From an uncultured Actinomycetes bacterium (lineage in GTDB: Bacteria > Actinomycetota > Thermoleophilia > RBG-16-64-13), in contig CAVQME010000001.1 of the NCBI GenBank assembly GCA_963713545.1, forward strand, positions 587,346 to 651,345: 64,000 nt of DNA. The letters run 5' to 3'. The number at the start of each line of letters is the position of its first letter. The stretch's first letter is position 1. The notes under the pieces were generated by a model. The model did no database searches. It saw nothing but the letters and a program-made list of their open reading frames with translations, and had not been told where the DNA came from. The position numbers and the translations under genes are program-made. Positions 1 through 64,000 of the stretch are shown here, in pieces.

Positions 1-180
1 TGGCAGTCACCTCGATACCGGGCTGCGCCGCCTTGAGACCGAGAGCCAGGTCGAGAGCCCGAGCGCTTCCGGGATCGGTCTCCCGCACCAGCCACTCTTC
101 GCGCACGCGCCCGCTGCGCGGGTCGCGCTCCGGAGGGATACGCACATCCGCGCCCAGCTCCAGGAAGACGACCACCTTCA
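1..180 (-). CDS. etfB: Electron transfer flavoprotein beta subunit EtfB/FixA (N-terminal 60 aa; gene runs off the left window edge)
   Basis: The reverse-strand ATG at ~178-180 gives MKVVVFLELGADVRIPPERDPRSGRVREEWLVRETDPGSARALDLALGLKAAQPGIEVTA, a typical EtfB N-terminus. The gene lies downstream of fixX on the same strand. It is not in the ORF track because it is truncated. Confidence 0.7.
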
Positions 181-250
181 TCGGCCTGGTCCGCGAGCGG
201 ACGCCGGCAAGGCGTGCGCCCCGGCGGCCATCGGAGCCGCCGGCCGAAGA

Positions 251-526
251 CTACGTGAGGCGGAAGCGCACACCATACCCTCCCTGGGGGTAGTGCCAGT
301 CGAGAGCTTCACGGTCGCATAGGAGCAGGCAGGTCCCGCATTCGAGACAGGCCTCATACGCGAACTCCACCCGGGCCCGTTCCTCGCTCCAGGTATAGCA
401 GCGAGCCGGACAGGCAAACGTGCAGGCCCGATGCGTGCAACTCTGACACACGTCCGCGTTCAGCCGGATGTGCGCCTCGGGGTGGATCCGGTAGCTCACC
501 AGATCAAACAGTTCGTCCACTACCAA
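251..526 (-). CDS. fixX: Ferredoxin-like protein FixX
   Basis: 91 aa with a Cys-rich 4Fe-4S ferredoxin-like pattern (CQSCTHRACTFACPARC ... CLECGTCLLLC). It overlaps the end of fixC by 7 nt. Confidence 0.8.
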   Translation of the reverse strand: MVVDELFDLVSYRIHPEAHIRLNADVCQSCTHRACTFACPARCYTWSEERARVEFAYEACLECGTCLLLCDREALDWHYPQGGYGVRFRLT

Positions 527-1989
527 AGGAACGCCCTCCCTCCTTGGAACAGATCAGCCAGGAGCTGCCGCATCGTCAGCTCGTCCTTCACTGCCCGACG
601 GCCCAGACGGCCGATCTTCTCTTTGGGGTCGCCGTCAGAACGATAGAGGTCCTCCATGAGCGCGCTCACCACCCGGGGATAGACCGTGAACAGACGGTCC
701 TCGTGTAGGAAATCGATGGCCCGGCCGAAGGTGGCAAGATCGCGCAGGACGAAGCTCTTCTTGAGCTCCTCCCCGTATCCTCCGAGGCGGGACGCGGAGA
801 CGTCGCCGTCAGCCAGCGCTGCTGCCCCGACCTGAGCGGCCACCAGACCCGAGGTCATGGCCAAGTTCATCCCTTCCTGGGTCAGGCCGTTCGTGTAGCA
901 GAAGCCGGCGGCGTCGCCCGCGACCAGGAGCCCCCCCGTAGATAGTTGCGGGATCATGCGCAACCCCGCTTCCGGGAGCAGATGGGCCGAGTATTCGATC
1001 AAGCGGGCCCCCCGAAGCAACGAAGCCACCGGGCTCGAGGCCACAAAGCGCTCCAGCAGTTCGTAGGGCGGGATACCCCGGGTCTTCAGAGAGTCGAGGT
1101 GCATCACCAGACCGACGGAGAGGGTCTCGGTCTGGGTGTAGATGAAGCCCCCGCCGCGGATGCCCTCCGTGCAGCCAAGGAACTCCTGTGTGGCCCCTTC
1201 CCGGCCGACCAGGCCGAAGCGCTCATTGATCTCTTCCTCGGTCAGGCGGTAGAGAGCCCGGACCCCAAGCGCTACCTGTTCGGGTTTGAAGCCCCCGTGC
1301 AGCCCGGCCTCCTGGGCGAGGAACGAAAGCGTCCCATCGCAGGCGATTACCAGAGGAGCCTCGACCATATCGTCGAGCCCCGCCACCCACACTCCCTGCA
1401 CGGTTCCGGCGCGCTTCACGAGGCCTTCCGCCCGGCAGCCGGTGAGCAGGGTCACGCCCTCTTCGACAGCGCGCTCCGCGTACCAGCGATCAAAATGGGG
1501 GCGGAACAGGGTGAAGCCGGTCAGGGTACGGTCGGAGGTCGAGCCGGCGCCCGCCGCGGGTCGGTCGGAATCGGAGTTGGCCTGGAAGACAAGAGAGGTG
1601 GAGGAGCTCTCGCCCATTAGTGAGAGCACCCGCTTGTTGACGGCCCGCTCCCAGGGCGCCCGCTCCCAGAACCCTGGCACCAGCTCCTCCGGGACCGGAC
1701 AGTAGGCCATCATCCCACCAAACATGTTCTTGGCCCCGGGGTACTCACCCCGCTCGAGGAGAAGGACCTTAGCCCCCTTCTGCGCTAGGCCCAGGGCCGC
1801 GCTGGTGCCGGCCGGGCCGGCCCCGACCACGATGGCGTCGAAGCCGCTGGGGATGGAGGCAGCGGATACAGCCGCTCCAGGAGCCGGGGCGCCGCGGGCA
1901 GGGGCGCCGCGAACCGTGGCGCCGCCGACCGTCGCCTCAGCGCCGGCGGCCACGCTGCTAGCGGGGCTCTTCGGGCCCGACGGGGGCAT
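520..1989 (-). CDS. fixC: ETF-quinone oxidoreductase FixC (FAD-dependent)
   Basis: FAD-binding GxGxxG (IVVGAGPAGTSAALGLAQKGAKVLLLERG) and full-length similarity to the FixC/ETF-QO family. The ~55-aa Ala/Gly-rich N-terminal extension suggests the true start is an internal GTG near 1953. Confidence 0.8.
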   Translation of the reverse strand: MPPSGPKSPASSVAAGAEATVGGATVRGAPARGAPAPGAAVSAASIPSGFDAIVVGAGPAGTSAALGLAQKGAKVLLLERGEYPGAKNMFGGMMAYCPVPEELVPGFWERAPWERAVNKRVLSLMGESSSTSLVFQANSDSDRPAAGAGSTSDRTLTGFTLFRPHFDRWYAERAVEEGVTLLTGCRAEGLVKRAGTVQGVWVAGLDDMVEAPLVIACDGTLSFLAQEAGLHGGFKPEQVALGVRALYRLTEEEINERFGLVGREGATQEFLGCTEGIRGGGFIYTQTETLSVGLVMHLDSLKTRGIPPYELLERFVASSPVASLLRGARLIEYSAHLLPEAGLRMIPQLSTGGLLVAGDAAGFCYTNGLTQEGMNLAMTSGLVAAQVGAAALADGDVSASRLGGYGEELKKSFVLRDLATFGRAIDFLHEDRLFTVYPRVVSALMEDLYRSDGDPKEKIGRLGRRAVKDELTMRQLLADLFQGGRAFLW

Positions 1990-3019
1990 CCCGCCACTCC
2001 TTGATCTTCGAAACGAGCGCCGGCAATACCGCCTCCAGGTCGGCTACATAGCCGACATCGGAGAACTGGAAGATGGGAGCCCGCGCGTCTCGGTTGATGG
2101 AGAGAACCCGGTCGGCCTTCTGCACCCCGGCCATGTGGTGAGGCGAGCCCGAGATACCGAGGGCGAGGTACAGCTCGGGAGTGACCGTCTTGCCAGTCTG
2201 GCCGATGAGCCGCTCTTTGGGGAGACGGCCATCGTCGACCACGGGCCGGGTCGCCCCCACCGAGCCCGCGAGGAGGTCAGCGAGTTCCCGCGCGGCGGCC
2301 AGAAGGTCGTCGCTCGCGCTGCCCGAGCCGGCGGCCACGATGCGTTTGGCATGGGCCAGGTCTACGGTCCGCGGGTCCGGTGGGATGGTCTCGAGATGAC
2401 GAACGCGCGGGTGCTGATCTGGCGCCCCGGATGCGTCCTGCGCCGGGCCCTCGATCTCCAGGACTTCCAGAATAGGCAGGCCGTCTGGGAAAGAGTCCGA
2501 CTCATCCATTCCCGTGAGGTCGAGAGTCGCCACCGGAATGAAGCCGGCCTGGGGTTCGATCTCCTGCTCGAGCCAGCCGCCGTAGACCGGCTTCACAAAC
2601 ACGAGGGAACCTCCTCGCACCTGCAGGTCGCTGCAACTAACCACCGCCCCGGAGCCCAGCCGGTGCGCCAGCAGGGGCGCGAGCTCGCGGCAGACATCGG
2701 TGTCGGCCATCACCACGGCCACCGGCTTCGCGTGCTCCACGAAGGCCGCCAGAGCCGTCGCGACCACCTCCGGGTCGATCTCGACCCCGGCTCGCCATGT
2801 GACGAATCGGGGCGTCGCGCCCAGCTCGCGAGCCAGACGCACGCCCTCGGCGAGAATGACCGTGCCTCCCGTTACCGTGGCCTCTCCAGCGCCGCGTTCC
2901 TTCTCCCGGGGCTCGACCACCACCAGGAGGGCGCGCGCGCCGCCCACGTCGGCGCCGCTCGTCGAGGCAGCCGCGGCGGCCGCCGGCGTGGGCGTCACCC
3001 TATCCGCCGCCCCGCTCAC
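1958..3019 (-). CDS. etfA: Electron transfer flavoprotein alpha subunit EtfA/FixB
   Basis: C-terminal FAD-binding signature LYLALGISGSPHHMAGVQKADRVLSIN. The GTG start overlaps the TGA of the upstream oxidoreductase (GTGA). Confidence 0.85.
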   Translation of the reverse strand: MSGAADRVTPTPAAAAAASTSGADVGGARALLVVVEPREKERGAGEATVTGGTVILAEGVRLARELGATPRFVTWRAGVEIDPEVVATALAAFVEHAKPVAVVMADTDVCRELAPLLAHRLGSGAVVSCSDLQVRGGSLVFVKPVYGGWLEQEIEPQAGFIPVATLDLTGMDESDSFPDGLPILEVLEIEGPAQDASGAPDQHPRVRHLETIPPDPRTVDLAHAKRIVAAGSGSASDDLLAAARELADLLAGSVGATRPVVDDGRLPKERLIGQTGKTVTPELYLALGISGSPHHMAGVQKADRVLSINRDARAPIFQFSDVGYVADLEAVLPALVSKIKEWRDAPVGPEEPR

Positions 3020-4965
3020 ACGCGCTTCCCGGCCATATAGCCTTCGTGGATGGCCATATCCACCTTGCGGGGGGCCACGCAGTCGCCGATGCGGTAGAGC
3101 TCGGACACCTTGCCCTTAAGGGCGAAGTAGAGGTCCTCGCAGGCGTCGTTCCCCATGGCGGTGACGATGCTGTCGTATCCGGAGAAGACGTCCCAGACAT
3201 TGGAATAGACGTTGAAGCCGTGCACCTCCAGACCCTTGATCTCCATGACGGCGAAGTCGGGCGTGAAGGTCACCCCCTTCTGGAGCAACCGCTGTCGGGT
3301 GAGGTACAGATCCTGGGACGGCCCCAGGTCGGATCCCACGAAGAGGCTCGAGGTGACCACGTGCACGGTCTTGCCCAATTCGGCCAGGAACTCGGCGGTG
3401 GCTGTTGCCTGGTGGTGACCGTCATAATCGATGAGAAGCACCCTTTCGCCCAACTCCGCCTCGCCCCTTAGGACCTGCCACACGTTGAAGACCCCCGGGC
3501 CGTCGGCGCCCGCCACCGGGCTCGTTTTGGGGCGCGATCCCGTGGCCACGATCACCGCGTCCGGCTCCCGCTCGAAGATGAACTCCGGCGTGACCTCCAC
3601 GCCCAGTTCCACCGGTACCCCCAGATGGGCGAGTTGGTTGCGCTCGTTGCGGACGATCACCCCGAACTCATCTCGGCCTGCGCCCTTCGCCGCCAGGAGC
3701 ACCTGGCCGCCCAGCTCCCCGGCCTGCTCATAGAGGGTCGCTTGGTGCCCCCGCAGAGTGGCGATCTTGGCCGCCCACATGCCTGCCGGACCACCGCCCA
3801 CGACCATGACCCGCTTTTTCCTCAGAGCCGGGCGCAGATGGCGCTCACCTTCAATGTCCTCGCAACCCACCGACGGGTTCTGCACGCAGCCGATCGTCTT
3901 GTTGAGACCCACCCGGCCGTAGCAGTTCTGGTTGCAGGCGATGCAGTAGCGGATCTCTTCGGTTCGGCCCTCCCGGGCTTTGCGGGCAAAATCGGGGTCG
4001 GCGATCTGCCCGCGGACCACCCCGATCATGTCGGCCTGCCCCTCGGCGAGTACCCGTTCCGCGAGGGCCGGGTCGTTGATGCGCCCGGTGGCGAAGACCG
4101 GGAGTGTCGCCACCTCCTTGATGCCGGCGGCCAGCGGGACCGCATAGCCCAGCGGCATGTGCATGGGACCCCCGACCAGATAGAGGTTGTAGAAGGTGGC
4201 GAGGGTCAAGTTGAAGTAGTCCAGGTGCCCGGTCGCTTGAAGGCGCTGGGCGATCTGTTTCGCGTCCTCAAGGGTGAGGCCCCCGGGGATGAGCTCGTCG
4301 GCGCACAGGCGCACTCCCAGGGTATAGTCGGCCCCCACCGCTTCTCTCACCGCGGCGATCACTTCGAGAGCGAAGCGAAGCCGATTATCGAACTCCCCCC
4401 CGTATTCGTCGCCGCGGTAGTTGGTGAGCGGCGACATGAACTGGCGGACCAGCGAGCTGTGCCCGAACTGTAGCTCCACTCCGTCGAAGCCACCCTCGCG
4501 CACGTGGGTCGCCGACCGGGCGAAGTACTCCACCACTTCCCGGATGTCTTCGATCTCCATGGCCTTGGGGGTCTCCCGGTAGAGCACGTCCGGCACGGGG
4601 GACGGTGCCCACACCGGCAGACGAGAGAGGCTACCGCTGCACTGCTGCCCGTTGTGGTTGAGCTGGGCGAAGATGCGCGTCTCGAACGCGTGCACCGCCT
4701 GCGTGAGCCGCTTGTAGCCGGGGATGACCTCCGGGTGGAACGCCTCGATCAGGTGCTCGTAGGCCCGGTCGGTGGGATGGACCGACTGCTCCTCGGTGAT
4801 GATCAGGCCCGCCCCGCCCCGAGCGCGGGCGGCCAGGTAGCCCGTCAGCCGGTCGGTGGGCAGCCCGTCGTCCGCCAGGTTGGTGAGATGGGCGGAGAAG
4901 GAGATGCGGTTGGGCACCGTCACCCGCCCGATCTCCAGGGGGCTGAAGAGGTGGGGGAACTGCAT
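3016..4965 (-). CDS. FadH/OYE-family Fe-S flavoprotein (2,4-dienoyl-CoA reductase / trimethylamine dehydrogenase-like), mycofactocin-system-associated oxidoreductase
   Basis: 649 aa. It has an N-terminal OYE TIM-barrel FMN domain, a CxxCxxC...C [4Fe-4S] motif (CIACNQNCYGRVGLNKTIGCVQNPSVGC) and a C-terminal FAD/NAD(P) domain (VMVVGGGPAGMWAA). The gene immediately follows mftC with an RBS inside the mftC 3' end. Confidence 0.8.
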   Translation of the reverse strand: MQFPHLFSPLEIGRVTVPNRISFSAHLTNLADDGLPTDRLTGYLAARARGGAGLIITEEQSVHPTDRAYEHLIEAFHPEVIPGYKRLTQAVHAFETRIFAQLNHNGQQCSGSLSRLPVWAPSPVPDVLYRETPKAMEIEDIREVVEYFARSATHVREGGFDGVELQFGHSSLVRQFMSPLTNYRGDEYGGEFDNRLRFALEVIAAVREAVGADYTLGVRLCADELIPGGLTLEDAKQIAQRLQATGHLDYFNLTLATFYNLYLVGGPMHMPLGYAVPLAAGIKEVATLPVFATGRINDPALAERVLAEGQADMIGVVRGQIADPDFARKAREGRTEEIRYCIACNQNCYGRVGLNKTIGCVQNPSVGCEDIEGERHLRPALRKKRVMVVGGGPAGMWAAKIATLRGHQATLYEQAGELGGQVLLAAKGAGRDEFGVIVRNERNQLAHLGVPVELGVEVTPEFIFEREPDAVIVATGSRPKTSPVAGADGPGVFNVWQVLRGEAELGERVLLIDYDGHHQATATAEFLAELGKTVHVVTSSLFVGSDLGPSQDLYLTRQRLLQKGVTFTPDFAVMEIKGLEVHGFNVYSNVWDVFSGYDSIVTAMGNDACEDLYFALKGKVSELYRIGDCVAPRKVDMAIHEGYMAGKRV

Positions 4966-4969
4966 GGAC

Positions 4970-6070
4970 TTAAGCTACCTCCTTCGCGGGCACCAGCGTG
5001 GCGGCCGTCGCCGCGCGCAGGCACTCCGGGTCGGGCTGGTCCAGGGACTGGGTGAGGAAGTACGCTACCGCCGGGCAGCCGCCGTGGCAGACGGAGAAGC
5101 GGTCGCAGATGCGGCACGAGTCGACCTCGAGCTCCCGAAACCGCTGGAGCACCGGCGACGATTGGAAGATCTTCTCGAAAGGCTCGAGCGTCACGTTGCC
5201 GGCGAGAAACGCGGGATGGCAGAGGAAGGCACAGGGATAGACGCCGCCATCCGGCGCAACGGCGCAGGTCATCTTGGCCGCGCCGCACATGTCCAACCCC
5301 AGAGTCCGGCGGCTCTGCGGAGTGAGTGAGAAGAACGAGTCGCCGGTCAGGATCTCCGGGTGGTCTCCGAGGAAGCTGGAAAGCGCAAGAAGCTGGTCCC
5401 GGGTCAAGCGGTAGTCCTCCCAGCTCGCGCAGCCGGCTCCGGAGGGGCGGAAACGCGAGAGCCGGGTTTTGGCCCCGTAGCGGCGGGCGAGCCGATCGAA
5501 GTCGGCGATCTCGCCGGCGTTCGGGCGGGTGACCACCATGTTCAGGCTGAAGTCGGGGTAGTCCCGTTCGGCGAGAAGCTCGACGCCGGCGAGGATGCGG
5601 GCGAAGGTCCCGGCCCCCCGGATGCCGTCGTTGGTCTCGGCGCAGGCGCCGTCCAGGCTCACCTGCAGGTAGACGGGCGCCATCCTCAGCAGCTCATCGA
5701 CGAGAGAGTCGGCGAGCACCGTCCCGTTGGTGCTGACGCAGGTGGTGATGCCCTGGGAGTGGCAGTAGGCGAGGATGTCGAGAAAGTCGTCCCGCAGGAA
5801 AGGCTCCCCGCCTCCGAAGTTGATCTGGAAGATCTCCATGCGGGCCAGCTCGTCGATGAGCGCCCGGCATTGCTGAAGGTCGAGCGCACCCCCGCCCCGG
5901 CCGAGAGGGTCGTCGCTCCGCAACCCGTTCCCGCCCGGCGTTTCGCCGCCAAGTCCAGCGCGCACTCCGGCAGAGAGGCAGTGGGTGCAGCGGAGGTTAC
6001 ACGCCTGGGTGATCTCCCACGTGACGTTGACCGGCGCGCGAAGGGGGGTGCTACTCAGCCTGTGTGGCAA
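4970..6070 (-). CDS. mftC: Mycofactocin radical SAM maturase MftC (radical SAM + SPASM)
   Basis: CxxxCxxC radical SAM motif (TQACNLRCTHC) and a Cys-rich C-terminal SPASM domain. It directly follows mftB with overlap. Confidence 0.85.
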   Translation of the reverse strand: MPHRLSSTPLRAPVNVTWEITQACNLRCTHCLSAGVRAGLGGETPGGNGLRSDDPLGRGGGALDLQQCRALIDELARMEIFQINFGGGEPFLRDDFLDILAYCHSQGITTCVSTNGTVLADSLVDELLRMAPVYLQVSLDGACAETNDGIRGAGTFARILAGVELLAERDYPDFSLNMVVTRPNAGEIADFDRLARRYGAKTRLSRFRPSGAGCASWEDYRLTRDQLLALSSFLGDHPEILTGDSFFSLTPQSRRTLGLDMCGAAKMTCAVAPDGGVYPCAFLCHPAFLAGNVTLEPFEKIFQSSPVLQRFRELEVDSCRICDRFSVCHGGCPAVAYFLTQSLDQPDPECLRAATAATLVPAKEVA

Positions 6071-6338
6071 CGATCAGGCCCCTATCGACAAGGTTCTCAA
6101 GCAGTCGCCTTACTGCCGCACGCCGGCCACCCCGGAGCGCCCCTACGTGGAGAACACGGTCCGGTCCGGCGAAAGGCGGGGGCGTTAGAGCGTCGCCGGA
6201 GCGCACGAACGTCAGCTTGGTGGAGCGGGTGTCGTAGAAGAGCAGCCCGAAGCTTTCGCGTCGCACCCGGACCCAGTCCGGTACGAGATACGTGGTCGCT
6301 GGCAGCAGATCGAACCCGGCGTCGTCAGTAGACGCCAC
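6051..6338 (-). CDS. mftB: Mycofactocin precursor-binding chaperone MftB (PqqD/RRE family)
   Basis: 95 aa with the RRESFGLL motif, corresponding to the MftB 'RPExFGAL' signature. It overlaps the end of mftA and the start of mftC. Confidence 0.8.
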   Translation of the reverse strand: MASTDDAGFDLLPATTYLVPDWVRVRRESFGLLFYDTRSTKLTFVRSGDALTPPPFAGPDRVLHVGALRGGRRAAVRRLLENLVDRGLIVATQAE

Positions 6339-6450
6339 AGATCCCGTCCACGGCCAGGTCTTCGACCTCGATCTCTTCGAGGACCAGCGGCTCCTCGGGA
6401 GGGGCCGGGCATGGGGTGGCGGCTAGGACATCATCGCTTCTGGCATACAT
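6325..6450 (-). CDS. mftA: Mycofactocin precursor peptide MftA
   Basis: MYARSDDVLAATPCPAPPEEPLVLEEIEVEDLAVDGICGVY ends in the hallmark ...DG(M/I)CGVY-COOH. A GGAGGG RBS lies upstream. This is an internal start within the ORF-track entry 6325..6513. Confidence 0.8.
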   Translation of the reverse strand: MYARSDDVLAATPCPAPPEEPLVLEEIEVEDLAVDGICGVY

Positions 6451-6484
6451 ATGTTCCCTCCGTGAGGTCGGGCGCCTCAGTGCG

Positions 6485-7594
6485 TCAGTCCCATTCACAG
6501 ACCCAGCGCCCACCGAGTTGACGCCGCTCCATCTTCTCGGCGATTTCGTTGATATCCTCGAGCTTGAACTTGCCCGCGATTATCTTGTCCAGTTTCATCT
6601 CCCCGGTCATGGCCAAATCGATCAGCTTGGGTATGTCGTCTTTGGTGGAGATAGAACCGTAGAGCCCTCCGATCATCGCCTTCTGCTGCAGAGCCATGAA
6701 GGTCAGGGGCATGGGGGCCACCTGATCCTGGGGCATGATCCCGACGACCATGAGGCGACCGGCCATCCCAAGGGCCCACCAGGCCTGCACCAGAGCACCT
6801 GGGTCCCCGCTGCACTCGAAGATGAAATTCGCCCCCCCGCCGGTCAACTCTTGGACGATGGGCACGGGATCCTCGGTCGAGTTGCAGATGAAGTGGGTAG
6901 CCCCCAACTCGAGGGCGATCTCACGCCGGGACTCCTCTAGGTCCACGGCGATGAGAGGATTGGCTTGGCGCATCTTCGCCGCCCGGAGCGTGTTCTGGCC
7001 AACGCCCCCCAGCCCCCACACGGCTACCTTGTCCCCGGGCTGGACGTTGGCCAGCTTGGTCACCGTCCCCCAGCCCGTGGGAACGCAGCAGCTCATCAAG
7101 GCGCCCCATTCGAGCGGCACGTCCTTGCGCAGTGGGACGAGGGAATCTTCAGGGACCACGGTGTAGTCCGAGAAGCCGGACACGAAGTTGCCGTGCAGGA
7201 CCGGGTTGCCCTTGGCATCCCTCATGCGGGTGGTGCCGTCGAGCATGGTGCCCCCTACGAAGTACTGGAAGTTGCCTGAGCATACGTTGCCCAGACCACG
7301 ACGGCACTCGGGGCAATCACCGCAGGGGCACATCCAGGCGCTCGCGACATGATCGCCCACCTTGACCCGGGTCACGCCCTCGCCGATGGCCTGGACCACC
7401 CCGGCGCACTCGTGACCGGCCACCATCGGCAGAGCCATATAGATCCGGCCCTTGAGATTGCTGAGGTCGCTGTGGCAGTAGCCCGTGTACTGGTACTTGA
7501 CGAGAGCTTCGCCGGCCTTCGGCGGATCGAGTTCCAGTTCTTCGATGCTGTAACCCTTGTTGACTTCGCGCAGGATAGCGGCCCTGATCTTCAC
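6485..7594 (-). CDS. Zn-dependent alcohol dehydrogenase, NDMA-dependent / mycofactocin-associated (Rxyl_3153-type)
   Basis: 369-aa MDR-family ADH with GHECAG, GDHV, catalytic Zn Cys/His and the GLGGVG NAD motif. It is encoded immediately 5' of mftA on the same strand. Confidence 0.8.
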   Translation of the reverse strand: MKIRAAILREVNKGYSIEELELDPPKAGEALVKYQYTGYCHSDLSNLKGRIYMALPMVAGHECAGVVQAIGEGVTRVKVGDHVASAWMCPCGDCPECRRGLGNVCSGNFQYFVGGTMLDGTTRMRDAKGNPVLHGNFVSGFSDYTVVPEDSLVPLRKDVPLEWGALMSCCVPTGWGTVTKLANVQPGDKVAVWGLGGVGQNTLRAAKMRQANPLIAVDLEESRREIALELGATHFICNSTEDPVPIVQELTGGGANFIFECSGDPGALVQAWWALGMAGRLMVVGIMPQDQVAPMPLTFMALQQKAMIGGLYGSISTKDDIPKLIDLAMTGEMKLDKIIAGKFKLEDINEIAEKMERRQLGGRWVCEWD

Positions 7595-7822
7595 TTGCGT
7601 TCCCCCTTCGCCGTGGCTCTAGTCGGCGCTCGCCCGGAAGCGTCGGTAGTACTCCGAACACCCGCGGACATCCGTTACCGAGCGCAAGACGCCCGCGGCA
7701 TGCCCCCTTACATTACCATCGCGACGGGCCCGCGAGTAGACTGCCACCACGCCCTAGCAGCCATCTCCGGCCGAGCCCCGCCCCCGCGGTCGGCAGTATC
7801 GCCGCTTCACCATGCTCCGGCC

Positions 7823-8194
7823 TCACCGGCGGCGGCGCCTTAGGCGCCGCGCCTCTCCTACCCGGAGGGTCAACCCTTCAGAATCCATGTGTTCCAGGAG
7901 CGCCTGCGCATACCGGCGGGAGGTGCCAAGCAGATCCCGGGCTTCAGCCAGGGTCAGCTGATCCGCCTCCTCCATGGCCGTTACCAGCCGGCCGATCAGA
8001 TCGTCCAGGCGCTCCGGTGGATAGTAGAGGTCTTCGCCCACCTTGACCAACCGGCCCTGACGCACCAAGGCGTCGACGATCCTCTTCGCGTCGCGCACAA
8101 CGAGTCCCGCCGCGGCGGCCGCCACGGTCACGCTCGGAGTCTCGGCGGCGCGTTCGGCGCTATCACCGTCGTGAACTGCGCCAGCAGGCTCTCG
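7823..8194 (-). CDS. selB: SelB C-terminal winged-helix fragment (frame-shifted continuation of selB)
   Basis: Only the last ~110 aa of ORF 7823..9064 look protein-like (GLVVRDAKRIVDALVRQGRLVKVGEDLYY...TSRRYAQALLEHMDSEGLTLRVGEARRL). The Arg-rich N-terminal part of that ORF is out-of-frame junk. Confidence 0.55.
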   Translation of the reverse strand, partial: REPAGAVHDGDSAERAAETPSVTVAAAAAGLVVRDAKRIVDALVRQGRLVKVGEDLYYPPERLDDLIGRLVTAMEEADQLTLAEARDLLGTSRRYAQALLEHMDSEGLTLRVGEARRLRRRRR

Positions 8195-9876
8195 ATCGCT
8201 CCCGCCTGCACATCGTCGGGCATTGCGGCGGCCCCAGCCCAGCGGAAGCCGTGCTCCGTTCGGACAACCTCCCCAGCCGTCTGCAGTCTCTCGAGGGCCG
8301 CGTCCAGGGCGAGCCATTCCTTGCCGCCGGACAGCTCTCTCCGCAACTCGCCCAAGGTCAGATAAGGATTCAGCGCATCGGTGGCAGCCCGCTCGCGCAG
8401 AGCCGTGAGGGCGACGTCGGTCAAGGCCAATAGCGAAGGCCCGTGGAATAAGCGAAGGTTGGCCGCCGTCGGTTCCGCCGCAGGTTCCGCCGCCGCCCCA
8501 GCCACGGTCTGGGCCCCGGGTGACCGTGCCGCGCCGTGCTGGTGGCGACAACCGCGGCCGCGGCCGTCCGCCAGCAGGCCGTTTACGGCCGCGCCGATCT
8601 CCGTTCGGCCGAATCGCCACAGATAGGGACTGTCCTCCAGTCTCCGGCGCGTGAGGGCCGATGGGAACGATTCTTCGAGCAACAAGGCGGCGATGAGGTC
8701 CGGTGGTCCTTCCTCCAGCAAGGCCAGGCGGTCGTGCCATCGAGGTCCGGTGCCGTGCTTGTGCGGCGCGGGATCGATCACTCGGCCCCCGCCAACGGTG
8801 GCGACAGGAGTCACCGAGCGCACGATGAACTGGTCTCCGGGATAAACAAGAGCGCGCTCCTCGAACCGCACCTGCGCATAGCAGGAGTCCCCGGGCTCCA
8901 GAGAATCGCGGTCGGCAAGCACGAATTTGGCAAGGATCTCCGCCGTGCCGTGGTCCACCCGCGCGCGTGAGACGCGGGGCACGGGGCCGGGTGCCTCCGG
9001 CAGCAGAGTCAACCGCACATCGGCCAGGTAGGTCGGCTCGATGACAGGGTCCTTCACCACCCATTGCCCGCGATCGAGCTCATCACGGTCGACCCCGGTC
9101 AGACTGAGCGCAACCCGCTGCCCACCGGCAGCCGCTGCCACCTCACGATCGTGTACCTGGACGCTCCTCACCCGCACCTCCCGCAGCTCGGCCGGACCCC
9201 GGGCGGTCCGGGGAGGGAGGATCGCGACCGTGTCTTCGGCGCTGAGACTCCCAGACCACAGCGTGCCGGTGACGACCGTGCCGATGCCCTTGAGGGAGAA
9301 GACCCGGTCTATGGGCATACGGGTGGCTGGGTATGCGGGGCGCGGCGGTACCGCCGCGCCCAGACGGTCGAGAGTAGCCACCAGTTCAGGCAACCCGTCG
9401 CCGGTCACGCCGCTCACCAGCACTATGGGAGCATCACCGTAGGGGGTAGCGGCGAGTAGGTCCTCCACGTCGGCCCGAGCCAGTTCGGCCAGGTCGGGAT
9501 CGACCATGTCGATCTTGGTGAGGGCGACCATCCCAGAGGGGATACCGAGCAGTTCGATGATGTGCAAGTGCTCACGGGTCTGCGGCATGACCCCGTCGTC
9601 GGCCGCCACCACCAGCATGAACAGGTCGATGCCCGTGGCGCCGGCCACCATGGTCTTGACGAAGCGCTCGTGCCCCGGTACGTCTACCACGCTCAGATGC
9701 CGGCCGCTCGGCAGCACCAGTTCGGCGAAGCCTAATTCGATGCTGATGCCCCGGGTCTTCTCCTCCTTGAGCCGATCGGTATCCCGGCCGGTCAAGGCTT
9801 TGACGAGGGTGGTCTTGCCGTGATCGATGTGCCCGGCGGTACCCAGGGTCAGAGGGACGCACGGCTCCCCCCGCAT
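8128..9876 (-). CDS. selB: Selenocysteine-specific elongation factor SelB (frameshifted; C-terminal WH domains continue in another frame to 7823)
   Basis: The G-domain [11 protein letters not shown]...DVPGHERF...TKID is followed by EF-Tu-like domains II/III and winged-helix repeats. The last ~110 aa, including the SECIS-binding WH4 (LTLAEARDLLGTSRRYAQALLEHMDSEGLTLRVGEARRL), are found in the frame of ORF 7823..9064. Confidence 0.8.
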
Positions 9877-9882
9877 CCGCAG

Positions 9883-11448
9883 TCACAGTACCGCCCCGGG
9901 CAACGATCGGCCGGCGTCACCAACCGCCATACCCACCAGCCGCTCGATGGCCCAGACGACGCTCTCGGCCGCAGGCTCGACCTCGCTCTCGGCCAGAGTC
10001 AGCACGTCCAGATGGAGACTGTCTTGGGACACGCGGGCCACCACGGGGATGGGGGCCCGGCGCAGGAGCGCTTCGAGCGCCGAGACCGTGGGGACTACCG
10101 CCCGTGTAGCTCCCGTATCCGCGGCCGCCGCCGACCCTCCGGGACCTCCGGCCACTCCCGCCGGCCGGGCAGATCCCCCTTGTGCTCCGCTCTGGACCGG
10201 TTGTTCCGGGAACCTGATGCGGACGGCATGCGAAGGCAGTTCCACCAGAGGCATCGAGCCGCCGCCGGCCCGAGCGCTCGACTCTTCCACTTCGAGAATG
10301 AAGCCGTCGCCGCAACGCCGCTCGATGGCCGCCTGCAGAGCCGCGGCCAGCGCGCCCGTCTCCGCCGCGGTCCGGCTGAGGTAGCGCAGTGTCGGGATCT
10401 CCTCGCGGGCCCTCTTGGGATCCTGATAGAGGCGAAGGGTCGCCTCCAAAGCCGCCAGCGTCATCTTATCCAGCCGCAGGGCGCGCGCCACCGGGTGTTT
10501 CCGCAGTCGGTCGATCACGTCGGCGCTGCCGAGCAGGATCCCGGCCTGGGGTCCCCCCAACAGCTTGTCCCCGCTGAAACAGACGACGTCCACGCCCGTC
10601 CGCAGCGACGCCGCCACCGATGGCTCTCCAGAGAACGCGTCGAGCTCGTAGAGCGCTCCACTGCCCAGGTCGTCGGCGACCGGCACTCCCCGGCGGCGGC
10701 CTAGATCCACCAATTCGGCCAGATCGGCTTCCTCGACGAAGCCAAGGATCCGATAGTTCGAGGTATGCACCCGCAGCAGCAAGGCGGTATCAGCCGTGAT
10801 GGCGGCTTCGTAGTCCGATATCCGGGTGCGATTGGTGGTCCCCACTTCCACGAGGCGGACGCTTCCGGCCCGCATGATCTCGGGCAGCCGGAAGGACCCG
10901 CCGATCTCGACCAATTGTCCCCTCGAGACGAGGACCTCCCGCCCCGAGGCCAGCGCCATCAGGAGGAGCAGCATCGCCCCTGCGTTGTTGTTGACCGCGA
11001 AGGCGGCTTCCGCCCCGGTCAGCCGAGTGAGCAGGGTCTCGACATGGATTTCCCGCCGGCCGCGTGTGCCTTCCTCGAGATCGTACTCCAGGTTGCTGTA
11101 CGAACGGGCCACTTCGACCACGCGCTCCACCGCGGCTTCGGCCAGGCAAGAACGGCCCAGGTTGGTGTGGACCACCACCCCGCTCAGGTCCAAGACCCGC
11201 CGCAGGCCGGGCTCAGCCCACGACTCCAGGATGACGGTCATCTCCGCCACGATCTTTTCCGGCGCGCCAGCGCCGCTCGTCGTCTCGCCCGCGATGATCG
11301 CCTGCCGGGCCGCTTCCACCGCCGCCCGAGCCGCCTCCACCACCTGTAGCCGCGGGTAGCGCTCCAGGAGCGCGAGCGCCGCCGGCCGGCTCGTCAGTTC
11401 CTCTACCGACGGGAGATCGCGCAGTGCCTTCTGCCTCGTGTCGTCCAT
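9883..11448 (-). CDS. selA: L-seryl-tRNA(Sec) selenium transferase SelA
   Basis: PLP-dependent SelA family with conserved blocks NLEYDLEEGTRGRR, VNNNAGAMLL and FSGDKLLGGPQAG. The likely start is MDDTRQKAL at 11448. The gene ends 7 nt before selB. Confidence 0.8.
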   Translation of the reverse strand: MDDTRQKALRDLPSVEELTSRPAALALLERYPRLQVVEAARAAVEAARQAIIAGETTSGAGAPEKIVAEMTVILESWAEPGLRRVLDLSGVVVHTNLGRSCLAEAAVERVVEVARSYSNLEYDLEEGTRGRREIHVETLLTRLTGAEAAFAVNNNAGAMLLLLMALASGREVLVSRGQLVEIGGSFRLPEIMRAGSVRLVEVGTTNRTRISDYEAAITADTALLLRVHTSNYRILGFVEEADLAELVDLGRRRGVPVADDLGSGALYELDAFSGEPSVAASLRTGVDVVCFSGDKLLGGPQAGILLGSADVIDRLRKHPVARALRLDKMTLAALEATLRLYQDPKRAREEIPTLRYLSRTAAETGALAAALQAAIERRCGDGFILEVEESSARAGGGSMPLVELPSHAVRIRFPEQPVQSGAQGGSARPAGVAGGPGGSAAAADTGATRAVVPTVSALEALLRRAPIPVVARVSQDSLHLDVLTLAESEVEPAAESVVWAIERLVGMAVGDAGRSLPGAVL

Positions 11449-11513
11449 CTCCGCCTCCTTCAAGACGCCGACGCCCGGTGAGGCCCCCTGGGTGCGTCCC
11501 TCGCTCCCCGCTC

Positions 11514-12536
11514 CTACTTCTCCCGTTCCAGGAAGAAGTCTGCCATCGACTCGAGGACATCGCGGGCAGGTGAGACGCGTAGACCGGCGAGACATTCCCG
11601 CGCCTCGCCGATGAGCGCCCGGGCTCGTGCCCGGGCGAAACCTATCGAGTCATACTTGTTCAGCAGCTCCAGCACCTCCGCGGCGTGGCCAAGGGTCTTG
11701 CCGTGCCCCAACCGCAGTATCTCGATCAGCCGTTCTCGGTCGGCCGGCTCGGCCACGGTGAGGCAATGGATCACCATGAGCGTCCGCTTGCTCTCGAGGA
11801 CGTCGGTGAGGTAGTCCTTGCCCATGGTGTCGACGTCGCCAAGGATGTTGAGAAGGTCGTCCTGTATCTGAAAAGCGATGGAGGAGCTCTTCCCAAAGCC
11901 TTCGAGCGCTTCTCTCTCGCTGTCCGTCGCCCCGCCGATGATCGCTCCCACCTTGACCGGAGCGATCCCGGAGTAGTAGCCGGTCTTGCCGAGCGCCATA
12001 CGCAGGTAATCGTCCAGAGTGAGCTCGTATACATCGTCCCGTACCCAGCCCACATCAAGGGCCTGACCCTCGACGGTGCGGGCGCTCATCTCGCCGATGA
12101 CGTCCAGGACAGCCAGCTTGGTGGCGTCGTCGAGCTGTGGATCGCGCACGACGATAGTGCACACCAGACCCAATGCATAGTCGCCGGCGTTGATGGCGAG
12201 GGGCACGCCGTGCAAGATATGCGCGCACTTCTGGCCGCGCCGCAGGAGACTCGCGTCCATGATGTCGTCGTGGATCAGAGCGGCCGCATGGAAGAACTCG
12301 ATCGCACACCCTGCGGATAGGGCCTTGCGCGGCTCGCCGCCCACCGCTTCGCACGCCACCATGGCCATCGCCGGTCGAGCCCGCTTGCCACCGCGGACTA
12401 TGAACTCGTCCAGGATGCCGTAGAGGTAGGTGTGAAGAGCACTGCCCTCGGGGACCCCGGCCAGGTAGGCGTGCAACCGCTCGTCGATAACGGGGGTGAC
12501 CGAGGTCAGATAGTCGATGAAGAGATCAACGCCCAT
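11514..12536 (-). CDS. Polyprenyl diphosphate synthase (geranylgeranyl/farnesyl diphosphate synthase family)
   Basis: First Asp-rich motif LIHDDIMD and second motif FQIQDDLLN in a trans-isoprenyl diphosphate synthase fold. The internal start MGVDLF is preferred. Confidence 0.8.
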   Translation of the reverse strand: MGVDLFIDYLTSVTPVIDERLHAYLAGVPEGSALHTYLYGILDEFIVRGGKRARPAMAMVACEAVGGEPRKALSAGCAIEFFHAAALIHDDIMDASLLRRGQKCAHILHGVPLAINAGDYALGLVCTIVVRDPQLDDATKLAVLDVIGEMSARTVEGQALDVGWVRDDVYELTLDDYLRMALGKTGYYSGIAPVKVGAIIGGATDSEREALEGFGKSSSIAFQIQDDLLNILGDVDTMGKDYLTDVLESKRTLMVIHCLTVAEPADRERLIEILRLGHGKTLGHAAEVLELLNKYDSIGFARARARALIGEARECLAGLRVSPARDVLESMADFFLEREK

Positions 12537-12687
12537 GGGCTCCCGCTGTGTTTCGTCCTCGCGCCCCGCTGCCTGACACCGGCCGAGTATCCCAGCCGCC
12601 GCCCTGCCGGGCTCTCGCCCTGACGACGATAGCATACGGGCGGTCGGGGCCGGTCACAAGCACGTGTGGGCTTTGCCTATCCGGCCG

Positions 12688-12804
12688 TCACAAGCGCTTC
12701 TTCCTGATCTTGCCGCTCACCGCCAGAGCAAGGAGCGCGCCGATGATCATGAGGATGATCGAGACCGTGTAGGTGGTACGCATCGCATGGGCAAAAGACT
12801 CCAT
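12688..12804 (-). CDS. Small hydrophobic peptide (38 aa; MESFAHAMRTTYTVSIILMIIGALLALAVSGKIRKKRL)
   Basis: Short ORF with a GGAGGTG RBS, one TM helix and a basic tail. It is below the ORF-track size cutoff and sits between the sortase and polyprenyl synthase genes. Confidence 0.3.
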   Translation of the reverse strand: MESFAHAMRTTYTVSIILMIIGALLALAVSGKIRKKRL

Positions 12805-12966
12805 GCCACCGGGTCACCTCCGCCTTCCCACTAGTCTCTCCAGGCCCTCGAGGAAATGACGGCAGGACTCATCGTCCATACCCGTCAATGACTCCTCCAC
12901 TTCGGCCCGGGGAAAGCAGACGATGTGCGCAGGTCAAGTGGCGCGGAGGCGCCGATCTCGTGAGAA

Positions 12967-13989
12967 CTAGCCCTGCGGCTCAATGAGCTTGAAGCCGACC
13001 AGATCCCCCTGCACCACGATGCGCTGCTTCGCGCTATACAAGGGATGGCACGCGGCCAGTGAGACCTGCTCTCGACCCAGCTGAGCGACCTCGTCCACCT
13101 CGTCGGGATACACGATGATGACTCGGGTCACCGTGTAACGGGCGACAGCATAGGGGAGCACCAGGTCGATCTCGTCACCGACCTCCACCTTGTTGAGCCT
13201 GAGAAAGGGAGCGCCGTAGGTGGTGCGGTGCCCCGACACCACGAAATTGCCCCCTTGCCCTGGGAACGGGGTCTCCGGCCAGTGCCCCGGCCCCTCGCGC
13301 AGATCGCCCTTCCCCGTACCCTCCACCATGATCACGTCCAGCCCGATGCTGGGGATCAAGATCTGGCCGATGGGTTCGCCTGTCTGACCGCCCACAGACC
13401 GTTCGAAATCATCGGCGGCTGCTTTGAAAGCGGCCAGCACCGCGAGCCGCTCAGCCTCGGCCGCCGCTGCTGCCGCCGCGGCAGCCTGCGCGGCCGCGAC
13501 ATCCGGGTCTATGGTCGTGGTCGTGGTGGACTGGAGGGCGTGCTCGCCCTTGACTTCGACCGGAATGAAGTCGGTCGCGTCTAAGGCCGCACTCGAAGCG
13601 GCCAGCTGCGGGTTTTCCCTCTCCAGTTGCTGCCGCAGCTCTCGCTGCTCGTACCAGGTGTAGCCCCACGTCCCCACCGGATAGGCGAGAAGGAGCACGC
13701 CGGCGATGATCATCGCGTCGGCCAGCCAGCGCTTCCACGATCGACGCCTCCAGAAGGACCGGCGTGGCGCAGGCCCAGTCGGGGCAGGCCCGGTCGGGGC
13801 AGGCCCGTCAGGCGCCGCGTCCGTCTGGAGCGTCACATGCCCATCAGGCGCTGCCTCCTCCGGCGGCCCCGCCGTCTCGGGCGTCGTGTCCGGCTTGTCT
13901 GCCACGTCTTCCCCCATGGTGAGCAAGAGTATATCCCGCTCTTTTCGGCCCGGCTCGGGCAACAGACCCGCACGTCCAGAGTGGTTCAC
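12967..13989 (-). CDS. Class E sortase (transpeptidase)
   Basis: N-terminal TM segment and a sortase catalytic domain with conserved His (VVSGHRTTYGAPF) and the TLxxC Cys motif (VSLAACHPL) plus downstream Arg. A Pro/Ala-rich linker is typical of actinobacterial SrtE. Confidence 0.7.
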   Translation of the reverse strand: MNHSGRAGLLPEPGRKERDILLLTMGEDVADKPDTTPETAGPPEEAAPDGHVTLQTDAAPDGPAPTGPAPTGPAPRRSFWRRRSWKRWLADAMIIAGVLLLAYPVGTWGYTWYEQRELRQQLERENPQLAASSAALDATDFIPVEVKGEHALQSTTTTTIDPDVAAAQAAAAAAAAAEAERLAVLAAFKAAADDFERSVGGQTGEPIGQILIPSIGLDVIMVEGTGKGDLREGPGHWPETPFPGQGGNFVVSGHRTTYGAPFLRLNKVEVGDEIDLVLPYAVARYTVTRVIIVYPDEVDEVAQLGREQVSLAACHPLYSAKQRIVVQGDLVGFKLIEPQG

Positions 13990-14075
13990 GCAGGCGTGAG
14001 TTGCTCGTGCCTCTTGTATCGTCCTATGATGGAGTCCTGTTTAGTCCGCGATTCGCTAGGATCGAGAGGGCCAGC

Positions 14076-15536
14076 ATGATCATCCGACCTGTCATCCTCG
14101 CGGGAGGTTCCGGCACCAGGCTGTGGCCGGCATCCCGGCAGCGCCATCCCAAGCAACTGCTCGCTCTAACCGGTCCGGAGTCGCTCTTGCAGGAGACCGC
14201 CACCCGCCTGCGAGGCTTCCCCGTGGGGACGGTCGCCGATCCCGTGGTGGTGACGAACGAGGAGTACCGCTTCATCGTGGTCGACCAACTGCGAGAAGTG
14301 GGCGTCGGAGCGCCGCAGGTCGTGCTGGAACCGGTGGGCCGCAACACAGCTCCAGCTTTGACATTGGCCGCACTCTTGCCCACCGACCCTGACGGCGACC
14401 CGATCCTCCTCACCATGCCGTCCGACCATCTCATCGGCAATATCTCCGCCTTCCATACCGCCGTCGCTGAAGGAGCTGAGCAGGCTCAGAAGGGCATGGT
14501 CGTCACGTTCGGCGTGGTGCCCGATCGACCTGAGACAGGCTACGGCTACATCCGAGTGGGACAGCCGGCACCCGCGGCACCAACGGCTCGCGTCCTTTCC
14601 GGCTTCGAGGAGAAGCCCGACCTGGAGACAGCCGAGAGCTATCTCGCGGGCGGCGATCACCTCTGGAACAGCGGCATATTCATGATGAAGCGCTCTGTGT
14701 GGCTAGCGGCCCTGGAACACTACCGACCTGCCATCAGCGCGGCCTGCCGGAAGGCCGTGGACGGCGCCAAGATAGACGGTCCTTTCGTGCGCCTGGGCAA
14801 GGCCGCCTTCACAGCCTGCCCTTCCGAATCCATCGACTATGCGGTGATGGAAGAGCTCGGCGCTTCCCCCACCGAGACCCAGGCGGTGGTAGTGCCGCTC
14901 GACGCCGGCTGGTCCGACGTCGGGAGCTGGCAGGCCATCTGGGCGGTCTCGGCCAAAGATGCATCCGGTAACACCACCCGGGGGGAGGTTGTGCTCGAGG
15001 ATACCCGAAACACGCTGGTGCACGCCTATTCGCGCTTGGTGGCGGTACTCGGCGGCGAGGATCTGGTGGTTGTCGAGACCGCCGATGCCGTTCTGGTGGC
15101 TGGTTCGGACAAGGCCGCCGATCTCAAGAAGCTTGTCGCTCGAGTCCAAGACTCCGACCCAGACCTTACTCTGAGCCACCGCCGAGTGCACCGTCCGTGG
15201 GGGCGGTTCGAATCCATCGACAGCGGGGAACGCTTCCAGGTGAAGCACATCGTGGTCAACCCGGGAGCCAGTCTGAGCCTTCAGTATCATAGGCGCCGGG
15301 CGGAGCATTGGGTGGTGGTCCGTGGGATCGCCGAGGTGACCGTCGGCAACCGGGTCTTCCGACTGACGGCGGACGAATCCACCTACGTACCCTTGGGCAC
15401 CCCCCACCGCCTTGCCAACCCCGGGCCGGAGCCTCTAGAGATCATCGAGGTGCAATCGGGCGAGTATCTGGGAGAGGACGACATCGTCCGCCTGGAGGAC
15501 AACTACGGGCGCATCGATCTCGTCGCGGAGCCCTAG
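14076..15536 (+). CDS. manC: Mannose-1-phosphate guanylyltransferase / mannose-6-phosphate isomerase (bifunctional ManC/CpsB type)
   Basis: N-terminal nucleotidyltransferase motif ILAGGSGTRLWP and a C-terminal cupin MPI domain (HRRVHRPWGRFESI...HHRRAEHWVVV). The internal start MIIRPVILAGG is preferred. Confidence 0.85.
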   Translation: MIIRPVILAGGSGTRLWPASRQRHPKQLLALTGPESLLQETATRLRGFPVGTVADPVVVTNEEYRFIVVDQLREVGVGAPQVVLEPVGRNTAPALTLAALLPTDPDGDPILLTMPSDHLIGNISAFHTAVAEGAEQAQKGMVVTFGVVPDRPETGYGYIRVGQPAPAAPTARVLSGFEEKPDLETAESYLAGGDHLWNSGIFMMKRSVWLAALEHYRPAISAACRKAVDGAKIDGPFVRLGKAAFTACPSESIDYAVMEELGASPTETQAVVVPLDAGWSDVGSWQAIWAVSAKDASGNTTRGEVVLEDTRNTLVHAYSRLVAVLGGEDLVVVETADAVLVAGSDKAADLKKLVARVQDSDPDLTLSHRRVHRPWGRFESIDSGERFQVKHIVVNPGASLSLQYHRRRAEHWVVVRGIAEVTVGNRVFRLTADESTYVPLGTPHRLANPGPEPLEIIEVQSGEYLGEDDIVRLEDNYGRIDLVAEP

Positions 15537-15609
15537 AACTCTTTTCAGAATGAAGCCGCGGCCGCCTAGTGCGCCCTGGGCGGCACGATAGTGCGTCCTC
15601 GGTCCCGCA
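15537..15609. repeat. Dispersed repeat copy 1 (core ...AACTCTTTTCAGAATGAAGCCGCGGCCGCCTAGTGCGCCCTGGGCGGCACGATAGTGCGTCCTCGGTCCCGCA)
   Basis: About 66/70 nt identical to 50396..50469, with a related copy at 25068..25140. It starts exactly at the manC stop codon and contains GC-rich palindromes (CCGCGGCCGCC / GGCGGC). Confidence 0.6.
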
Positions 15610-15623
15610 CTATCTCCGGCTCG

Positions 15624-16400
15624 CTACCAGCCCCTTCTTGTGCGCCTACGCCAGGAGGGACGTCTCTGGGACGGCATGACCGCCGCCGGCCTACCTCCTG
15701 TCAGCACCATGCCTGGGTTGACACGGACGAGCATGTCCGCCTCCTCAGCGGACAGCATGCCGCGCAAGGTCCCTACGGCCGGGGCCAGCGTCCAGCTGGA
15801 GCGACGATGAGAATGGGCGTCTGACGCGATAAGGCTCATGTCTCCCCGGGAGAGGTGGCGATAGAACGCCTGCTTGCTGGCGCGGCCGAAGTCACCGTTC
15901 AGGCTGGCGGCAGTGCCCTGGGCCACTGCGCCCGCGTCCAGGCACTTGGTGAGCAGATCGGGAGTGCGCTGTATCCGGTCGTTTCGTTCGGGATGGGCGA
16001 GCACCGGCAGAAGGCCCTCCGTGCGCAGGCGAAAGACCGTCTCGACCGCGTATACCGGCCAGCCCCAATGGGGTACCTCGATAAGGAGAGCGCCCCCGCT
16101 TCCCTCGATCGCGAGTGGTTCGAGCTCCATCCTACCAAGCGTCGCTACTACGTCCAGGCTCACCTCGAAACCGAGCACAAGGTCCAACTCGATGCCGGCT
16201 TCGGTCATAGCCGTTCTGAGCGACTGGATCTCCTCCTGTGCCCTGCCGACGAACGAGAGATCCAACTCTCTCAAGTGGGGGGTGCAGACCACGATTGTGG
16301 TCCCCACAGCCATGGCCTCGGTGGCCATCTTCAGACTTGTCCGAAGGTCGGGAGAGCCGTCGTCCAGTCCAGGAAGAAGGTGGGAATGAGTGTCGATCAT
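15624..16400 (-). CDS. Protein-tyrosine phosphatase, CpsB/CapC (PHP-domain, YwqE-like)
   Basis: Begins MIDTHSHLLPGLDDG, the metal-binding PHP motif of CpsB-type Tyr phosphatases. 258 aa. Confidence 0.75.
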   Translation of the reverse strand: MIDTHSHLLPGLDDGSPDLRTSLKMATEAMAVGTTIVVCTPHLRELDLSFVGRAQEEIQSLRTAMTEAGIELDLVLGFEVSLDVVATLGRMELEPLAIEGSGGALLIEVPHWGWPVYAVETVFRLRTEGLLPVLAHPERNDRIQRTPDLLTKCLDAGAVAQGTAASLNGDFGRASKQAFYRHLSRGDMSLIASDAHSHRRSSWTLAPAVGTLRGMLSAEEADMLVRVNPGMVLTGGRPAAVMPSQRRPSWRRRTRRGW

Positions 16401-16563
16401 CCTGCAGGCGAGTCCTCCTCAAGATCCGGCCTCAACTAGTTAGGCCTCAGAGCCGAAAATTAGTACAGGAACCCGGGTGGGCTTCGGCCTGCTGCACGTT
16501 TCCATGCGAACGCGGGGCGGGCGGTTTGCCTTTCCCAGGGTTCCGCGTTAGCGGATAGTATAT

Positions 16564-18174
16564 ATGGATGTGCTGCGCGGACTCCAGGAAGGGTGGATGG
16601 AGATGCCAGAGCTATTTGGGAATCCCTACGTACTGCCGGCCGTCATCGTGGTCGTCTTGCTGCTGGTGCTGCTGCTCATCGTGATGATGCGCAAACGTCG
16701 AGGCACGAGCCAGAGCGAAGTCCGGTCGATGGAACGAGTAGCGGCTCCGCCTGCAGGACCCGCGGCGGCAGCCAGCATCATGCCTATGGCCGCCGCCGAC
16801 TCGCAGCCGGGACCCTTACCGAGTCAAGCGCCGAGTCAAGCCACGGGAGCGCCGGACACATCCCTCGTCCCCCAGCCTCAATCCCCTGCGGCGGCCGCTC
16901 AGCCCGTTGTCGCAAAAGAGCGCCCCGCACCTGTCACGCCTGTTGCCAAGGCAACCAAGTTCCCGGAGCGTGCGGCACTCAACGACGATCCGCTGCGGGC
17001 CGTCATTCTCGACATCGTGCACGGATGGGGCGACCTGACCAGCGAGGACACCAACCGCCTCAACCTGTTCCGGGCGGACAAGGTCTTGGCTGCCGCCGAG
17101 GCGATCGACCTCCCGAAGGAAGACGCGGGCGGCGGCTACGCCCGCACCCGTTTGCTGCAGATACGGAAGTACGCGGCCGACAAACAGCTCCAGCAGAAGC
17201 CCCCCGAAGCCGCGCCCGAGGTGCAACCGTCAGGAGTGGAACCGGTGCTCACAATGGAGGCAGTGGAGACCGATCCCGAGGAGACCGCGACTCTGGTAGC
17301 CGAGGTCGAGCAGACCCCGAGTCAGGAGACCCGGGCCGAGGAACTTGCCGCGGGAGAGCCCCAGCCCGAAGGACCGCCACCTTCGTGGGAACTGCCTCAG
17401 CCGACGGAACACCTTGCCGGCGCCGGTCTGGCGACCGCGGCCTTCGCAGCTACGCCCCACGACGAGAAGATCGAAGACCGCCTGAGCTTGGAGAAGGAGC
17501 TCGGCGAGGATGAGGGCGAGTGGACGCAGTCGGCGGAGCCGATCGTGATACCACCGTGGCCCGAGGAGTCAAGGCCTGAGGAGTCTGTGGCGACGTCTCC
17601 GTGGCCGGAGGATTCGCAGCCCGTCGAGACGACCGCGTCGTCGCCGTGGCCGGAGGAGTCGCAGCCTTTGACGCCGGCCACAGCTTCTCCTTGGTCGGAG
17701 GAGCCGACGGGTTGGGATATCGACGAGCCACCGGTCCTAGAGGAGGTCCCGGTCGAGTTGGACGATGAGCAGCCTCTGCCGGCGGCGGCGGTCGCCGACA
17801 TAGGACCTGCTGCCGCAACCGCAGCTACCGCGATCACCGAGGAGACGACGCCGGTGCAGGACATCACCGACCAGTTCCAGGCGCCTGATGATTCCCTTTC
17901 GACTCTGCATGGCAGGGTGAGGACCGCAGAGGAGCTCATGGCCCTGCCCGCAGGCGATCAAGCCGACATGCTCGCCTTCCTGGAGCCGCCTGAACTCGCA
18001 CGCGTATTCGAGGCCAGCGAAGATCGAAGGCTCAAGAAGGGGGTGATCGACGTCCTTGAGAACCTCGGTTCCCCCGGGTCTCTGGACGTGCTTCGCCGCT
18101 GCCTTGACGACGCAGACCCGGAGATGCAGGTCTACGCTCTGGACGCCGCAGACCGGCTTCTAGGAGTAGAGTAG
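16564..18174 (+). CDS. Membrane-anchored acidic repeat protein with C-terminal HEAT-like repeats (hypothetical)
   Basis: N-terminal TM helix, an acidic Pro-rich region with three SPWPE(E/D)S repeats, and a C-terminal HEAT/PBS-lyase-like segment (VIDVLENLGSPGSLDVLRRCLDDADPEMQVYALDAADRL). An alternative start MEMPELF at 16597 has a GGAAGGG RBS. Confidence 0.5.
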   Translation: MDVLRGLQEGWMEMPELFGNPYVLPAVIVVVLLLVLLLIVMMRKRRGTSQSEVRSMERVAAPPAGPAAAASIMPMAAADSQPGPLPSQAPSQATGAPDTSLVPQPQSPAAAAQPVVAKERPAPVTPVAKATKFPERAALNDDPLRAVILDIVHGWGDLTSEDTNRLNLFRADKVLAAAEAIDLPKEDAGGGYARTRLLQIRKYAADKQLQQKPPEAAPEVQPSGVEPVLTMEAVETDPEETATLVAEVEQTPSQETRAEELAAGEPQPEGPPPSWELPQPTEHLAGAGLATAAFAATPHDEKIEDRLSLEKELGEDEGEWTQSAEPIVIPPWPEESRPEESVATSPWPEDSQPVETTASSPWPEESQPLTPATASPWSEEPTGWDIDEPPVLEEVPVELDDEQPLPAAAVADIGPAAATAATAITEETTPVQDITDQFQAPDDSLSTLHGRVRTAEELMALPAGDQADMLAFLEPPELARVFEASEDRRLKKGVIDVLENLGSPGSLDVLRRCLDDADPEMQVYALDAADRLLGVE

Positions 18175-19107
18175 AGCCTCGCGCAAGCCGCGAGTACGCG
18201 CGACTATCTCGGCACCATCGAGCCCGGCACGCCAGGCCACGAAGGCACATCGCTTCTCAAGATCGAGGGGTTGATCCCACATGGCGTCGCCGGCCAGGGT
18301 GGCGGCTCCCCCTCCTGCCTCCGTGAGGATCACCAGGCCGGCCGCCAGGTCGACCGAGCGAGACCGAACAGCTGCCACCAGGATGTCGGCCGCCCCTGTG
18401 GCCACGTAGCAGAGGGCAAGAGCCAGCGACCCGATCTGACGCACGCGCATGTCCTGACTTCGGCCCACGGCGCCCATGGCGCTCAGATCGTGGAACCGGA
18501 AGTGATGACGGTCGGGCCGACCAGCCTCGAGTAGGATCACTTCTACCAGAGCGTTCTTGAAACGCTGGGGATCGAGCGTCACCCCCGGCTCTCCGGCTGA
18601 GAGCACCCCCGATCCCTTGACTGCGCTGAATACGTTCGGCCGTAGGTAGTCCTCGATGTAGCCCACGCGGACATCACCCATATTCGGACCGTCGGCCACC
18701 CCGATGGAGACGCAGAAAGGCGAAAGGCCACGCTTGGCGTTGAGACTGCCGTCCACGGGATCGACCACCACCAGCCACTCCGCGTCGGAGGGGCCGCTGA
18801 TACCGGCTTCCTCGGACACCAAGCGACACGGGAACGGAGCCCGAGCGGCCAGAACGTCCTGGATAGCTTCCTCGCAGACACGATCGAGCTCGAGCGTGCG
18901 ATCGCCACCTGCCCCCCGCCCGAGGGCTACCCTACCGGGTGCTCTGCCAAAGAGGGGCTGGATCGCTTCCTTACCCGCAGACGCCATCTGCTCGACGCAT
19001 GAAAGCCACCGGGCGTCGGCCTCTGACATCGACCGGGTCGTCGGGGTGTCTTGCTCTGCTGGATCTGGCGTAGTCGAGCTCACACTGCCCAAAATACCAC
19101 CCATCAT
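18160..19107 (-). CDS. Inositol monophosphatase family protein (SuhB/ImpA-like)
   Basis: IMPase motifs VVVDPVDGSLN and WDxAAG-like AGLVILTEAGG. The long N-terminal part of ORF 18160..19437 is Arg/His-rich junk, so the internal start MMGG with a GGGGAG RBS is preferred. Confidence 0.65.
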   Translation of the reverse strand: MMGGILGSVSSTTPDPAEQDTPTTRSMSEADARWLSCVEQMASAGKEAIQPLFGRAPGRVALGRGAGGDRTLELDRVCEEAIQDVLAARAPFPCRLVSEEAGISGPSDAEWLVVVDPVDGSLNAKRGLSPFCVSIGVADGPNMGDVRVGYIEDYLRPNVFSAVKGSGVLSAGEPGVTLDPQRFKNALVEVILLEAGRPDRHHFRFHDLSAMGAVGRSQDMRVRQIGSLALALCYVATGAADILVAAVRSRSVDLAAGLVILTEAGGGAATLAGDAMWDQPLDLEKRCAFVAWRAGLDGAEIVARTRGLREALLYS

Positions 19108-19131
19108 CTCCCCTGAGTTACCATAGCCCCG

Positions 19132-20028
19132 ATGAAGGTTCCCCGAGATCACCCGCCGCGCGGCGTGCCGCGCCCGCTCTGTTGGGCTGCCGCCGCGGGA
19201 GCAGCCGCGACAGGCTATATGGTCTTCGAGGCTCAGTGGGTGCAGTGCCGCGAGGCAGACCTTGAAGTACCCGGCCTGCCCTCTGTGTGGTCGGGCCTGC
19301 GCGTCCTTCACCTCTCGGACGTGCATGCAGGTCTCTTCCCGACGAACGAGCGCAGCCTCGAGAAGGTGGTGCAGTGGGCGGTCCCCCGCGCCCCTGACCT
19401 GGTGCTTCTCACCGGCGATATGCTCGGTGACCCTCACCGCAGCAAGAGGGTACTCGAAATGCTCGCTCGGCTAGAGCCGCCCCTCGGCACGTTCGCCGTC
19501 ACCGGCAATCACGAGTACGGCATCGGCAAGGACCCTCTGGCGCGCCCCCGCGATACGAGCCATCTGTGGGAGCAGGCGGGGATCACACTACTTGCCGACC
19601 GATGTGTGTCTCTGCCGGCACGGAAAGGCCGCCATATCATCCTCTGCGGGGCCGACCACCTGACCGGCGGATTCGGGCTCCTCGACAACACCGGAACACG
19701 CAACCGGGACGACGCTCCACGGCTTGGGTCGGACGAAGGTTTCCTGGCTGGCGACTTCCCCGTGCTCCTCAGCCACGAGCCTCCACCCTCGGATTCACCT
19801 CTCGCCCGGCTCTTCCCCCTGGCATTTTCCGGCCACACCCATGGAGGTCAACTGCGAGTACCGGGTCCAGAGGGGTTGGCGCCTATACACCGAGAGGGAG
19901 GCGAGTACCTGGCGGGCGTGCATACCTGGGGCGAGGGCCGGCTGGTCGTTTCGCGCGGGGTGGGCACCAGCTTTCTACCCTTCCGTCTGCTCACTCGGCC
20001 GGAGGCGAGCCTGTGGCGATTGGTATAG
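19132..20028 (+). CDS. Metallophosphoesterase (calcineurin-like, YkuE/YaeI family)
   Basis: Motifs HLSDVH, LTGDML, GNHE and SGHTHGGQ. Confidence 0.75.
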   Translation: MKVPRDHPPRGVPRPLCWAAAAGAAATGYMVFEAQWVQCREADLEVPGLPSVWSGLRVLHLSDVHAGLFPTNERSLEKVVQWAVPRAPDLVLLTGDMLGDPHRSKRVLEMLARLEPPLGTFAVTGNHEYGIGKDPLARPRDTSHLWEQAGITLLADRCVSLPARKGRHIILCGADHLTGGFGLLDNTGTRNRDDAPRLGSDEGFLAGDFPVLLSHEPPPSDSPLARLFPLAFSGHTHGGQLRVPGPEGLAPIHREGGEYLAGVHTWGEGRLVVSRGVGTSFLPFRLLTRPEASLWRLV

Positions 20029-20082
20029 AATTGCACCGACGACCCCAGCACATCGGGTAATGCGTTCGAACAGGGGGCTTCG

Positions 20083-20499
20083 ATGAGTCAGCCGCAGGAT
20101 GAGCGGATGTCCGGAGACCTGCCGGTCACTCCGACACCCTACGAAGAGACGAGACCCGCCGTCTCCCACGAGGTGGTGGCAACGTATGTTGCCGACGCTG
20201 CCCGCTCCGTTCATGGCGTCGTTGATCTTCACGCCTCTCCGTGGAAAGGCCTCTCGTCTCGCGTGCGTGAGACGCATACGGGAGGAGTGCTCATACGGGA
20301 GTCGCAACCAGGGACAGTGGACGTGGAGATACACGCCCGGGTGGCCTGGGGCGTGGTGATACCCGAATTGGCTCGCCAGGTCGAAGACGCCGTACGCAGC
20401 AGAGTGAACGGACTCCTCAATCTCGACCTTGGGAACGTCACCCTTTTCGTCGACGAGATAGCCGGACCGATGGAGGGCGGTGACTCGCAGGAGGGCTAG
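20083..20499 (+). CDS. Asp23/Gls24 family envelope stress protein
   Basis: 138 aa with the characteristic Asp23 architecture (VVATYVADAARSVHGVV ... VDVEIHARVAWGVVIPELARQVEDAVRSRV). Confidence 0.7.
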   Translation: MSQPQDERMSGDLPVTPTPYEETRPAVSHEVVATYVADAARSVHGVVDLHASPWKGLSSRVRETHTGGVLIRESQPGTVDVEIHARVAWGVVIPELARQVEDAVRSRVNGLLNLDLGNVTLFVDEIAGPMEGGDSQEG

Positions 20500-20504
20500 G
20501 CATC

Positions 20505-21212
20505 GTGCCCGACTACCTACCGCTTTGTGCTTCTCGGCAGGACCTCTTGCCGCCCGCTTGTCGCTCGTGCGCCTGGTGGCAGACCTCGAGCGGAGGGCGG
20601 GACCGCGCCGTCGCTGTCGAAGAGAGGCGCCACCAGTGGATGGTGGCGGTCGAATCCAGCTGGGGTAGTCCAGGACTTCTCCTCCAGAGAGCCGAGCCAG
20701 GTGTGCCATCCGGCCAATCATCGTCCGAGAAGCTCACGGGCGCGAACGATCAGACTTCTCCTTCGCCCGATCTCGCGACTGCTGCATCGATACACTACGC
20801 CCCGGCGACGGCCCTCCCGAGGTTGCGGAACCTGCCGTTCGCTCCTCTCGGTCCTGACGCGGTGCTCCTCTTCTGCCTTCGGTCGGAGGAGGACCAAGCT
20901 GATCTTCAGGCCAAACGCGTCATGCAGAAGGCGCTTGGGCAGCTGAAGGATCGAGGAGTCCAGGAAGTGTATGCCTTTGCCGGCCACTTCGGCAGCCCCG
21001 AGGATAACGGGCGGTGTGAGTTCTTCTCTCTCGACTTCCTGGAAGCCAACGGTTTTCGGCATGTCCGAGACAACGGGGACATCTATCTGATGCGCGCCGA
21101 CCTGCGGGGTCTGCTCTCCCTCATAGGCCAGGTAGAAACCGCGGTCAGGCGGGCGCTCCGTAACGATCCCACTCCAAGTCCCGCCGCCTGGACGCACCGC
21201 GGGACGTCATGA
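20505..21212 (+). CDS. Hypothetical protein (possible acyl-CoA N-acyltransferase-like C-terminal half)
   Basis: 235-aa ORF with coding-like GC3, immediately downstream of the Asp23 gene. No clear family assignment. Confidence 0.4.
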   Translation: MPDYLPLCASRQDLLPPACRSCAWWQTSSGGRDRAVAVEERRHQWMVAVESSWGSPGLLLQRAEPGVPSGQSSSEKLTGANDQTSPSPDLATAASIHYAPATALPRLRNLPFAPLGPDAVLLFCLRSEEDQADLQAKRVMQKALGQLKDRGVQEVYAFAGHFGSPEDNGRCEFFSLDFLEANGFRHVRDNGDIYLMRADLRGLLSLIGQVETAVRRALRNDPTPSPAAWTHRGTS

Positions 21213-21219
21213 GCCCGCC

Positions 21220-22656
21220 ATGAGGCGGCACCTGCAGCGCAGCGGCTCGCGTGCCGTAGATCGCGGTCCGGGGCGGCGGTCGCGCTACCGCGCCGTGCGG
21301 CTGGCGGCGGCCGTGGCCCTGGTGTCGCTGGCTTGCCTGGCGGCATTCGCTCTCGTGGGGTCACAGGAACCGCCGGCGGCGGTGGCTGCGGAGGCCGGGC
21401 TGGCTGAGGCCCCCGTCTGGGTCACGCAGGTCAAAGGTATCGTCGATCCGGCCATGGCGAGTTACTTGGTCAAGACCATGAAGCAGGCCGCCGAGGCTCG
21501 GGCGGCCGCACTCGTCGTCGAGCTAGATACCCCCGGCGGCCTCGACACCGCCATGCGCGACATCATCCAGGCCCAGCTCGACTCGCCCATACCGATCGTC
21601 TTATACGTCTACCCCGAGGGGGCGCGGGCGGCCTCGGCCGGCGTCTACATACTCATGGGCTCCGACGTGGCGGCGATGGCACCGCAGACCAATCTGGGAG
21701 CGGCGACCCCGGTGTCGCTCGGCGGGGAGATGGACGACGTCATGAAGGCCAAGGTCACCAACGATGCCGCCGCGTACATCTCCGGCCTGGCCTCCAATCA
21801 TGGACGCAACGCCGAGTGGGCCGAGCAGGCCGTGCGAGAATCGGTGTCGCTCACTGCCGAGGAGGCTCTGGCCAAGGGGGTGATCGAGTTCGTCGCCGCC
21901 GACCTTCCCACCCTTCTGCAGGATGTCGACGGCTACGTGACCACGCCCAAGGGCCTCACCCTGCACACCGCCGGGGCCCCGGTCGAGGAAGTCAGCATGG
22001 GCTGGATCCAGCGCTTCCTCCACGCCATCGCCAACCCCGATATCGCCTACATCCTTATGATCATCGGGATCCTGGGCATCATCACGGAGCTCAGCACCCC
22101 CGGTCTGGGAGGTGCGGGGATAGGAGGGGTCATAGCCTTGCTTCTGGCCTTCTACTCCTTCCAGGTACTTCCCGTCAGCCTGGTGGGGATAGCCCTGGTG
22201 GTGCTGGCCATGATCCTGTTCGTCGCCGAGATCAAGATCCAGAGCCACGGGGTCCTGGGGATCGGGGGAGCCGCCGCGCTGATCGCCGGCGGTCTCCTCC
22301 TGTTCGATACCTCGTCTTCCTTTCTCAAGGTCAGCTGGCCGGTGCTTATCACAGCCACGGTCTTCGCCGTCGTCTTCTTCATGCTCGTTATCCGAGCGGT
22401 CGCGAAAGCCATGCGCCGGCCCCCCGCCACGGGGACCTCGACTCTGGTGGGAGCGGCCGGCGTGACGGTCTCACCTCTCGGTCCGCAAGGCCAGGTGAGG
22501 CTGCGGGGAGAGACGTGGAAAGCCCGTACCGAGGGAGAGGACCTGCTTAAAGACGAACGGATAGAGGTACTAAGAGCAGAGGGGCTCACGCTCGTCGTGC
22601 GCCGGGCGAGTACGGCGGACGGCGACACCGAAGAGAAACCGAACCAGGGGACGTAA
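21220..22656 (+). CDS. NfeD-family membrane-bound serine protease (ClpP-class) partner of stomatin
   Basis: N-terminal ClpP-like protease domain (LVVELDTPGGLDTAMRDII...SAGVYILMGSD), a central multi-TM segment and a C-terminal OB-fold. It is followed by an SPFH gene. Confidence 0.8.
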   Translation: MRRHLQRSGSRAVDRGPGRRSRYRAVRLAAAVALVSLACLAAFALVGSQEPPAAVAAEAGLAEAPVWVTQVKGIVDPAMASYLVKTMKQAAEARAAALVVELDTPGGLDTAMRDIIQAQLDSPIPIVLYVYPEGARAASAGVYILMGSDVAAMAPQTNLGAATPVSLGGEMDDVMKAKVTNDAAAYISGLASNHGRNAEWAEQAVRESVSLTAEEALAKGVIEFVAADLPTLLQDVDGYVTTPKGLTLHTAGAPVEEVSMGWIQRFLHAIANPDIAYILMIIGILGIITELSTPGLGGAGIGGVIALLLAFYSFQVLPVSLVGIALVVLAMILFVAEIKIQSHGVLGIGGAAALIAGGLLLFDTSSSFLKVSWPVLITATVFAVVFFMLVIRAVAKAMRRPPATGTSTLVGAAGVTVSPLGPQGQVRLRGETWKARTEGEDLLKDERIEVLRAEGLTLVVRRASTADGDTEEKPNQGT

Positions 22657-22665
22657 GGAGACGTC

Positions 22666-23430
22666 ATGGATGTAGGCACGATAGCAGTGATCGTGATCGT
22701 GGTGATCGTGGTGATCATCATATTGGCCTCGGCGATCAAAGTCTTCCCCGAGTACCAGCGCGGTGTGATCTTTCGCCTGGGGCGCCTGATGCCGCCCAAA
22801 GGGCCGGGCATCTTCCTCATCATCCCCATCGTCGACAAGGTGGTGCGCGTGGACCTGCGTACCATCACTATGGACGTGCCGGCACAGGAGGTAATCACTA
22901 AGGACAATGTCCCGGGCAAGGTGAACGCCGTCGTCTACTTCCGGGTCATCGATCCGTCGAGATCGGTAGTCGAGGTGCAGAACTACATCGCCGCCACCTC
23001 GCAGATAGCCCAGACCACGTTGCGAAGCGTCCTCGGCCAGTCCGACCTGGACCACCTGCTCACCGAGCGGGACAAGCTGAACGCCCGGCTGCAGGAGATC
23101 ATCGACGAGCAGACCGACCCCTGGGGTGTGAAGGTCAGCATCGTAGAGATCAAGGACGTCGAGATTCCTGCCAGTATGCAGCGGGCGATGGCCCGGCAGG
23201 CCGAGGCCGAGCGGGAACGTCGGGCCAAGGTCATCGCCGCCGAGGGCGAGTTCCAGGCTTCGGAGAAGCTTTCCCAGGCCGCCTTGGTGCTCTCGAAGAC
23301 CCCGGCCGCTATTCAGCTTCGCTATCTCCAGACCCTCGCCGAGATCGCCACCGAGAAGAACTCCACTACGGTCTTCCCGATCCCCATCGATCTGATAGAG
23401 ATGTTCATGAAGAAGCATTCCGATACCTAG
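22666..23430 (+). CDS. SPFH/band-7 stomatin-like protein (slipin)
   Basis: N-terminal TM helix plus SPFH domain ([13 protein letters not shown]...[21 protein letters not shown]) and a coiled-coil tail. AAGGAG RBS. Confidence 0.85.
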
Positions 23431-23535
23431 GCCTCTGTCCCTTGTCTCCGTGAGGGTCGTTCGCCAGCCGTGCTAACCCGCGTCTCCATCGCCCTTCCGG
23501 AAGAGTCGCACCTGCGCAGCCGAAGTCCATCAGGC

Positions 23536-23605
23536 GCCGCGGCCCCATCACCCTCGAGGGAGGAGTCGTACAACGCAGCCGGAACGAGGGTGATGGGGCC
23601 GCGGC
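23536..23605. terminator. Long perfect hairpin (21-bp stem GCCGCGGCCCCATCACCCTCG / CGAGGGTGATGGGGCCGCGGC, 28-nt loop)
   Basis: Perfect inverted repeat 105 nt downstream of the stomatin stop and ~35 nt upstream of tRNA-Ala. There is no U-tract, so the terminator role is inferred. Confidence 0.35.
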
Positions 23606-23639
23606 CACTGTGCTATAAATACGCGATTGTGCGTCGACT

Positions 23640-23712
23640 GGGGGTATAGCTCAGTTGGGAGAGCGTCGCGTTCGCATCGCGAAGGCCAGGGGTTCGAATC
23701 CCCTTACCTCCA
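23640..23712 (+). tRNA. tRNA-Ala (anticodon CGC)
   Basis: Cloverleaf GGGGGUA/UA/GCUCAGUUGGGAGAGC/G/UCGCG-UUCGCAU-CGCGA/AGGCC/AGGGG-UUCGAAU-CCCCU/UACCUCC/A. It has the G3:U70 alanine identity pair and the T-loop GTTCGAATC. CCA is not encoded. A TATAAAT -10-like box lies at 23614-23620. Confidence 0.85.
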
Positions 23713-23748
23713 CTCCTTCCCTCCCTTGTCGGCCGTCCTCATGAAGGG

Positions 23749-24162
23749 GTGACCACCGTGCCTCTCATCGAGATCAGAGTCTCCTCCCCGGCACGCGAGG
23801 TGCTGGTGGATATCAGCGACAGGGTCCAGCAGGCCGTCACCCAGTCCCATCCGACACTGAGCGGCATGGTGAGCATCTTCGTGCCTCACACCACCGCCGG
23901 CGTCACCATCAACGAGGGCGCCGATCCCTCCGTGGCCCGCGATATCGTCGAGGGCCTTGCCCGCCTCGTCCCCCGCGAGGCCGCCTATCGTCATAGCGAG
24001 GGGAATTCCGACGCGCACATCAAGGCGAGTCTCGTAGGCAGCAGCGTCGCGGTCCCCGTGGAACAGGGACGGTTGCGGCTTGGCACGTGGCAGAGCATCT
24101 ATCTGGCCGAATTCGATGGTCCTCGCACCCGGCGGGTATGGATAGTGCCCGCGCCTGCGTGA
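23749..24162 (+). CDS. YjbQ/UPF0047 family protein (secondary thiamine-phosphate synthase-like)
   Basis: 137 aa with the conserved UPF0047 pattern (HTTAGVTINE...GNSDAHIKASLVGSSVAVPV...LGTWQSIYLAEFDGPRTR). Confidence 0.7.
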   Translation: MTTVPLIEIRVSSPAREVLVDISDRVQQAVTQSHPTLSGMVSIFVPHTTAGVTINEGADPSVARDIVEGLARLVPREAAYRHSEGNSDAHIKASLVGSSVAVPVEQGRLRLGTWQSIYLAEFDGPRTRRVWIVPAPA

Positions 24163-25121
24163 GCCCCGGGACGTCCGGGGCCGGCCCTCAGAACGGTCCC
24201 GGTTCGGAGCTGGGCGAGGCGGTGGAGGAGTTCATCCGAGATCAGCTGAGCAGTCCGGAGATCAACAATCTCGGCCCGGGCACCGACGGGAAGGCCTGGG
24301 ACGGCGTCCTGTTGGGGTTCTCCAGCGGAGCAGACGAGCTCTACGAGTTCCTCAAGGAGCACATCGGACCGTTCCACTGGACGCCGGCCGAAGCCTTCGC
24401 CCTGGGCACGTCGACGGACCGGCCGGTGTCTGGCCCAGAAGATGCGGCCGATGCCTCAGCGGGCGAGCTGACGGTGATCAGTTGGGCCCTCTGTCAGACC
24501 GAGAGTGCCAAAGCTGCGAACCGGGCGGAGACCCTGATGCCGTCGGAACCATGGGCGCGATCCCGGATCTTCGGGCAGAACTGCAATCGCCGCCTGCACA
24601 AGGCGCTCGTCCAGATGCTCGCCGACCTTGGATACGAGGCCGTAGCCCCCGGGTTGCTCCGGCAGTGGGCCGAGGAGTCCTCTCCCCGGTTCGGAAGAGC
24701 ATGTACTTGGTCCGAGCGTCACGTAGCCCATATCTCTGGTCTGGGGACCTTCGGTCTGTCGGGTGGGCTGATCACCGAGCGGGGGCAGGCGGTCAGATTC
24801 GGATCGGTGGTAGTCCGCGCGCAGATCCCGGTCACCCTGCGGCGCTATACCGACCCCTTCGCCTACTGCCTCTTCTTTGCCCGAGGCACCTGCGGGGCTT
24901 GCGCGCGTCGCTGCCCTGTCGGGTCGATCAGCGAGGATGGTCGCGACAAGGCAGCCTGTGCCACACATCTCATTCCGGTGAGCGAAGAGTTCGTCAAGCA
25001 GGAATACGGTTTCGACGGTTACGGGTGCGGTCTCTGCCAGACCAAAGTGCCCTGCGAATCGGGCATCCCCAAGAACTCGTTTCAGAATGAAGCGCCGCCG
25101 CTGGGTCCGCCGAGAGTCTAG
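24087..25121 (+). CDS. Epoxyqueuosine reductase QueG-like [4Fe-4S] protein
   Basis: QueG/DUF1730-like core (HISGLGTFGLSGGLITERGQAVRFGSVVV) plus 4Fe-4S Cys clusters (CGACARRCP, CGLCQTKVPC). The last 17 aa are contributed by repeat copy 2. The true start may be MDSARAC at 24138. Confidence 0.5.
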   Translation: MAEHLSGRIRWSSHPAGMDSARACVSPGTSGAGPQNGPGSELGEAVEEFIRDQLSSPEINNLGPGTDGKAWDGVLLGFSSGADELYEFLKEHIGPFHWTPAEAFALGTSTDRPVSGPEDAADASAGELTVISWALCQTESAKAANRAETLMPSEPWARSRIFGQNCNRRLHKALVQMLADLGYEAVAPGLLRQWAEESSPRFGRACTWSERHVAHISGLGTFGLSGGLITERGQAVRFGSVVVRAQIPVTLRRYTDPFAYCLFFARGTCGACARRCPVGSISEDGRDKAACATHLIPVSEEFVKQEYGFDGYGCGLCQTKVPCESGIPKNSFQNEAPPLGPPRV

Positions 25122-25140
25122 ACGCTCAGTCCCGGACCTC
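25068..25140. repeat. Dispersed repeat copy 2 (divergent; AAGAACTCGTTTCAGAATGAAGC...TCAGTCCCG)
   Basis: It shares the 5' block (A)ACTCGTTTCAGAATGAAGC and the 3' block TCAGTCCCG with copies 1 and 3. It overlaps the 3' ends of two convergent genes and encodes their last codons and stop codons. Confidence 0.45.
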
Positions 25141-25990
25141 AGTCTCCCCATCAGGGCCGTCTTCACCGGAGCCGGCCGGCGGCCAGTCTGGACCTTCGCC
25201 CTCGTAGTAGTCGACTCCCAGTATCGGAGCCGAGCCCTGCACCACCGCTGCCAGCCGCCTGCGCCGGCGCCATAGTATGCCCCGCCAGACAGCCAGTCCC
25301 AGCAACAGCACCCAAGCGGCCACCTCGAGTACCTGACCGACTGTGTTGGCCGCCGTACGCCCGTAGGTGAGAGTCACGTGGCTTTCGGTGGGGATCACCA
25401 TCATGAACGAAGGAGAAGCCAGATAGGGTCCGTCGGCTCCCTCGACGTGCCAGTTGGGGAAATAGGAGACCTTGATCCAGTGCGGCTGCCCGATGGCCGT
25501 GGTGTCGAACGAGAGGCTTTCGTTCTCCATCAGCTCTCCGATGACACGGCCCTCGGCGACGATGGGTTCCGCAGGGGGAATCGCGGCCTCATCAAGAGGT
25601 ATCTGGGTGAACTGTTGGAGCGCCTCGTCCCCATTATCGAGGACGATCGGGGTGTCGAGGGCGGATTCGTTGAGATACCAGTCCACGGCCATATCGCGCC
25701 ATTCGTTCACCTCGATGTCGACCTTCACCGGCTTGTTCTTCATCACTTCGACATAGCCGGTGGTGCCGATGATGCGGAAGACGTTGTAATCACCGAAGGT
25801 CGCCAGAAGCTCAGCCCGTGAGTCGGCCTGCAGAGCGCTGACGACCTCCGGCGAGAACGCGAGCAGATAGGGGATGTCCATGAGTTGCAGCCGGGTGATC
25901 CCCTGAGCCACATCAAGCGAGGGGTAGGTGACCCCGATGATGGCGTTGCTGGGCTGCTTGGAGAGATAGGCCTGATTGATGAAGTGGAAG
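25126..25990 (-). CDS. C-terminal extracytoplasmic domain + terminal TM of the same membrane protein (frame-shifted continuation)
   Basis: The reading frame of ORF 25126..25911 stays open upstream of its annotated Met (…FHFINQAYLSKQPSNAIIGVTYPSLDVAQGITRL…) and overlaps the end of the 25913..27403 frame. The shift lies near the CACGGCGCCC run at ~25990. Confidence 0.5.
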
Positions 25991-27403
25991 GGCGCCGTGA
26001 TACGAAGCCTCCATCAAGGTGCCTTCCATGGTGGGAAGCTCGGTCCAGTAGGGAATGATCTCGAAGGCGCGGGGGGTGCCGAACTCGTCGATCTTGTCCC
26101 CGTGCTCCACCATCACCCGGCCCGGAGGGTCGAGCGTGGCTATGAACTGGTTGATGGAGTTGTATTGCTCCCAGTTGGTCTTGCCTTCGTAGCCGGAGTA
26201 GTTCCACCTGATCCAGCCTGCGGCGGTGGTGCTCGTCACTATGATCACCGCTCCCAGCACGATCGCGACCACTGGTACGTAGATCCTGCGGGCGTTGATC
26301 CCCCGCAACCGGAAGAGGTCGCGCATCATCACCGTGAAGGGACGGATCAGCCAGGTGGCGCCATATGCAGCCCAGAAGTGAAGCGACACATAGAAGAACG
26401 GCAGGATCCGGGCGTTCCACAGACGACCGTTCGGAAGCACCCAGAAGAGCACGAGGGTGATGAAGGTGATCCAGGCCAGCGGGAGCAGCTTCTTCTCCTT
26501 GCGGGCGACGGCATACGCCATCCCTATCAGGCCAAGGGTCGCGACGGGCAGCAGTTGTAGCGGCAATAGGTCGCCGAGCGAGTCCAGCTGGTCCCAGGCC
26601 ATGTGCGCCGTCCACTCCAGATTCGAGGCGAAAGGCAGCGACCAGAAAGCGGTCAAGCAGAAGCCCACCGCAGCCACCGCAGCCATGTAGCCAAGAGAAC
26701 GCCAGCGGGGGATCACGAGCAAGAGCCCGGGGATGATGCAGACCAGCGCGATGGTGGTCACGATGTGCGAGAGGACGAGAGCCATCAGAATCAGGCAGTT
26801 GAGGACGAAGAGCATGTTGAAATGAGGCTTCTCCATCCCCCGGTACATAGTGCCCAGGAATAGGAACACCAGGGCGAAGCTCAGCATGTAGCCGAATTCG
26901 CCCGCCAGCGTGCTGAGGATGTTCCCCCCGTAGATGGAGTAGCTCTCCATGAGCAGGAAGATCAACGCGAAGACGGCAGCAAAGATGGGGAAGGGACGCC
27001 GCACCCGCCACAGCCGACCCATCGCGTAGGCGGCTGCCGGCAGAGCGAAGACCCCCAATACGGTGCCGATCTTGAAGGCCACTTCGTAGGCCATGAACCA
27101 GTCCATGATAGCTATGAGCAAGAACGGGAAGGGGAAATAGAACGTCAGCATGGGCATGCCGGCGTACCAACCGGGCGCCCAGCCGGTCAAACGGAAATGG
27201 GGTAGCAGCTCCTGGATGAGGTACTGCGCGGGGTAGTGATGCGCGCCTGTGTCGCCGCCGGCGGTGGTAGTGATACTGAAGAGGAGGTTGGGCCGATAGA
27301 AGATGAGCAGGGTCGTATAGATCGCCAGGAATGCCAGCAGGGTGGGGACCCAGTCCCAGATGCTTCCCTTCTCGACCAGGTCCTCTCGCTTAGGGTCCAG
27401 CAT
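25913..27403 (-). CDS. Large polytopic membrane protein, N-terminal part (GT-C-like glycosyltransferase candidate; frameshifted)
   Basis: About 12 TM helices; a YfhO/GT-C-like topology is inferred. Together with the adjacent downstream ORF it forms a ~758-aa protein with a periplasmic C-terminal domain and a final TM helix. It lies in a GtrA / GT2 / membrane-GT cassette. Confidence 0.55.
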   Translation of the reverse strand: MLDPKREDLVEKGSIWDWVPTLLAFLAIYTTLLIFYRPNLLFSITTTAGGDTGAHHYPAQYLIQELLPHFRLTGWAPGWYAGMPMLTFYFPFPFLLIAIMDWFMAYEVAFKIGTVLGVFALPAAAYAMGRLWRVRRPFPIFAAVFALIFLLMESYSIYGGNILSTLAGEFGYMLSFALVFLFLGTMYRGMEKPHFNMLFVLNCLILMALVLSHIVTTIALVCIIPGLLLVIPRWRSLGYMAAVAAVGFCLTAFWSLPFASNLEWTAHMAWDQLDSLGDLLPLQLLPVATLGLIGMAYAVARKEKKLLPLAWITFITLVLFWVLPNGRLWNARILPFFYVSLHFWAAYGATWLIRPFTVMMRDLFRLRGINARRIYVPVVAIVLGAVIIVTSTTAAGWIRWNYSGYEGKTNWEQYNSINQFIATLDPPGRVMVEHGDKIDEFGTPRAFEIIPYWTELPTMEGTLMEASYHGALPLHQSGLSLQAAQQRHHRGHLPLA

Positions 27404-28208
27404 TCCCCTCCTTCCACAAGATCAGCCGTAACTGTAGCAGCCCCCACATGGTACGCGGTATGCGACGTACTATAGACGAACGCGGTTTCCTTTTCTCCTC
27501 CACCGTTACCGGCAGAGCCTTGACCCTTATACCACCGCGCCGGGCCCGGATGATGAGCTCTGTATCGAACAGATCCCGGGTCCTCACCGTTCGAGGGGCG
27601 TAGCGCTCGACTACCTCGCGGCGCAGAACCTTCATGCCATGAGTATCGTCCATGCGGGGGTCGAACAATAGCCTGAGGATAGTGGTGAAGCCCAGCGACA
27701 CCAGGTGACGGGCAGGCGAGCGCCGGTCCTCCGCGCCCTCTACGAGCTTGCTGCCGACCACCACCCCGGCCCCGGAGGCCGCCATCAGGTCGCCGGCGGC
27801 CAGCATGAAGCGGACGTCGTGGAAATCGATGTCGAAGTTGACGATCAGATCGCCCCGGCTGGCGAGCATCCCAGCCTTCATGGCGGCCCCGTAGTCCGGC
27901 ACAGGGACGCGGAGGACGCGAAGGCGAGGGTTTTCACGGGCCAATGTCTCAGCGATCGCAGGACATTCGTCGACGCTACCGTTCTCTGCCAGAAGTAGCT
28001 CGTAGTCGACCCCCCGAGCGTCCAACCCCCTCACGAGCTCGGCCACCTCGTCGGCGAGACACTCGGCCTCGTTGTGGATCGGGATGACTATGGAGTACTC
28101 GGGTGCTGCGCCCGGCTGCGGGCTTGGCGGCGGCGTCGCGCCCCCGGGCACGAGCGTCGCGCCCGACTCGCATCCGCGGCCGCGGTCCCGGCCGGCCGGC
28201 TCACTCAT
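27390..28208 (-). CDS. GT2 polyprenyl-phosphate glycosyltransferase (DPM1/GtrB-like)
   Basis: GT-A fold motifs (YSIVIPIHNEAE; the DxD-containing NFDIDFHD). Its ATG overlaps the gtrA-like stop (ATGAGTGA). Confidence 0.8.
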   Translation of the reverse strand: MSEPAGRDRGRGCESGATLVPGGATPPPSPQPGAAPEYSIVIPIHNEAECLADEVAELVRGLDARGVDYELLLAENGSVDECPAIAETLARENPRLRVLRVPVPDYGAAMKAGMLASRGDLIVNFDIDFHDVRFMLAAGDLMAASGAGVVVGSKLVEGAEDRRSPARHLVSLGFTTILRLLFDPRMDDTHGMKVLRREVVERYAPRTVRTRDLFDTELIIRARRGGIRVKALPVTVEEKRKPRSSIVRRIPRTMWGLLQLRLILWKEGNAGP

Positions 28209-28617
28209 CGCGCCCTCTCTTCAACGCCGTATGTCGGAAGGCCAAGTAGCGGCTGCCCAAGAAGTTCCAGGCCACGGATATCACGGCAGCGACGAACGCC
28301 TTGCCCATCCGCACGTACCACGTCCCCGAGTCGATCCAAAGCCCGAGCAGGGTGAAGGCCACCACGTTCACAATCAGCGGAGGGATATTGACGGCGAAGA
28401 ACACGCCGAACTCGCGCCAGCCCCGTCCCGAGCCACGCGCGCTGAACGTCCAGTACTTGTTCCAAACGAAGCTGTTGCAGATCCCGAGCACATATGAGAT
28501 CGCCTTGGCGGCTACTTCGGGCATTCCCGGGATCAACGACAAAAGGTAGAAGGCCACAAGATCGACGGCCGTGTTCGTCACGCCCACGAGGATGAAGCGG
28601 ACCGCTTGTCCGGCCAT
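28201..28617 (-). CDS. GtrA-family membrane protein (polyprenyl-P-sugar flippase-like)
   Basis: 139 aa with 4 TM helices and the GtrA signature (RFILVGVTNTAVDLVAFYLL ... NKYWTF). The internal start MAGQAVRF is preferred. Confidence 0.7.
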   Translation of the reverse strand: MAGQAVRFILVGVTNTAVDLVAFYLLSLIPGMPEVAAKAISYVLGICNSFVWNKYWTFSARGSGRGWREFGVFFAVNIPPLIVNVVAFTLLGLWIDSGTWYVRMGKAFVAAVISVAWNFLGSRYLAFRHTALKRGRDE

Positions 28618-28866
28618 GCGGTCGCGCCGCAGGAAGGCAGGCACCACGCGCTGGTACCACGGCTCCTGCGTCACGGGACTCGGCTCTTTACCGGAAAGCG
28701 CTGAGACAGGACTCACGATCCCCCGACCATCGCAGTGATTCGGCCTGCCGGAGGCAAGCGGTCTATATGCTAACATCCCTCAGTCCTCCAGTGGCCCGGA
28801 GATACGCGTGCGACAAGCTACCATCGGCCGATGATGTCTCCTCTTGACTCCCAAGGAACGGCCCCG

Positions 28867-30372
28867 ATGAGGGTGGCCTTCCGGACTATCGGCTGCAAAC
28901 TCAACCAGTGTGAGACCGCCCAGATGCAGGAATCCCTGTCCGCTTCGGGCTACCGGCTGGTGGACTGGGAGCAGCCCGCCGACATCCGCGTCATCAACAC
29001 ATGTACGGTGACGGCCAAGAGCGACCGCACGTGCCGGCGCGAGATACGGCTTGCCAGACGCCTCGACCCCGGCTGCACCGTGGTGGCCACCGGCTGCTAC
29101 GCCCAAGTCGCCCCGGAAGCCGTGGCGGAGATCCCGGGAGTCGACCTGGTATTGGGCAATATCGACAAGCTGCGTTTGGGAGGATTCCTCGACGGCCATC
29201 TCGTATCGCGGCCGGTCGCGTCCGACGGCGTCGGGACGGCCCCGGCCGCCGGCGGAGCCTCCGTCGCACCGACGCGTGTCTCTGTATCGCCCTATACCGA
29301 TCATCCCGAGTTCGAAGGTGAGTTCTTCACGCATTTCTACGGCTACACCCGGGCTTTTCTCAAGATCCAGACAGGCTGCGATTCGCGCTGCGCCTACTGT
29401 GTCATCCCCCTGGCCCGGGGCCCGGCCCGCAGCATGCCCAAAGCCGACGTCCTTGAGCAAGTCCGCCTGCTGGCGGCCCGAGACCACCGGGAGGTGGTGC
29501 TCACCGGGATCAATCTGGGTAGCTGGGGCAGAGACAGCGGCGACGGTTCTCTGGCCGACCTGATGGCGCTCCTGATCGAGCACGGAGACATAGCGCGCTA
29601 CCGCCTGAGCTCCATCGAGCCCATGGAGGTGGACGAGGCTCTTCTGGACGTTATGGAGCAGGCCGGTGACAGGGTCGCACGGCATCTCCACCTGCCCCTG
29701 CAGAGCGGGTCTGATGCCGTGCTCAGGCGGATGGACCGGCCCTATGCCGCCGGCGAATACCTGAATGTCCTCTGCGGCCTGGTCGGCCGCCTCCCGGACG
29801 CCGCTGTCGGGGCCGACGTGATCGTGGGCTTCCCGGGCGAGACCGAGAGGGAGTTCGAGGAGACCTATTCCTTCATCGAGCATGCGCCTCTCACCTACCT
29901 TCACCTATTCAGTTACAGCGACCGGCCGGGCACTCCCGCCTCGAGCATGTGCCCGAAGGTCGATCCCGAGGTGATCCACGAGCGTAGTGTGCGCTTGCGC
30001 GAGTTAGGAGAGCGTAAGAGCGCGTCGTTTCGCGGGATGCTCGCTGGGACCGAGCAAAGAGCTCTGGTCCTCAAGGAGCGGACGACCGGGGGCAAGCTCG
30101 TGGGGTTGACCGGAAACTACCAGGAAGCGCTATTGCAGGGGGACGATACCCTCATGAACCGGTTCGTCAGGGTGAAGATGAGCCGCGCGCTCGCGGATGG
30201 CCGTTGGGAGACAGCTTTCGTGCGCGAGGAGCCCCTGGACGGCGAGGGACCCAAGCCGGTGAAGGCGTCCCTCCCGGGCAGCCGTCGCGGGGCCGGCGCC
30301 GAGTCCCGGGCGCCAGGCCCGGCAGGGGCTCGCCCCGAGTGTCGGGCGCCGAGCAGGGCCAGGGTCCGATGA
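28867..30372 (+). CDS. mtaB: tRNA methylthiotransferase MtaB-like (radical SAM; UPF0004-radical SAM-TRAM)
   Basis: N-terminal MTTase domain ([11 protein letters not shown]), radical SAM CxxxCxxC (CDSRCAYC) and a C-terminal TRAM-like domain. The internal start MRVAFRT is preferred. Confidence 0.75.
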
Positions 30373-30947
30373 GAGCCGTAGTGCAGCGGGTGAACCGGGC
30401 TTCTGTGATCGTCGACGACCACGTGGTGGGCGAGATCGGTGAGGGCCTGCTGATCTTTGTGGCGGCGGGCAGATACGACGTGACGGCACCCAACCCCGGA
30501 AGTGCCGGGGCGAGCGGGGAGCCGCAAGGGGAGCCGAGAGGCATCGCGGCGCGGTGCAGTGCGCAGGCGTCCGCGCTGGCCGAGAAAGTCGCCAACCTGC
30601 GCATCTTCCCCGACGCGGAAGGCAAGTCGAATCTGTCGCTGCTCGACACGGGGGGTGCCGCTCTGGTGATAAGCCAGTTCACGTTGTACGCGGACTGTCG
30701 CCGAGGCCGGCGGCCGTCCTTCACCGACGCTGGTGACCCCGGTCCGGCCGAGGCCGTAGTGGAAGAGTTCCGCCTGGCACTGGAACGGCTGGGGGTACCC
30801 ACGGCCGCCGGGCGGTTCGGAGCCCACATGACAGTCTCGCTTGTCAACGATGGCCCGTACACCATCATCCTAGACACTGAAGAGCTTGCCCGGCCCCGAA
30901 GAGAAGCCGATGGCCGTAGACCCGGCGCGATCCCCGACCGTCCCTGA
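30369..30947 (+). CDS. dtd: D-aminoacyl-tRNA deacylase Dtd (with ~30-aa insertion)
   Basis: MRAVVQRV...[21 protein letters not shown]...[11 protein letters not shown]...RPSF...[16 protein letters not shown] matches Dtd. Its start overlaps the mtaB stop (ATGA). Confidence 0.75.
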
Positions 30948-31842
30948 GGAGACCGACGTGCACCTGCCCGACTACCACACACACACCGTACGCTGCGGGC
31001 ACGCTTCCGGACATCCCGGCGAGTACGTGGAGGCTGCCCTGGCAAAGGGTCTCATGGCGATCGGTATCGCCGATCATATCCCTCTCCTACCCGAGCGCGC
31101 ACCCGAACTGTCCATGCATGCCTGCGAGTTGGGCGACTACGTGGCCGAGGTGCAAGGGCTCAAGGCAAGCTTCCCCGACTTCGTCCTCCTCGGCGTCGAA
31201 GCCGACTACCGTCCGCATACCGTCTCGGAGATCCGCTCCCTCCTCGACAGCCATCCGTTCGACTACGTGATCGGGAGCGTCCACCATCTGGGCGCCTGGG
31301 GCTTCGATGATCCCCGCCAGATGGACGGGTACTCGGAGCGTGAGATCGACGACGTGTGGGTCGAGTATTTCGAGTTGGTCGGGGATGCAGCCGAATCCGG
31401 GCTCTTCACCATCCTGGGCCACCTGGACCTGGTCAAGAAGTTCGGCTATCGGCCCACCCGGACCCTGGATGTCGAGCTCGACCGCCTGACCGACCGGGTG
31501 GCGAGAGCCGGTGTCTTGGTGGAGATCAACACCGCCGGGCTGTACAGGCCGGTGGGTGAAGCCTATCCCACCCTGGACATCCTCCGCCGCCTGTGCGAGG
31601 CAGGAGTGGCCGTCACCTTTGGCTCCGACGCCCACCAACCACGAGAAGTGGGCCGCGATTTCGATCATGCAGCCGGACTGGCCCAGGCGGCCGGGTACAC
31701 TGAGTTCGCTTCACTGGTGAGGCGACCCGAGGGCGGACGGGCGCAGGTGGTCTCGAACCACTTCGGCGCTCCGGCCGCGTTCGCGGACCGGCGTTCTTCG
31801 GCCGCTTCGTCCTCAGCCTCCGGAGACGCTCCGCGCCCGTGA
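30910..31842 (+). CDS. hisK: Histidinol-phosphatase, PHP family (HisK/HisJ)
   Basis: PHP metal-binding motifs DYHTHT...C.HA and GSDAH, with the HisJ-like fold. Confidence 0.7.
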
Positions 31843-32762
31843 GAACGGCCGTCATCTTCAATCCTCAGGCCGGGAAGGAGCGCGGCGACGTCATAGCCTC
31901 AAAGGTGGAGCAGCTACTGACCGGCCGGGGTTTCCAGGCGGAGCTCTATCCCACGCAGGCTCCCAACGACGCCAAAGTCATCGCCCAGAGGCTCGCCAGC
32001 GAGGCGGACATCGTCGTGGCCGTGGGCGGAGACGGCACCATCAACGAGGTGGTGAACGGCCTGGCCTGCGCAGGTGGCGCCGTCGCCCCAAACGCCGCAG
32101 ACGTCCCTGGCGAGCGCCGCTGCAAGGCCGCTCTCGGCATCGTACCCGCCGGTACGGTGAACGTACTCGCCCTGGAGCTGGGCATACCGTTCGAGACCGA
32201 AGCGGCCTGCGACATCGTCGCCGCGGGGAAGGAGATGCTCTTAGATCTGGGGAAGGTCAACGACCGCCGCTTCACTCTCATGATGGGAGCCGGCATCGAC
32301 GCCCTCACAGTGCGGAACATCGACCTTCGCGCCAAGAGGCGCTTCAGGGGGCTAGCCTTCGTAGGCACCGGCCTGAAGACCGGCTTCGTCGACCGTCCTC
32401 CCGTTTTTCTGACGCATGTGAACGGCCGGGACTATCGGACCACTTTCGTCGTCGCAGGGAACGCCCGCAACTACGCAGGCCGCTTCGGTATCACTCCCGA
32501 AGCAGACCCCACCGACGGCATATTGGACCTGATGCTTTTCACCGGAACTACCCGGTCCAGTCTGGCCGTCTTCTGGATGGAAGTGCCGAGAGGTCTGCAT
32601 ACGCGCAATCCTAGTGTCATCTCTCTGCACGCGACACGGGCAGAGCTGACTGCTCTGGACGATGAGGATACGGTATGGTTCCAGACTGACGGCGAACTGG
32701 CCGGTAGCCTGCCCGCCTCAGTCACTATCGATCACCACGCACTGAGAGTGCTGGTACGTTGA
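31839..32762 (+). CDS. Diacylglycerol kinase-family lipid kinase (YegS/DagK-like)
   Basis: DAGK catalytic domain motif VVAVGGDGTINEVVNGL, N-terminal IFNPQAG, and overall YegS-like length. Confidence 0.75.
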   Translation: MRTAVIFNPQAGKERGDVIASKVEQLLTGRGFQAELYPTQAPNDAKVIAQRLASEADIVVAVGGDGTINEVVNGLACAGGAVAPNAADVPGERRCKAALGIVPAGTVNVLALELGIPFETEAACDIVAAGKEMLLDLGKVNDRRFTLMMGAGIDALTVRNIDLRAKRRFRGLAFVGTGLKTGFVDRPPVFLTHVNGRDYRTTFVVAGNARNYAGRFGITPEADPTDGILDLMLFTGTTRSSLAVFWMEVPRGLHTRNPSVISLHATRAELTALDDEDTVWFQTDGELAGSLPASVTIDHHALRVLVR

Positions 32763-32784
32763 CGAACGGAACGGAGAAGGAGAC

Positions 32785-33432
32785 ATGACGAAAGCAGCAC
32801 GAAAGGGAGTAATCCTAGTCCTGGTCCTGATGGTACTCGCCGCCACGGTCGTAGCCGCCGTGGGGTGCTCGTCCTCACAAGGCGAAGCCACGACAACCGC
32901 CGCCGCAGTCAGTTCCGACACGACCCAGGCTGGGAGCTCCACCACCGGCGCCTCTGACTCCGATGCACCCGAGAGGCTCGTGGTAGGGGGGAAGAGCGCT
33001 GAAGAGTACGAGGCTGCTTTGCCCGATCTCGAGAAAGCCGTCCAGGCTGCCCCCGACGACCTCAAAGCCCTCCAGGAACTTGCCATCGCCCAATACAACA
33101 CGGGCAGATATGAACAGGCAGTCGCAACGTACCAGAAGATGCTCCAACTCAAGGACGACGCCTTCACTCGCAACAACTACGGCAATGTATTGCGTGACTG
33201 GAAGAAGCTCGACGAGGCCAAAGCGGAATACGAGAAGGCGATCTCGATGGATTCGACGCTGGCCACGGCTTACGTGAACCTGGCGTCGGTCCTCGCTTCC
33301 GAGGGGGACGTAGCCGCGGCCCTGGAAGTCTTGGACCGCGGCCTCCAAACCATCACGGGAGAAGACAAGACACGGCTGGAGAGCTTCAAAGAGAAGCTGA
33401 CCGCGGCGACGGCCTCGACCACGACCACCTAG
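32785..33432 (+). CDS. TPR-repeat lipoprotein
   Basis: Signal peptide with lipobox AAVGC, a Thr/Ser-rich linker and 3-4 TPR repeats. Confidence 0.65.
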   Translation: MTKAARKGVILVLVLMVLAATVVAAVGCSSSQGEATTTAAAVSSDTTQAGSSTTGASDSDAPERLVVGGKSAEEYEAALPDLEKAVQAAPDDLKALQELAIAQYNTGRYEQAVATYQKMLQLKDDAFTRNNYGNVLRDWKKLDEAKAEYEKAISMDSTLATAYVNLASVLASEGDVAAALEVLDRGLQTITGEDKTRLESFKEKLTAATASTTTT

Positions 33433-33524
33433 CAGGGCGGCAGTCGACGCGCGGGGCCCGGGGCGAGAGATCGGGGCCGACCGACCCCTCCGAGGGTCGT
33501 CGGCGCCCGGGACCTACGATCCTG

Positions 33525-34142
33525 GTGATCGCGGTAGCGGCGATACTGGTGGCGGCCATCGCCCTGCTTGTCGGCAGCCTCACGGACGACCCGGCCGATA
33601 CCGAAGCAATGCTGGGTGGCCCGCTCGTCTCCGCGGTGACGGGCACCACCGACCGACTCACCGAGGAAGAGATGGCTTCCGCGCCCACTATCGAACCGGC
33701 CCCAGGGCGTCTACAGCCCGCGGAGGAGCAGTGGACCGCCCTCCTGCCCAGACTGCAGGAGCTAGCCGACGGAGATCCCGACGACGTCAACGTCCAGCGC
33801 AAACTGGCCCTTGCCTACTACAACCTAGGCCGTCTCGACGACGCCGCCACGATCTACGAGCGCCTGCTCGCGGTGGAGGAAGACGCCGTCCTTCGCAACC
33901 GCCTCGGCAACACCTTGCGCGACATGGGCGACGAGAAGGGTGCCGAGACCGCTTATCGCAAGGCGATCACTGACGATCCCACTGTGGCTCCACCCTACCT
34001 CAACTTGGCGGAACTGCTGTGGCGCCAGGGTCGAGACGATGAGGCGCTGGCCGTGATCGATCAAGGACTGGCGGCAGTGTCCGAGGAGAACAAGGCCAGA
34101 CTCGAGGCGGGGCGACAGGTGCTGACAGCTTTACGCGACTGA
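33525..34142 (+). CDS. TPR-repeat protein (paralog of upstream gene)
   Basis: N-terminal TM/signal. The TPR region aligns with that of 32785..33432 (LGNTLRDMGD vs YGNVLRDWKK; LAVIDQGLAAVSEENKARLE vs LEVLDRGLQTITGEDKTRLE). Confidence 0.6.
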   Translation: MIAVAAILVAAIALLVGSLTDDPADTEAMLGGPLVSAVTGTTDRLTEEEMASAPTIEPAPGRLQPAEEQWTALLPRLQELADGDPDDVNVQRKLALAYYNLGRLDDAATIYERLLAVEEDAVLRNRLGNTLRDMGDEKGAETAYRKAITDDPTVAPPYLNLAELLWRQGRDDEALAVIDQGLAAVSEENKARLEAGRQVLTALRD

Positions 34143-34214
34143 CCCCAGCCGCGCGTCGACGAGCGGCAAGCCGATCCCGGGGGCGTTGGTCCCGGGATCG
34201 TGTGAAGCCAGGAG

Positions 34215-35006
34215 GTGCCTGCCGTCGCAGATAGGGCAGACGGGAGAAGCTACCAGGAAACGATGTCCGGGCGGAACGAGCGAGACGACCAAGGGCGCCG
34301 CGGACGGACCGAGCCGACCTGCGACCCACGAAGAGCGCTCATTCTGGTCGTTGTCTGTCTGCTGCTCTGCGCGGTAACGGGCTGCGCCTTGCCCGGCGGG
34401 CACCCATCCGCGGATTCGCTCCGGAAGGAGGCTATCGGGTGGATGGAGGGCGCACCCTGTGAAGGCTCGGTGAAGGAGAGCGCCACCGATTCCTGGGTCA
34501 TCGGTGAGGGCGGAAGCCTTGTTCAGTGGCGGAGCGCCGGACCGTGGGAGTGGACTTACCACGACGATTCGGGGGCGTTCTACCTCTACGATCCTCGCCA
34601 CCACGACGCCCCGCCTGTCGTCATCGCCAAAGACTGGCTCGAAACGGAGGGAGCGTACGAGCAGGTGGCTCCGATCGTCGATGCTCTTGCCGATTCTCTG
34701 GCAACGTGCCCCTATGCCGTGCTGAAGGCGGGCGAGGTGATCAATCCCCTGGTCTTTGAGTCCGACGACGGTGAGGCCTGGTACTGCTCGGCCCAAGCGC
34801 TGTTGACCGACGTGCTGAAGCCCTACTTCCCGAGGCAAGTGGTGGAGAAGCTCTCGGCCCGCGACCCGGACGGCTACCTAAACGTCGGCTTCTACGTCAC
34901 CAAGGACACGCGGGCCCTGCAGACGACGCAGATACGCCAGGAACCGTCGCCACCCGCTCCCGAGATCGTCTGCACCTGGATCCGGCTCGGCCCGTCGGGT
35001 GCCTAG
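34215..35006 (+). CDS. Hypothetical lipoprotein
   Basis: Hydrophobic signal peptide with lipobox AVTGC, then a soluble domain without recognisable motifs. The start may be MSGRNERDD at 34263. Confidence 0.5.
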   Translation: MPAVADRADGRSYQETMSGRNERDDQGRRGRTEPTCDPRRALILVVVCLLLCAVTGCALPGGHPSADSLRKEAIGWMEGAPCEGSVKESATDSWVIGEGGSLVQWRSAGPWEWTYHDDSGAFYLYDPRHHDAPPVVIAKDWLETEGAYEQVAPIVDALADSLATCPYAVLKAGEVINPLVFESDDGEAWYCSAQALLTDVLKPYFPRQVVEKLSARDPDGYLNVGFYVTKDTRALQTTQIRQEPSPPAPEIVCTWIRLGPSGA

Positions 35007-35048
35007 GCCAGCGATCCCGATTCCGGGGTCCCCGCGCCGCGACCGAGC

Positions 35049-38000
35049 TCAGGAGGCACGCGCGACCTCCACCGTCACCGGCAGTCCGTTGACCTTCAGG
35101 TCTTCCCGGAACCAATTCTCCGCGTCCCCTGGAGCGGCGCCGGCGCCGTTTTCCGCGGCGGCGGTGGCACCGCTTACAGCCGCGGCGGCGGTTTCGTCGA
35201 CCGCGTCCTGCCCGGCCACCTCCAGACTCACGGCCAGGGTCTCTTTCTTCACCCAGTCGCCGTGCGCTGCCAGCATGTCCGCGACCTCCGCAGGACCGGC
35301 GATACGCAGGTGGATGCGATCGTCGATCTCGAAGTCAGCGGCTTTGCGCGTGTTCTGGATGTGATGAACGAGCTCGCGAGCCAGACCCTCGCGCAGCAGC
35401 TCAGGAGAGAGCCGGGTGGAGATGGCGACAGCGATCGCACCCTCGCGCTCGACCTGGAAGCCTTCCCGCTCGCTGGTCTCCACAACGAAGTCGTCGGGGC
35501 TGAACTCGTAGTCGTGGCCCTGCACCTTCACCGTCACCGAGTGACCGCCAGCCAGCCGGTCTCCGGTCTCGTCCGCCGGGAGGGCGGCCACGGCCGCCGC
35601 GACCGCGGGCATGTTCTTGCCGAACTTCGGCCCAAGAGTACGGTAATTAGGCTTGACGACGTAGCTCACCAGCTCGCTCGCCGATTCCACGTATTCGATA
35701 GCTTTCACGTTGAGCTCTTCGGCCACGACGGCAGCCAGGCTCTGGACGGCCACACGCTCCTTGTCCCGAGAGGCGACCACGGCCACCTCGATCGGCTGGC
35801 GGGTCTTGATCTGGGCGGAATTACGGGCGGCACGTCCAAGGTTCACCACTTGCCGCGCGACCGCCATCCGGAAGGAGAGATCTTCGTCGACAAGGGCTTC
35901 GTCGGCGACGGGCCAATCCACAAGATGCACGGACTCCGGCACTTCCGGCAAACGCTCGGCCACCAGGTTCCGATAGAGCTCCTCGGCCAGGAACGGCGTG
36001 AAAGGCGCGAGAACCTCCGCCAGCGTCACCAGGCACTCGTTCAACGTGAGGTAGGCGGCGATCTTGTCCTGGTCGGCTTCGCTCTTCCAGAAACGGCGGC
36101 GACTCCGGCGCACATACCAGTTGGAAAGCTCATCGACGAACTCGGCGATGGCGCGCCCGGCGCCGAAGGCATCATAGGCGTCGAGCTCCGCGGTCACCTT
36201 CTTCAGGAGCAACTGGAGGTCCCCGATGATCCAGCGGTCCATCAGAGTGCGTTCGGCCACGGGCACGTGATGCTCCGCCGGGTCGAAGCCGTCGATATTG
36301 GCATAGAGCGTGTAGAACGAGTAGGTGTTCCAGAGAGTGAGCATGAACTTGCGGACCACCTCGTCCACATTCTCCGGCCCGAAGCGGCGAGGGAACCAGG
36401 GGGAACTGACGGTGAACAGGTACCAGCGCAGGGCATCGGCGCCCTGCTTGCCGAGGATGATCCAAGGATCTACCACGTTGCCCAGGCGCTTGGACATCTT
36501 GCGACCCTCGCCGTCCAGGATATGACCCAAGCACAGAACGTTTCGGTAGCAGGTGTGCCCGCTGAGCAGGGCGCTGATGGCAAGGAGGCTGTAGAACCAT
36601 CCCCGAGTCTGGTCGATGGCCTCACAAATGAAGTCCGCCGGGAACCGTCTCTCGAACGTCTCATGATTCTCGAACGGATAGTGCCACTGCGCCACCGGCA
36701 TCGAGCCCGAGTCGAACCAGGCATCGATAACAGCCTCGACCCGGCGGGCTTCGGCCCCACACTCGGGGCAGGCAAACGTGATCTGATCCACGTACGGCCG
36801 GTGGAGCTCCAGGTCGGAGAGATCAAGGCCGGTGAGCTGGCTCAACTCGGTTCGGAAGCCGACCACCGTGTCATGTCCGCTAGGGCAGCGCCACACGGGC
36901 AGAGGCGTGCCCCAGTAGCGGTCCCGGGAAAGCGACCAGTCGATGTTGTTCTCCAGCCATTTCCCAAAGCGCCCGTGCTTGAGATGCTCGGGATACCATG
37001 TGATCTCTTCGTTGGCCGCAAGCACGGCGTCCTTGCGCGCGGTGGTGCGCACGTACCAGGAGGATCTGGCGTAGTAGATGAGAGGCGTGTCGCAGCGCCA
37101 GCAGTACGGGTAGTTGTGCTCGTAGAGCTCGCGGCTGTAGAGCAAGCCGCGGAAATCGAGGTCGTCCATGATGCCGGCGTCAGCGTCCTTGACGAACACA
37201 CCCGCCCACGGAGTGATCTCGGCGGTGAAGCGGGCCTCCTCGTCCACCGGCATGACGACCGGCAGGTCATTGGCCTGGCCCGCGATCATGTCGTCGGCCC
37301 CGAAGGCGGGAGCGATGTGAACGATGCCGGTCCCCTCATGGGTGGCCACGAAGTCGCCGGCGATCACGCGCCAGGCCGGCTTGTCCGGCTCGACGAAATC
37401 ATAGGGAGCCCGGTAATGGCGTCCCACCAGCACCGAGCCCGCGAAGGTCTCCTCCACGACTGCGTCGGGGCCGAGAACAGCGGCAACAAGGTCGGCTGCC
37501 AGAATCAGAAACTCGCCTCCTAAGCGAGCGCGGGCGTACTTGATGTCGGCACCCACTGCCGCCGCTACGTTGGAGATGAGGGTCCACGGGGTGGTGGTCC
37601 AGACCAAGAGGCTGATCGGCAGACCATCCTGAGTCGCGTCCGCCTCCGAGGCCGGGGCGCCGTCGCCACCGCCGTCTGTCGCGGCGCCGACCACAGCGCC
37701 GACCGGCACATAGCCCGCCGGGTACAGTGGAAACCGCACGTAGACCGAGGGATCCGTGACCATCTGATATCCGGATGCGACTTCGTGCGACGACAGGGCG
37801 GTGCCGCAGCGGGGGCAGTAGGGCACTACCTTGTACCCTTCGTACAGAAGCCCCTGTCTGTCGAACTCCGAAAGGATCCACCAGACCGACTCGATGTACT
37901 CGTTGCTCATGGTCATGTACGGGTCGTCCAGATCGAGCCACATGCCTATCCGCTCGGTCATGCGGTTCCATTCGTCCACGTAGGCGGTCACCGACTCCCT

Positions 38001-38369
38001 GCACAGCCGATTGAACTCGGCAACACCGTAGGCCTCGATCTGCTCCTTGTGATCGAAGCCGAGTTGTCTCTCGATCTCCAGCTCCACCGGCAGGCCATGG
38101 CAGTCCCACCCCGCCTTACGGCCCACGAAGTAGCCGCGCATGGTCTTGTAGCGGGGATAGATGTCCTTGAACACCCGGGCCAGCACATGATGGACACCAG
38201 GCTTGCCGTTAGCCGTCGGAGGACCTTCGTAGAACACCCACTCGGGATTGCCGGCGCGCAACTCGAGGCTCTTCTCAAAAATGCGGCGTTCCTTCCACCA
38301 GGCCAGGATCCGCTCCTCGAGGGCGGGGAAACTCTGCCCTGTGTCCACGTGCCGATAACGACCTGCCAT
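35049..38369 (-). CDS. ileS: Isoleucine--tRNA ligase (IleRS, long type)
   Basis: Class I aaRS HIGH-like (PTANGKPGVHH) and KMSKS (KMSKRLGN) motifs, with CP1 editing and a C-terminal Zn-binding region. The internal start MAGRYRH has a GGAGGG RBS. The 1138-aa ORF-track N-terminus would overlap the T-box terminator. Confidence 0.9.
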   Translation of the reverse strand: MAGRYRHVDTGQSFPALEERILAWWKERRIFEKSLELRAGNPEWVFYEGPPTANGKPGVHHVLARVFKDIYPRYKTMRGYFVGRKAGWDCHGLPVELEIERQLGFDHKEQIEAYGVAEFNRLCRESVTAYVDEWNRMTERIGMWLDLDDPYMTMSNEYIESVWWILSEFDRQGLLYEGYKVVPYCPRCGTALSSHEVASGYQMVTDPSVYVRFPLYPAGYVPVGAVVGAATDGGGDGAPASEADATQDGLPISLLVWTTTPWTLISNVAAAVGADIKYARARLGGEFLILAADLVAAVLGPDAVVEETFAGSVLVGRHYRAPYDFVEPDKPAWRVIAGDFVATHEGTGIVHIAPAFGADDMIAGQANDLPVVMPVDEEARFTAEITPWAGVFVKDADAGIMDDLDFRGLLYSRELYEHNYPYCWRCDTPLIYYARSSWYVRTTARKDAVLAANEEITWYPEHLKHGRFGKWLENNIDWSLSRDRYWGTPLPVWRCPSGHDTVVGFRTELSQLTGLDLSDLELHRPYVDQITFACPECGAEARRVEAVIDAWFDSGSMPVAQWHYPFENHETFERRFPADFICEAIDQTRGWFYSLLAISALLSGHTCYRNVLCLGHILDGEGRKMSKRLGNVVDPWIILGKQGADALRWYLFTVSSPWFPRRFGPENVDEVVRKFMLTLWNTYSFYTLYANIDGFDPAEHHVPVAERTLMDRWIIGDLQLLLKKVTAELDAYDAFGAGRAIAEFVDELSNWYVRRSRRRFWKSEADQDKIAAYLTLNECLVTLAEVLAPFTPFLAEELYRNLVAERLPEVPESVHLVDWPVADEALVDEDLSFRMAVARQVVNLGRAARNSAQIKTRQPIEVAVVASRDKERVAVQSLAAVVAEELNVKAIEYVESASELVSYVVKPNYRTLGPKFGKNMPAVAAAVAALPADETGDRLAGGHSVTVKVQGHDYEFSPDDFVVETSEREGFQVEREGAIAVAISTRLSPELLREGLARELVHHIQNTRKAADFEIDDRIHLRIAGPAEVADMLAAHGDWVKKETLAVSLEVAGQDAVDETAAAAVSGATAAAENGAGAAPGDAENWFREDLKVNGLPVTVEVARAS

Positions 38370-38454
38370 CAACCCTCCTCGTCGCAGCCATCCCCGGGCG
38401 AAGCCGACACTGGCGCGTCCGGCACGCACCGCCGGTGGTGCCCCATCGCGCAGC

Positions 38455-38870
38455 CTACTCCACAAACAAAATACGCCCCGTCCCGCGCTGCGCCTGCCGG
38501 CGGACCTCGCCGGGGCGCTCGTCGGGTTCCACGACCATCGGAGGATGCATCGGCGGCCGCCAGATCACCGCCGGCGATCGCCGCTCACCTGTCCGCCGAC
38601 TTCTCTTCGCGGAACCGGAGCGCGTAGGGACGGGACGTTACCCGCGGTACCACCCTACTTGGCCGTGGGCAGCCGCGCCCCGAGGCGCCGGCTGCGCTTC
38701 TCCCGGTAGCACCACATCTCTGCGGCGCCGCCCGGGGCAGCCCCCTCAGCGGACGCTCCACCCGTTAGATCGACCATCCGGCCAGGTCCACTGGGTGCGA
38801 GCCTAGCGCTGCCTTCCCCGCTCATGTAACCTAGCGGAGCCGGCCGGCTCGACCGTTCGAGTGGCGGCTC
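38455..38870 (-). promoter_or_regulatory. T-box riboswitch leader of ileS (antiterminator T-box motif + intrinsic terminator)
   Basis: The reverse-strand sequence contains the canonical T-box AGUAGGGUGGUACCGCGGG (forward 38641-38659). About 120 nt downstream there is a GC hairpin (GCCCCG...CGGGGC, forward 38476-38519) followed by UAUUUUGUUUG. This lies ~90 nt upstream of the ileS start. Confidence 0.7.
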
Positions 38871-39071
38871 GGGGATGATATTCGCGTGCTGATTCCCACC
38901 GGGCTTGCACCGTCCCCGGCTCGCTCGCGGGAAGCGCAGCGCCTACTCGTTCCCGTCATCGCCTTGGTGCTGGCGTAGTCTAGTGGGATGCAGGACAAAC
39001 TTCAAGGACCGGGCCTCCCGGCAGCGGATACAGAGGAGGCGGGTCGCGTGGGCAGATTCCAGGGGGCTTCG

Positions 39072-39650
39072 ATGTCACGCAAGTGGATAGTCATCATCGC
39101 GGTGCTGGCCTTGGACCTCATCATCGCGATCACGGTGGTGGCGATCGTGCTCGACCGGGAGCGCGACGAAGCCCGGCGAGCCGCCGCGATCGCCGCCACC
39201 TCGACCACGGGCGTCTCCTCCCCTTATGACTTCACCGAACTCCCTGATGAAGTCGACCTCGATGTCATCGAAGACGCTTCGTTCGTCAGCATCCTCGTCC
39301 CAAACGAGACCGGCGAGCTCACCAGTTACGGGGTCAGCATGGACCTACCGGCGGCAAAGGCGCTCGCCGACGCTGTCCGTGACGCGCATGAAGTGGACGC
39401 CCAGACGGCTGCGACTATTGCCGGGACCGCCTCGACCAGTGACGATCGGACGGGCACCGGTACAGCCGACACCGACCCTGCGGGCGCCGGCGTGGCAGGC
39501 GCCGCCCTCACCTTCGTCCTCCCCGGCCGGGAGACTCTGACCTTCCTCATGGACCTGGATCAGGGGCTCATCGCCAGGGAAGGCCGGGCCTGGCAGATCG
39601 ATGGTGACCTCCAAGCTCTGGTGCAGGCGGCAACGGCAAGTCCGGGTTAG
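39072..39650 (+). CDS. Hypothetical membrane-anchored protein
   Basis: One N-terminal TM helix (IVIIAVLALDLIIAITVVAIVL) followed by an Ala/Thr/Asp-rich domain. The internal start MSRKW is preferred over the ORF-track start 38988. Confidence 0.45.
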   Translation: MSRKWIVIIAVLALDLIIAITVVAIVLDRERDEARRAAAIAATSTTGVSSPYDFTELPDEVDLDVIEDASFVSILVPNETGELTSYGVSMDLPAAKALADAVRDAHEVDAQTAATIAGTASTSDDRTGTGTADTDPAGAGVAGAALTFVLPGRETLTFLMDLDQGLIAREGRAWQIDGDLQALVQAATASPG

Positions 39651-40112
39651 ACGAAGAGGCTCGGGCCCCGCTGTTTCCAAGACGTCCGGTTTTCACGCCT
39701 TCGCCGATCCTCCCCGCCCGCGTGACGGCACCCACAACGGGGGCCGAGGTGTCATCCGTGTCTCTAGCAGGGTAAAATGCTCCGGGACACCATCGCGTGG
39801 AGCGATTCATGTTCTATTTCGAAACAGGCGCCCCTGCGCGTCCCCGACCCCCCCAGGTGATCGCAGCGATCCCGGGGGAGCTATGCGACGTGGCCGTCAT
39901 CCCGGGCCGGGTAGCGTGCGCGATCTTCGTCAGTTCGGAGTCTCACCGACGGTCTGGAACCTCCGGAACCGCGTCGGTACGTCTTAGCATCGGCCGTGCC
40001 GCTGCCGGGACCGGTGGAAAAGAGCATGTCGGAATGCACACGGCCATCGAGGCACTTCTAAACATAGCGCGCAGGCCCGCCGACTGCCGGCTCACAGAAT
40101 GGGAGAGGCATC

Positions 40113-41246
40113 ATGCCCGATAGGATATTCGGCCCTGCCGACGCGGCCACGTCGGCCGCCGGCTCCAGCGAAGCGTTCGCGACCACAGATGCTGCTTTTT
40201 TTGGCCAGGTGATCGCCACCGAGCCGGCCGGTCCAACGGTCACGGCCAGTCCCTCCACCACCGCGGGGGGGCCGGGCATGACCGTTCTGCAAGACGAGGA
40301 GATGCAGGACGTCGCCCGCAGGGCCGCGCGCATCGCGGGCGGGATCGGTTCCGTCATCTTGGGCAAAGAGGAGGTCATCCGGGCCTGCGTCGTCGCGCTT
40401 CTGGCGGGAGGCCACGTCATCGTGGAGGACTTCCCCGGCGTGGGCAAGACCCTCCTCGCCAAAGCCTTAGCCCGCTCCATCGATTGCAGCTTCGCCCGCA
40501 TCCAGTTCACTCCCGATCTGCTGCCGAGCGACGTCACCGGTGTCAGCGTCTTTAACCAGAAGAACGGGGAGTTCGAGTTCCGTCCCGGTCCCATCTTCGC
40601 CAACATCGTGCTGGCCGACGAGATCAACCGCGCCTCGCCCAAGACCCAGTCGAGCCTGCTTGAATGCATGGAGGAGCGCCAGGCCACCATCGACAACGTC
40701 ACTCACGCCATACACCCACCGTTCATGGTGATCGCCACCCAGAACCCCATCGAGTACGAAGGCACATACCCGTTGCCCGAAGCCCAACTCGACCGTTTCA
40801 TGATGCGGCTCAGCCTTGGCTATCCCTCGGCGGAGGCCGAAGAGGCCATCATCCACGAGCAGACCTCGCACAACCCCTTGGCCGAACTGAGCCATGTAGT
40901 CGACGGGTCCGAGGTGCTGACAATGACCCAGGCGGTCACCCGGGTGCGCGTCGCTCCCTCTCTGCGCCGGTACGTGGTCGACATCATGGCAGCGACCCGT
41001 CAGCAGCGTGATGTATACCTGGGAGCAAGCCCGCGGGCAGGTATCGCCCTCACCCGAGCCGCCAAGGCCCTCGCTTTGTTGCGAGGCCGGGATTTCGTGG
41101 TACCCAAAGACATCAAAGACCTGGCGGTACGCTGTCTGGCTCACCGCATCATGCTCGCCCCGGATGCCAAAGTCCGGGACGTGAGCCCCGAGAGTGTCGT
41201 GACCAAGCTGCTCGAGACGGTGCCGGTTCCTCAGGGCGGCGCTTAG
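40113..41246 (+). CDS. MoxR-family AAA+ ATPase
   Basis: Walker A GVGKT and Walker B LADEINR in the MoxR/RavA subfamily. GGGAGAGG RBS. Confidence 0.85.
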   Translation: MPDRIFGPADAATSAAGSSEAFATTDAAFFGQVIATEPAGPTVTASPSTTAGGPGMTVLQDEEMQDVARRAARIAGGIGSVILGKEEVIRACVVALLAGGHVIVEDFPGVGKTLLAKALARSIDCSFARIQFTPDLLPSDVTGVSVFNQKNGEFEFRPGPIFANIVLADEINRASPKTQSSLLECMEERQATIDNVTHAIHPPFMVIATQNPIEYEGTYPLPEAQLDRFMMRLSLGYPSAEAEEAIIHEQTSHNPLAELSHVVDGSEVLTMTQAVTRVRVAPSLRRYVVDIMAATRQQRDVYLGASPRAGIALTRAAKALALLRGRDFVVPKDIKDLAVRCLAHRIMLAPDAKVRDVSPESVVTKLLETVPVPQGGA

Positions 41247-41249
41247 CCC

Positions 41250-42653
41250 ATGCCTCGTCCTACCGGCCGCGGCTTCGCCCTGCTGGGCCTCGCCGCCGCG
41301 ACCTATCTGGCCGGGCGGGTGGTCGGCACCTGGGAGCTGTACCTCTTTGCCTTCGCTTTCCTGGCCGCGGTGATCATCTCCTGGCTGCTGGTCCTGGCGA
41401 CCGGCCGCCGCATCCACGTCACTCGCAAGGTCACGCCTGAGCGACCCGTGGCGGGTGACGAGCCCGAGATGAGTCTCCTTGTCGAGAACACCTCCTTCTT
41501 CCCCGGGCCGCATCTCACGCTGCGGAATCAGCTGGCGGGCTTGAGCTCGGGAGATCTCGAACTGGAAGTGGAGAGTCTCGTCCCCCGTGGGGACAAGATG
41601 GTCAGGACCCGCATGGGCCGGGTCAATCGCGGAGTCCACGTGCTCCCGGCGGCCCAGGCCGTAGCCGAAGACCCCCTGGGGATCGCGAGCGCAGTGCACA
41701 GAGTCAGCGCTCCGTTGCCCGTGACGGTGTATCCGCGTGTCGCGATGCTCGACTCCTGCGTGCTCTACCCGGAGATAGGCCTTAAGCACGATTGGGGAGG
41801 CCGGTATGGTCTGCCTTCCCCGGGGGCGTCCGAGTTCAAAGGCATCCGGCCGCACCAGCCCGGCGAACCGCTCAGTCACATCGACTGGAAGAGCACGGCC
41901 AAGACAGGGATCCTCATGCTGCGCGAGATGGAGGAGCCCGCCGGCGCGGACATCACCCTGCTTCTGGACGGCACCGCCCAGCAAGTGGTGGGGGAGCCGC
42001 CCCACAGCAACTTCGAGTTGGCGGTGCGCGCCACGGGTAGTATCTCCGACTTTGCCCTGCGCGCCGGCCGAGGGGTCAGTCTTCTGCGCCACGAGCACAG
42101 CTGGCGGCAGACGCGGCTCACAGCCGATGGAGGCGGACGCCGCAGTCTGATGGAGGTGCTGGCCGAGGCGCGACCCAACGCCTCGGCTCCTCTGGTCAAT
42201 GCTTTGCGCCACCTGAGGGTCGAAGCGCGCCAGCTGCTCCGCTCCCAGACGGTGACCGTGGTGAGCTTGTCCCTGGATCATCAGCTGGTCCGTACGCTCA
42301 TCGGCCTGCGAGAAGACGGCATGCGCCTGAGCTTCCTTTACATCGTGGGGGCATCATTCACCGGGGCAGAAGCCCGCACCGGGGCGGGCACCGGCTCCTC
42401 CATACTGCCGTTCCTGCCTCCGCGCGACCTGGCCGGTGGCTTGCCGGCGAGACCGCCGCAGGCCACGATTCAGTCCGAGCCAAGTCCGCTGACCGGCGTG
42501 GCGGCCCAAGGCCAGCTTCCCGTGGAGTCCCGGGCCCTACTACTCTCACTCTCCTCGGCCGGTATAGGCTGCCTGACACTCGGTCACGGTGACGACTTGT
42601 TCCGGGCCTTGTCGTTCCGGGGCACCGGCCGTAAGCGAGCGAGCGCCTTGTGA
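41250..42653 (+). CDS. DUF58 domain protein (vWA-like MoxR partner)
   Basis: N-terminal TM helices and the DUF58 core (HIDWKSTAKTGILMLREMEEP). Positioned between MoxR and the transglutaminase. Confidence 0.75.
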   Translation: MPRPTGRGFALLGLAAATYLAGRVVGTWELYLFAFAFLAAVIISWLLVLATGRRIHVTRKVTPERPVAGDEPEMSLLVENTSFFPGPHLTLRNQLAGLSSGDLELEVESLVPRGDKMVRTRMGRVNRGVHVLPAAQAVAEDPLGIASAVHRVSAPLPVTVYPRVAMLDSCVLYPEIGLKHDWGGRYGLPSPGASEFKGIRPHQPGEPLSHIDWKSTAKTGILMLREMEEPAGADITLLLDGTAQQVVGEPPHSNFELAVRATGSISDFALRAGRGVSLLRHEHSWRQTRLTADGGGRRSLMEVLAEARPNASAPLVNALRHLRVEARQLLRSQTVTVVSLSLDHQLVRTLIGLREDGMRLSFLYIVGASFTGAEARTGAGTGSSILPFLPPRDLAGGLPARPPQATIQSEPSPLTGVAAQGQLPVESRALLLSLSSAGIGCLTLGHGDDLFRALSFRGTGRKRASAL

Positions 42654-42674
42654 GACGGCTGAGATGAGGAGCCT

Positions 42675-44954
42675 GTGAAGGCCGTACCCAGAATCCTGTA
42701 TCTGCTCTGCTTCGTGGGCTTGGCGCTGGTTGCGGCCCTCGCGCTCAACGCGGTCGTGCGCCCTTCCATGGTGAACATCTTGCTGCGCACGGTGGTGGTC
42801 GCTGCGCTCTTCGGCGCACCCGGGCTCATCTACCGCAGGCTCTGGCCGCTCAGTTTGGCGCTGCTCCCGATAGGAGCCTACCTTCTCATACGCACCATCA
42901 TTCCGGTTCCCACGGAGGTCGACGGCCTGGGCGGGCAGTACCACTTCTATATCGAGCAGCTTCGCCTGGGCGCGAACGCGTACCTCACCCAGATCTTCCC
43001 GCTCAGCTCCATCGACGCGCCGGAGCTTCCCCTCTTGCTGGCATTCTGCGTCTACTGGCTGGTCGGCGCTGCTGCCTTCCTGTCCCTGGGTCTACGCAGG
43101 CCTGTCCCCGGGATAGCGCTGATGATCCTGCTGCTGGGCTTCGGTCTCACGGTCGATGGCACCATTCGGGTACTGTGGTCGGCACTGCTCTTTCTCGTAC
43201 TGGCGGCATGCCTGCTTGTCCTCTCCCGCGGGCTCAAGCGGGAGGGGTGGAAGCTACGAGAGGTCGTGGCCGGAGGCGCAGTGGGCGTGGTCGCCTCGCT
43301 GCTTGCCCTGCTGCTGCTGGGAGCGGCCCCGTCGGCCGCCGCCACTCCCTGGCAGGACTGGCGCACCTGGGATCCCTTCCGGCAGGGTCCCTCGGCTTAC
43401 ACGTTCAACTGGCTGCAGCAGTACGGTGACCTTCTTGACCCAGCAAAAGATACGGTGATCATGAAGGTTGAATCACCTTCTCCGTCGTACTGGCGCGCCA
43501 ACGCCCTTGAGACCTTCACCGGCAACGCATGGACCGCCGCCCAGGCCTTCCTCGATGGCCTGGAACAGACGCAAAGCGATAGTACGTACGTCTATTCGCT
43601 CCGGTCGGCTGAAACGCCCACTCCTCCAGGGGTGAAGGTGACCCAGACCTTCCAGGTGCAGTCGGTCTATAGCAACTACTTCTTCGTCGGAGGCGACCCG
43701 CTTTCGCTCGCGATAGATCAAGATCTCGTCCTTCGTACCAACGATACCCGAGCCATCCACTCCAACAGAGCCGTGGGGCCCACCTTCGCCTACACGGTCA
43801 CCGCGGTCGTCCCCGATCTGGAGCCTACCGATGTGGTCGGCAAGGGCAGAGACTACCCCGAATCAGCGAGAGACTACCTGGTGCTCCCCTTCCCGCGGGT
43901 GGAGCAGATCGAGGGTCCCGACAAAGAAGCCACTTGGCGGAGCACCGTTCCCGATAACACCCCGGAGGGTCGGGAGTGGGTCGATCTCTACGCCCTCAAC
44001 CGACAGATCGTCGGCAACGCGACCGATCCCTACGAGGTCACCCTTCGCATCGAGCGGTACCTCCGGGACCCGAGATACTTCGAGTACTCCCTCACTCCGC
44101 CGGCGAGCGACTACTCGTCCTCCTTCTCCGCCTTCCTCTTCGACACGCGTTCCGGCTACTGCCAGCACTTCGCCGGAGCTATGGCCCTCCTTCTTCGCTA
44201 CAACGCAGTCCCCGCCCGGGTGGCGGTGGGGTTCACCGGCGGAGAAGAGGGAGATCGGAACACCTACATCGTGAGCACGAACAACGCTCACGCCTGGGTG
44301 GAGGTCTACTTCCCCGAGGTGGGTTGGGTGGCCTTCGACCCCACGCCGGGAAGGAACCTTCCCACCGCTACCTCCTCCAGCAACCCGAGGTTCATCAACC
44401 CCTTCGTCGAAGAGGGGAGCGCCGGGCAAGGACCGGTGACGACTATGCCGCCTCGAGAGAACATCCCCGAGGACCGGCCGAGCGGCGGCGCTGCAGCGGA
44501 CGCCGGAGGACGGGGATGGCTTGCCAGCGCCCCCTGGGTGCCCTGGGTAGCAGGGCTGGCCGTGCTCCTGATCGCCTGGCCGGTCGGGCGCAGCCTTTGG
44601 CGCAAGCGTCGTCTCGAGCGCGGTCCCCTGGATCAGCGGCTGCAGGCCTCACTGGCTTTGCTCCGAGGCGAGATGGCCGACTACGGTATGGCCGTGGCCC
44701 CATCGTGCACGCTCGAAGAGACACTGGCGATCCTCGAGATCAAGCTCGGCACCGAACCCGACCCCGTTCTTGTTGCCCGCACCGACGCCATACTGTTCGG
44801 GGGATATCACGCCACCCGGGCGGATGTCGACCGGGCCGAGATGGTGCGCAAGGACGTAGTCGCCCGACTGCGCAAGCGCCACGGGTGGGTGCGGACAGGG
44901 GCGACGTGGTACGGTGTGCCGCGATTGGCCTCCCTGAGCGGGCCGGGAGCGTGA
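42675..44954 (+). CDS. Transglutaminase-like membrane protein (TgpA-like; DUF3488 + transglutaminase core)
   Basis: Multi-TM N-terminal region and a periplasmic transglutaminase core with catalytic Cys (SGYCQHFAGAMALLLRY). Confidence 0.8.
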   Translation: MKAVPRILYLLCFVGLALVAALALNAVVRPSMVNILLRTVVVAALFGAPGLIYRRLWPLSLALLPIGAYLLIRTIIPVPTEVDGLGGQYHFYIEQLRLGANAYLTQIFPLSSIDAPELPLLLAFCVYWLVGAAAFLSLGLRRPVPGIALMILLLGFGLTVDGTIRVLWSALLFLVLAACLLVLSRGLKREGWKLREVVAGGAVGVVASLLALLLLGAAPSAAATPWQDWRTWDPFRQGPSAYTFNWLQQYGDLLDPAKDTVIMKVESPSPSYWRANALETFTGNAWTAAQAFLDGLEQTQSDSTYVYSLRSAETPTPPGVKVTQTFQVQSVYSNYFFVGGDPLSLAIDQDLVLRTNDTRAIHSNRAVGPTFAYTVTAVVPDLEPTDVVGKGRDYPESARDYLVLPFPRVEQIEGPDKEATWRSTVPDNTPEGREWVDLYALNRQIVGNATDPYEVTLRIERYLRDPRYFEYSLTPPASDYSSSFSAFLFDTRSGYCQHFAGAMALLLRYNAVPARVAVGFTGGEEGDRNTYIVSTNNAHAWVEVYFPEVGWVAFDPTPGRNLPTATSSSNPRFINPFVEEGSAGQGPVTTMPPRENIPEDRPSGGAAADAGGRGWLASAPWVPWVAGLAVLLIAWPVGRSLWRKRRLERGPLDQRLQASLALLRGEMADYGMAVAPSCTLEETLAILEIKLGTEPDPVLVARTDAILFGGYHATRADVDRAEMVRKDVVARLRKRHGWVRTGATWYGVPRLASLSGPGA

Positions 44955-45012
44955 ACGAGATCCCGACCTTCTCGCCACGCCACACTCCAAGCGGCTGATA
45001 TACAATAACGCC

Positions 45013-45333
45013 ATGCCTACCATCAGGGACAAGACCAAAGACAAGACCGCGAAGCAGCTACCGGTCTTCTCCCGGGCTCGCTGCAAGCGCTGCGGCATCT
45101 GTAGTCATTTCTGTCCGGTAGAAGCCCTTGCGGTCGAACCGGACGGCATGCCCTATCTGGCAGATGCGGATGCCTGCACCTCGTGCGCACTCTGCTCGGA
45201 CATGTGCCCCGATTGGGCCATATATCTGACAGCCGCCGGGGAAGACGCGTTGCATCGCGAGCAAGCGCTGGCGGCTGAGACCGGAGTGGACGCAACCGGA
45301 CTCTTGGATCCCGCCGATCACGAGCGAGATTGA
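45013..45333 (+). CDS. 2x[4Fe-4S] ferredoxin
   Basis: Two CxxCxxCxxxCP motifs (CKRCGICSHFCP, CTSCALCSDMCP). Confidence 0.75.
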   Translation: MPTIRDKTKDKTAKQLPVFSRARCKRCGICSHFCPVEALAVEPDGMPYLADADACTSCALCSDMCPDWAIYLTAAGEDALHREQALAAETGVDATGLLDPADHERD

Positions 45334-45352
45334 GCGACCGGGCGAGGACCCC

Positions 45353-46540
45353 ATGGAAGAAGCCATCTACCTCGACCACGCTTCCACCACTCCTGCCGAC
45401 CCCGTGGTGGTCTCGGCCATGCTGCCGTGGTTCACAGAGGGATTCGGAAACCCCTCCACTGTGTACAGCCTGGGTCTTGACGCTGCGCATGCCGTCCAGC
45501 AGGCGCGAGAATCCATCGCCGGGTCCATCGGCGCCGAGCCCGAAGAGATCTACTTCACAAGCGGTGGCACCGAGTCGGACAACTGGGCGGTACTGGGGAC
45601 GGCCGAGGCTCAGCAGAAGAAAGGCCGCCACCTGATCACCTCCAGTATCGAGCATCACGCGGTGCTCGAGAGCATGGAGTATCTGGAGAAACGCGGCTAC
45701 GAGGTCACCCGGGTACCCGTGGATGGCGGTGGTCTCGTCGATCCGGAAGAGGTGCGCCGGGCGATCCGCCCCGATTCGATCCTTGTCTCGATCATGCACG
45801 CCAACAACGAGGTAGGGACCATCCAACCGATTGCCGAGATCGGCCGAGTGACCCGCGAGGCCGGGGTCCTTTTCCACGTCGACGCCGTCCAAACATCCGG
45901 CAAGCTCCCGCTCGACGTCAAGGAGCTGGGGGTCGACATGCTCTCTATGAGCGCCCACAAGTTCTACGGCCCCAAGGGCGTGGGGCTCATGTACCTGCGC
46001 AAGCGCACCCGCATCACCCCCCTCCTGCACGGCGGAGGCCAGGAAAAGGGCCGACGAGCGGGCACTCATAACGTACCCGGGATCGTAGGGATGGCGAAAG
46101 CACTCGAACTTGCCGGGGCCCGAATGGGTGACGACGCGGTCCGTGAAGCCGCTCTCCGCGACCGCTTGTGGCAGGGCTTGGAAGCCGATATCGAGTCAAT
46201 ATACCTCAACGGCGACCCTGTACGGCGCCTGCCAGGCAATCTCAACGTGCGGCTCGACGGGATCGAGGGCGAGTCGATGATCCTGATGCTCGACATGGAA
46301 GGCATCTGCGTATCCTCGGGTTCCGCCTGTACCACAGGGTCGCTGGAACCGAGCCATGTCTTGTTGGCCCTCGGCATCCCCGCTGAGCACGCGCACGGCT
46401 CTCTGCGCATCACGCTGGGCCGCAGCACGACCGTCGACCACATCGAGAAGTTCATAAGGGTGTTCCCGCCCATTGTCGCCAGACTGCGGGAGATGTCGCC
46501 CATCTGGTGCGCCAATTGCGTCTGCAAGCAAAGGACCTGA
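45353..46540 (+). CDS. nifS: Cysteine desulfurase (NifS/IscS class I)
   Basis: PLP Lys in SAHKFYGPKGVG and the active-site loop SSGSACTTG. N-terminal YLDHASTTP. Confidence 0.9.
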   Translation: MEEAIYLDHASTTPADPVVVSAMLPWFTEGFGNPSTVYSLGLDAAHAVQQARESIAGSIGAEPEEIYFTSGGTESDNWAVLGTAEAQQKKGRHLITSSIEHHAVLESMEYLEKRGYEVTRVPVDGGGLVDPEEVRRAIRPDSILVSIMHANNEVGTIQPIAEIGRVTREAGVLFHVDAVQTSGKLPLDVKELGVDMLSMSAHKFYGPKGVGLMYLRKRTRITPLLHGGGQEKGRRAGTHNVPGIVGMAKALELAGARMGDDAVREAALRDRLWQGLEADIESIYLNGDPVRRLPGNLNVRLDGIEGESMILMLDMEGICVSSGSACTTGSLEPSHVLLALGIPAEHAHGSLRITLGRSTTVDHIEKFIRVFPPIVARLREMSPIWCANCVCKQRT

Positions 46541-46541
46541 T

Positions 46542-46916
46542 ATGTATTCCGAACTCGTGATGGAGCACTTCCGCAATCCTCGCAACATGGGCGTTATCGA
46601 GGATGCCGACGGCGTCGGCGAGGTGGGGAACCCCCAGTGCGGCGACATGATGCGCATCACCATCAAAGTCAAGGACGAGACGCTCGAAGACATCAAGTTC
46701 CAGACCCTGGGATGCGGAGCCGCGGTGGCCACTTCCAGCATGGTCACCGAGATGGCCAAGGGCAAGAAACTGGATGAGGCCATGGAGATCACCAACAAGA
46801 CCGTCGCAGAGGCCCTTGGAGGACTCCCCCCCGCCAAGATGCATTGCAGCAACCTGGCCGCTGATGGGCTCCAGGCCGCCATCGAGGACTACCGCGCCCG
46901 GCAGGCTGCCAAGTAA
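46542..46916 (+). CDS. nifU: Fe-S cluster assembly scaffold NifU/IscU-like
   Basis: Conserved Cys triad (GNPQCGDMM, LGCGAAVATS, HCSNLA). The internal start MYSELVMEHF abuts the nifS stop. Confidence 0.85.
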   Translation: MYSELVMEHFRNPRNMGVIEDADGVGEVGNPQCGDMMRITIKVKDETLEDIKFQTLGCGAAVATSSMVTEMAKGKKLDEAMEITNKTVAEALGGLPPAKMHCSNLAADGLQAAIEDYRARQAAK

Positions 46917-47040
46917 CTCCGGCGTAGCCCGCACTCGGGCGCGCCGCGCCTGCGGGCGCCCCGGCTGGAGTCGCCAGACCCCAAGGCGCGACGGCGCCGG
47001 ACGCGGCACACCGAGGCGCAACACCCCCAGGCGCGACGGC

Positions 47041-47607
47041 GTGATCCCCCATGTGTCACTGGCGGCGATCCTCCTGATCTCAGCCATCCTCGCGTTCACG
47101 ACGTGGTACCTGGTGGGGTGCGCTGGAGAGGTAACGCCGCTTGCCCGAGCGGGAGACCGATTGGAGAACGACGCCGCCCTGTCCGCCGATCTCGATGGCG
47201 ACGGCATCGGCGAACGGGTGATGGTGGAGGGAGCGTCTCGCCGCCTGATCATAGACGATGGCAAAGACCTCTATCGCAGCCGGGAGAAGTGGCGGGTAGC
47301 CGAAGCCTGCCTGGGCGACACCGACGGCAACGGCGTCCTCGAAGTAGTAGCCCTTCTCGATGATTCAAACGGGCGTCACCTGGGCCTTATTGCCTACATG
47401 GGCGATGAGTACCGTGAACGTCTCGTGACCAGCGTCCTAAGCCCCCGTCCGCTCTCGCTGCAAGTCGTCCCGGGCCACGACGCGGCTGCCTCCGCGGACT
47501 TGGTCCTCCTCGAGGAAGAATCCGCCTCGTCGGTGAGCGGCGTTCAGACCACGACCTATCGCTGGAACGGTTTCGGTTTCACGGCCCTCCGGCCGTCGAC
47601 CCCTTGA
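47041..47607 (+). CDS. Hypothetical lipoprotein
   Basis: GTG start, signal peptide with lipobox LVGC, then a 160-aa domain. The upstream part of ORF 46774..47607 is GC-rich repeat DNA. Confidence 0.45.
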   Translation: MIPHVSLAAILLISAILAFTTWYLVGCAGEVTPLARAGDRLENDAALSADLDGDGIGERVMVEGASRRLIIDDGKDLYRSREKWRVAEACLGDTDGNGVLEVVALLDDSNGRHLGLIAYMGDEYRERLVTSVLSPRPLSLQVVPGHDAAASADLVLLEEESASSVSGVQTTTYRWNGFGFTALRPSTP

Positions 47608-47743
47608 TCGCTCGTGGGCACAGGAGCTGTAACCAGATCGTTACAGGTCCGTGGCGGCGACGTGACATTGACGCGCGAGCATAGTAGGTGGACATGTACG
47701 TGGCCTTTGAGTGGCAAGGTTCTGACGGGAGAGGGGGACGGCC

Positions 47744-50071
47744 ATGGAGCGCACACAGACCGGTCCGGCATCAGACAGACGACGCCTGCTCCAGCTGCGT
47801 TCGCCACTCCGACATCTGGGCACGCGACCTGGCGGCGCGACAGGCCTCGCGTCCGTCTGCGCACTCCTTGCTCTGAGTCTCGCCATCGTTGGCTGCACTG
47901 ACGCGGGATCCCCCACCACCGCATCCGGCCCCTCCGGAGGCGCGGCCCCCGTGGTCACGAGCGAAAGCCCTTCCACCAGCACCTCCGGCCCGGCCGGGAC
48001 CGCCACGTCCGGAGGAGTCGCGCCAGCCGTTTTGACCGGCCCGTACAAAGAGCCGGATTACTTGGATCCTCAGCCGGTGGACCTGACCTCGATCTCCAAT
48101 CTCGACAAGGCGGGTCTGTCCGACGCCGAGAAGCAGGTGCTGGCGCGGCAGAGCTTCGTGGCCGTGGCCGAGCCGCCCGAGGAGGGGTCCTGGAAGTTCT
48201 GGCAGGTCTACGAGGCCGCCCGCTACGCCGGCCTACCCCTGTTGGTGACCACCGACTCCGTCCTCAATACCTATCACGGTCTTTTCGATACCCTGCTCCA
48301 GCGGATGGAGGAGGCAGCGCTGTTCGAGCAGGCCGTTACTATGACGGAGGCCTTGTACTCTGCCGCCTCCGACCAATTGAATGCCGCGACCGACCCCACA
48401 GTCAGGGAAGAGGCCGGCCTCAACATGGCCTACTTCGCCGTCGCGAAGGCGCTGCTGACAGGCACGAACCAGCTCCCCGGCATAGTCACGGGAGAGGGAG
48501 CGGAGACGTTGAGAGCCGCCCTCGACCTTGCCGACAAGGAGGTCGCCTTGATCGAGGCGGCCGGCGGTACCGAAGAGTCCCCCATCCTCGGTTACACCGA
48601 AGACTACAGCCAGTACAAGCCGCGCGGTCACTACACCCGCAGCGAGACCCTCCAGCGTTACTTCAAAGCGATGATGTGGTTCGGCCACACGGGCTACTTC
48701 ATCAATCCGCGCAGCCCGGACATCACCGAAGAGGAGGCGGCCAGCCTGACCCGGCGCGCCATCCTCATCGCCTCGTCCCTGAACGGCTCGACCAAAGAAG
48801 CGTGGCAGGCGATCTACGAACCCACGAGCTTCCTGGTCGGCCGGGCAGATGATCTGACCGTCGACGATATGCGGCAGGTGCTGCAGCAGGTGTTCGGCAC
48901 GGCCCAGCCCGCCCCAGACGACCTTGCCGACGCCGGGAAGATCGCGACCGTCCGGGGGGAACTGAACAAGCTCCCCGCTCCCAAGATCCTCTCGGCCGTG
49001 GTCCGCGCGCCGGGCGATACCGAGAACCGCGAGGAGAACGAGCGCAGCTTCCGGGTCATGGGACAGCGCTACATCCCCGACTCCTACGCCTTCCAGCAAC
49101 TGGTGTGGGCCTACGTGGGCGAAGAGCAGCCACCCGAGGCGAAACGCGACCTTCCCATGGGTCTCGACATAATGACGGTGCTCGGCAGCGACCAGGCCTA
49201 TAGGCTAGAGACAGAAGACTACGACCAAGATCGCTACACGAACTGGGAGCAGCAGATCAAAAAGGTGAACGGCGAGTTCGTGGCGCGCACCGCCGATCTG
49301 TGGCCGGCGAACCTCTACACCGGCTGGCTCGAGTCCCTGCAACGCGTGATGGCGTTCCCGGCCGACGGCGCCCCCGACTTCATGAAGTCCCGGGTGTGGG
49401 CCCGCAAGAGCCTGAACGTGGCCCTGGGCAGTTGGACGGAGCTGCGGCACGACACCATCCTCTACGCCAAGCAGTCGGTGACCGCGGAAGGTGACGGAGG
49501 CGAGAAGCCGAAGGTAGCGGGATACGTGGAGCCGTATCCGGCCTTCTACGCCAAGATCGCCGAGTTGGCCACCACGCTGCGTCAAGGCCTCCTCGACTAT
49601 GGCTTGATCGATTCCGAATCCGCCAACAAGTTGGAGATGATGATCGAACTGGCCGACACCTTGGCCACGATCGCCGAGAAGGAGTTGGCGGGCGAGGAGC
49701 TCACCTTGGACGAGGAGGCGACGATTGCCGGGTACGGACACTATCTGGAGACCCTGGAGCAGTTCGACGACGAGGTGGAGGGGCGGACGCTCTCACCCAC
49801 GGCCGAGAAAAGCCCGCTGGCAGCCGACGTGCACACCAGCTACAACTCCGACCTGGCGTTGGAAGAGGCGACCGGGTATCCACTTGTCCTGTACACAGCC
49901 TTTGAGCTTGGCGGGAAGCTGCAGCTGTTCGCCGGAGCCTCTTACGCCTATTACGAGTTCACCGTCCCTCTGGCAGAACGGCTCACCGACGAGGAGTGGG
50001 TGGCACAGCTGGACTCCGGCCAAGCCCCCCCACGCCCCGCCTGGACCGACGAGTGGATCGTGGGGGACTAA
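47744..50071 (+). CDS. DUF3160 family secreted lipoprotein
   Basis: Tat-like RRRLLQL plus lipobox IVGC, a Ser/Thr/Gly-rich linker, and the DUF3160 signature (PRGHYTRSETLQRYFKAMMWFG). Confidence 0.7.
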   Translation: MERTQTGPASDRRRLLQLRSPLRHLGTRPGGATGLASVCALLALSLAIVGCTDAGSPTTASGPSGGAAPVVTSESPSTSTSGPAGTATSGGVAPAVLTGPYKEPDYLDPQPVDLTSISNLDKAGLSDAEKQVLARQSFVAVAEPPEEGSWKFWQVYEAARYAGLPLLVTTDSVLNTYHGLFDTLLQRMEEAALFEQAVTMTEALYSAASDQLNAATDPTVREEAGLNMAYFAVAKALLTGTNQLPGIVTGEGAETLRAALDLADKEVALIEAAGGTEESPILGYTEDYSQYKPRGHYTRSETLQRYFKAMMWFGHTGYFINPRSPDITEEEAASLTRRAILIASSLNGSTKEAWQAIYEPTSFLVGRADDLTVDDMRQVLQQVFGTAQPAPDDLADAGKIATVRGELNKLPAPKILSAVVRAPGDTENREENERSFRVMGQRYIPDSYAFQQLVWAYVGEEQPPEAKRDLPMGLDIMTVLGSDQAYRLETEDYDQDRYTNWEQQIKKVNGEFVARTADLWPANLYTGWLESLQRVMAFPADGAPDFMKSRVWARKSLNVALGSWTELRHDTILYAKQSVTAEGDGGEKPKVAGYVEPYPAFYAKIAELATTLRQGLLDYGLIDSESANKLEMMIELADTLATIAEKELAGEELTLDEEATIAGYGHYLETLEQFDDEVEGRTLSPTAEKSPLAADVHTSYNSDLALEEATGYPLVLYTAFELGGKLQLFAGASYAYYEFTVPLAERLTDEEWVAQLDSGQAPPRPAWTDEWIVGD

Positions 50072-50083
50072 GATCGTACTCGC

Positions 50084-50374
50084 TTAGGCGCCCGGCGCGG
50101 CCCGGGCGATGATGGCCGTACCTTCGATGCCGAGCCGTAGCTGAAATGACACCGGTCCGGCCTCGGCCGCAATCAGTTCGAGCAGAGCATCGCGCGCGGC
50201 TCGGATGATGGCGTACTCATCCCGCTCCAGCCGGGCCGCGACCGCTGAGTCGACTCCCACCATCGATCGGCACCAGGTCTCACCCGAGTAGATCACGTCG
50301 AAAGTGACCGTGTAGGCGTCCGGTGTGTCGCCGTCCACGATCGACACGAGTTCGACGTCCATGAATATGGTCAT
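50084..50374 (-). CDS. Hypothetical small protein (~96 aa)
   Basis: Coding-like GC3. The internal start MTIFMDVEL is preferred, because the ORF-track start lies inside the repeat element. Confidence 0.4.
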   Translation of the reverse strand: MTIFMDVELVSIVDGDTPDAYTVTFDVIYSGETWCRSMVGVDSAVAARLERDEYAIIRAARDALLELIAAEAGPVSFQLRLGIEGTAIIARAAPGA

Positions 50375-50395
50375 GCCGGACGCTCCGCGGACTAA

Positions 50396-50557
50396 CAACT
50401 CGTTTCAGAATGAAGCCGCGGCCGCCTAGCGCGCCCTGGGCGGCACGATAGTGCGTCCTCAGTCCCGCAAATAGCGCTGCTATTCGCGCTCCCTGCGTCC
50501 TTCTCTGGCGCGTGCCCAGCACGTCCCTGGCGGCGGAGCTTCATTCTAAAACGAGTT
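50396..50557. repeat. MITE-like copy 3 of the dispersed repeat, with terminal inverted repeats AACTCGTTTCAGAATGAAGC ... GCTTCATTCTAAAACGAGTT
   Basis: The 5' 74 nt are near-identical to copy 1. The right end is the inverted complement of the left end. The element fills the whole intergenic space between the nrdJ stop and the small ORF. Confidence 0.6.
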
Positions 50558-53500
50558 CTAGGCGCACTTGGAATAGCCGCACGAACGGCAGACTACGCAC
50601 CCGCCCTCGTGCTCCACCGCTCCGCCACAGTCGGGACAGGCGCCCTGCGCCAGCGCTATGGGGATCTCCAGCTGACCCACGGTCTTGCCGCCGTTGCCGC
50701 TGGCGAGGTGGTACTTGTCGGCCAGAGCCTTGCCTATGGCGTCGGGGCAGGAAAGTATCTGATTGGGCCCGAATCCGAGCGGCACATGGCAGCGGATGCC
50801 CTTGAGCTGCTTGACGATCTTGTCGGGCGGAACCCCGTAGCGGAAGGCCAGGGAGATCAGTCGGCCGATAGCTTCGGTGGACGCCGAGGCGCAGCCCCCG
50901 GCCTTGCCCATATTTGCGAAGACTTCCCTGGGGCCGAAGTCGTCTTCGTTGACGGTGACATACAGACTGCCGCACCCAGTCACCTTCTCCCGAGTCTCTC
51001 CGCGCAGCACGGGAGAGCGACTAGGCCGTACCGGCATGACAGCGGTACCCTGGGGGCCGAGCTCCATCTGCACGGCCTGGCCGGTCTCGGCTCCCTTGCG
51101 CTTCACCTCGCCGATGTTCAGCACCTGCTCCTGCCGGGAGCCATCGCGATAGATGGTGACCCCTTTGACCCCGAGTTCGTAGGCGAGTAGGTAGACGCGC
51201 TCCACGTCTTCGGGCCGAGCCTGGTTGGGGAAGTTGACCGTCTTGGACACGGCGTTGTCGACGTCGTCTTGGAAAGCGGCCTGCATGCGGATATGCCATT
51301 CAGGAGACACGTCGTGGGCAGTGACGAATACCTTCTTGAGGTCCTCGGGCACGTCCATGTCGTGCAGCCCGCCGATAGTCGCGATGCTCTTCATGAGGTC
51401 GTCTGAGTAGAGACCGCGCTGCTTGAGCACCTCCTCGAGCGCTGGATGGGCCTCGGGAAGCTCGGTGTTATCCATCACGTTGCGGATGAACGCCAGGGCG
51501 AAAATAGGCTCCACTCCGCTGGAGCAGCCGGCGATGATAGAGATAGTGCCGGTTGGAGCGATAGTGGTGAGGGTGGCGTTGCGCACCTCCCTAACCTTGG
51601 CCTTCCAGGTGCTGCTCTCCCAGTTGGGGAAGACTCCCCTGTCGCGCGCCAGGTCTTCCGAGGCCTTGATGGCCTCCTCGTGGACGAAACCCATCAGCTC
51701 ATGCGCGAGCTTGATGGCGCCGTCGGAATCGTAGGCGATGCCAAGCTCTACCAGCATGTCGGCCCACCCCATGACCCCCAGCCCGACCTTGCGGTTTCCT
51801 TTGGTCATCCTATCGATCTCGGGCAAGGGATACCGGTTCATGTCGATGACGTTATCGAGGAAATGGACGCCGGTGCGCGTCACCCGGCGGAGGCGCTCCC
51901 AATCCACGGCGCCGTCCTTGACCATGACGGCGAGGTTGATGGAGCCGAGATTGCAGCTTTCGTAGGGCAGAAGAGGTTGCTCACCACAGTTTGATATGAC
52001 GATACCATTGCCGATGAAGGAATGGGTCAGGGGTTCGGTCAGATCAAAGACCGCTTCAACGCCTTCGGGAACGACTGCTTCCACACGCGCGACGAACCGC
52101 TCCGAGTAGGGTCCGCGTTTGTAGCCGGCGACCGTCCGAGTCAGCGCGGCCATCTTCGCCCTGCTCAAGAACCCGACCTCGTCCGCGAAGCGGAGGAGGC
52201 TCCCACTGGCGACATGCAGTTCGTGAACCGGACGCACCTGGTATCGCTTCATACCTCCCTTGCCGTCGGGCAGCAGGGCGGTATCCCGTCCCCTCTTACG
52301 GTCTCGGAAGATTCGGCTGAAAATGCCAAAGTTGAGCAGGATGCGCTGTACATCCTGCAGCAAGTCGAGACCGACCGAGGTCAAACGCACCGCACGTCCG
52401 TTGCGAGGCTGGTCTAGCACAGTCCCATCCGCAGTAAACAAGGCCTGCAAGAATCCGCGCTGCATATCCTCACAACCCCACAAGACCGGCTCGGGTACCA
52501 GCAGTTTCTCGTCGACCAGACCGTACTCCTCGGCGATCTCGCGCAGCCGCACCGATTGGACCCGGGTCTCGTTTCGTTCAGCCACGGCGACACCCGTGCT
52601 CGAGCAGGCGCCACCGCGCGAGGGACGCACCACCGCCTCCACCGCCCGGCGGAAGGCGGGGGCAAGCTCTTGCTCCTCGCCCCAGAACGAGAGCACCGCC
52701 CGGTCGGATTTGACCGTGCCGTCGCCCACCAGCCAGCCCAGGACTCGTCCCAGTTCCAGTGAGCCTTCGCTGCCAAACCCCCCTTTGCGGTTGAGCACGT
52801 GCACCTCGTCCCCGATGACGAGGTCGCCCGCCGGCACCCACCCCCGTTCAGTCATGATCTTGTGATCGGGCGTCACCCGGATCTCGTAGCCCTCCCTGGT
52901 GGTGACCCGCACCACCTGCTTGTCGCCGCTATAGAACACCGGTGACGCGTCGACCAGAGATCCAACGGCCGCCCCGCGGGTCCCTCCCCCGGCTGCCTTC
53001 TTGGTCGCACCCGCCGCCATGCGCCCATCGACCGTGGCCTGGACCGATTCGCCATTCAAGAAGAGGTCGAGGGCGCGCACCAGTCCCCAGCCGGTGTAAA
53101 CCAGGGTGTCCCCGGTAATGCAAGGGTTGGTCGACTCGATCTCACCCAGCTTCGGCGTGGGGTTGTCCCGATTCAGCCGATCTAGAAAGACGATGCCCGG
53201 CTCGCCGTTCTTCCAGGCCAGTTCGACGATGAGATCGAAGATCTGGCGGGCGTTCAACCGCCCTACCTCAGTCATATCCCGGGGGTTCCGCAACGCATAG
53301 TCCTCGCCCGCCAGCACCGCTCCCATGAACTCCTCGGTGACCCCCACGGAGATGTTGAAGTTGTTGAGAATATGCTCGTCTTCTTTGGCCCGGATGAACT
53401 CCACGATATCGGGGTGGTCGACCCGCAATATGCCCATGTTGGCACCCCGGCGCGTGCCTCCCTGCTTGATGGTCTCTGTGGCCATGTCGAACACCCGCAT

Positions 53501-53974
53501 GAACGACACCGGCCCACTCGCCACACCCATGGTGGAGCGGACCAGATCGTTCTTGGGGCGCAACCGGCTGAAGCTGAATCCCGTGCCCCCACCCGACTGA
53601 TGCACCAACGCGGCGTCGCGGATCGCGGTGAAGATGGAATCCATGCTGTCCTCAACCGGCAGGACGAAGCAAGCGGACAGCTGCTGTAGCTCGCGCCCTG
53701 CGTTCATGAGAGTCGGCGTGTTGGGCAGGAACTCCAGTTGCGCCATCACCTCGAAGAACTCGGAGACGGTGGCATCGAGAGAGGCATCGGGATGGTAGGT
53801 GAGGTCGGCTTGGGCAATGTTCTCCGCCACCCGCGCGAACATGTCCGCGGCACTCTCGAGAGGTTCACCACTCTCGGTGCGTTTCAAGTACCGCCTCTGT
53901 AGGACCTTCTTGGCACTAGGGGAGAGCCTCTTGTCCAACTCGGCCGCAGCAGCACTCAGTTCAGCGACGGTCAT
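50558..53974 (-). CDS. nrdJ: Adenosylcobalamin-dependent ribonucleoside-triphosphate/diphosphate reductase, class II (NrdJ), intein-containing
   Basis: The extein (~760 aa) has the class II RNR catalytic motif NPC|GEQP interrupted by an intein, and a C-terminal Zn-ribbon (CPDCGG...CVVCRSCG). It is preceded by nrdR. Confidence 0.9.
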   Translation of the reverse strand: MTVAELSAAAAELDKRLSPSAKKVLQRRYLKRTESGEPLESAADMFARVAENIAQADLTYHPDASLDATVSEFFEVMAQLEFLPNTPTLMNAGRELQQLSACFVLPVEDSMDSIFTAIRDAALVHQSGGGTGFSFSRLRPKNDLVRSTMGVASGPVSFMRVFDMATETIKQGGTRRGANMGILRVDHPDIVEFIRAKEDEHILNNFNISVGVTEEFMGAVLAGEDYALRNPRDMTEVGRLNARQIFDLIVELAWKNGEPGIVFLDRLNRDNPTPKLGEIESTNPCITGDTLVYTGWGLVRALDLFLNGESVQATVDGRMAAGATKKAAGGGTRGAAVGSLVDASPVFYSGDKQVVRVTTREGYEIRVTPDHKIMTERGWVPAGDLVIGDEVHVLNRKGGFGSEGSLELGRVLGWLVGDGTVKSDRAVLSFWGEEQELAPAFRRAVEAVVRPSRGGACSSTGVAVAERNETRVQSVRLREIAEEYGLVDEKLLVPEPVLWGCEDMQRGFLQALFTADGTVLDQPRNGRAVRLTSVGLDLLQDVQRILLNFGIFSRIFRDRKRGRDTALLPDGKGGMKRYQVRPVHELHVASGSLLRFADEVGFLSRAKMAALTRTVAGYKRGPYSERFVARVEAVVPEGVEAVFDLTEPLTHSFIGNGIVISNCGEQPLLPYESCNLGSINLAVMVKDGAVDWERLRRVTRTGVHFLDNVIDMNRYPLPEIDRMTKGNRKVGLGVMGWADMLVELGIAYDSDGAIKLAHELMGFVHEEAIKASEDLARDRGVFPNWESSTWKAKVREVRNATLTTIAPTGTISIIAGCSSGVEPIFALAFIRNVMDNTELPEAHPALEEVLKQRGLYSDDLMKSIATIGGLHDMDVPEDLKKVFVTAHDVSPEWHIRMQAAFQDDVDNAVSKTVNFPNQARPEDVERVYLLAYELGVKGVTIYRDGSRQEQVLNIGEVKRKGAETGQAVQMELGPQGTAVMPVRPSRSPVLRGETREKVTGCGSLYVTVNEDDFGPREVFANMGKAGGCASASTEAIGRLISLAFRYGVPPDKIVKQLKGIRCHVPLGFGPNQILSCPDAIGKALADKYHLASGNGGKTVGQLEIPIALAQGACPDCGGAVEHEGGCVVCRSCGYSKCA
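51989..53122 (-). mobile_element. Intein (378 aa) with LAGLIDADG homing-endonuclease domain inserted at the NrdJ active-site Cys
   Basis: It begins CITGDTLV after ...ESTNP and ends ...GIVISN followed by the C+1 Cys of CGEQPLLPYESCNLG. Two LAGLIDADG-like blocks are present: LGWLVGDGTV and LQALFTADGTV. Confidence 0.8.
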
Positions 53975-54432
53975 CTGATTCCCTCTTTCGCAAGTTGTTC
54001 AAGTTCCTGTTTAAATCCCTCGATGCTGTCGAACTGCCGGTAGACTGAGGCGAAGCGGATGTAGGCCACCAGATCCACTCCCTGCAGGCGCTCGAGCACC
54101 ATCTTACCGACCCGCTCGGACGTCACTTCGTACGCCGACTCCTCGCGCAATTCCCGCTCGATATCGGCGACGACGGCCTCCAGAGTCTCCAGCGGCACGT
54201 TCCGCTTCGCGCACGCCCGCATGAGCCCATGCAGCAGCTTGTCCGCATGGAAGAGCTGCGTGCTCCCGTCGCGCTTCACCACGGTGATGGGGATCTCTTC
54301 GATCTTCTCGTAGGTGGTGAAACGCTGGCCACAGCCGACGCACTCCCTCCGCCGGCGGATGGCTTCCTTGCTCTCGGTCTCGCGCGAGTCGATCACCTTG
54401 CTGTCGGGAAACCCGCAATACGGGCAGTTCAC
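53971..54432 (-). CDS. nrdR: Transcriptional repressor NrdR
   Basis: N-terminal Zn-ribbon CPYCG...CVGCGQRF and ATP-cone (VVKRDGSTQLFHADKL). It overlaps the nrdJ start. Confidence 0.9.
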   Translation of the reverse strand: MNCPYCGFPDSKVIDSRETESKEAIRRRRECVGCGQRFTTYEKIEEIPITVVKRDGSTQLFHADKLLHGLMRACAKRNVPLETLEAVVADIERELREESAYEVTSERVGKMVLERLQGVDLVAYIRFASVYRQFDSIEGFKQELEQLAKEGIR

Positions 54433-54523
54433 AGCCCCCCGTTTCCTCAGAAGTACGGCCGACGATGCCGACCCCCACCAGCGTACGCGCGGCTGGCTCC
54501 TCTTGGCGGGCTCCAGCGCAAGT

Positions 54524-54571
54524 GCACAATATGTGGTGTACTGGGGAATCCTACCACCCTATATATCGTTA
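54524..54571 (-). promoter_or_regulatory. Tandem NrdR boxes upstream of nrdR-nrdJ
   Basis: Two 16-bp palindromes match acaCwAtATaTwGtgt (GCACAATATGTGGTGT at 54524-54539; ACCCTATATATCGTTA at 54556-54571). They are spaced 32 bp apart, 90-140 bp upstream of nrdR. Confidence 0.6.
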
Positions 54572-54713
54572 CCGCAAGTCCTGCAGCAGCGTTGTCCCTC
54601 GCTTCTCGCAAGCGGAACCGGAAACGCCCTCTGTACGCTCTGAGCGCCCTTCCGGCCCTGAGTCGAGTCTCGTTCGCGCTCTAGGACTGGACTCGCCGAC
54701 GAGAGCCCGGCAT

Positions 54714-55592
54714 AATCCAAGCGTGGATGAACTTCTGCTTGTCGTCGAGGACGACCCCTCGCTGCGCCAGGTCATCACCTTGGGCCTGCAGGGCGAGGGA
54801 TACCGGGTGGTGACCGCGGAGGACGGTCTGTCGGCCTTGGTTGCCTTCGCCGAGCACCGGCCGGACCTAGTGTTGCTCGACATCATGCTGCCCGGCCTGG
54901 ACGGTTTCGAGGTCTGCCGGGAGCTGCGCAAGACCTCGCTCGTCCCAGTCATCATTCTCACGGCTCGGTCGTCCACTGTGGACGTGGTGGTCGGGCTCGA
55001 GTCAGGTGCTGACGACTACGTGACGAAGCCGTTCGAGTTCCCCGAGTTGAATGCCCGGGTGCGGTCGGTGCTGCGCCGCGCTTCGACAAGGACCGCCGCG
55101 GAGGACGCGGCGGCAAGCGCAAGAGCTGCGACCGGCGCGTCGGGGACGACCGAAGGTGTGGCCGGTGCCGCCGCCAGCGTCGCGCTCGGGCTCGTAGGCG
55201 ACGCCGCGACCGGGTCCAACACCGGCGTCCAGGCCGGGTCATCAGCCGACGCTGGGCCTGCAGTTGCGCCCGTCACCCCGCCGCTTACGCTCGGTCCTCT
55301 CACCATAGACACAGCCGCTTACCGCGTGATGCGAGGCGGCGACGAGATCCCCCTCACGGTGACCGAGTTCCGCCTTCTCTACGAGCTGGCCCGTCATGTC
55401 GGACAGGTGCTCACCCGTGACCAACTTCTCGAACTGGTGTGGGGCTACACCTATCTGGGCGACAGCCGTCTTGTGGATGTCCATGTGCAACGCCTGCGGA
55501 CGAAGATCGAGGAGGATCCGAGTCACCCACTGCTGATCCTCACGGTGCGGGGGGTCGGCTACCGGGCAGACCCTCCCGGGGGTGTGTCGTGA
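54714..55592 (+). CDS. OmpR/PhoB-family response regulator (with long Ala/Gly/Thr-rich interdomain linker)
   Basis: Receiver domain (LLLVVEDDPSL...LVLLDIMLPGLDG...KPF) and a winged-helix trans_reg_C domain (LTVTEFRLLYELARH...RLVDVHVQRLRTKIE). A GTG start at 54714 is preferred, because the longer ORF-track N-terminus overlaps the NrdR boxes. Confidence 0.8.
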   Translation, partial: NPSVDELLLVVEDDPSLRQVITLGLQGEGYRVVTAEDGLSALVAFAEHRPDLVLLDIMLPGLDGFEVCRELRKTSLVPVIILTARSSTVDVVVGLESGADDYVTKPFEFPELNARVRSVLRRASTRTAAEDAAASARAATGASGTTEGVAGAAASVALGLVGDAATGSNTGVQAGSSADAGPAVAPVTPPLTLGPLTIDTAAYRVMRGGDEIPLTVTEFRLLYELARHVGQVLTRDQLLELVWGYTYLGDSRLVDVHVQRLRTKIEEDPSHPLLILTVRGVGYRADPPGGVS

Positions 55593-55635
55593 TCGACGAG
55601 GTTCGCCCCGCGCGCCGGGTCTTTGGGACCGCTTG

Positions 55636-57160
55636 ATGACGGGCACATTCCGCAGGCGTTCCGGGGCGCGGCATTCCCTGCAGCGCCGCGTGGCCTTCAT
55701 CTTCACAGCCGCGGTGGTCATCACTGCCCTGGCGCTCGCGCTGTCCGCGTACTTCATCATCAAAACCGCTCAGGACGACGAAGCTCTCGACAAGGCCCTT
55801 GCCCAGACGCGCTTCAATCTGTTCCTGGCCGACTCGATGCTCCCCACGGACCCTGAATCAGCCGACTACAACGAGCTTCTGGACGCCTTCCAGATCCGTG
55901 GCGACTTCGCGACCTTGATCGAAGCAGGCGATGAGATCTACGTGTCGGGGCCCCAAGTTGATCCAAGCTTGATCACGCCGGAGTTGGCCGCCAAAGTCGA
56001 TGAGGGCCGTATCGGCTACCAGATGATCGAGATGGCCGGTGAGCCCACCATCGCCGTCGGGGGGCAGGTCCGCTCGCCTGACCTCGCATTCTATTTCTTC
56101 TACCCCCAGGGAGCCCGGCAAGAGGAGTTGGCGCGACTACGTACCATCCTCATCATCGGGGGGATCGTGCTCGCGGTCCTGGGAGCCATCGCCGGGTACT
56201 TGCTGGCCCGCCGCCTCCTGAAGCCGGTGCAGGACGCCAGCAAGGCGGCAGTACGGATGTCCAAGGGTGACCTCGACATCAGACTGCCGGTCGGGACCGA
56301 TGAGTTCGGGATACTGGCGGACTCCTTCAACCGAATGGCTGAGAACCTTCAGGCCAAGATGCTCGATCTGGAGGCTGGCCAAGCCCGGGAGCGCCGTTTC
56401 GTCGCCGACGTGACCCATGAGTTGCGCACTCCCGTTTCCGCCCTTGTCGGGGAAGCCTCTCTGCTCAAGGCTCGGCTGGAGATGAACCCCCAGGGCTGCC
56501 CGCCTGAGATCGCCCAGCTCGCACTGCTCGTGAGCAACGACATCTCCCGCCTGCGCGAGCTGGTGGACGACCTGTTGGAAATAAGCCGTCTGGAAGCTCA
56601 GGCGGCCGAAATCGTCATCGAGATGGTGGATATCGAAGCCTTTCTCACCCAGTTGGTCGACGCGCATGGATGGTCGGGTACTGCCGGCGTCACGGTCACT
56701 ACCAAGGCCCTCTCCGGCGCGAAGGTCGCGACTCCAGCCACCATGAGTGAGCAAGACATTTCAGGCGTTCCCGGCGGTATGAGCTTCCCTTATGCCATCC
56801 GCACCGACAAGCGCCGGCTCGAACGAATCGTCGTCAACCTTGCGGAGAACGCCCTGCTCCACGGCCGAGCGCCCGTCCGCATCGAGCTCCGGCGCGTGGG
56901 CGTCGCTGCGGATGGCGGGACGCCTCCCTCAGCAGATCTGGTCCGGATCGCCGTGACCGATAGCGGTCCGGGGATACCCGAAGAGCACCTGCCCCACGTG
57001 TTCGATCGTTTCTACAAAGCCGACCCGAGTCGATCGAGCAGCCGTGGAAGCGGGTTGGGCCTGGCGATAGCCCGCGAGAATGCTCGTCTCTTGGGGGGGA
57101 GCTCACCGTCTCCAACGTCCCTGGCGGTGGGGCCCGTTTCGTGCTGACACTGCCCGCGTA
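55636..57160 (+). CDS. Sensor histidine kinase (TM-HAMP-HisKA-HATPase_c), C-terminus frameshifted at a G7 run
   Basis: H-box ADVTHELRTPVSAL and N/G boxes. After the GGGGGGG run at 57093-57099 the conserved ending ...LGGELTVSNVPGGGARFVLTLPA* continues in the +2 frame, with stop ~57160. Confidence 0.75.
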
Positions 57161-57194
57161 GGACGGCCGCACGCTGCCCCACCCTTCCCCGCCG

Positions 57195-57295
57195 CGCCTC
57201 GCCTCTGGCCCTGCGCCGCCCCCGCTCTGCGCCGTTCCGCGCCCTGCGCCGCCCCTCGCTCTGCGCCGTTCCGCACCCTGCGCCGCCCCGCGCTT
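57195..57295. repeat. Tandem 33-bp GC-rich direct repeat (2 copies + partial) CTCTGCGCCGTTCCGC(G/A)CCCTGCGCCGCCCC
   Basis: Visible direct duplication in the intergenic region between the kinase and the GerMN gene. Confidence 0.5.
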
Positions 57296-57439
57296 GGTCC
57301 GGAGGTCAACTCGGCGTCTCTTCCCCTTCTGTAACACGATCGTTACCTGATAGCGGCAGGTTCGTGACGTCAGGGGTCAAATATGGACTTGAACGAGAGC
57401 GGGCCCGCGAAGGATGCGGGTCAGAAGGAGGGAGAAACG

Positions 57440-58459
57440 ATGAGATCCTTGCCGGATGATGAATCGACGCGGATCCGCCGGCGTGATTCGAGGAGAAGAT
57501 CCCGGGGGAGCAGAATCCCGCTCATCATCTTGGTCGGTCTATTGATCGTGGTGCTTGCGGGGATCGTCGGCGCGATCGGTGCATGCGGGTATGGCGATGA
57601 TATCGGTGACGGAGGCACGGTCAGCACCACTGAAGGCCCTCAGACCACGGTCACGGAGCCCCCAGAGGAGTCGACGACCACGACTGCTTCCACGTCGACT
57701 ACCACTCCGAGCGAGTCGACGACCACTACAACAGCCACGCAGGGTTCGATGACTGTCAACGTCTACTACTCCCGCGACGAGATGATATGCGCGGCTGCCC
57801 GGGTCATACCTAAGACCCAGCAGGTTGGCGCCGCCGCCATGAAGGCCCTGCTCGAAGGTCCAACCGACGTGGAAGAAGAGGCGGGCATGGTCACCAACAT
57901 CCCCGCCGGCACCACCTTCCTGGGTCTCTCCATCGATGATGGGGTCGCCACCGTTGACCTTTCTAAGGAGTATGCCTCCGGCGGCGGCAGTCTCTCGATG
58001 ATGATGCGACTGGCCGAGGTCGTCTTCACCCTGACTCAGTTCCCGACGGTCGAAGGCGTCAATTTCAAGCTCGATGGTGAGCCGATCGACGTGCTCGGTG
58101 GAGAGGGCCTGATCCTGGATCATCCGATGAGCCGGGCCGACTACGAAGACCTGTCTCCGGCCATCCTGGTGGAGTCCCCCACCGTCGGCAACACGGTCGG
58201 CAGCCCGCTGCGCGTCAGAGGGACGGCCAACGTTTTCGAAGCGGTCTTTCGCATCAATATCGTCGACTGGGACGGCCTCATCATCGCCGACGAGGTGGTG
58301 ACCGCCAGCTCGGGCACGGGGACCAGGGGTACCTTCGACGTGACGATCCCGTTCACCGTCGGATCTGCCGGCCGGGGAGCGCTTATCGTGTTCGCCGAGT
58401 CTCCCAAAGATGGTTCCCCCACCAATGTGATCGAGATACCGTTGCGGCTCGAGAAGTAG
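57440..58459 (+). CDS. GerMN-domain / Gmad2 Ig-like lipoprotein
   Basis: TM/signal with C in ...GAIGAC, a Thr-rich linker, a GerMN domain (VYYSRDEM...AMKALLEGPTD...VDLSKEY) and a C-terminal Ig-like Gmad2 domain. The internal start MRSLPDD has an AAGGAGGG RBS. Confidence 0.65.
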   Translation: MRSLPDDESTRIRRRDSRRRSRGSRIPLIILVGLLIVVLAGIVGAIGACGYGDDIGDGGTVSTTEGPQTTVTEPPEESTTTTASTSTTTPSESTTTTTATQGSMTVNVYYSRDEMICAAARVIPKTQQVGAAAMKALLEGPTDVEEEAGMVTNIPAGTTFLGLSIDDGVATVDLSKEYASGGGSLSMMMRLAEVVFTLTQFPTVEGVNFKLDGEPIDVLGGEGLILDHPMSRADYEDLSPAILVESPTVGNTVGSPLRVRGTANVFEAVFRINIVDWDGLIIADEVVTASSGTGTRGTFDVTIPFTVGSAGRGALIVFAESPKDGSPTNVIEIPLRLEK

Positions 58460-58592
58460 AGACACCCCGCAGCTCGAGAGACAGAGGAGCCCCCTATCTC
58501 GCTTGAGCCGCCCCGACCCGGGGACCCCCGGCCTGCCCCGGCCGGCCCCGGGGGGCGGCTCGTCCGCGTTCAGGGCCACATCGAAGCCACCC

Positions 58593-61499
58593 TTACGTGC
58601 GTCGGCGGCCACCCGCTTCACCAGCCCGGCGGGCCCGCTGATAGCTTTGGAATACCAGCGTGGCTTGGACACGGCTCGTCACCCCGAGTTTTCGATAGAC
58701 GTGGTTCGAGTGAGTCTTGACCGTCTTCTCCGTGATGACCAGCTTGTCCGCGATCTGTTTGTTGGGCATACCCAGCGCGATCAGCTTGAGGACCTCTCGC
58801 TCACGGTCCGTGAGAGTCTCGATGCCGGCGAATGTAGCGGGACTCGGTCGCCCGGTGGGACTCAAGTAGGGAACGTCCGCCGGCCCGCTCAGACTCCGTC
58901 GCGGCGGTCCGAGTGAGACGTCGGTGGGATAGGTCTTGCCTTCTGCCAAACGATGGAAATAGGTCTGAAGGCGCTCCGGAAGCCTGGGCACGATGTCCTC
59001 GCGCACGAAAGACCCGGCGTCGAATCGATCGCAGAGCGCCAGGATCGGCACAGCCACCCGCGCTTCCTGGCTGAAGAAGTGGACATGTCCGTGCTCGCGC
59101 GCTAGACGCATGCACTCCACCAGGGAGCGGGCGGCCTCGTGCTCACGCCCCGCGCGAGCATAGAGCCAGCCGAGGTAGAAGAGACCCGGCGTGAGTGAGC
59201 TCATGAGGCCCCAACGGCGGCTGAGCCGCACGGTCTCTTCAAGAGAGGCGCGGGCCTCGTCCTCACGCCCGAGCACCGCCAGGTCCGTGCCCACCGCCGT
59301 CTGCGCCCGCACCTTCTCGAACGCGGCCAAACGGTTCTTTTCCACGATCTCGAGCGCGATCTGGTGATGCTCCATGGCGCGCCTCGCGTTCTTGTTCCGG
59401 CGGCACAGATCGCCAAGCATTTCCTCGGCCCAGAAGCAGGCTTCGGCATCACCAGCCTCAGTCGCCAGTGTCTGGGCCTCCCGGATCTTTGAGAGCGCGA
59501 GTCGGTAGTCCCACCCAGCTACCGCCACGGCAGCCTGATTGAGCGCGCTCGATGCCTCCATCCAGGCGTAACCGCGACTTCGGATGAGCTCAGCGCATTC
59601 GACGGCACGTTGCCGAGCGAACTCGTAGTCGCCAGTCATGTACGCGAGGATCGTGATTCCATTGAGAGCCATCGCATATGATGGGCTCCCGGATCCTGCG
59701 CCGCCAGCCATGGCCCTCTCGACCCACTGCCTGGCCAAACGGTAGTGTCCGAGGGAGTAGAACAGCCGTGATCTATGAAAGTGAACGCGCTGGGTCAAAT
59801 AGAGGCGGTCGGTGGTCGGTGCCAAAGCAAGCGCCCGCTCCCAGTCTTCCACCGCCTCATCCCAGCGGCAGAGGCTCACGAGCACGTTTCCTTCCGCTAC
59901 AAGCGTCTCCACCTTTTCCCGGCGAGAGCTGGCCAACGACCGGCAGCGGGTCAGAACTGCCAGACTCTTCTCCCAGTATCCCTGATTGTAGAGGCAGAAG
60001 GCGGAACCCAGGAGGACCGGCAGGAGCCCCTCTTTGTCCCCGGAGGCCGAAAGCAGACGAGCCGCCCGCTCGTAGAGAGCCGCCGCATCTGCGTATTCCG
60101 CCTGCTGCTGCAGGATCCGGGCTTTTGCAGCCAACAGCCATGGATCGAGTGCATCCGCCGCATCGTCGGTCGACGGGATGAGATCGAGCCAGTCATCCCG
60201 CGCAAGGTGAACCGCTGCGTTCAGAGAGGAGAGCACGAGCGATCGGAGTGGTAGTGCGGCGTCCTGTAGATGTCCGGCCCTCAGACAGAGCGAGGCCGCG
60301 TGATGATGCTCGCCCACCCGATTCAGATGCTCCGCCGCCCGACGTATCAGGTCGTGTCCCTCTTCGCTCTGGCGCGCTTGGCGCTCGGCGAAGCCACGCA
60401 CAAGAGGGTGAATGCTGTAGCTGTGACGACCCAGGCGTGTTACCAGGAATCCCCGAGAAACAAGCTCCTCCAGAACGACCTGTGCCAGACCGGGGGGACC
60501 GGGTAGGAAGGTCTCGTCTCGAGGGAAGAGTACCCGGGGAAGAAGGGCAGCGCCGAGCATCACCTCTGCAGCCTCAGAGTCGAGTGCCGAGAGGATATGC
60601 CGCTCCAGATAGACGCTCACATCGCGCCCGCCGGCGATCACGCCCAGGATGTCCTTCCGACCGATATCGCCCCCGTGTGCAAGCAGGTGCTGGCCGAGCA
60701 ACACCAGCGCTGCGGGCCAGCCCTCGGTCAAACGCCAGAGCGCCCGGGCATCGGATGACTGAAGCTGCACCCCCCAGTTCTGCCGAGCCCAGGCTGTGAC
60801 CTCGCGGGGAGTGAGGCGCAACTCTCTGCTCCGAAGTTGCACCAACCGGCCCCCTAGATTGACGCTGTCGAGCAGGAAGGGCACCCGTCGACGGGACGAT
60901 AGGAGAAGGGTCCACCCCGGGGGTAGACCTCGAGCAATAAGCTCCAGTGCGCCGACGACCTGGGCGGAGGAGTCGACAAGGTGCAGGTCGTCGATCGCAA
61001 TCAAGGTCGCCCCGTCCCCGCAAGCCGAAATGAAGTCCTGCAACTCGGCAGTCATCTCCAAGACGGTCTCGTCGCCTTGCTCGCGGCCGGCCCATCCCAA
61101 AGACACTGATGAACGCCGCTCGGGGACCGCCATGCCCAGACCGGTCATCAGATAGGAAAGGAAGCGGATGGGATCGCGGTCATTCTCGTCGAGAGAGTAG
61201 TAGACCGAGCGACCTTCCGTTGAGGAGAGCAGGTCTACTATGAACGCGGTCTTTCCGTAGCCCGGTCCGGCGACGAGATAGACGACGCCTCCGGCGAGTA
61301 CGGGTCGGACCAGAGCCTGTAACCGTGGCCGACTAAGCACAAAGCCCTGGTGGGGAAGGCTGAGCTTGGCCGTGAGTATCCGGGCCCGATGTTCTCCTGG
61401 ACCAGACAGTGACGTCACCTCCGGATCGCCTTGGCGCCCGCCGAGCACAGGACCGGCGCAAACGGCATCATTGCCGGAAGCCAGAGTATCAACGTCGCT
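58593..61499 (-). CDS. Large ATP-dependent LuxR-family transcriptional regulator (LAL/MalT-like STAND NTPase + TPR + LuxR HTH)
   Basis: Walker A VAGPGYGKTAF, a central TPR-like repeat region, and a C-terminal LuxR HTH (LTDREREVLKLIALGMPNKQIADKLVITEKTVKTHSNHVYRKLGV). The internal start MSDVDTL has a GGGGAG RBS. Confidence 0.8.
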   Translation of the reverse strand, partial: SDVDTLASGNDAVCAGPVLGGRQGDPEVTSLSGPGEHRARILTAKLSLPHQGFVLSRPRLQALVRPVLAGGVVYLVAGPGYGKTAFIVDLLSSTEGRSVYYSLDENDRDPIRFLSYLMTGLGMAVPERRSSVSLGWAGREQGDETVLEMTAELQDFISACGDGATLIAIDDLHLVDSSAQVVGALELIARGLPPGWTLLLSSRRRVPFLLDSVNLGGRLVQLRSRELRLTPREVTAWARQNWGVQLQSSDARALWRLTEGWPAALVLLGQHLLAHGGDIGRKDILGVIAGGRDVSVYLERHILSALDSEAAEVMLGAALLPRVLFPRDETFLPGPPGLAQVVLEELVSRGFLVTRLGRHSYSIHPLVRGFAERQARQSEEGHDLIRRAAEHLNRVGEHHHAASLCLRAGHLQDAALPLRSLVLSSLNAAVHLARDDWLDLIPSTDDAADALDPWLLAAKARILQQQAEYADAAALYERAARLLSASGDKEGLLPVLLGSAFCLYNQGYWEKSLAVLTRCRSLASSRREKVETLVAEGNVLVSLCRWDEAVEDWERALALAPTTDRLYLTQRVHFHRSRLFYSLGHYRLARQWVERAMAGGAGSGSPSYAMALNGITILAYMTGDYEFARQRAVECAELIRSRGYAWMEASSALNQAAVAVAGWDYRLALSKIREAQTLATEAGDAEACFWAEEMLGDLCRRNKNARRAMEHHQIALEIVEKNRLAAFEKVRAQTAVGTDLAVLGREDEARASLEETVRLSRRWGLMSSLTPGLFYLGWLYARAGREHEAARSLVECMRLAREHGHVHFFSQEARVAVPILALCDRFDAGSFVREDIVPRLPERLQTYFHRLAEGKTYPTDVSLGPPRRSLSGPADVPYLSPTGRPSPATFAGIETLTDREREVLKLIALGMPNKQIADKLVITEKTVKTHSNHVYRKLGVTSRVQATLVFQSYQRARRAGEAGGRRRT

Positions 61500-61608
61500 C
61501 ATTTCTTTCTCCCCGTCTGAGAAGACGCACATCGGGAACGTCGAACTCGGAGCCAGGGCGGCGGCTTCCACCGACCGCCGCCCCAAGCCTGTCGGGCCTA
61601 CCCTGCGC

Positions 61609-61896
61609 TCAGAGGTACTCCAACCGTTTGGCCACAACAGACACCGCCTTGCGTTCCTCTCCGTCCTTCTCGTAGACGTCTTGACGGAGCGAGCCTTCGA
61701 CGGCTATCCGCCGGCCTTTGCCAAGGTGGTCGCCTGCGGCCTCGGCCTGCGAGTTCCAGGCCTTGATCCGGAAGAAGTCCGCCTCTTCGGCGTTGCGATC
61801 GACTGCCAGAATGAAGCTGCTCACCTTCGACCCGCCATTCACCTCCTTGACCTCCACGTCGGTGGCCAGACGGCCGATCAGGTGCACGCTGTTCAT
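61609..61896 (-). CDS. ssb: Short single-stranded DNA-binding protein (OB-fold SSB, no acidic tail)
   Basis: MNSVHLIGRLATDVEVKEV...FFRIKAWNSQAEAAGDHLGKGRRIAVEGSLRQDVYEKDGEERKAVSVVAKRLEYL fits a 95-aa SSB OB-fold. Confidence 0.6.
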   Translation of the reverse strand: MNSVHLIGRLATDVEVKEVNGGSKVSSFILAVDRNAEEADFFRIKAWNSQAEAAGDHLGKGRRIAVEGSLRQDVYEKDGEERKAVSVVAKRLEYL

Positions 61897-62143
61897 AGGA
61901 CCCTCCTCTTCTCGCGGTTGCCGCCAAGCTGGGTCCCGGACCGGCGCCCATCGGCTTGCGCCCCTCACGGCGCCTGCCGGTCCGGGAGATGCAGCGTAGC
62001 CGCAGGGGGAGCAACGGCGAATACAACCAAAGGTGGAAATCGAGCCCGGATAAGCCAGCAAACTTGCGGGGTGAGCGCTTACCCGCTACAATATGCGCCC
62101 AGGGGATGAGCGCTTGCCCCGAACAACACTGGAGGTCAAGGTG

Positions 62144-63085
62144 TCAGTGATACGGACCGACAAGCTCAGTCGGCACTTTGGTGATGTGATCGCACTCCGC
62201 GAGCTAGACCTGGAGATCACTGGTCCGGGGGTGATCGGTTTGGTCGGCCCCAACGGCTCCGGCAAGTCGACATTGATCAGACTGCTTCTCGGGCTGATCA
62301 GGCCGACAAGCGGTGGGGCGACCGTCTTCGATTCGCCCATCTCCCATCCCGGGAAGTATGCGCACCGGGTCGGAGCTCTCATAGAGAGCCCCGCCTTCGT
62401 TCCCTCGCTCTCGGCACGAACCAACCTGCGCTCGCTGGCGCGTCTCCGCGGCATCTCCAACACCCGGGTCGAGGAGGTGCTTGCGATCGTCGGCCTACTC
62501 GATAGGAGCAAGGAACCGGTGAAGAGGTTCTCGCTAGGCATGAAGCAGCGGTTGGGGATCGCCGCTGCCTTGCTCCCCGACGCCGAACTCCTTGTGCTCG
62601 ATGAACCGACCAACGGCCTCGACCCTGCCGGCATCGTGGAGATGAGACAGCTGCTGCGCTCTCTGGGAGACCAGGGACGAACAGTGATCGTATCCTCCCA
62701 TCTCTTGAGCGAGATCGAGGCCGCCTGCGACAGCCTGGCCATCGTCCGCTTCGGGCAACTCCTCTTTTCGGGTCCCCTCGCTGACCTGGTCTCCCGGGCA
62801 GGAGAGAGCATCGAGATCGCGCCGGAACATCCGGCCGACGTCGACGGCCTCGCGGAGGCCCTGCGAGCCGGGGGCTGGAAGGCATCGGTGGTACTGGACG
62901 AGGTCCATGTTTCGGCCCCGGTCTCCAGGTCGGCCGACGTCAACCGGGCCGCGGCCGAAGCGGGGATCGTCCTGCGCGTACTGCGGCCGCGAGAAGCCAG
63001 CCTGGAGGAGGTGTTCCTGCGAATGACCGGCACGGAATCGGGTGACAACGGCCGCCCGGCGACCCAACTGGAAGAGGTGGCGTGA
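62144..63085 (+). CDS. ABC transporter ATP-binding protein
   Basis: Walker A GPNGSGKST, the ABC signature (LSLGMKQRLGIA) and Walker B LLVLDEPTNGLD. Confidence 0.85.
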   Translation, partial: SVIRTDKLSRHFGDVIALRELDLEITGPGVIGLVGPNGSGKSTLIRLLLGLIRPTSGGATVFDSPISHPGKYAHRVGALIESPAFVPSLSARTNLRSLARLRGISNTRVEEVLAIVGLLDRSKEPVKRFSLGMKQRLGIAAALLPDAELLVLDEPTNGLDPAGIVEMRQLLRSLGDQGRTVIVSSHLLSEIEAACDSLAIVRFGQLLFSGPLADLVSRAGESIEIAPEHPADVDGLAEALRAGGWKASVVLDEVHVSAPVSRSADVNRAAAEAGIVLRVLRPREASLEEVFLRMTGTESGDNGRPATQLEEVA

Positions 63086-63876
63086 TGCTGCGCGAGTTCC
63101 GTTGCGAATGGACCCGACTGATGAGCCGCAACTACATCCTCGGGGGTATCGGCCTGATGGCCGCGTTGGGACTCGTCGTGACATTCATCGTCTTCTTCAC
63201 CGCGACCGCGGACTCGGGGGTGACGATGCCGGGCGGCCCGAGCGTGTCGGTGTCAACACTGGAGGCCCCCGATGGCATGTTCGCGGGACTGAAGCTGGCG
63301 TCCAACATGTGGGGACTCGTGGCCCTCGTGGTATGGGCCATCTTCGCCTCTTCTGACTACTCGAACGGCCTGATACGGCTGCTCGTCCAGGCCCAGCCCA
63401 ACCGTCTGAAACTGTTCGGTGGCAAGGTGGTCGCCCTCGTGCTGTTCACGTGCATCGCCACCCTCGCGACAACCCTGCTCGTGTTGATCGCCTCCCCCGC
63501 TGTAGCGGGAGCAACAGGGATATCGGCGGAGGCGTGGCGCACGGATATCGCCCAGACCCTCCTCAATGGCTATCTGCATCTGACTCTCGCGGCCCTCATG
63601 TGGGGGTTCGTCGGGCTCTTCGTCGGAGTCATGACGCGAAGCACGGGACTCTCCATCGCCGTGGGGATTGGCTACCTACTGGTGTTCGAGATGGTGCTGA
63701 CTCTATTGCTGGACAGTGGGGCCAAATGGCTTCCCGGATCTTCCTTCGGGACCGTGGCGGCGGGAGGGACAGATGACATGTCATTCGCCACAGGCCTGAT
63801 GGTGGCCGTCGGATATGTGGTCGTCACGCTCGTGATAGCGACGGTCACGTTCCGGCGGCGGGACATCACAGCGTGA
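63082..63876 (+). CDS. ABC-2 family transporter permease
   Basis: Six predicted TM helices. Its start overlaps the stop of the ATPase gene (ATGA-type). Confidence 0.7.
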   Translation: MMLREFRCEWTRLMSRNYILGGIGLMAALGLVVTFIVFFTATADSGVTMPGGPSVSVSTLEAPDGMFAGLKLASNMWGLVALVVWAIFASSDYSNGLIRLLVQAQPNRLKLFGGKVVALVLFTCIATLATTLLVLIASPAVAGATGISAEAWRTDIAQTLLNGYLHLTLAALMWGFVGLFVGVMTRSTGLSIAVGIGYLLVFEMVLTLLLDSGAKWLPGSSFGTVAAGGTDDMSFATGLMVAVGYVVVTLVIATVTFRRRDITA

Positions 63877-63915
63877 GCCGTGCCAGACAAGCCGAGACGG
63901 CCTGAAGGAGGTCCC

Positions 63916-64000
63916 GTGAATCCGACGCCAACAGATACCCGTCCGACCCGCCAGGCTCTGATGGACGCGGCCCTCACGGTATTCGTAGAGCGCGGTTTCG
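63916..64000 (+). CDS. TetR-family transcriptional regulator (N-terminal fragment, continues beyond window)
   Basis: GAAGGAGG RBS, then GTG and VNPTPTDTRPTRQALMDAALTVFVERGF, a TetR HTH-like N-terminus. Confidence 0.5.
   Translation, partial: MNPTPTDTRPTRQALMDAALTVFVERGF

Follow-up and report, generated by a model that had tools for sequence, protein, structure and literature searches.

The window, a 64 kb stretch of DNA, carries at positions 1-7594 nine minus-strand genes encoding a Zn-dependent alcohol dehydrogenase (ADH), MftA, MftB, MftC, the flavoprotein OYE2, EtfA, FixC, FixX and part of EtfB (Table 1). Gene calls and family profiles recovered all nine genes in the order and at the place given in the preliminary description. 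The ETF/FixCX module had been called complete there, which applies to etfA, fixC and fixX, but the left window edge cuts etfB.

Table 1. Features of the mycofactocin-OYE-ETF gene unit, in order of transcription.
Feature	Position	Strand	Family, domain or remark
Spacer 5' of ADH gene, likely promoter region of the unit	7595..7822	-	C-terminal SelB-wing_3 domain of selB ends at 7823, bordering the spacer
Zn-dependent ADH, first gene of the unit	6485..7594	-	Pfam ADH_N + ADH_zinc_N; NCBIfam TIGR03989
mftA, variant-type mycofactocin precursor, 41 aa	6325..6450	-	NF040489, TIGR03969
mftB, precursor-binding chaperone	6051..6338	-	TIGR03967
mftC, radical SAM/SPASM maturase	4970..6070	-	TIGR03962; Pfam Radical_SAM + SPASM
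OYE2, FadH/OYE-family Fe-S flavoprotein	3016..4965	-	TIGR03997
etfA (fixB-like), ETF large subunit	1958..3019	-	Pfam ETF + ETF_alpha
fixC, ETF-quinone-oxidoreductase-like FAD protein	520..1989	-	NCBIfam FixC; Pfam ETFQO_UQ-bd
fixX, ferredoxin-like, two Cys clusters	251..526	-	NCBIfam FixX; Pfam Fer4_ETF_QO
etfB (fixA-like), ETF small subunit, first 60 codons	1..181	-	start at 181; left window edge cuts gene

The tight junctions noted earlier were also found. The ADH gene is co-oriented with mftA and separated from it by 34 nt containing a GGAGGGA Shine-Dalgarno sequence; mftA and mftB overlap by 14 nt, mftB and mftC by 20 nt; OYE2 follows mftC after 4 nt, with GAAGGAGG within the 3' end of mftC; OYE2 and etfA overlap in GTGA; etfA and fixC overlap by 32 nt, fixC and fixX by 7 nt, and 69 nt lie between fixX and etfB. 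A sequence scan found no minus-strand terminator-like site within positions 1-8300. No sigma-70-like site was found in the spacer before the ADH gene, a scan that is uninformative for a high-G+C actinobacterium. Because mftF comes after etfB in the closest relatives, loci L028 and L001 (TIGR03965 score 358, cut-off 280), the operon probably runs beyond the window edge into mftF.

The mycofactocin core genes exceed the cut-offs of their families. MftA scores 39.4 with NF040489 variant_MftA (cut-off 30) and 26.3 with TIGR03969 (cut-off 25), and its C-terminus reads ...EEIEVEDLAVDGICGVY (...VDGICGVY); almost all related loci share the tail ...DGICGVY, in contrast to ...IDGMCGVY in canonical clusters. 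MftB (43.9, cut-off 33) and MftC (333, cut-off 265) were likewise assigned. The ADH had been described as NDMA-type, and TIGR03989 (NDMA-dependent ADH) is its best NCBIfam match, but at 323 bits it stays below the cut-off of 440. An orthologue lies immediately 5' of mftA in about 26 of 80 related loci, and the protein is a candidate mycofactocin-dependent nicotinoprotein. The dehydrogenase partner varies among loci (Zn-ADH, Fe-ADH or SDR) whereas the five-gene module from OYE2 to etfB is constant, pointing to the mycofactocin cofactor as the common substrate.

The subtype of OYE2 was settled by profile assignment to TIGR03997 ("mycofactocin system FadH/OYE oxidoreductase 2"; 953, cut-off 793). 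The protein consists of an FMN domain, a 4Fe-4S cysteine motif and one FAD/ADP dinucleotide fold (GGGPAG); conserved throughout the family are C341, C348, C360, H169, R174, GGGPAG and IDYDGHHQ. The last stands at the site of the NADPH GxGxxG motif of FadH, as is the case in trimethylamine dehydrogenase (TMADH) and histamine dehydrogenase. Sequence comparison found no NAD(P)H GxGxxG motif in OYE2, which is a conserved family trait, so that a protein, for instance the neighbouring ETF, is expected as its redox partner. The nearest PDB entries are 6qkg (2-naphthoyl-CoA reductase, NCR; 318 bits) and 1ps9 (FadH; 287 bits), followed by 3k30 (histamine dehydrogenase) and TMADH (199-207 bits). Thus, the TMADH/FadH-like character proposed earlier holds for the missing NAD(P)H motif, but OYE2 is closer to NCR and FadH, both reductases of C=C bonds, and has Leu27 in place of the TMADH cysteine that binds 6-S-cysteinyl FMN.

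As with the ADH, neither ETF subunit reaches the curated cut-off of its best-matching NCBIfam family. EtfA matches NF038209 (mft_etfA) with 141 bits (cut-off 240); its start is uncertain, since translation could begin at the GTG at 3019, which overlaps the stop codon of OYE2, or else at 2947 or 2923. The truncated etfB product shares 97% identity with the N-terminal part of EtfB from L028 (319 aa), which contains Pfam ETF and matches TIGR04503 (mft_etfB) best, with 82 bits (cut-off 200). The PDB entries nearest to EtfA are of the bifurcating type (5ol2_A, 7koe_B, 4kpu_A); only with these does it align over both domains, and with non-bifurcating ETFs the alignment is confined to the C-terminal FAD domain. 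FixC matches the NCBIfam FixC subfamily with 308 bits (below cut-off) and Pfam ETFQO_UQ-bd with 28.3 (cut-off 27.7), and its best structural homologue is EtfC (7koe_C, 214 bits). FixX has FixX as best NCBIfam match and scores 25 with Pfam Fer4_ETF_QO (cut-off 24). In agreement with the ETF-QO-like nature ascribed to them previously, FixC and FixX have homologues in the EtfC and EtfX of 7koe, which reduce quinone; we take this entry to be the Thermotoga maritima EtfABCX complex.

EtfA and FixC resemble the electron-bifurcating EtfABCX type, a likeness that does not fix electron direction or stoichiometry. It invites the alternative that EtfAB-FixCX takes electrons from NADH or quinol and delivers them to OYE2 as a reductase, for example keeping mycofactocin reduced or reducing another low-potential substrate. 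The ...GSGQVG of EtfB, similar to DGDT(A/G)QVG of bifurcating EtfB, and the reductases closest to OYE2 fit this alternative, as does E. coli FixABCX, which is thought to feed a reductase; moreover, electron bifurcation from NADH is known for group II ETFs and for FixABCX (PMC5861303, PMC10734219). However, EtfB has diverged strongly (no solved EtfB scores above 59 bits) and reads NGSG where the DGDT signature would stand, an ETF serving two high-potential partners, OYE2 and FixCX, is not parsimonious, and a co-transcribed ADH would yield, not use up, reduced mycofactocin. The exclusivity with mftD described below would also be unexplained, and we regard such a reverse flow as improbable.

Neighbourhoods were counted in 80 genome loci with OYE2 as the sole anchor, which cover at least five phyla (Actinomycetota, Desulfobacterota-type lineages, Chloroflexota, Acidobacteriota, Goldbacteria). 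Essentially all of them show the order mftA-B-C-OYE2-etfA-fixC-fixX-etfB-mftF, so the gene order of the preliminary description is present in related genomes and the union of mft, OYE and ETF/FixCX genes is deeply conserved. Where the flanking DNA was long enough, mftC was found upstream in 61/62 loci and etfA, fixC and fixX together downstream in 68/68; etfB is followed by mftF in 56/56, and median gaps within the module are -1 to -5 nt. Such an arrangement is far beyond chance. On Streptomyces plasmids, the same five-gene block adjoins mft genes, and RefSeq labels its ETF subunits "mycofactocin-associated ETF alpha/beta"; the block also forms a separate convergent operon on pHTUR01 of the haloarchaeon Haloterrigena. 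The naming of NCBI families already connects FadH/OYE enzymes and ETFs with mycofactocin, a point missed in the preliminary description; no discussion of the association was found in the literature searched.

This constancy bears on whether OYE2, ETF and FixCX might serve a catabolic substrate (e.g., an enoyl or aldehyde-derived compound) and be merely co-regulated with the mycofactocin genes. Related Fe-S flavoenzymes (FadH, BaiCD, NCR) do use CoA thioesters or steroids, and catabolic genes (AOR-like, Fe-ADH) surround the Geobacter clusters. However, whatever the dehydrogenase or phylum, almost all loci have the module placed between mftC and mftF, and all OYE2-anchored loci with enough sequence have mft genes, mftB and mftC missing in only one, which makes a catabolic role very improbable.

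In tblastn searches with four MftD, three MftE, two MftG and two MftR queries, no match was found in the 64 kb window or 81 loci; MftC, MftF, OYE2 and FixC, used as controls in the same search, matched nearly all loci. For mftD, the absence covers the 64 kb window, 10 kb around the other loci and whole plasmids. MftC neighbourhoods, whose search the preliminary description had suggested, were sampled independently: among 80 mftC-anchored metagenome loci, 18 contain OYE and 16 MftD, none both, and of 12 plasmids with MftC, four carry MftD and the other eight OYE2, with no overlap. When only mftC-anchored loci of 12 kb or longer are counted, 11 have MftD, 10 have OYE, none has both and six have neither (Fisher p = 0.001). 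Since these six of 27 long loci have neither gene nearby, mftD can be unlinked or dispensable. The module and mftD are thus mutually exclusive in every sample examined, and the module occupies exactly the mftD(-mftE) slot between mftC and mftF, a position overlooked in the preliminary description, where a biosynthetic, MftD-replacing role was not considered.

MftD reportedly needs O2. Deletion of mftD in M. smegmatis abolished all mycofactocins, and deletion of mftE merely lowered them (PMC7491314); loss of mftE can therefore be tolerated, whereas the MftD step has to be provided in some way. The re-oxidation of mycofactocinol, previously called only partly understood, is carried out by MftG in mycobacteria, as shown in M. 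smegmatis, where it links the cofactor to respiration; it is still open for the approximately 25% of MftC genomes without MftG, for which the MftG authors left the replacement unanswered (PMC11778925).

According to these results, we tentatively propose an OYE-ETF type of mycofactocin system as an alternative to mftABCDEF(G), in which the OYE2-ETF-FixCX module performs both the MftD oxidation and mycofactocinol re-oxidation (probability of roughly 0.45). As in other mycofactocin systems, MftA, MftB and MftC would make the cyclised Val-Tyr core, which MftF, encoded just past the window, would glycosylate. The five genes between mftC and mftF would form an electron chain dedicated to this core: a hydride from its C3 would pass to the FMN of OYE2, the 4Fe-4S cluster would hand electrons singly to EtfAB, and EtfAB would reduce menaquinone through FixCX. 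In this way, AHDP could be oxidised to premycofactocin without O2, and by the same chemistry mycofactocinol from the neighbouring ADH could be re-oxidised, so that MftG would also be replaced. The forward direction is exergonic, because the midpoint potential of premycofactocin is about -255 mV and that of menaquinone -74 mV (PMC8406134, PMC10734219). O2 independence is not the sole reason for the module, since the Streptomyces and haloarchaea carrying it are aerobes.

The substrate, partners, electron direction and dual role that we infer are open to several objections: the cysteinyl-FMN residue that marks the amine oxidisers TMADH and histamine dehydrogenase is missing from OYE2, whose closest solved relatives are C=C reductases; four genes for a quinone-linked chain seem too many if only a biosynthetic step is served; and some mftC loci of 12 kb or more contain neither mftD nor OYE.

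The route of the preliminary description, from dehydrogenase through mycofactocin, OYE, ETF and FixCX to quinone, is plausible from the gene content. Taken alone, it would leave MftD and MftE encoded elsewhere and the module replacing only MftG. ETF/ETF-QO is the classical path from flavoprotein dehydrogenases to quinone, the co-oriented ADH gene lies close to mftA, MftG is absent from the window and the OYE2 loci, and linked mftD is missing from some mft clusters even without the module. In addition, the genomes of Haloterrigena turkmenica, Halolamina CBA1230 and Geobacter pickeringii, which have MftC and lack MftG genome-wide (supplement of PMC11778925), are module carriers or congeners of carriers. 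Nevertheless, recycling alone explains neither the strict exclusion of mftD nor the mftD-slot position, and MftD-type clusters without MftG, such as that of Thermomicrobium roseum, do not carry the module; we consider recycling alone rather unlikely. Position and exclusivity suggest that the module also, or instead, performs the MftD step, a role supported at least as well as pure recycling; this oxidation is its most likely task, because it is never found with mftD and MftD is essential for the redox-active keto group. Replacement of MftD alone, with something else recycling the mature cofactor, would suit the mftD slot, the mutual exclusion and the retention of mftE beside the module, with mftD absent, in Streptomyces and Haloterrigena. 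It is about as improbable as the reverse flow, since a dedicated ETF and membrane quinone reductase are a heavy cost for low-flux cofactor synthesis and the clusters show no further enzyme that could do the recycling. On the preferred, dual reading, the module is a concrete candidate for making and re-oxidising mycofactocin in organisms without MftD and MftG.

Compared with the canonical mftR-mftABCDEF(G) clusters of Mycobacterium, Tsukamurella and Streptomyces sp. NBC_00080, the window type shares the GVY end of MftA, MftB, MftC and (in relatives) MftF above curated cut-offs and an adjoining putative nicotinoprotein ADH, but has five redox genes between mftC and mftF and no mftD, mftE, mftG or mftR. 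The Streptomyces plasmid cluster NZ_CP108009 (RefSeq: mftABC, OYE_1, OYE_2, mft_etfA, FAD oxidoreductase, 4Fe-4S dicluster protein, mft_etfB, SDR, mftF, mftE) and its like share OYE2-etfA-fixC-fixX-etfB between mftC and mftF and the lack of mftD and mftG; the window type differs in having no OYE_1, SDR or mftE, in an OYE2 identity of just about 49%, and in ETF subunits far under the mft_etfA and mft_etfB cut-offs (EtfB of L028). FixABCX/EtfABCX (Azotobacter vinelandii; PDB 7koe) has the same four subunit types, including FixC quinone-binding and FixX Fe-S domains, but the window order is etfA-fixC-fixX-etfB behind an Fe-S flavoenzyme, EtfB is divergent, and the likely donor is OYE2, not NADH. 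TMADH with its ETF (PDB 1o94) and histamine dehydrogenase share with OYE2 the three-domain Fe-S flavoprotein architecture with a third domain lacking GxGxxG, and in TMADH, too, an adjoining ETF could take up electrons one by one from the 4Fe-4S cluster; OYE2 differs in Leu27 and the low scores given above. Finally, MftG, a GMC flavoprotein of M. smegmatis (PMC11778925), has the same job as that proposed for the module, passing electrons of reduced mycofactocin to the respiratory chain, but belongs to an unrelated protein family and requires one gene instead of five.

The mycofactocin unit at the left edge of the window consists of nine co-oriented genes on the minus strand (positions 1-7594), which were assigned by NCBIfam and Pfam scans and are listed in the table below. 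The features of a mycofactocin system that are found in it are an MftA ending in CGVY, and MftB and MftC encoded adjoining mftA, with mftA, mftB, and mftC mutually overlapping.

Features of the mycofactocin unit and further sites in the window (scores in bits)
Feature	Positions	Strand	Match or content
Zn-ADH	6485-7594	minus	best match TIGR03989 NDMA-dependent ADH, 323 (cut-off 440)
mftA	6325-6450	minus	41 aa, tail VDGICGVY; NF040489 "variant-type mycofactocin precursor", 39.4 (cut-off 30); TIGR03969, 26.3 (cut-off 25)
mftB, chaperone	6051-6338	minus	TIGR03967, 43.9 (cut-off 33)
mftC, radical SAM/SPASM maturase	4970-6070	minus	TIGR03962, 333 (cut-off 265)
OYE2, 649 aa	3016-4965	minus	TIGR03997 "mycofactocin system FadH/OYE family oxidoreductase 2", 953 (cut-off 793)
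C344 of OYE2	~3934-3936		second 4Fe-4S cysteine
etfA	1958-3019	minus	
fixC	520-1989	minus	Pfam ETFQO_UQ-bd above cut-off
fixX	251-526	minus	Pfam Fer4_ETF_QO above cut-off
etfB, first 60 codons only	181 to window edge	minus	
GC stem, 8 bp	221-243	minus	CCGGCGGC/GCCGCCGG, fixX-etfB spacer
selB, split over two frames	7823-9876	minus	
selB, first ORF	8128-9876	minus	GTPase, domain 2, beta-barrel domains
selB, overlapping ORF	7823-9064	minus	SelB-wing_3 C-terminal domain
tRNA-Ala(CGC)	23640-23713	plus	

The gene of OYE2, an Fe-S flavoprotein of the FadH/OYE family, begins 4 nt past mftC, and GAAGGAGG lies within the mftC 3' end, 7 nt ahead of the OYE2 ATG; a GTGA stop/start overlap joins OYE2 to etfA, and fixC and fixX also overlap, all of which agrees with the junctions stated in the preliminary description. 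Real spacers separate only ADH from mftA (34 nt) and fixX from etfB (69 nt). Low-complexity N-terminal extensions in both etfA and fixC leave their start codons uncertain. No terminator-like site was detected on the minus strand of the unit in the window scan. The GC stem in the fixX-etfB spacer was rejected as a terminator or attenuator, since it has no U tract and its fold is no better than that of shuffled sequence (z = -1.5). A sigma-70 promoter scan, which is uninformative for the source organism, found no site.

The genes upstream of the unit encode SelB, SelA, a polyprenyl synthase, and a sortase, none of which is mycofactocin-related. The split of selB indicates a frameshift, caused by assembly error or marking a pseudogene, and the tRNA scan of the window found no tRNA-Sec near selA and selB. 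According to Rfam and tRNA scans, tRNA-Ala(CGC) is the only RNA gene in the 64 kb, and it is located far from the mycofactocin locus. Two 1138-aa ORFs elsewhere in the window showed no relation to each other or to this locus.

In exact-sequence look-ups, the OYE2 and EtfA of the window matched no recorded contig, and the sequence left of the window edge was inferred from two relatives, namely L001, a related contig whose EtfA is 65% identical to the window copy, and L028, the closest relative (OYE2 95% identical, EtfB N-terminus 97% identical). Genes for sortase, polyprenyl synthase, selA, selB, and ADH are common to the flanks of the window and both relatives. In both relatives etfB is followed by a glycosyltransferase gene, and the L028 product passes the MftF model TIGR03965 (358 bits vs a cut-off of 280). 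According to a previous study, the MftF glycosyltransferase (TIGR03965) always co-occurs with MftC (Haft 2011, PMC3023750). Given this order with mftF after etfB, the operon would therefore read ADH-mftA-mftB-mftC-OYE2-etfA-fixC-fixX-etfB-mftF, and the window cuts it inside etfB. In L028 and in L001 and L071 (one contig), which are MAG contigs with isolate names beginning in MFD, the frame of mftC, of OYE2, or of both is broken into two ORFs, probably by indel errors and not as real pseudogenes. The window copies of both genes are intact.

Conservation was assessed with one genome per species and OYE2 alone as the anchor, which gave 80 loci (64-95% identity) from Gaiellales/Thermoleophilia-type Actinomycetota, Syntrophorhabdales and other Desulfobacterota-type lineages, Geobacteraceae and Desulfuromonadales, Dehalococcoidaceae, Acidobacteriota, and Goldbacteria. 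Where the upstream sequence exceeds 2.6 kb, mftC is present in 61 of 62 loci; where the downstream sequence exceeds 3.8 kb, all 68 loci have etfA, fixC, and fixX, and where it exceeds 6.5 kb, all 56 have etfB followed by mftF. Order and strand are identical in all these loci. The median ORF gaps are -1 nt (OYE2/etfA), -4 nt (etfA/fixC), -5.5 nt (fixC/fixX), and -4 nt (etfB/mftF). The preliminary description had named absence of the gene order from related genomes as a finding against its proposal; instead, the order is kept across the OYE2-anchored loci. The observed gene arrangement was thus confirmed, and it is far from what chance would produce. The MftA tail reads DGICGVY in nearly all of these loci, unlike the IDGMCGVY of canonical clusters. 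The sole exception among the 62 loci (L009, positions 1-3100) has mftA immediately ahead of OYE2 and neither mftB nor mftC in 2.7 kb upstream, the space being filled by an unrelated 437-aa gene on the opposite strand; the locus was either rearranged or assembled as a chimera.

Reference sequences of MftD, MftE, MftG, MftR, and MftM were taken from annotated plasmid clusters of Tsukamurella (mftR-ABCDEFG), Mycolicibacterium chubuense, Thermomicrobium roseum, Streptomyces sp. NBC_00080, Streptomyces sp. NBC_00334, and Haloterrigena. Across the 64 kb window and 81 related loci, tblastn gave no match at E <= 1e-3 for the premycofactocin synthase MftD (four queries; TIGR03966 family) or the peptidase MftE (three queries; TIGR03964 family), and likewise no match for the GMC oxidoreductase MftG (two queries; TIGR03970 family) or the regulator MftR (two queries); the controls MftC, MftF, OYE2, FixC, and FixX matched nearly all of them. 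Among 12 MftC-encoding plasmids, MftD is found on four and an OYE2-type gene on the other eight, with no overlap, and MftE is kept on all six OYE2-positive Streptomyces plasmids as well as in Haloterrigena.

An independent metagenome sample of 80 loci was anchored on an MftC alignment with the T. roseum protein as first sequence. MftD alone occurs in 16 of these loci, OYE alone in 18, both in none, and neither in 46; for loci of at least 12 kb, the corresponding counts are 11, 10, 0, and 6 (Fisher p = 0.001 for the exclusion). Ten of the 80 carry OYE together with ETF/FixCX. As the class with neither gene demonstrates, mftD can lie apart from the cluster, and a missing local copy therefore hints at its absence from the genome and does not prove it. 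The loci L123, L126, L137, L139, L156, and L158 belong to a third cluster type, mftC-mftE-SDR-mftF, in which the sequence in reach contains no mftD and no OYE/ETF module, and in these organisms the MftD step is either unlinked or otherwise solved.

The TIGR03997 match covers residues 5-648 of the 649 in OYE2 and is thus full-length. The nearest solved structures are 2-naphthoyl-CoA reductase (6qkg, 318 bits), FadH (1ps9, 287 bits), histamine dehydrogenase (207 bits), and TMADH (199 bits). Motifs were read from alignments with these structural homologues and from a 69-sequence family alignment. OYE2 carries a 4Fe-4S motif (C341-x2-C344-x3-C348...C360), and the GGGPAG dinucleotide fold as well as His169 and Arg174 of the FMN site are invariant in the family. 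The TMADH-family cysteine that forms 6-S-cysteinyl FMN is absent; at this position OYE2 has Leu27 (SAHLTN), where histamine dehydrogenase has PHCNG, and Leu is found in 68 of 69 orthologues. In the third domain, the conserved IDYDGHHQ stands where FadH has its NADPH motif VAIIGCGGIG, and it resembles TMADH (LNADTYF) and histamine dehydrogenase (YDDDHYY). OYE2 is therefore probably unable to use NAD(P)H directly and would need a protein partner; gene adjacency suggests ETF as a candidate electron acceptor. The residue C344 is replaced by Asp in 27 of the 69 orthologues (C-x2-D-x3-C), which points to a cluster that is Asp-ligated, or differs in some other way, in these members.

All four FixABCX/EtfABCX subunit types (EtfA/FixB, EtfB/FixA, the FAD protein FixC with its quinone site, and the ferredoxin-like FixX) were supported by Pfam, NCBIfam, and PDB matches. 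EtfA aligned over both domains with the bifurcating-type ETFs 5ol2, 7koe, and 4kpu, whereas the C-terminal FAD domain alone aligned with non-bifurcating ETFs. FixC scored 214 bits against EtfC of 7koe, the EtfABCX complex of T. maritima. Divergence is strong in EtfB, for which no solved EtfB gave more than 59 bits; its motif GAAGVINGSGQVG differs from GRQAIDGDTAQVG of bifurcating ETFs and from SSDQAYASTG of a non-bifurcating one, and the predicted nucleotide-site motif is intermediate between the two types. Electron flow in reverse or by bifurcation, with OYE2 acting as a reductase, would be in line with the EtfA alignment and with 6qkg as the nearest structure to OYE2; it is considered distinctly unlikely.

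The cassette ETFs fall below the cut-offs of the mycofactocin-associated models: EtfA reaches 141 bits in the window and 138-157 bits in cassette copies, vs 240 for NF038209 (mft_etfA), and EtfB reaches 82 bits in the L028 orthologue and at most 82 in cassette copies, vs 200 for TIGR04503 (mft_etfB). Cassette EtfA and EtfB of Geobacter, Syntrophorhabdales, and Dehalococcoidia are likewise under these cut-offs. The two families are still the best or second-best matches for the cassette ETFs, and their Streptomyces members share the gene order. The idea that the models were built on the window-type cassette was rejected, because all tested cassette ETFs fail the cut-offs and the models fit the Streptomyces type. 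The public names of close EtfA homologues are generic ETF alpha subunit only.

The dehydrogenase genes beside the cassette are of several kinds. The window Zn-ADH, although its top match is TIGR03989, is under the cut-off of that model, and the L022 orthologue scores 342 bits. A Zn-ADH gene is located directly upstream in about 26 OYE2-anchored loci, and an Fe-ADH of the NDMA-methanol-dehydrogenase type is upstream in Dehalococcoidia and Geobacter loci. Behind mftF, approximately 7 kb downstream of the OYE2 start, 22 loci of Geobacteraceae, Desulfuromonadales, and Syntrophorhabdales (L022, L026, L041-L080) have an aldehyde:ferredoxin-oxidoreductase-like (AOR-like) gene. The AOR-like and Fe-ADH neighbours fit an alcohol-to-acid catabolic island. 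That the module itself acts on an unrelated catabolic substrate could be read from such neighbours, and is highly improbable beside its fixed association with mftC and mftF.

According to previous studies, MftC builds the cyclised core, MftE frees AHDP, and MftD oxidatively deaminates AHDP to premycofactocin, whose redox centre is a keto-amide with a midpoint of about -255 mV (PMC7491314, PMC8406134); in M. smegmatis, no mycofactocin is made after mftD deletion, and a lower level is still made after mftE deletion (PMC7491314). The recent assignment of MftG to mycofactocin re-oxidation, by which mycofactocinol oxidation is linked to respiration, left open the fate in the ~25% of MftC genomes without MftG, and Haloterrigena turkmenica, Halolamina CBA1230, and Geobacter pickeringii are MftC+ MftG- in the genome table (PMC11778925). 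Menaquinone, with a potential of -74 mV, is reduced by EtfABCX (PMC10734219).

The module is the sole enzyme set of the cluster beside MftBCF, occupies the mftD slot, and excludes mftD in the sampled loci; it has no NAD(P)H motif, ends in a putative quinone reductase, and stays constant while dehydrogenases vary. The most economical reading is therefore a chain dedicated to the mycofactocin core. Electrons would pass from OYE2 (FMN, then 4Fe-4S) to EtfAB, FixCX, and menaquinone, and the chain would oxidise C3 of the core. AHDP (amine) and mycofactocinol (alcohol) differ at the C3 substituent alone, so one dehydrogenase could serve both biosynthesis and recycling. We tentatively prefer this reading of the sequences, a C3-oxidising chain for both steps or as a replacement, at a probability of about 0.45. 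In a more specific and unlikely form, OYE2-EtfAB-FixCX would be a single quinone-coupled, O2-independent "mycofactocin C3 dehydrogenase" replacing MftD (keto formation) and MftG (re-oxidation), and in the mftE-less window lineage maybe also releasing the core from the peptide. For such release, the C3-N bond might be oxidised to an N-acyl imine and then hydrolysed, one enzyme thus covering the MftE and MftD steps. MftD reportedly depends on O2. The module also occurs in aerobic Streptomyces and haloarchaea, and anaerobiosis therefore cannot be its only rationale.

The preliminary description had proposed recycling only, by a route from ADH through mycofactocin, the OYE flavoprotein, ETF, and FixCX to quinone; this is compatible with the missing mftG, passes over the exclusion of mftD, and is in our view rather unlikely. 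The interpretation has partial support: it probably had the right components and a plausible direction, and it missed the possible mftD replacement, the bifurcating-type ancestry of the ETF, and the existing mycofactocin ties made by database curators. A function in biosynthesis only would match the mftD exclusion and leave re-oxidation without MftG to other enzymes, which appears improbable.

Mycofactocin is required for alcohol metabolism in mycobacteria. The cassette is a concrete five-gene candidate for MftG-less genomes, conserved in Geobacter, syntrophs, Dehalococcoidia, Gaiellales-type actinobacteria, Streptomyces plasmids, and haloarchaea, and its strict complementarity with mftD predicts another, ETF-coupled way to the redox-active keto group. 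Confirmation would reveal how organisms lacking MftD and MftG, many of them anaerobes, make the cofactor and wire it into menaquinone-based respiration, and TIGR03997 as well as an unmodelled ETF clade would gain a function. A published open question becomes a directly testable hypothesis, as synthetic AHDP and premycofactocinol and M. smegmatis mftD and mftG mutants exist.

The literature search returned no paper on mycofactocin together with ETF, and the papers on mycofactocin with FadH, Geobacter, or syntrophs do not treat the link. In a second cluster type, the ETF genes are preceded by two FadH/OYE paralogues in tandem (first OYE_1, next OYE_2), a mycofactocin-coupled SDR is present, and mftE is kept without mftD; this type was found in L085 (a Streptomyces plasmid, positions 15176-19023) and in metagenome loci L093, L094, L125, L135, L149, and L153. 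On the plasmid of Streptomyces sp. NBC_00334, the RefSeq order is mftA, mftB, mftC, "FadH/OYE oxidoreductase 1", "FadH/OYE oxidoreductase 2", "mycofactocin-associated ETF alpha subunit", FAD-dependent oxidoreductase, 4Fe-4S dicluster protein, "mycofactocin-associated ETF beta subunit", mycofactocin-coupled SDR, mftF, and mftE. In Haloterrigena turkmenica pHTUR01, OYE-etfA-fixC-fixX-etfB forms a convergent operon abutting mftE/mftA-mftB2-mftC-mftF; mftD and mftG are absent from both clusters. Given the RefSeq names on such clusters, the link between mycofactocin, FadH/OYE, and ETF is therefore already embedded in NCBI family names, and the locus is a further, divergent example of a cluster type already known at the annotation level.

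Follow-up and report, generated by a model that had tools for sequence, protein, structure and literature searches.

An Fe-S flavoenzyme of the FadH/OYE family encoded with an ETF module in mycofactocin clusters: a candidate for the oxidative steps of MftD and MftG

Results

Gene content of the locus

The window, that is the whole 64-kb stretch of DNA analyzed here, carries a run of genes that opens with an alcohol dehydrogenase (ADH) gene, continues through mycofactocin genes to a FadH/OYE-family flavoenzyme, OYE2, and proceeds to genes of an electron transfer flavoprotein (ETF) module (Table 1). Gene junctions from mftA to fixX measure −14, −20, +4, −4, −32 and −7 nt; mftB shares 14 nt with mftA and 20 nt with mftC, and the first 4 nt of etfA lie within the end of OYE2. 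An earlier note on this DNA had described OYE2 as a 649-aa open reading frame at 3016-4965 between mftC and etfA. Translation of the frame bears out this call, on the minus strand, and profile scores place mftC upstream and an EtfA/FixB-like gene downstream.

Table 1 Genes of the mycofactocin/ETF run in the window
Feature	Position	Strand	Remarks
Zn-dependent alcohol dehydrogenase	6485..7594	minus	first gene of the run; Pfam ADH_N + ADH_zinc_N
mftA, precursor peptide	6325..6450	minus	41 aa if ATG at 6450; C-terminus ...IEVEDLAVDGICGVY
mftB, peptide chaperone	6051..6338	minus	95 aa; by position and conservation beside mftC in related loci
mftC, radical SAM/SPASM maturase	4970..6070	minus	TIGR03962 333 bits (cutoff 265); Pfam Radical_SAM, SPASM
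OYE2	3016..4965	minus	ATG start, 649 aa; TIGR03997 'mycofactocin system FadH/OYE family oxidoreductase 2'
etfA, EtfA/FixB-like ETF alpha	1958..3019	minus	Pfam ETF_alpha (PF00766) 98 bits, ETF 49 bits
fixC, FixC/EtfC-like FAD-dependent ETF:quinone oxidoreductase	520..1989	minus	NCBIfam FixC subfamily 308 bits (under cutoff 610)
fixX, FixX/EtfX-like ferredoxin	251..526	minus	91 aa; two Cys-rich cluster motifs, CQSCTHRACTFACP and CLECGTCLLLC
etfB (fixA-like ETF beta), first 60 codons	2..181	minus	cut by window edge; tblastn

The alcohol dehydrogenase scores 323 bits against TIGR03989 (mycofactocin-coupled 'NDMA-dependent ADH'), under the cutoff of 440, and a homolog lies upstream of mftA in about 31 of the 80 related loci. 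The C-terminal GVY core of mftA agrees with the IDGMCGVY signature (PMC11162802), and mftA precedes mftB in most related loci (tblastn). For the window EtfA the best PDB matches are 5OL2, 7KOE and 4KPU. It reaches 141 bits against NF038209 mft_etfA (cutoff 240) and full-length EtfB homologs reach 72-82 bits against TIGR04503 mft_etfB (cutoff 200), both of these being actinobacterial models under whose cutoffs the window-type proteins fall. FixC carries the ubiquinone-binding domain of ETF-QO (Pfam ETFQO_UQ-bd, 28.3 bits vs cutoff 27.7), and FixX homologs are annotated as 4Fe-4S ferredoxins in Streptomyces and haloarchaeal clusters. The truncated etfB is 97% identical over aa 1-60 to EtfB of a related locus, L027 (tblastn); in relatives, the gene after etfB is mftF, at 335-358 bits to TIGR03965 (cutoff 280).

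Family, domains and cofactor sites of OYE2

OYE2 matches TIGR03997 with 953 bits (E 8e-287; aa 5-648 on model positions 1-644 of 645), the curated equivalog cutoff being 793.15 bits, and a score and E value of this order against a cutoff of 793 exclude a chance match. The mycofactocin context that belongs to the model is found in the window as well: mftA and mftB are present and mftC ends 4 nt upstream of OYE2. Judged by its sequence, OYE2 is an ordinary member of this already named family and not a new one. Close OYE2 homologs already bear the TIGR03997 name in JGI and NCBI annotation, and the association of the family with mycofactocin and ETF is contained in the NCBIfam names TIGR03997, TIGR04503 and NF038209. 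TIGR03996 'oxidoreductase 1' (OYE1) is a paralogous family.

Pfam, NCBIfam, alignment and Foldseek bear out the earlier claim of a FadH/TMADH-superfamily architecture with three domains (FMN/[4Fe-4S]/dinucleotide), with an FMN barrel at aa 6-336, a dinucleotide fold at aa 385-500 and 616-649, and a third domain at about aa 500-615. The first of these is indeed an OYE barrel, matching Pfam Oxidored_FMN (PF00724) with 212.8 bits (E 1e-62; model positions 2-341 of 342) and having OYEs among its Foldseek and PDB matches; aa 385-613 match Pyr_redox_2 (Pfam).

Residue conservation was counted over 89 OYE2 orthologs. C341, C344, C348 and C360 align with the [4Fe-4S] ligands of FadH, TMADH and NCR (CxxCxxxC...C linker motif). 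The Fe-S motif named in the earlier note, CIACNQNCYGRVGLNKTIGCVQNPSVGC, is present at aa 341-368, and the alignment which that note had proposed as a check finds the four ligands kept in the window protein, whereas the fifth cysteine, C368, is unconserved in the family. Asp occupies the C344 position in 28 of the 89 orthologs; Cys is retained in the window protein.

The C-terminal FAD/NAD(P) domain was only partly recovered, since one dinucleotide fold is intact but the NAD(P)H motif is missing from domain 3. The intact fold consists of G390-x-G392-x-x-G395, E413 and G627-D628; the three glycines occur in 89/89 orthologs, E/D413 is conserved and G627-D628 is found in 87-88/89. This middle domain would hold FAD or ADP. 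In domain 3, the NADPH motif of FadH, GCGGIG, aligns with IDYDGHH, a replacement that is family-wide (D513 in 88/89, G516 in 87/89 and H517 in 75/89 orthologs) and that resembles NADTYF of TMADH and DDDHYY of histamine dehydrogenase. A search with domain 3 alone found histamine dehydrogenase as the nearest protein (E 0.005) and did not detect FadH. OYE2 thus appears to lack an NAD(P)H site, and NAD(P)H would have no part in the scheme proposed below.

Active-site residues of the characterized relatives are largely replaced in the alignment. In place of the Tyr166/His252 proton relay of FadH, OYE2 has Ser171 (86/89 orthologs), at the position of the proton-donor Tyr of the FadH/NCR/OYE ene-reductases, and Phe. 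Cys30 of TMADH, which forms 6-S-cysteinyl-FMN, corresponds to Leu27 (Leu in 82/89 orthologs). Of the TMADH triad Tyr169-His172-Asp267 the His alone is kept (His169), Tyr169 being replaced by Gln and Asp267 by Val, and the aromatic bowl is lost as well (Tyr60 to Glu, Trp264 to Leu, Trp355 to Val). A second check proposed earlier, on the ETF-docking region, went against likeness to TMADH, with Val at Tyr442 and Tyr at Val344. Since OYE2 has the catalytic residues of neither the reductases nor the amine dehydrogenases, homology is no guide to its chemistry.

Conservation of the OYE2-ETF module

The order mftABC-OYE2-etfA-fixC-fixX-etfB-mftF is kept in about 80 loci spanning five or more phyla and drawn from Thermoleophilia/Gaiellales, Syntrophorhabdales, Dehalococcoidia, Geobacterales, Acidobacteriota and Goldiibacteriota. 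etfA and fixC are each present in 78 of 80 related loci, and fixX follows fixC in about 71-73. The module also occurs in Streptomyces and on haloarchaeal plasmids; in haloarchaea it adjoins the mft genes on the opposite strand. Within the loci sampled, ETF/FixCX genes were found only with OYE2, and there were none in 18 MftD-type metagenome loci. A functional link between OYE2 and the ETF is strongly supported by this context, given the 4-nt overlap, the presence of etfA-fixC-fixX-etfB after OYE2 in essentially all 80 loci and the missing NAD(P)H site. Some clusters have OYE1 alone after mftC, with FixCX absent nearby.

Mutual exclusion of MftD and OYE-type genes

Mycofactocin biology is known almost entirely from mycobacteria, in which the canonical gene set is mftABCDEF plus mftG. 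MftD converts AHDP to premycofactocin by oxidative deamination, and MftG forms mycofactocinone from mycofactocinol in a respiration-coupled oxidation. In none of three samples of clusters (0/80, 0/12 and 0/80) did MftD occur together with OYE-type genes. No MftD (TIGR03966) was found in the 80 OYE2-seeded loci plus the window (1.39 Mb in total), in a search that reached about 10 kb around the loci and 64 kb for the window; MftF, taken as a control in the OYE2-seeded search, was detected in 67 loci. The search for MftD also covered plasmids, of which twelve with mftC comprise eight of OYE2 type, four of MftD type and none with both. A metagenome sample seeded with MftC contains 18 loci with MftD alone, 21 with OYE alone and none with both (Fisher p = 0.002; p = 2e-4 when the loci are restricted to those having 3 kb or more downstream). 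It is the slot directly after mftC that is taken by either MftD or OYE-type genes. Clusters with neither MftD nor OYE nearby also exist (L124, L137 and others), so MftD can be unlinked from mftC.

MftG adjoined no OYE-type cluster in the OYE2-seeded and MftC-seeded samples. About a quarter of genomes with mftC are without MftG, the substitute having been left open, and mftC-positive, mftG-negative taxa include Haloterrigena, Halolamina, S. yangpuensis, S. erythraea, Geotalea and Geobacter (PMC11778925). In T. roseum, MftD is present, MftG is absent and OYE is absent near the cluster. Saccharopolyspora clusters contain TIGR03997 and no mftD (PMC11162802), and S. erythraea makes both MMFT-2 and MMFT-2H2 (PMC9679996). 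This organism thus makes and redox-cycles mycofactocin without mftD in the cluster and without mftG in the genome, which provides an experimental anchor for replacement by OYE2.

Discussion

A proposed role in mycofactocin oxidation

We propose, with a little less than even confidence, that OYE2 acts as an ETF-linked mycofactocin-core dehydrogenase, which passes electrons to quinone and takes the place of MftD, MftG or both. Together with its ETF chain, it is the leading candidate for the oxidative jobs of MftD and MftG in anaerobes and other lineages. OYE2 would form the substrate-oxidizing head of a dedicated five-protein electron chain. Its substrate, which we infer to be C3 of the mycofactocin pyrrolidinone core, would be oxidized at the FMN in the barrel, and electrons would then leave singly by way of the [4Fe-4S] cluster, with an FAD of the middle domain as a possible intermediate, to pass to the co-encoded EtfAB, on to FixX/FixC and presumably to menaquinone as terminal acceptor. 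The potentials, −255 mV for PMFT/PMFTH2 and −74 mV for menaquinone (PMC11778925), favor this flow, and the ubiquinone-binding domain match of FixC agrees with it. The module would in this manner supply the oxidative chemistry of MftD and MftG in OYE2-type clusters. A mycofactocin:ETF oxidoreductase, as the earlier note had suggested, would fit the data, but these speak no less strongly for OYE2 as a substitute for MftD.

In clusters with OYE2 only, such as that of the window, one enzyme would have to serve both steps, both being oxidations at the same carbon. It is possible, although we consider it rather doubtful, that one OYE2 with a private ETF/ETF-QO chain replaces both MftD and MftG as a second, respiratory-chain-coupled route, which would make the keto-amide redox centre of mycofactocin as well as re-oxidize the reduced cofactor, and which would be used by anaerobes among the Geobacterales, Syntrophorhabdales, Dehalococcoidia and Thermoleophilia, by haloarchaea and by some actinomycetes (Streptomyces; Saccharopolyspora per PMC11162802). 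A four-gene electron chain seems lavish for a biosynthetic step that occurs once per molecule, which argues against a purely MftD-like role. Where OYE1 alone follows mftC without FixCX, the MftD-like role may be that of OYE1.

The same chain would suit a high-flux catabolic route, and OYE2 could accordingly be a mycofactocinol:ETF oxidoreductase and MftG analogue only, re-oxidizing cofactor reduced by the neighboring alcohol dehydrogenases and passing electrons via EtfAB-FixCX to quinone, while an unlinked or unrecognized enzyme performs the MftD step. We regard this as unlikely. It draws on the mycofactocin-type ADH that opens the operon, on the 4-7 tandem 'mycofactocin-coupled SDR' genes that adjoin the haloarchaeal module, on the mftG-negative status of organisms with OYE2-type clusters (PMC11778925) and on the favorable thermodynamics given above. 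However, it leaves unaccounted for the exclusion between MftD and OYE, their common slot after mftC and the synthesis of the keto core in mftD-less Saccharopolyspora clusters. Moreover, MftD clusters without MftG or OYE, as in T. roseum, indicate that loss of MftG alone does not demand the module and that the module is not the sole answer to MftG absence.

Electron flow in the opposite direction, with a FixABCX/EtfABCX-type complex feeding OYE2 with electrons taken from NADH or quinol, perhaps through bifurcation, for the reduction of mycofactocinone or an activated C=C substrate, appears improbable. The nearest solved relatives are reductases, one of which, NCR, is likewise unable to use NAD(P)H and depends on an external one-electron donor, and known FixABCX/EtfABCX complexes bifurcate. 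The window EtfA aligns over its full length with bifurcating/EtfABCX ETFs (5OL2, 7KOE, 4KPU) and only in part with canonical ETFs. In bifurcating group 2 ETFs, however, the second (bifurcating) FAD is bound by the EtfB 'zipper' DGDTAQ (PMC8958531), and neither this zipper nor DDDxNQ, the AMP-site signature of canonical group 1, occurs in any of 71 module-associated EtfB sequences; the zipper position reads INGSGQ in L027 and DRGDDP in Geobacterales loci, for example. The proton-donor Tyr expected of a reductase is replaced by Ser171, mycofactocin at −255 mV makes a low-potential donor unnecessary, and a reductase would not make up for the missing oxidative MftD and MftG.

A catabolic OYE2-ETF-FixCX acting on a mycofactocin-independent amine, enoate or acyl-CoA and sharing only regulation or a history of horizontal transfer with mft is highly improbable, for although the superfamily is broad (about 500 plasmid records hold homologs of 36-40% identity unrelated to mycofactocin) and the OYE2 active site agrees with no characterized member, the module stands within the mft genes, after mftC and before mftF, with reading frames that overlap, keeps this position across bacterial phyla, lies beside mft genes, on the opposite strand, in haloarchaea, belongs to an equivalog defined by mycofactocin context and excludes MftD.

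OYE2-EtfAB-FixCX, as a proposed mycofactocin-oxidizing chain, is thus one concrete candidate for two gaps, the missing MftG and the missing mftD. If the proposal is true, mycofactocin in anaerobes and archaea has a defined way into the quinone pool, genome-mining rules that require mftD need revision, the FadH/TMADH superfamily gains a new reaction, and a third, divergent kind of ETF exists; if it is not confirmed, OYE2 is a routine member of a named family.

Comparison with known systems

OYE2 is closer in sequence to the C=C reductases and desaturases, with 425 bits for BaiCD, 318 for NCR and 287 for FadH, than to the two amine dehydrogenases, histamine dehydrogenase reaching 207 and TMADH 199 bits. 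NCR (PDB 6QKG) and FadH (PDB 1PS9) match it best in both sequence and fold (Foldseek E 3e-38 for NCR and 2e-35 for FadH) and share the FMN barrel, the CxxCxxxC...C cluster and the FAD-type fold. NCR also shares the absence of the NAD(P)H motif, whereas FadH has a true NADPH site, its alignment with OYE2 ending at OYE2 aa 532. Besides the replaced catalytic Tyr of both enzymes and His252 of FadH, Trp459 of NCR corresponds to Phe434; genes of CoA-ester metabolism are absent near OYE2, whose predicted direction is oxidative. TMADH and histamine dehydrogenase, although less similar overall, likewise have three domains with a domain 3 lacking an NAD(P)H site and bearing a similar acidic/aromatic motif, and they carry out the type of C-N oxidation that deamination of AHDP would require. 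ETF had earlier been named as the natural acceptor of both TMADH and FadH; this holds for TMADH, the ETF-using members being TMADH and histamine dehydrogenase only, but not for FadH, which uses NADPH (PMC6502838). For OYE2, ETF is proposed from gene context.

FixABCX/EtfABCX has four gene families in common with the module, and T. maritima EtfABCX (7KOE) is among the nearest ETFs of solved structure. The module differs in its order, etfA-fixC-fixX-etfB, and in that an additional Fe-S flavoenzyme always accompanies it. As a family member, the window protein shows no difference from TIGR03997, which on Streptomyces plasmids likewise adjoins mftC and is followed by 'mycofactocin-associated' ETF subunits (PGAP annotation). 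That cluster type has OYE1 and MftE, whereas the window type is without both. MftD (TIGR03966), an alpha-hydroxy-acid-oxidase-type FMN enzyme, and MftG (TIGR03970), a GMC-family FAD enzyme, are non-homologous to OYE2, their proposed functional equivalent, which brings its own ETF/ETF-QO chain.

Sequence analysis

Relatives of OYE2, the Fe-S flavoprotein under study, were collected by scanning a single genome for each species, and the best 80 (64-95% identity) of the 250 loci found were analysed. Residue conservation was assessed in an alignment of 89 OYE2-type and 8 OYE1-type orthologs (OYE1 being the paralogous TIGR03996 family) and in pairwise alignments to solved relatives. MftD, MftE, MftG, MftR and MftM references were taken from annotated plasmid clusters and used as tblastn queries. 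The plasmid sample comprised 12 PLSDB plasmids with mftC. To guard against seeding bias, metagenomes were scanned with an alignment of MftC headed by a canonical-type sequence.

Identity and domain composition of OYE2

The open reading frame reported in the earlier note is present (649 aa, ATG start) and its position stands, but it lies on the minus strand. Pfam recovers the OYE FMN barrel at aa 6-336 (PF00724, 212.8 bits) and, at aa 385-613, a fold of the pyridine-nucleotide-disulfide type (PF07992). Among NCBIfam models, TIGR03997, 'mycofactocin system FadH/OYE family oxidoreductase 2', matches the protein end to end (953 bits, E 8e-287; curated cutoff 793 bits), and the runners-up BaiCD (425 bits), TIGR03996 (384 bits) and bilirubin reductase (355 bits) all fall far under their own cutoffs. 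Since close homologs in public data also carry the TIGR03997 name, OYE2 is a routine further member of an already-named family, one described as of 'unknown function' in the BGCFlow paper (PMC11162802).

The C-terminal FAD/NAD(P) domain proposed earlier holds in part. The first dinucleotide fold (G390/G392/G395, E/D413 and G627-D628) is kept in all or nearly all orthologs and would bind FAD or ADP. The NAD(P)H site is replaced: where FadH has the NADPH motif GCGGIG, TIGR03997-type orthologs have a conserved IDYDGHH, which resembles NADTYF of TMADH and DDDHYY of histamine dehydrogenase.

The top PDB match is NCR (2-naphthoyl-CoA reductase, 6QKG; 318 bits, full length), followed by FadH (1PS9; 287 bits, with the alignment reaching aa 532 only), histamine dehydrogenase (207 bits) and TMADH (199 bits). 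When domain 3 was the sole query, histamine dehydrogenase came first (E 0.005), ahead of NCR and TMADH; FadH gave no match. An AlphaFold2 model built from 36 sequences (75-91% identical) was mediocre (pLDDT 60, pTM 0.51), and Foldseek ranked the relatives as the sequence searches had, at TM about 0.40; the structural comparison thus confirms the fold family and nothing beyond. The flavinylated Cys30 of TMADH corresponds to Leu27 in OYE2, Tyr169/Asp267 and the aromatic bowl of TMADH are absent, and Ser171 (86/89 orthologs) stands where FadH, NCR and OYE have their proton-donor Tyr, so the active site fits no characterised superfamily member. These mixed matches indicate a mosaic, with a reductase-like barrel and FAD domain and an amine-dehydrogenase-like domain 3 that has no NAD(P)H site. 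By homology, OYE2 is nearer the C=C reductases than the amine dehydrogenases. The premise of ETF use by both TMADH and FadH is half correct, holding for TMADH and not for FadH, which uses NADPH; histamine dehydrogenase also uses ETF, and NCR an unknown low-potential donor (PMC6502838).

Regarding the [4Fe-4S] motif, the four ligands C341, C344, C348 and C360 are borne out, while the fifth Cys is not conserved. The second ligand, kept in the window as Cys344, is Asp in 28 of 89 OYE2-type orthologs (CxxD, e.g. YCIADNQGCY), pointing to a cluster that is Asp-ligated or convertible. Such CxxD proteins are interspersed among CxxC relatives and come from Syntrophorhabdales, Dehalococcoidia, part of the Geobacterales, some Gaiellales, Acidobacteriota and Goldiibacteriota (loci L017-L019, L021-L026, L029, L034-L038, L040, L044-L046, L048, L049, L051, L054, L055, L069, L080 and others). 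Separately, in several tandem OYE-type pairs after mftC, the first gene has lost most or all of its Fe-S cysteines (PCTLSNQRSQ, PCLLANQDNI, PAILSNQDNL) and the adjoining OYE2 keeps them. The first gene is clearly OYE1-type in L148 and L153, and such pairs may form a heteromer in which only OYE2 contacts ETF.

The mycofactocin operon and its surroundings

OYE2 does lie between mftC and an etfA-like gene, as first proposed. Successive junctions from mftA through fixX measure -14, -20, +4, -4, -32 and -7 nt, indicating a single translationally coupled operon. The left flank beyond the window edge was deduced from L027, the closest relative (95% identity), and from the 60-codon etfB stub.

Features of the window and of related loci (L-numbers)
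Feature	Location	Strand	Remark
Zn-ADH	6485-7594	minus	related to mycofactocin-coupled TIGR03989 family
mftA	about 6325-6450	minus	ending ...DGICGVY
mftB	6051-6338	minus	
mftC	4970-6070	minus	TIGR03962, 333 bits (cutoff 265)
OYE2	3016-4965	minus	
EtfA/FixB-like	1958-3019	minus	
FixC-like ETF:quinone oxidoreductase	520-1989	minus	ETF-QO ubiquinone-binding domain match
FixX-like ferredoxin	251-526	minus	two cluster motifs
etfB, first 60 codons	181-2	minus	truncated by window edge
selA/selB	7823-9876 and 9883-11595	minus	directly upstream of the mft operon
EtfB homologs downstream of fixX (examples)	L027:14669-15628; L034:14554-15468; L086:13466-14311; L085:12408-13265		
First-of-tandem OYE-type genes	L095:11043-13016; L096:7445-9412; L148:10987-13140; L153:11166-13172		Cys loss

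The remainder of the window consists of housekeeping genes, and no mft-related gene was found at 14-64 kb (Pfam; tblastn with the MftD/E/G/R/M references). Two 1138-aa ORFs, considered as a possible duplication, proved unrelated to each other. The selA/selB-mft adjacency recurs in L010, L014, L024, L027 and L070. In the window, a frameshift divides selB, a full-length SelB aligning down to about 8173 in frame -2 and from about 8104 onward in frame -1; the split could stem from misassembly or mark a pseudogene. No tRNA-Sec was found in the window, whose sole tRNA is a tRNA-Ala (23640-23713). In L027:10001-14327, OYE2, etfA and fixC are each broken into two ORFs, probably through long-read assembly frameshift errors rather than as real pseudogenes.

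Conservation of the OYE2-ETF module

The order mftA-mftB-mftC-OYE2-etfA-fixC-fixX recurs in nearly all of the best 80 relatives, with etfA and fixC each present in 78/80 and gaps, in the cases checked, coinciding with contig ends. These loci belong to Thermoleophilia/Gaiellales, Syntrophorhabdales, Dehalococcoidia, Geobacterales/Desulfuromonadales, Acidobacteriota and Goldiibacteriota. An EtfB-like gene (TIGR04503, 72-82 bits, under cutoff) and MftF (335-358 bits, over cutoff) follow in 66-68 of them, so that the redox module is embedded between mftC and mftF, the interval occupied in canonical clusters by mftD and mftE. ETF and FixC genes were encountered only alongside OYE2 and never in MftD-type loci.

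Neither the bifurcating zipper motif DGDTAQ (PMC8958531) nor the canonical DDDxNQ was found in any of 71 module-associated EtfB proteins (the window itself holds only an EtfB N-terminus, at 2-181). These proteins show instead DRGDDP, DTGNGQ, INGSGQ or DRGTGT and, in haloarchaea, nothing recognisable. The module EtfB has the look of a third, divergent kind of ETF, in which the second nucleotide site may have been altered or lost.

Against the 'mycofactocin-associated ETF' models, the window EtfA scores 141 (cutoff 240) and the EtfB of L034 and L027 72-82 (cutoff 200); annotation pipelines will thus not flag such proteins as mycofactocin-associated outside actinomycetes. On the haloarchaeal plasmids of Haloterrigena (L085:1-3948) and Halolamina (L087:1-5564), 4-7 tandem 'mycofactocin-coupled SDR family oxidoreductase' genes adjoin the module, as does an AAA ATPase/VWA gene pair.

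Mutual exclusion of MftD and OYE-type genes

No tblastn match to MftD, MftE, MftG, MftR or MftM was obtained across the 1.39 Mb of the window plus 80 loci, MftE thus also being missing near window-type clusters, while the MftF control matched 67 loci; for MftD and MftG, absence refers to neighbourhoods of about 10 kb and to plasmids. On 8 of the 12 mftC plasmids (six Streptomyces, Haloterrigena, Halolamina), an OYE2 homolog adjoins the cluster with no MftD-level match, and the other four (Tsukamurella, M. chubuense, Streptomyces NBC_00080, T. roseum) carry MftD and no OYE/ETF gene near mftC. Both arrangements occur within Streptomyces: mftR, mftG and mftABCDEF in NBC_00080, and mftABC-OYE1-OYE2-etfA-fixC-fixX-etfB-SDR-mftF-mftE in NBC_00334. 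Among 80 MftC-seeded metagenome loci, MftD was present in 18, an OYE-type gene in 21, both in none and neither in 41, many of the last being short contigs. The exclusion gives a Fisher p of 0.002 (2e-4 where at least 3 kb downstream of mftC is available), values that are indicative only because lineages are not independent.

Three OYE subtypes can be distinguished: OYE2 only (the window, haloarchaea), OYE1 plus OYE2 (Streptomyces, several metagenome loci), and OYE1 only, directly after mftC, with no fixC/fixX nearby and no MftD (L098, L102, L103, L136, L138, L140, L142, L152, L165), from which it follows that OYE1 may use a different electron partner. A residual class, mftC-mftE-(SDR)-mftF amid housekeeping genes (L124, L127, L137, L139, L156), has neither MftD nor an OYE-type gene within 10 kb, and a search for an alternative third enzyme in these clusters found none. 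This class shows that MftD can lie apart from mftC.

Proposed role of OYE2

We tentatively propose that OYE2 oxidises C3 of the mycofactocin pyrrolidinone at its FMN, from which single electrons would pass via the [4Fe-4S] cluster, possibly through FAD, to EtfAB, FixX/FixC and the menaquinone pool. It would thereby cover the MftD step, in which the AHDP amine goes via an imine to the keto-amide, and also, or alternatively, that of MftG (hydroxy-amide to keto-amide), which is chemically the same oxidation type at the same carbon. The MftD exclusion and the shared gene slot favour a biosynthetic role. The outlay on a complete ETF/ETF-QO chain, the lack of MftG and the dehydrogenase genes next to the module favour the recycling role of the earlier note, that of a candidate mycofactocin:ETF oxidoreductase, an interpretation that is supported in part. 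In OYE2-only clusters such as the window, OYE2 is the only candidate for either. This combined oxidative model is the most economical and the likeliest of those considered, at slightly under even odds.

Recycling only, which would leave the biosynthetic indications aside, is rather unlikely. A reductive or bifurcating role is improbable: the FixABCX-like gene set would suit it, but bifurcation was down-weighted because the EtfB signature test failed. A substrate unrelated to mycofactocin is, given the position within the mft operon, highly improbable. The argument that MftD needs O2 and anaerobes hence need OYE2 was dropped; the occurrence of the module in aerobic Streptomyces and haloarchaea speaks against it.

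The combined oxidative model can be set beside what is known of mycofactocin cycling. MftG couples mycofactocinol oxidation to respiration, and about 25% of mftC genomes are without it, its replacement being left as an open question (PMC11778925). The same paper gives -255 mV for PMFT/PMFTH2 and -74 mV for menaquinone, and tabulates mftC but no mftG for Haloterrigena, Halolamina, S. yangpuensis, S. erythraea, Geotalea and Geobacter; S. yangpuensis is one of our OYE2 plasmids. In Saccharopolyspora, 17 clusters match TIGR03997 and have no mftD, with no function assigned (PMC11162802), and Ellerhorst et al. (PMC9679996), relying on retention time and MS2, detected MMFT-2, MMFT-2H2 and MMFT-3 in S. 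erythraea. Taken together, these reports show production and redox cycling of the canonical keto/hydroxy core in an organism with TIGR03997 and no mftD in its cluster, and no mftG in its genome. No paper pairing mycofactocin with ETF, EtfA or FixC was found in the literature searched. The OYE2 module offers a specific candidate, open to experiment, for two gaps that mycofactocin research acknowledges, those filled elsewhere by MftD and MftG.

Follow-up and report, generated by a model that had tools for sequence, protein, structure and literature searches.

The window, meaning the whole 64-kb stretch of DNA that was analyzed, contains on its minus strand an operon of nine packed or overlapping genes extending from position 7594 to base 1 in the order ADH-mftA-mftB-mftC-OYE_2-EtfA-FixC-FixX-EtfB. 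The ORFs are all intact, with GC3 values of 0.70-0.88 that are of the coding type. The left edge of the window interrupts the operon 4,969 bp past mftC. The families of mftA, mftB, mftC and OYE_2 were assigned with NCBIfam models at their curated cut-offs. The features are as follows, where L010 denotes the most closely related locus.

6485..7594, minus strand: Zn-dependent alcohol dehydrogenase (ADH), first gene of the operon; best NCBIfam match TIGR03989 (NDMA-dependent ADH subfamily) at 323 bits, under the cut-off of 440
6325..6450, minus strand: mftA, 41-aa precursor peptide with ribosome binding site; NF040489 (variant_MftA) at 39.4 bits (cut-off 30) and TIGR03969 at 26.3 bits (cut-off 25)
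6051..6338, minus strand: mftB, leader-peptide-binding chaperone; TIGR03967 at 43.9 bits (cut-off 33)
4970..6070, minus strand: mftC, radical SAM/SPASM maturase; TIGR03962 at 333 bits (cut-off 265) and cysteine motifs
3016..4965, minus strand: OYE_2, FadH/OYE-family flavoprotein; TIGR03997 ("mycofactocin system FadH/OYE family oxidoreductase 2") at 953 bits (cut-off 793)
1958..3019, minus strand: EtfA/FixB-like electron transfer flavoprotein alpha subunit; best match NF038209 (mycofactocin-associated EtfA) at 141 bits, under the cut-off of 240
520..1989, minus strand: FixC-like FAD-dependent oxidoreductase of the ETF:quinone oxidoreductase type; NF007542 at 307.7 bits, under cut-off
251..526, minus strand: FixX-like ferredoxin; NF011993 with E = 1.9e-12, under cut-off
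1..181 (ORF 181..2), minus strand: initial 60 codons of EtfB, truncated at the window edge; identity to EtfB of L010

The presence of mftABC, noted in an earlier reading from sequence only, was confirmed by the scores above the cut-offs for all three proteins. The MftA ORF (6450..6325) is preceded at 5 nt by the ribosome binding sequence GGAGGG and encodes MYARSDDVLAATPCPAPPEEPLVLEEIEVEDLAVDGICGVY with the C-terminus VDGICGVY. That reading had remarked on this ending as a variant with Ile in place of Met. The ending was verified, but the substitution is no peculiarity of the window. The D-G-x-C-G-V-Y residues were invariant across 11 aligned MftA sequences and the ..DGICGVY ending was common throughout MftA of this clade. 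Judged from these alignments, the ..DGICGVY core is normal for the clade, for which the separate NCBIfam model NF040489 exists, and the Ile is the clade's usual residue located outside the modified Val-Tyr. The length of 41 aa was likewise correct, although the leader described as longer is not unusual since annotated MftA genes retrieved for comparison encode 30-55 aa and predicted examples range from 34 to 78 aa (Haft 2011). The mftB gene shares 14 nt with mftA and 20 nt with mftC. MftC retains the radical-SAM CxxxCxxC motif (CNLRCTHC) and the SPASM cysteines, and the closest database relatives, labelled MftC by their sources, were 62-86% identical. A Gly-rich insert of ~25 aa follows the radical-SAM motif. 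Exact look-ups of the MftC and OYE_2 proteins of the window returned no record, and a 61-mer taken at the left end of the window had no exact match among metagenome contigs.

The gap between mftC and OYE_2 is only 4 nt, in agreement with the earlier description of an OYE flavoprotein directly following mftC. OYE_2 is composed of an FMN barrel, a 4Fe-4S motif and an FAD/NAD(P) domain. The closest solved structures were those of 2-naphthoyl-CoA reductase (6QKG), 2,4-dienoyl-CoA reductase (1PS9), histamine dehydrogenase and trimethylamine dehydrogenase, the nearest of these relatives being CoA-thioester reductases. Of the 80 related loci, 72-73 have a relative of OYE_2 close to mftC, and EtfA follows OYE_2 in all 16 of the actinobacterial loci. 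The L010 locus is collinear with the window up to base 1 with a nucleotide identity of 82-94%, and the proteins of the operon are 76-97% identical to those of L010. FixC was 96% identical over residues 124-489 and 87% identical over residues 38-123, FixX was 97% identical, and the 60-aa EtfB fragment matched the N-terminal part of L010 EtfB (319 aa) at 97% identity. The full-length EtfB proteins of L010 and L001, another related locus, scored 79-82 bits with TIGR04503 (mycofactocin-associated EtfB), below the cut-off of 200. The ADH, 91% identical to the L010 orthologue and separated from mftA by 34 nt, precedes mftA in 15 of 16 related actinobacterial loci. Since EtfA, EtfB, FixC, FixX and ADH fall below curated cut-offs, the link of these proteins to mycofactocin is based on conserved context, and the Zn-ADH is a probable mycofactocin-coupled dehydrogenase.

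No match to MftF was obtained in the 64-kb window when ~54 coding ORFs were compared with TIGR03965 and when tblastn was performed with three MftF proteins. The only glycosyltransferase in the window, a 272-aa family-2 enzyme (27390..28208), was considered as a displaced MftF and rejected as a generic GT2 that matched neither TIGR03965 nor the three MftF probes in tblastn and is located among unrelated genes at a distance of 21 kb. The sequence-only reading had concluded that mftF is absent from the neighborhood. That absence is not established, since only 4,969 bp are available downstream of mftC and the operon continues at the edge. In the actinobacterial loci with at least 9 kb of sequence downstream of mftC (n = 13), MftF invariably follows EtfB and starts 5.7-7.1 kb after mftC. 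The MftF proteins of L010 and L001 scored 358 and 311 bits with TIGR03965 (cut-off 280). In L010, EtfB (15820-16779) is followed by MftF at 16776-18320, and base 1 of the window corresponds to position 16000 within EtfB. Extrapolation from these relatives places mftF in this operon, ~0.8-2.3 kb past the left edge, and the apparent lack of mftF is almost certainly an artefact of the window edge.

The searches for the remaining maturation genes covered the MftD family (TIGR03966/PF01070), an FMN-dependent AHDP oxidase, and the MftE family (TIGR03964/PF02633), a creatininase-family peptidase. The probes comprised three MftD, two MftE and three MftF proteins from annotated clusters together with E. 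coli LldD and P. putida creatininase; profile HMMs were used for MftD and, from five sequences, for MftE/creatininase. The reference sequences were drawn from annotated plasmids since the Acidimicrobiales loci L072-L074 lack MftD, MftE and MftF nearby. Positive controls were recovered at E < 1e-88, with 782-789 bits for MftD and 295-412 bits for MftE, and such an MftE probe picked up creatininase relatives at 33% identity in plasmids. Neither MftD nor MftE was detected in the 64-kb window by family matches of the ORFs, tblastn or profile HMMs, which includes the 58 kb on the other side of the window, as had been claimed from the sequence. The same was true within 10 kb on either side of mftC in all 80 related loci from three phyla, as determined with tblastn and profile HMMs. 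MftG was not matched in the 80 loci or the window. The genes after mftF in the relatives encode a Rieske protein, polysaccharide deacetylase, GT2, PAS sensor, DegV, metallo-beta-lactamase-fold protein and histidine kinase, with no peptidase. This content is variable and offered no convincing analogue of MftE or MftD as a substitute peptidase or FMN dehydrogenase beside mftF. Among the conserved neighbors in Desulfobacterota (aldehyde:ferredoxin oxidoreductase, Fe-ADH, SDR, thiolase, hydroxyacyl-CoA dehydrogenase, sigma-54 regulator and cytochrome) no convincing analogue was recognized either. MftD and OYE_2 were mutually exclusive in 12 of 12 plasmids bearing mftC, and the related loci contain MftD in 0 of 80 versus OYE_2 in 72-73. 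The survey of related loci indicates that, in this clade, the cluster type does not include mftD or mftE. MftA, MftB, MftC and MftF are universal in mycofactocin systems at the level of whole species while MftD, MftE and MftR are not; MftD and MftE are single-copy, co-clustered when present and missing from some mycofactocin species (Haft 2011). The mftABCDEF cluster taken earlier as canonical is so only for the Mycobacteriales type.

A close parallel is found in Streptomyces plasmids such as NZ_CP108009.1, which contain mftABC, a TIGR03997 flavoprotein, EtfA-FixC-FixX-EtfB and mftF without mftD or mftG, the mftF of the window being placed by synteny. The order EtfA-FixC-FixX-EtfB is the same as in NZ_CP108009.1, with the qualification that EtfA and the EtfB orthologues are below the model cut-offs and EtfB of the window comprises only 60 aa. 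The PGAP annotation of the Streptomyces plasmid clusters is mftABC-OYE_1-OYE_2-EtfA-FixC-FixX-EtfB-SDR-mftF-mftE, without mftD. The Streptomyces clusters additionally have OYE_1 (TIGR03996), a mycofactocin-coupled SDR, mftE and the MftA ending IDGMCGVY, whereas the window and the 16 actinobacterial relatives have a single OYE, a leading Zn-ADH and the VDGICGVY ending and are devoid of mftE within 10 kb. Clusters without mftD and with TIGR03997 have also been described for Saccharopolyspora (n = 17; BGCFlow), and Saccharopolyspora erythraea produces MMFT-2, MMFT-2H2 and MMFT-3, which are oxidized and reduced methylmycofactocins. The canonical mftR-mftABCDEF-mftG cluster of Mycobacteriales, exemplified by Tsukamurella NZ_LR134465.1, has in common with the window MftA, MftB and MftC, MftF by synteny, the invariant DG-x-CGVY and the Val-Tyr core. 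In contrast, the window is without MftD, MftE, MftG and MftR and has OYE_2, ETF and FixCX instead, and its MftC is only ~39% identical to that of the Mycobacteriales type.

Similar arrangements extend beyond Actinobacteria. Sixteen actinobacterial genomes share the gene order, which for most of the genes also holds across Desulfobacterota and Chloroflexota. Loci of Desulfobacterota and Dehalococcoidales in the same MftC clade (L012-L069) have OYE_2 after mftC, EtfA and EtfB, a terminal mftF, no mftD or mftE, and a variant MftA ending in ..IDGICGVY or ..IDGVCGVY. The Desulfobacterota loci that were inspected (L016, L031, L034 and L057) differ by the presence of two OYE genes and by the replacement of FixC/FixX with a multihaem cytochrome-like protein and an HdrD/TfrB-like Fe-S protein; L016 and L031 have an additional second MftC-like radical-SAM gene. 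The haloarchaeal plasmids Haloterrigena pHTUR01 and Halolamina pCBA1230-01, with an MftA ending of IDGICGVY, resemble the window in having an OYE-like oxidoreductase-EtfA-FixC-FixX-EtfB block beside mftC/mftF (mftE-A-B2-C-F) and no mftD, but differ by an MftE or creatininase-family gene adjoining mftA, a chaperone of the MftB2 type and many SDR genes. Literature searches on mycofactocin systems of the ETF/OYE type or of anaerobes yielded nothing relevant past Haft 2011, BGCFlow and the MftM and MftG papers.

Overall, the genes at the locus are best explained, with a probability of roughly 0.85, as the first nine of an MftD-less mycofactocin operon of the OYE/ETF subtype in an uncultured Thermoleophilia/Gaiellales-like actinobacterium, with mftF following past the edge by synteny, the functions being in part inferred. 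This subtype is already annotated and the window is a further example; the absence of mftE is the sole feature still mildly unusual. By homology, MftB would present the MftA leader to MftC, which is predicted to decarboxylate the C-terminal Tyr and cross-link it to the preceding Val. All motifs for the reaction are present and the G-V-Y end of the substrate is invariant. MftF, presumably encoded just outside the window, would glycosylate the product and the Zn-ADH would use the cofactor. OYE_2-EtfAB-FixCX may shuttle electrons between the cofactor and the quinone/ferredoxin pool, the role of MftG in mycobacteria. The oxidation of the MftD type would be accomplished by the same proteins or by another enzyme. 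Since mftE is outside this cluster type, removal of the leader would be left to an unlinked or unrelated peptidase. A more far-reaching proposal, which can be advanced only tentatively, is that Thermoleophilia-like actinobacteria, Desulfobacterota and Dehalococcoidales produce a cofactor of the mycofactocin type while lacking both MftD and MftE genome-wide, and that OYE_2, an FMN/Fe-S/FAD enzyme, performs an oxygen-independent oxidation of AHDP with ETF as the electron acceptor, much as trimethylamine dehydrogenase passes electrons to ETF. OYE_2 might then also re-oxidize the cofactor instead of MftG, and either the leader would be cut by a peptidase without relationship to creatininase or the product would be unlike known mycofactocins.

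The suggestion that the later steps are encoded elsewhere holds only trivially for mftF, which synteny places just past the edge. A split cluster, in which mftD and/or mftE reside over 10 kb away from mftC in the same genome and the standard pathway operates, would satisfy the requirement of the standard chemistry for a peptidase that frees the ring intermediate AHDP and an oxidase that makes the keto-amide. It is also consistent with the separability of mft genes seen in T. roseum, where mftD lies beyond an ADH and no mftE is present within 9 kb, and with the Acidimicrobiales loci that have mftA and mftC with no mftD, mftE or mftF nearby. Nonetheless, this explanation is unlikely given that mftD and mftE were found within 10 kb of mftC in none of the 80 loci and not in the other 58 kb of the window, that the two genes co-cluster when present and are missing from some mycofactocin species (Haft 2011), and that OYE_2 takes the place of MftD one-for-one in the 12 plasmid records.

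Still less probable is a different end product, such as AHDP in glycosylated form or a modified peptide that stays uncleaved, with no keto-amide redox cofactor. The conserved operon lacks genes resembling mftE or mftD, its neighborhood contains no other conserved peptidase, and, according to established pathway chemistry, an uncleaved Gly-Val bond leaves no amine for oxidation. Against this, the redox enzymes of the operon (ADH, OYE_2, ETF and FixCX) fit a redox-active product and mftF is kept throughout the clade. The methylmycofactocins of S. erythraea, from a genus with mftD-less TIGR03997 clusters, further weaken the earlier suggestion that the lineage stops at a different intermediate. 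Decay of the cluster to a functionless mftABC remnant after loss of mftDEF, for which partial loss of mft genes in Herbiconiux sp. L3-i23 is a precedent, is highly improbable in view of the intact coding-type ORFs, the gene order conserved across phyla and the protein identity to L010.

The biochemistry of mycofactocin has been worked out almost wholly in Mycobacteriales. No experiments on keto-amide formation, peptide release or coupling to the electron transport chain in MftD-less clusters were found in the literature, and the replacement of MftG in ~25% of genomes with mftC has been left open (MftG paper). The reading of the locus as a truncated or divergent mycofactocin pathway falls, since the lack of mftF is attributable to the window edge and OYE/ETF clusters devoid of MftD have been annotated before and are known sources of mycofactocins. 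The either/or pattern of MftD and OYE_2 also has the consequence that rule-based tools demanding TIGR03966 mislabel such clusters, a mislabelling reported with BGCFlow. The same pattern, evident both in the plasmids and in the related loci, makes OYE_2 a concrete candidate enzyme.

The region 4970-6450 was found to contain three minus-strand genes (window GC 65%), and their products all exceeded the curated NCBIfam cut-offs. MftA scored 39.4 bits (cut-off 30) against NF040489, the model of the 'variant-type mycofactocin precursor', and 26.3 bits against TIGR03969 (cut-off 25); MftB scored 43.9 bits against TIGR03967 (cut-off 33) and MftC 333 bits against TIGR03962 (cut-off 265). ORF reading and these scores confirmed the coordinates and the MftA peptide of the sequence-only reading. 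A GGAGGG ribosome-binding site is located 5 nt 5' of the 41-aa mftA ORF. The radical-SAM CxxxCxxC and the SPASM cysteines are retained in MftC. A variable, Gly-rich low-complexity insert of ~25 aa directly after CxxxCxxC (window 5890-5975, MftC residues ~33-60) is common to the related locus L002 and missing in the other relatives and reference MftC proteins. GC3-guided gene calling and family scans revealed a single tightly packed minus-strand operon extending from a Zn-ADH to the left edge.

Genes of the mycofactocin operon (window coordinates, NCBIfam model)
7594..6485, minus strand, Zn-ADH; TIGR03989-like, below cut-off
6450..6325, minus strand, mftA, 41-aa ORF, sequence MYARSDDVLAATPCPAPPEEPLVLEEIEVEDLAVDGICGVY; NF040489, above cut-off
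6338..6051, minus strand, mftB, 95-aa ORF; TIGR03967, above cut-off
6070..4970, minus strand, mftC, 366-aa ORF; TIGR03962, above cut-off
4965..3016, minus strand, OYE_2; TIGR03997, 953 bits (cut-off 793)
3019..1958, minus strand, EtfA; NF038209, 141 bits (cut-off 240)
1989..520, minus strand, FixC-like; NF007542, below cut-off
526..251, minus strand, FixX-like; NF011993, below cut-off
181..1, minus strand, ORF running off the window edge, start of EtfB

The OYE_2 flavoprotein contains C-x2-C-x3-C-x11-C iron-sulfur and GxGxxG dinucleotide-binding motifs; among solved structures, those closest to it are 2-naphthoyl-CoA reductase, 2,4-dienoyl-CoA reductase, histamine dehydrogenase and trimethylamine dehydrogenase. 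Directly upstream of the operon are selB and selA for selenocysteine incorporation (8128-11595, minus strand), selB being syntenic in related loci L003, L009, L010 and L068; ARAGORN detected no tRNA-Sec in the window, the sole tRNA found being tRNA-Ala (23640-23713). Elsewhere, a three-gene block unrelated to mycofactocin (40113-44954, plus strand) encodes a MoxR-type AAA ATPase, a DUF58 protein and a transglutaminase-like TgpA protein. The B12-dependent ribonucleotide reductase NrdJ (1138 aa; 50558-53974, minus strand), with NrdR directly upstream (53971-54432), has an internal segment (residues ~315-616) matching intein-containing GyrA, RecA and DnaB models, probably an intein.

Alignment of 11 MftA precursors revealed an invariant DG-x-CGVY, in which x is Ile in the window's clade, Desulfobacterota and haloarchaea, Val in Dehalococcoidales, and Met in Mycobacteriales, Streptomyces, Thermomicrobium and Acidimicrobiales. 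The variable position lies outside the Val-Tyr pair modified by MftC, and NF040489 is a model dedicated to the variant. Thus, the Ile previously remarked on in place of the usual Met is present and is no oddity, being the residue of its own clade. The leader, described as longer, is not, the 41 aa falling within the 30-55 aa of annotated examples.

The sequence-only reading also held that mftD, mftE and mftF are not visible within 64 kb, and no homologues were found. TIGR03966, TIGR03964 and TIGR03965 matched none of the ~54 coding ORFs of the window in NCBIfam or Pfam scans. Reference proteins were taken from annotated clusters of Tsukamurella (mftR-A-B-C-D-E-F-G), Mycolicibacterium chubuense, Thermomicrobium roseum, Haloterrigena, Streptomyces and Halolamina; tblastn with three MftD, two MftE and three MftF probes, together with MftG and MftM, returned nothing in the window at E <= 1e-3. 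MftD and MftE/creatininase profile HMMs, run on six-frame translations with all filters off, detected only the positive controls (295-789 bits). Escherichia coli LldD and Pseudomonas putida creatininase probes, both validated beforehand on PDB, had no match in the window. The sole glycosyltransferase of the window (27390..28208) was rejected as MftF, being a generic GT2.

The missing mftF is almost certainly an artefact of the window edge, only 4,969 bp lying downstream of mftC, which ends at 4970. With the window's MftC as query, a scan covering a single genome of each species yielded 80 related loci. Desulfobacterota and other non-actinobacterial MAGs account for 53 of them, Chloroflexota for 5, and uncultured Actinomycetota, under the labels Gaiellales, Thermoleophilia or RBG_16_64_13, for 16. 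In their best aligned segment, the MftC proteins of these 16 share 52-78% identity with the window's; several of the MAG genes carry frameshifts. All-against-all ORF clustering gave the actinobacterial order ADH-mftA-mftB-mftC-OYE_2-EtfA-FixC-FixX, then a ~300-aa EtfB and a ~500-aa protein, the last scoring 358 bits (L010, the closest relative) and 311 bits (L001) against TIGR03965 MftF (cut-off 280). The N-terminus of L010 EtfB matches the 60 residues at window 181..2 with 97% identity, and the window and L010 are collinear to base 1 (L010 position 16000) with 82-94% nucleotide identity; in L010, EtfB occupies 15820-16779 and MftF 16776-18320. Of the actinobacterial loci, 13 have 9 kb or more of sequence downstream, and in all 13 MftF starts 5.7-7.1 kb after mftC. 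Based on the EtfB start at the edge, the collinearity with L010 and this spacing, mftF is expected ~0.8-2.3 kb past the left edge. The window proteins had no exact-match record, and a 61-mer from the window's end was not found in a metagenome collection.

Neither mftD nor mftE was found within +-10 kb of any of the 80 loci by tblastn and profile HMMs; the tblastn probes were sensitive, a Streptomyces MftE picking up plasmid genes of the creatininase family at 33-37% identity. The absence of mftE near the cluster is real and clade-wide within that range. Among 12 mftC-bearing plasmid records (PLSDB, including L081-L086), 4 encode MftD and the other 8 OYE_2, with no overlap; the genome loci encode OYE_2 in 72-73 cases and MftD in 0. 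This exclusivity suggests functional replacement of MftD by the TIGR03997 OYE_2. The absence of mftD and mftE is of a kind seen before. Haft (2011) described MftA, MftB, MftC and MftF as universal in mycofactocin systems and MftD and MftE as not so. PGAP-annotated Streptomyces plasmids carry mftA-B-C-OYE_1-OYE_2-EtfA-FixC-FixX-EtfB-SDR-mftF-mftE without mftD, haloarchaeal plasmids share this OYE/ETF block, and a BGCFlow study reported 17 Saccharopolyspora clusters without mftD and with TIGR03997. Lack of mftD is already documented for an annotated subtype of these clusters; the mftE gap near the cluster is what remains mildly unusual. The sequence-only observation is confirmed in part, and its interpretation holds only in part.

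Other arrangements were observed among the relatives. Acidimicrobiales MAGs L072-L074 encode a canonical MftA (..IDGMCGVY) and MftC, followed by an ABC transporter, without MftD, MftE, MftF or OYE_2 within +-10 kb; their clusters may be genuinely split or reduced. In Desulfobacterota L016 (15979-20699), L031, L034 and L057, which have two OYE genes, multihaem cytochrome c-like and HdrD/TfrB-like Fe-S proteins encoded between EtfA and EtfB replace FixC/FixX. After EtfB, L016 and L031 have an additional radical SAM gene, MftC-like but divergent (140 bits, cut-off 265); L018 and L030 contain a second copy of mftA.

Homology shows that the leader is bound by MftB, and that Tyr41 is decarboxylated and cross-linked to Val40 by MftC. 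Gene context suggests that the product would be glycosylated by the MftF predicted just outside the window, that the Zn-ADH may be a cofactor-dependent dehydrogenase, and that OYE_2, EtfAB and FixCX would link the cofactor to quinone or ferredoxin by electron transfer. The latter is the role of MftG in mycobacteria, a protein missing from ~25% of mftC genomes with no known replacement. Since OYE_2 and MftD follow an either/or pattern, it may be speculated that OYE_2 and ETF oxidize AHDP, the released ring intermediate that is the substrate of MftD in canonical clusters. The OYE_2 family includes amine dehydrogenases, and ETF is the electron acceptor of trimethylamine dehydrogenase, whereas the closest solved structures are reductases. 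No peptidase is conserved within or beside the operon in the relatives' neighbourhoods, leaving leader removal as the step without a candidate gene. Production of MMFT-2, MMFT-2H2 and MMFT-3 by S. erythraea, considered with the Saccharopolyspora clusters, indicates that a finished, redox-active mycofactocin is compatible with an MftD-less cluster of the OYE/ETF type.
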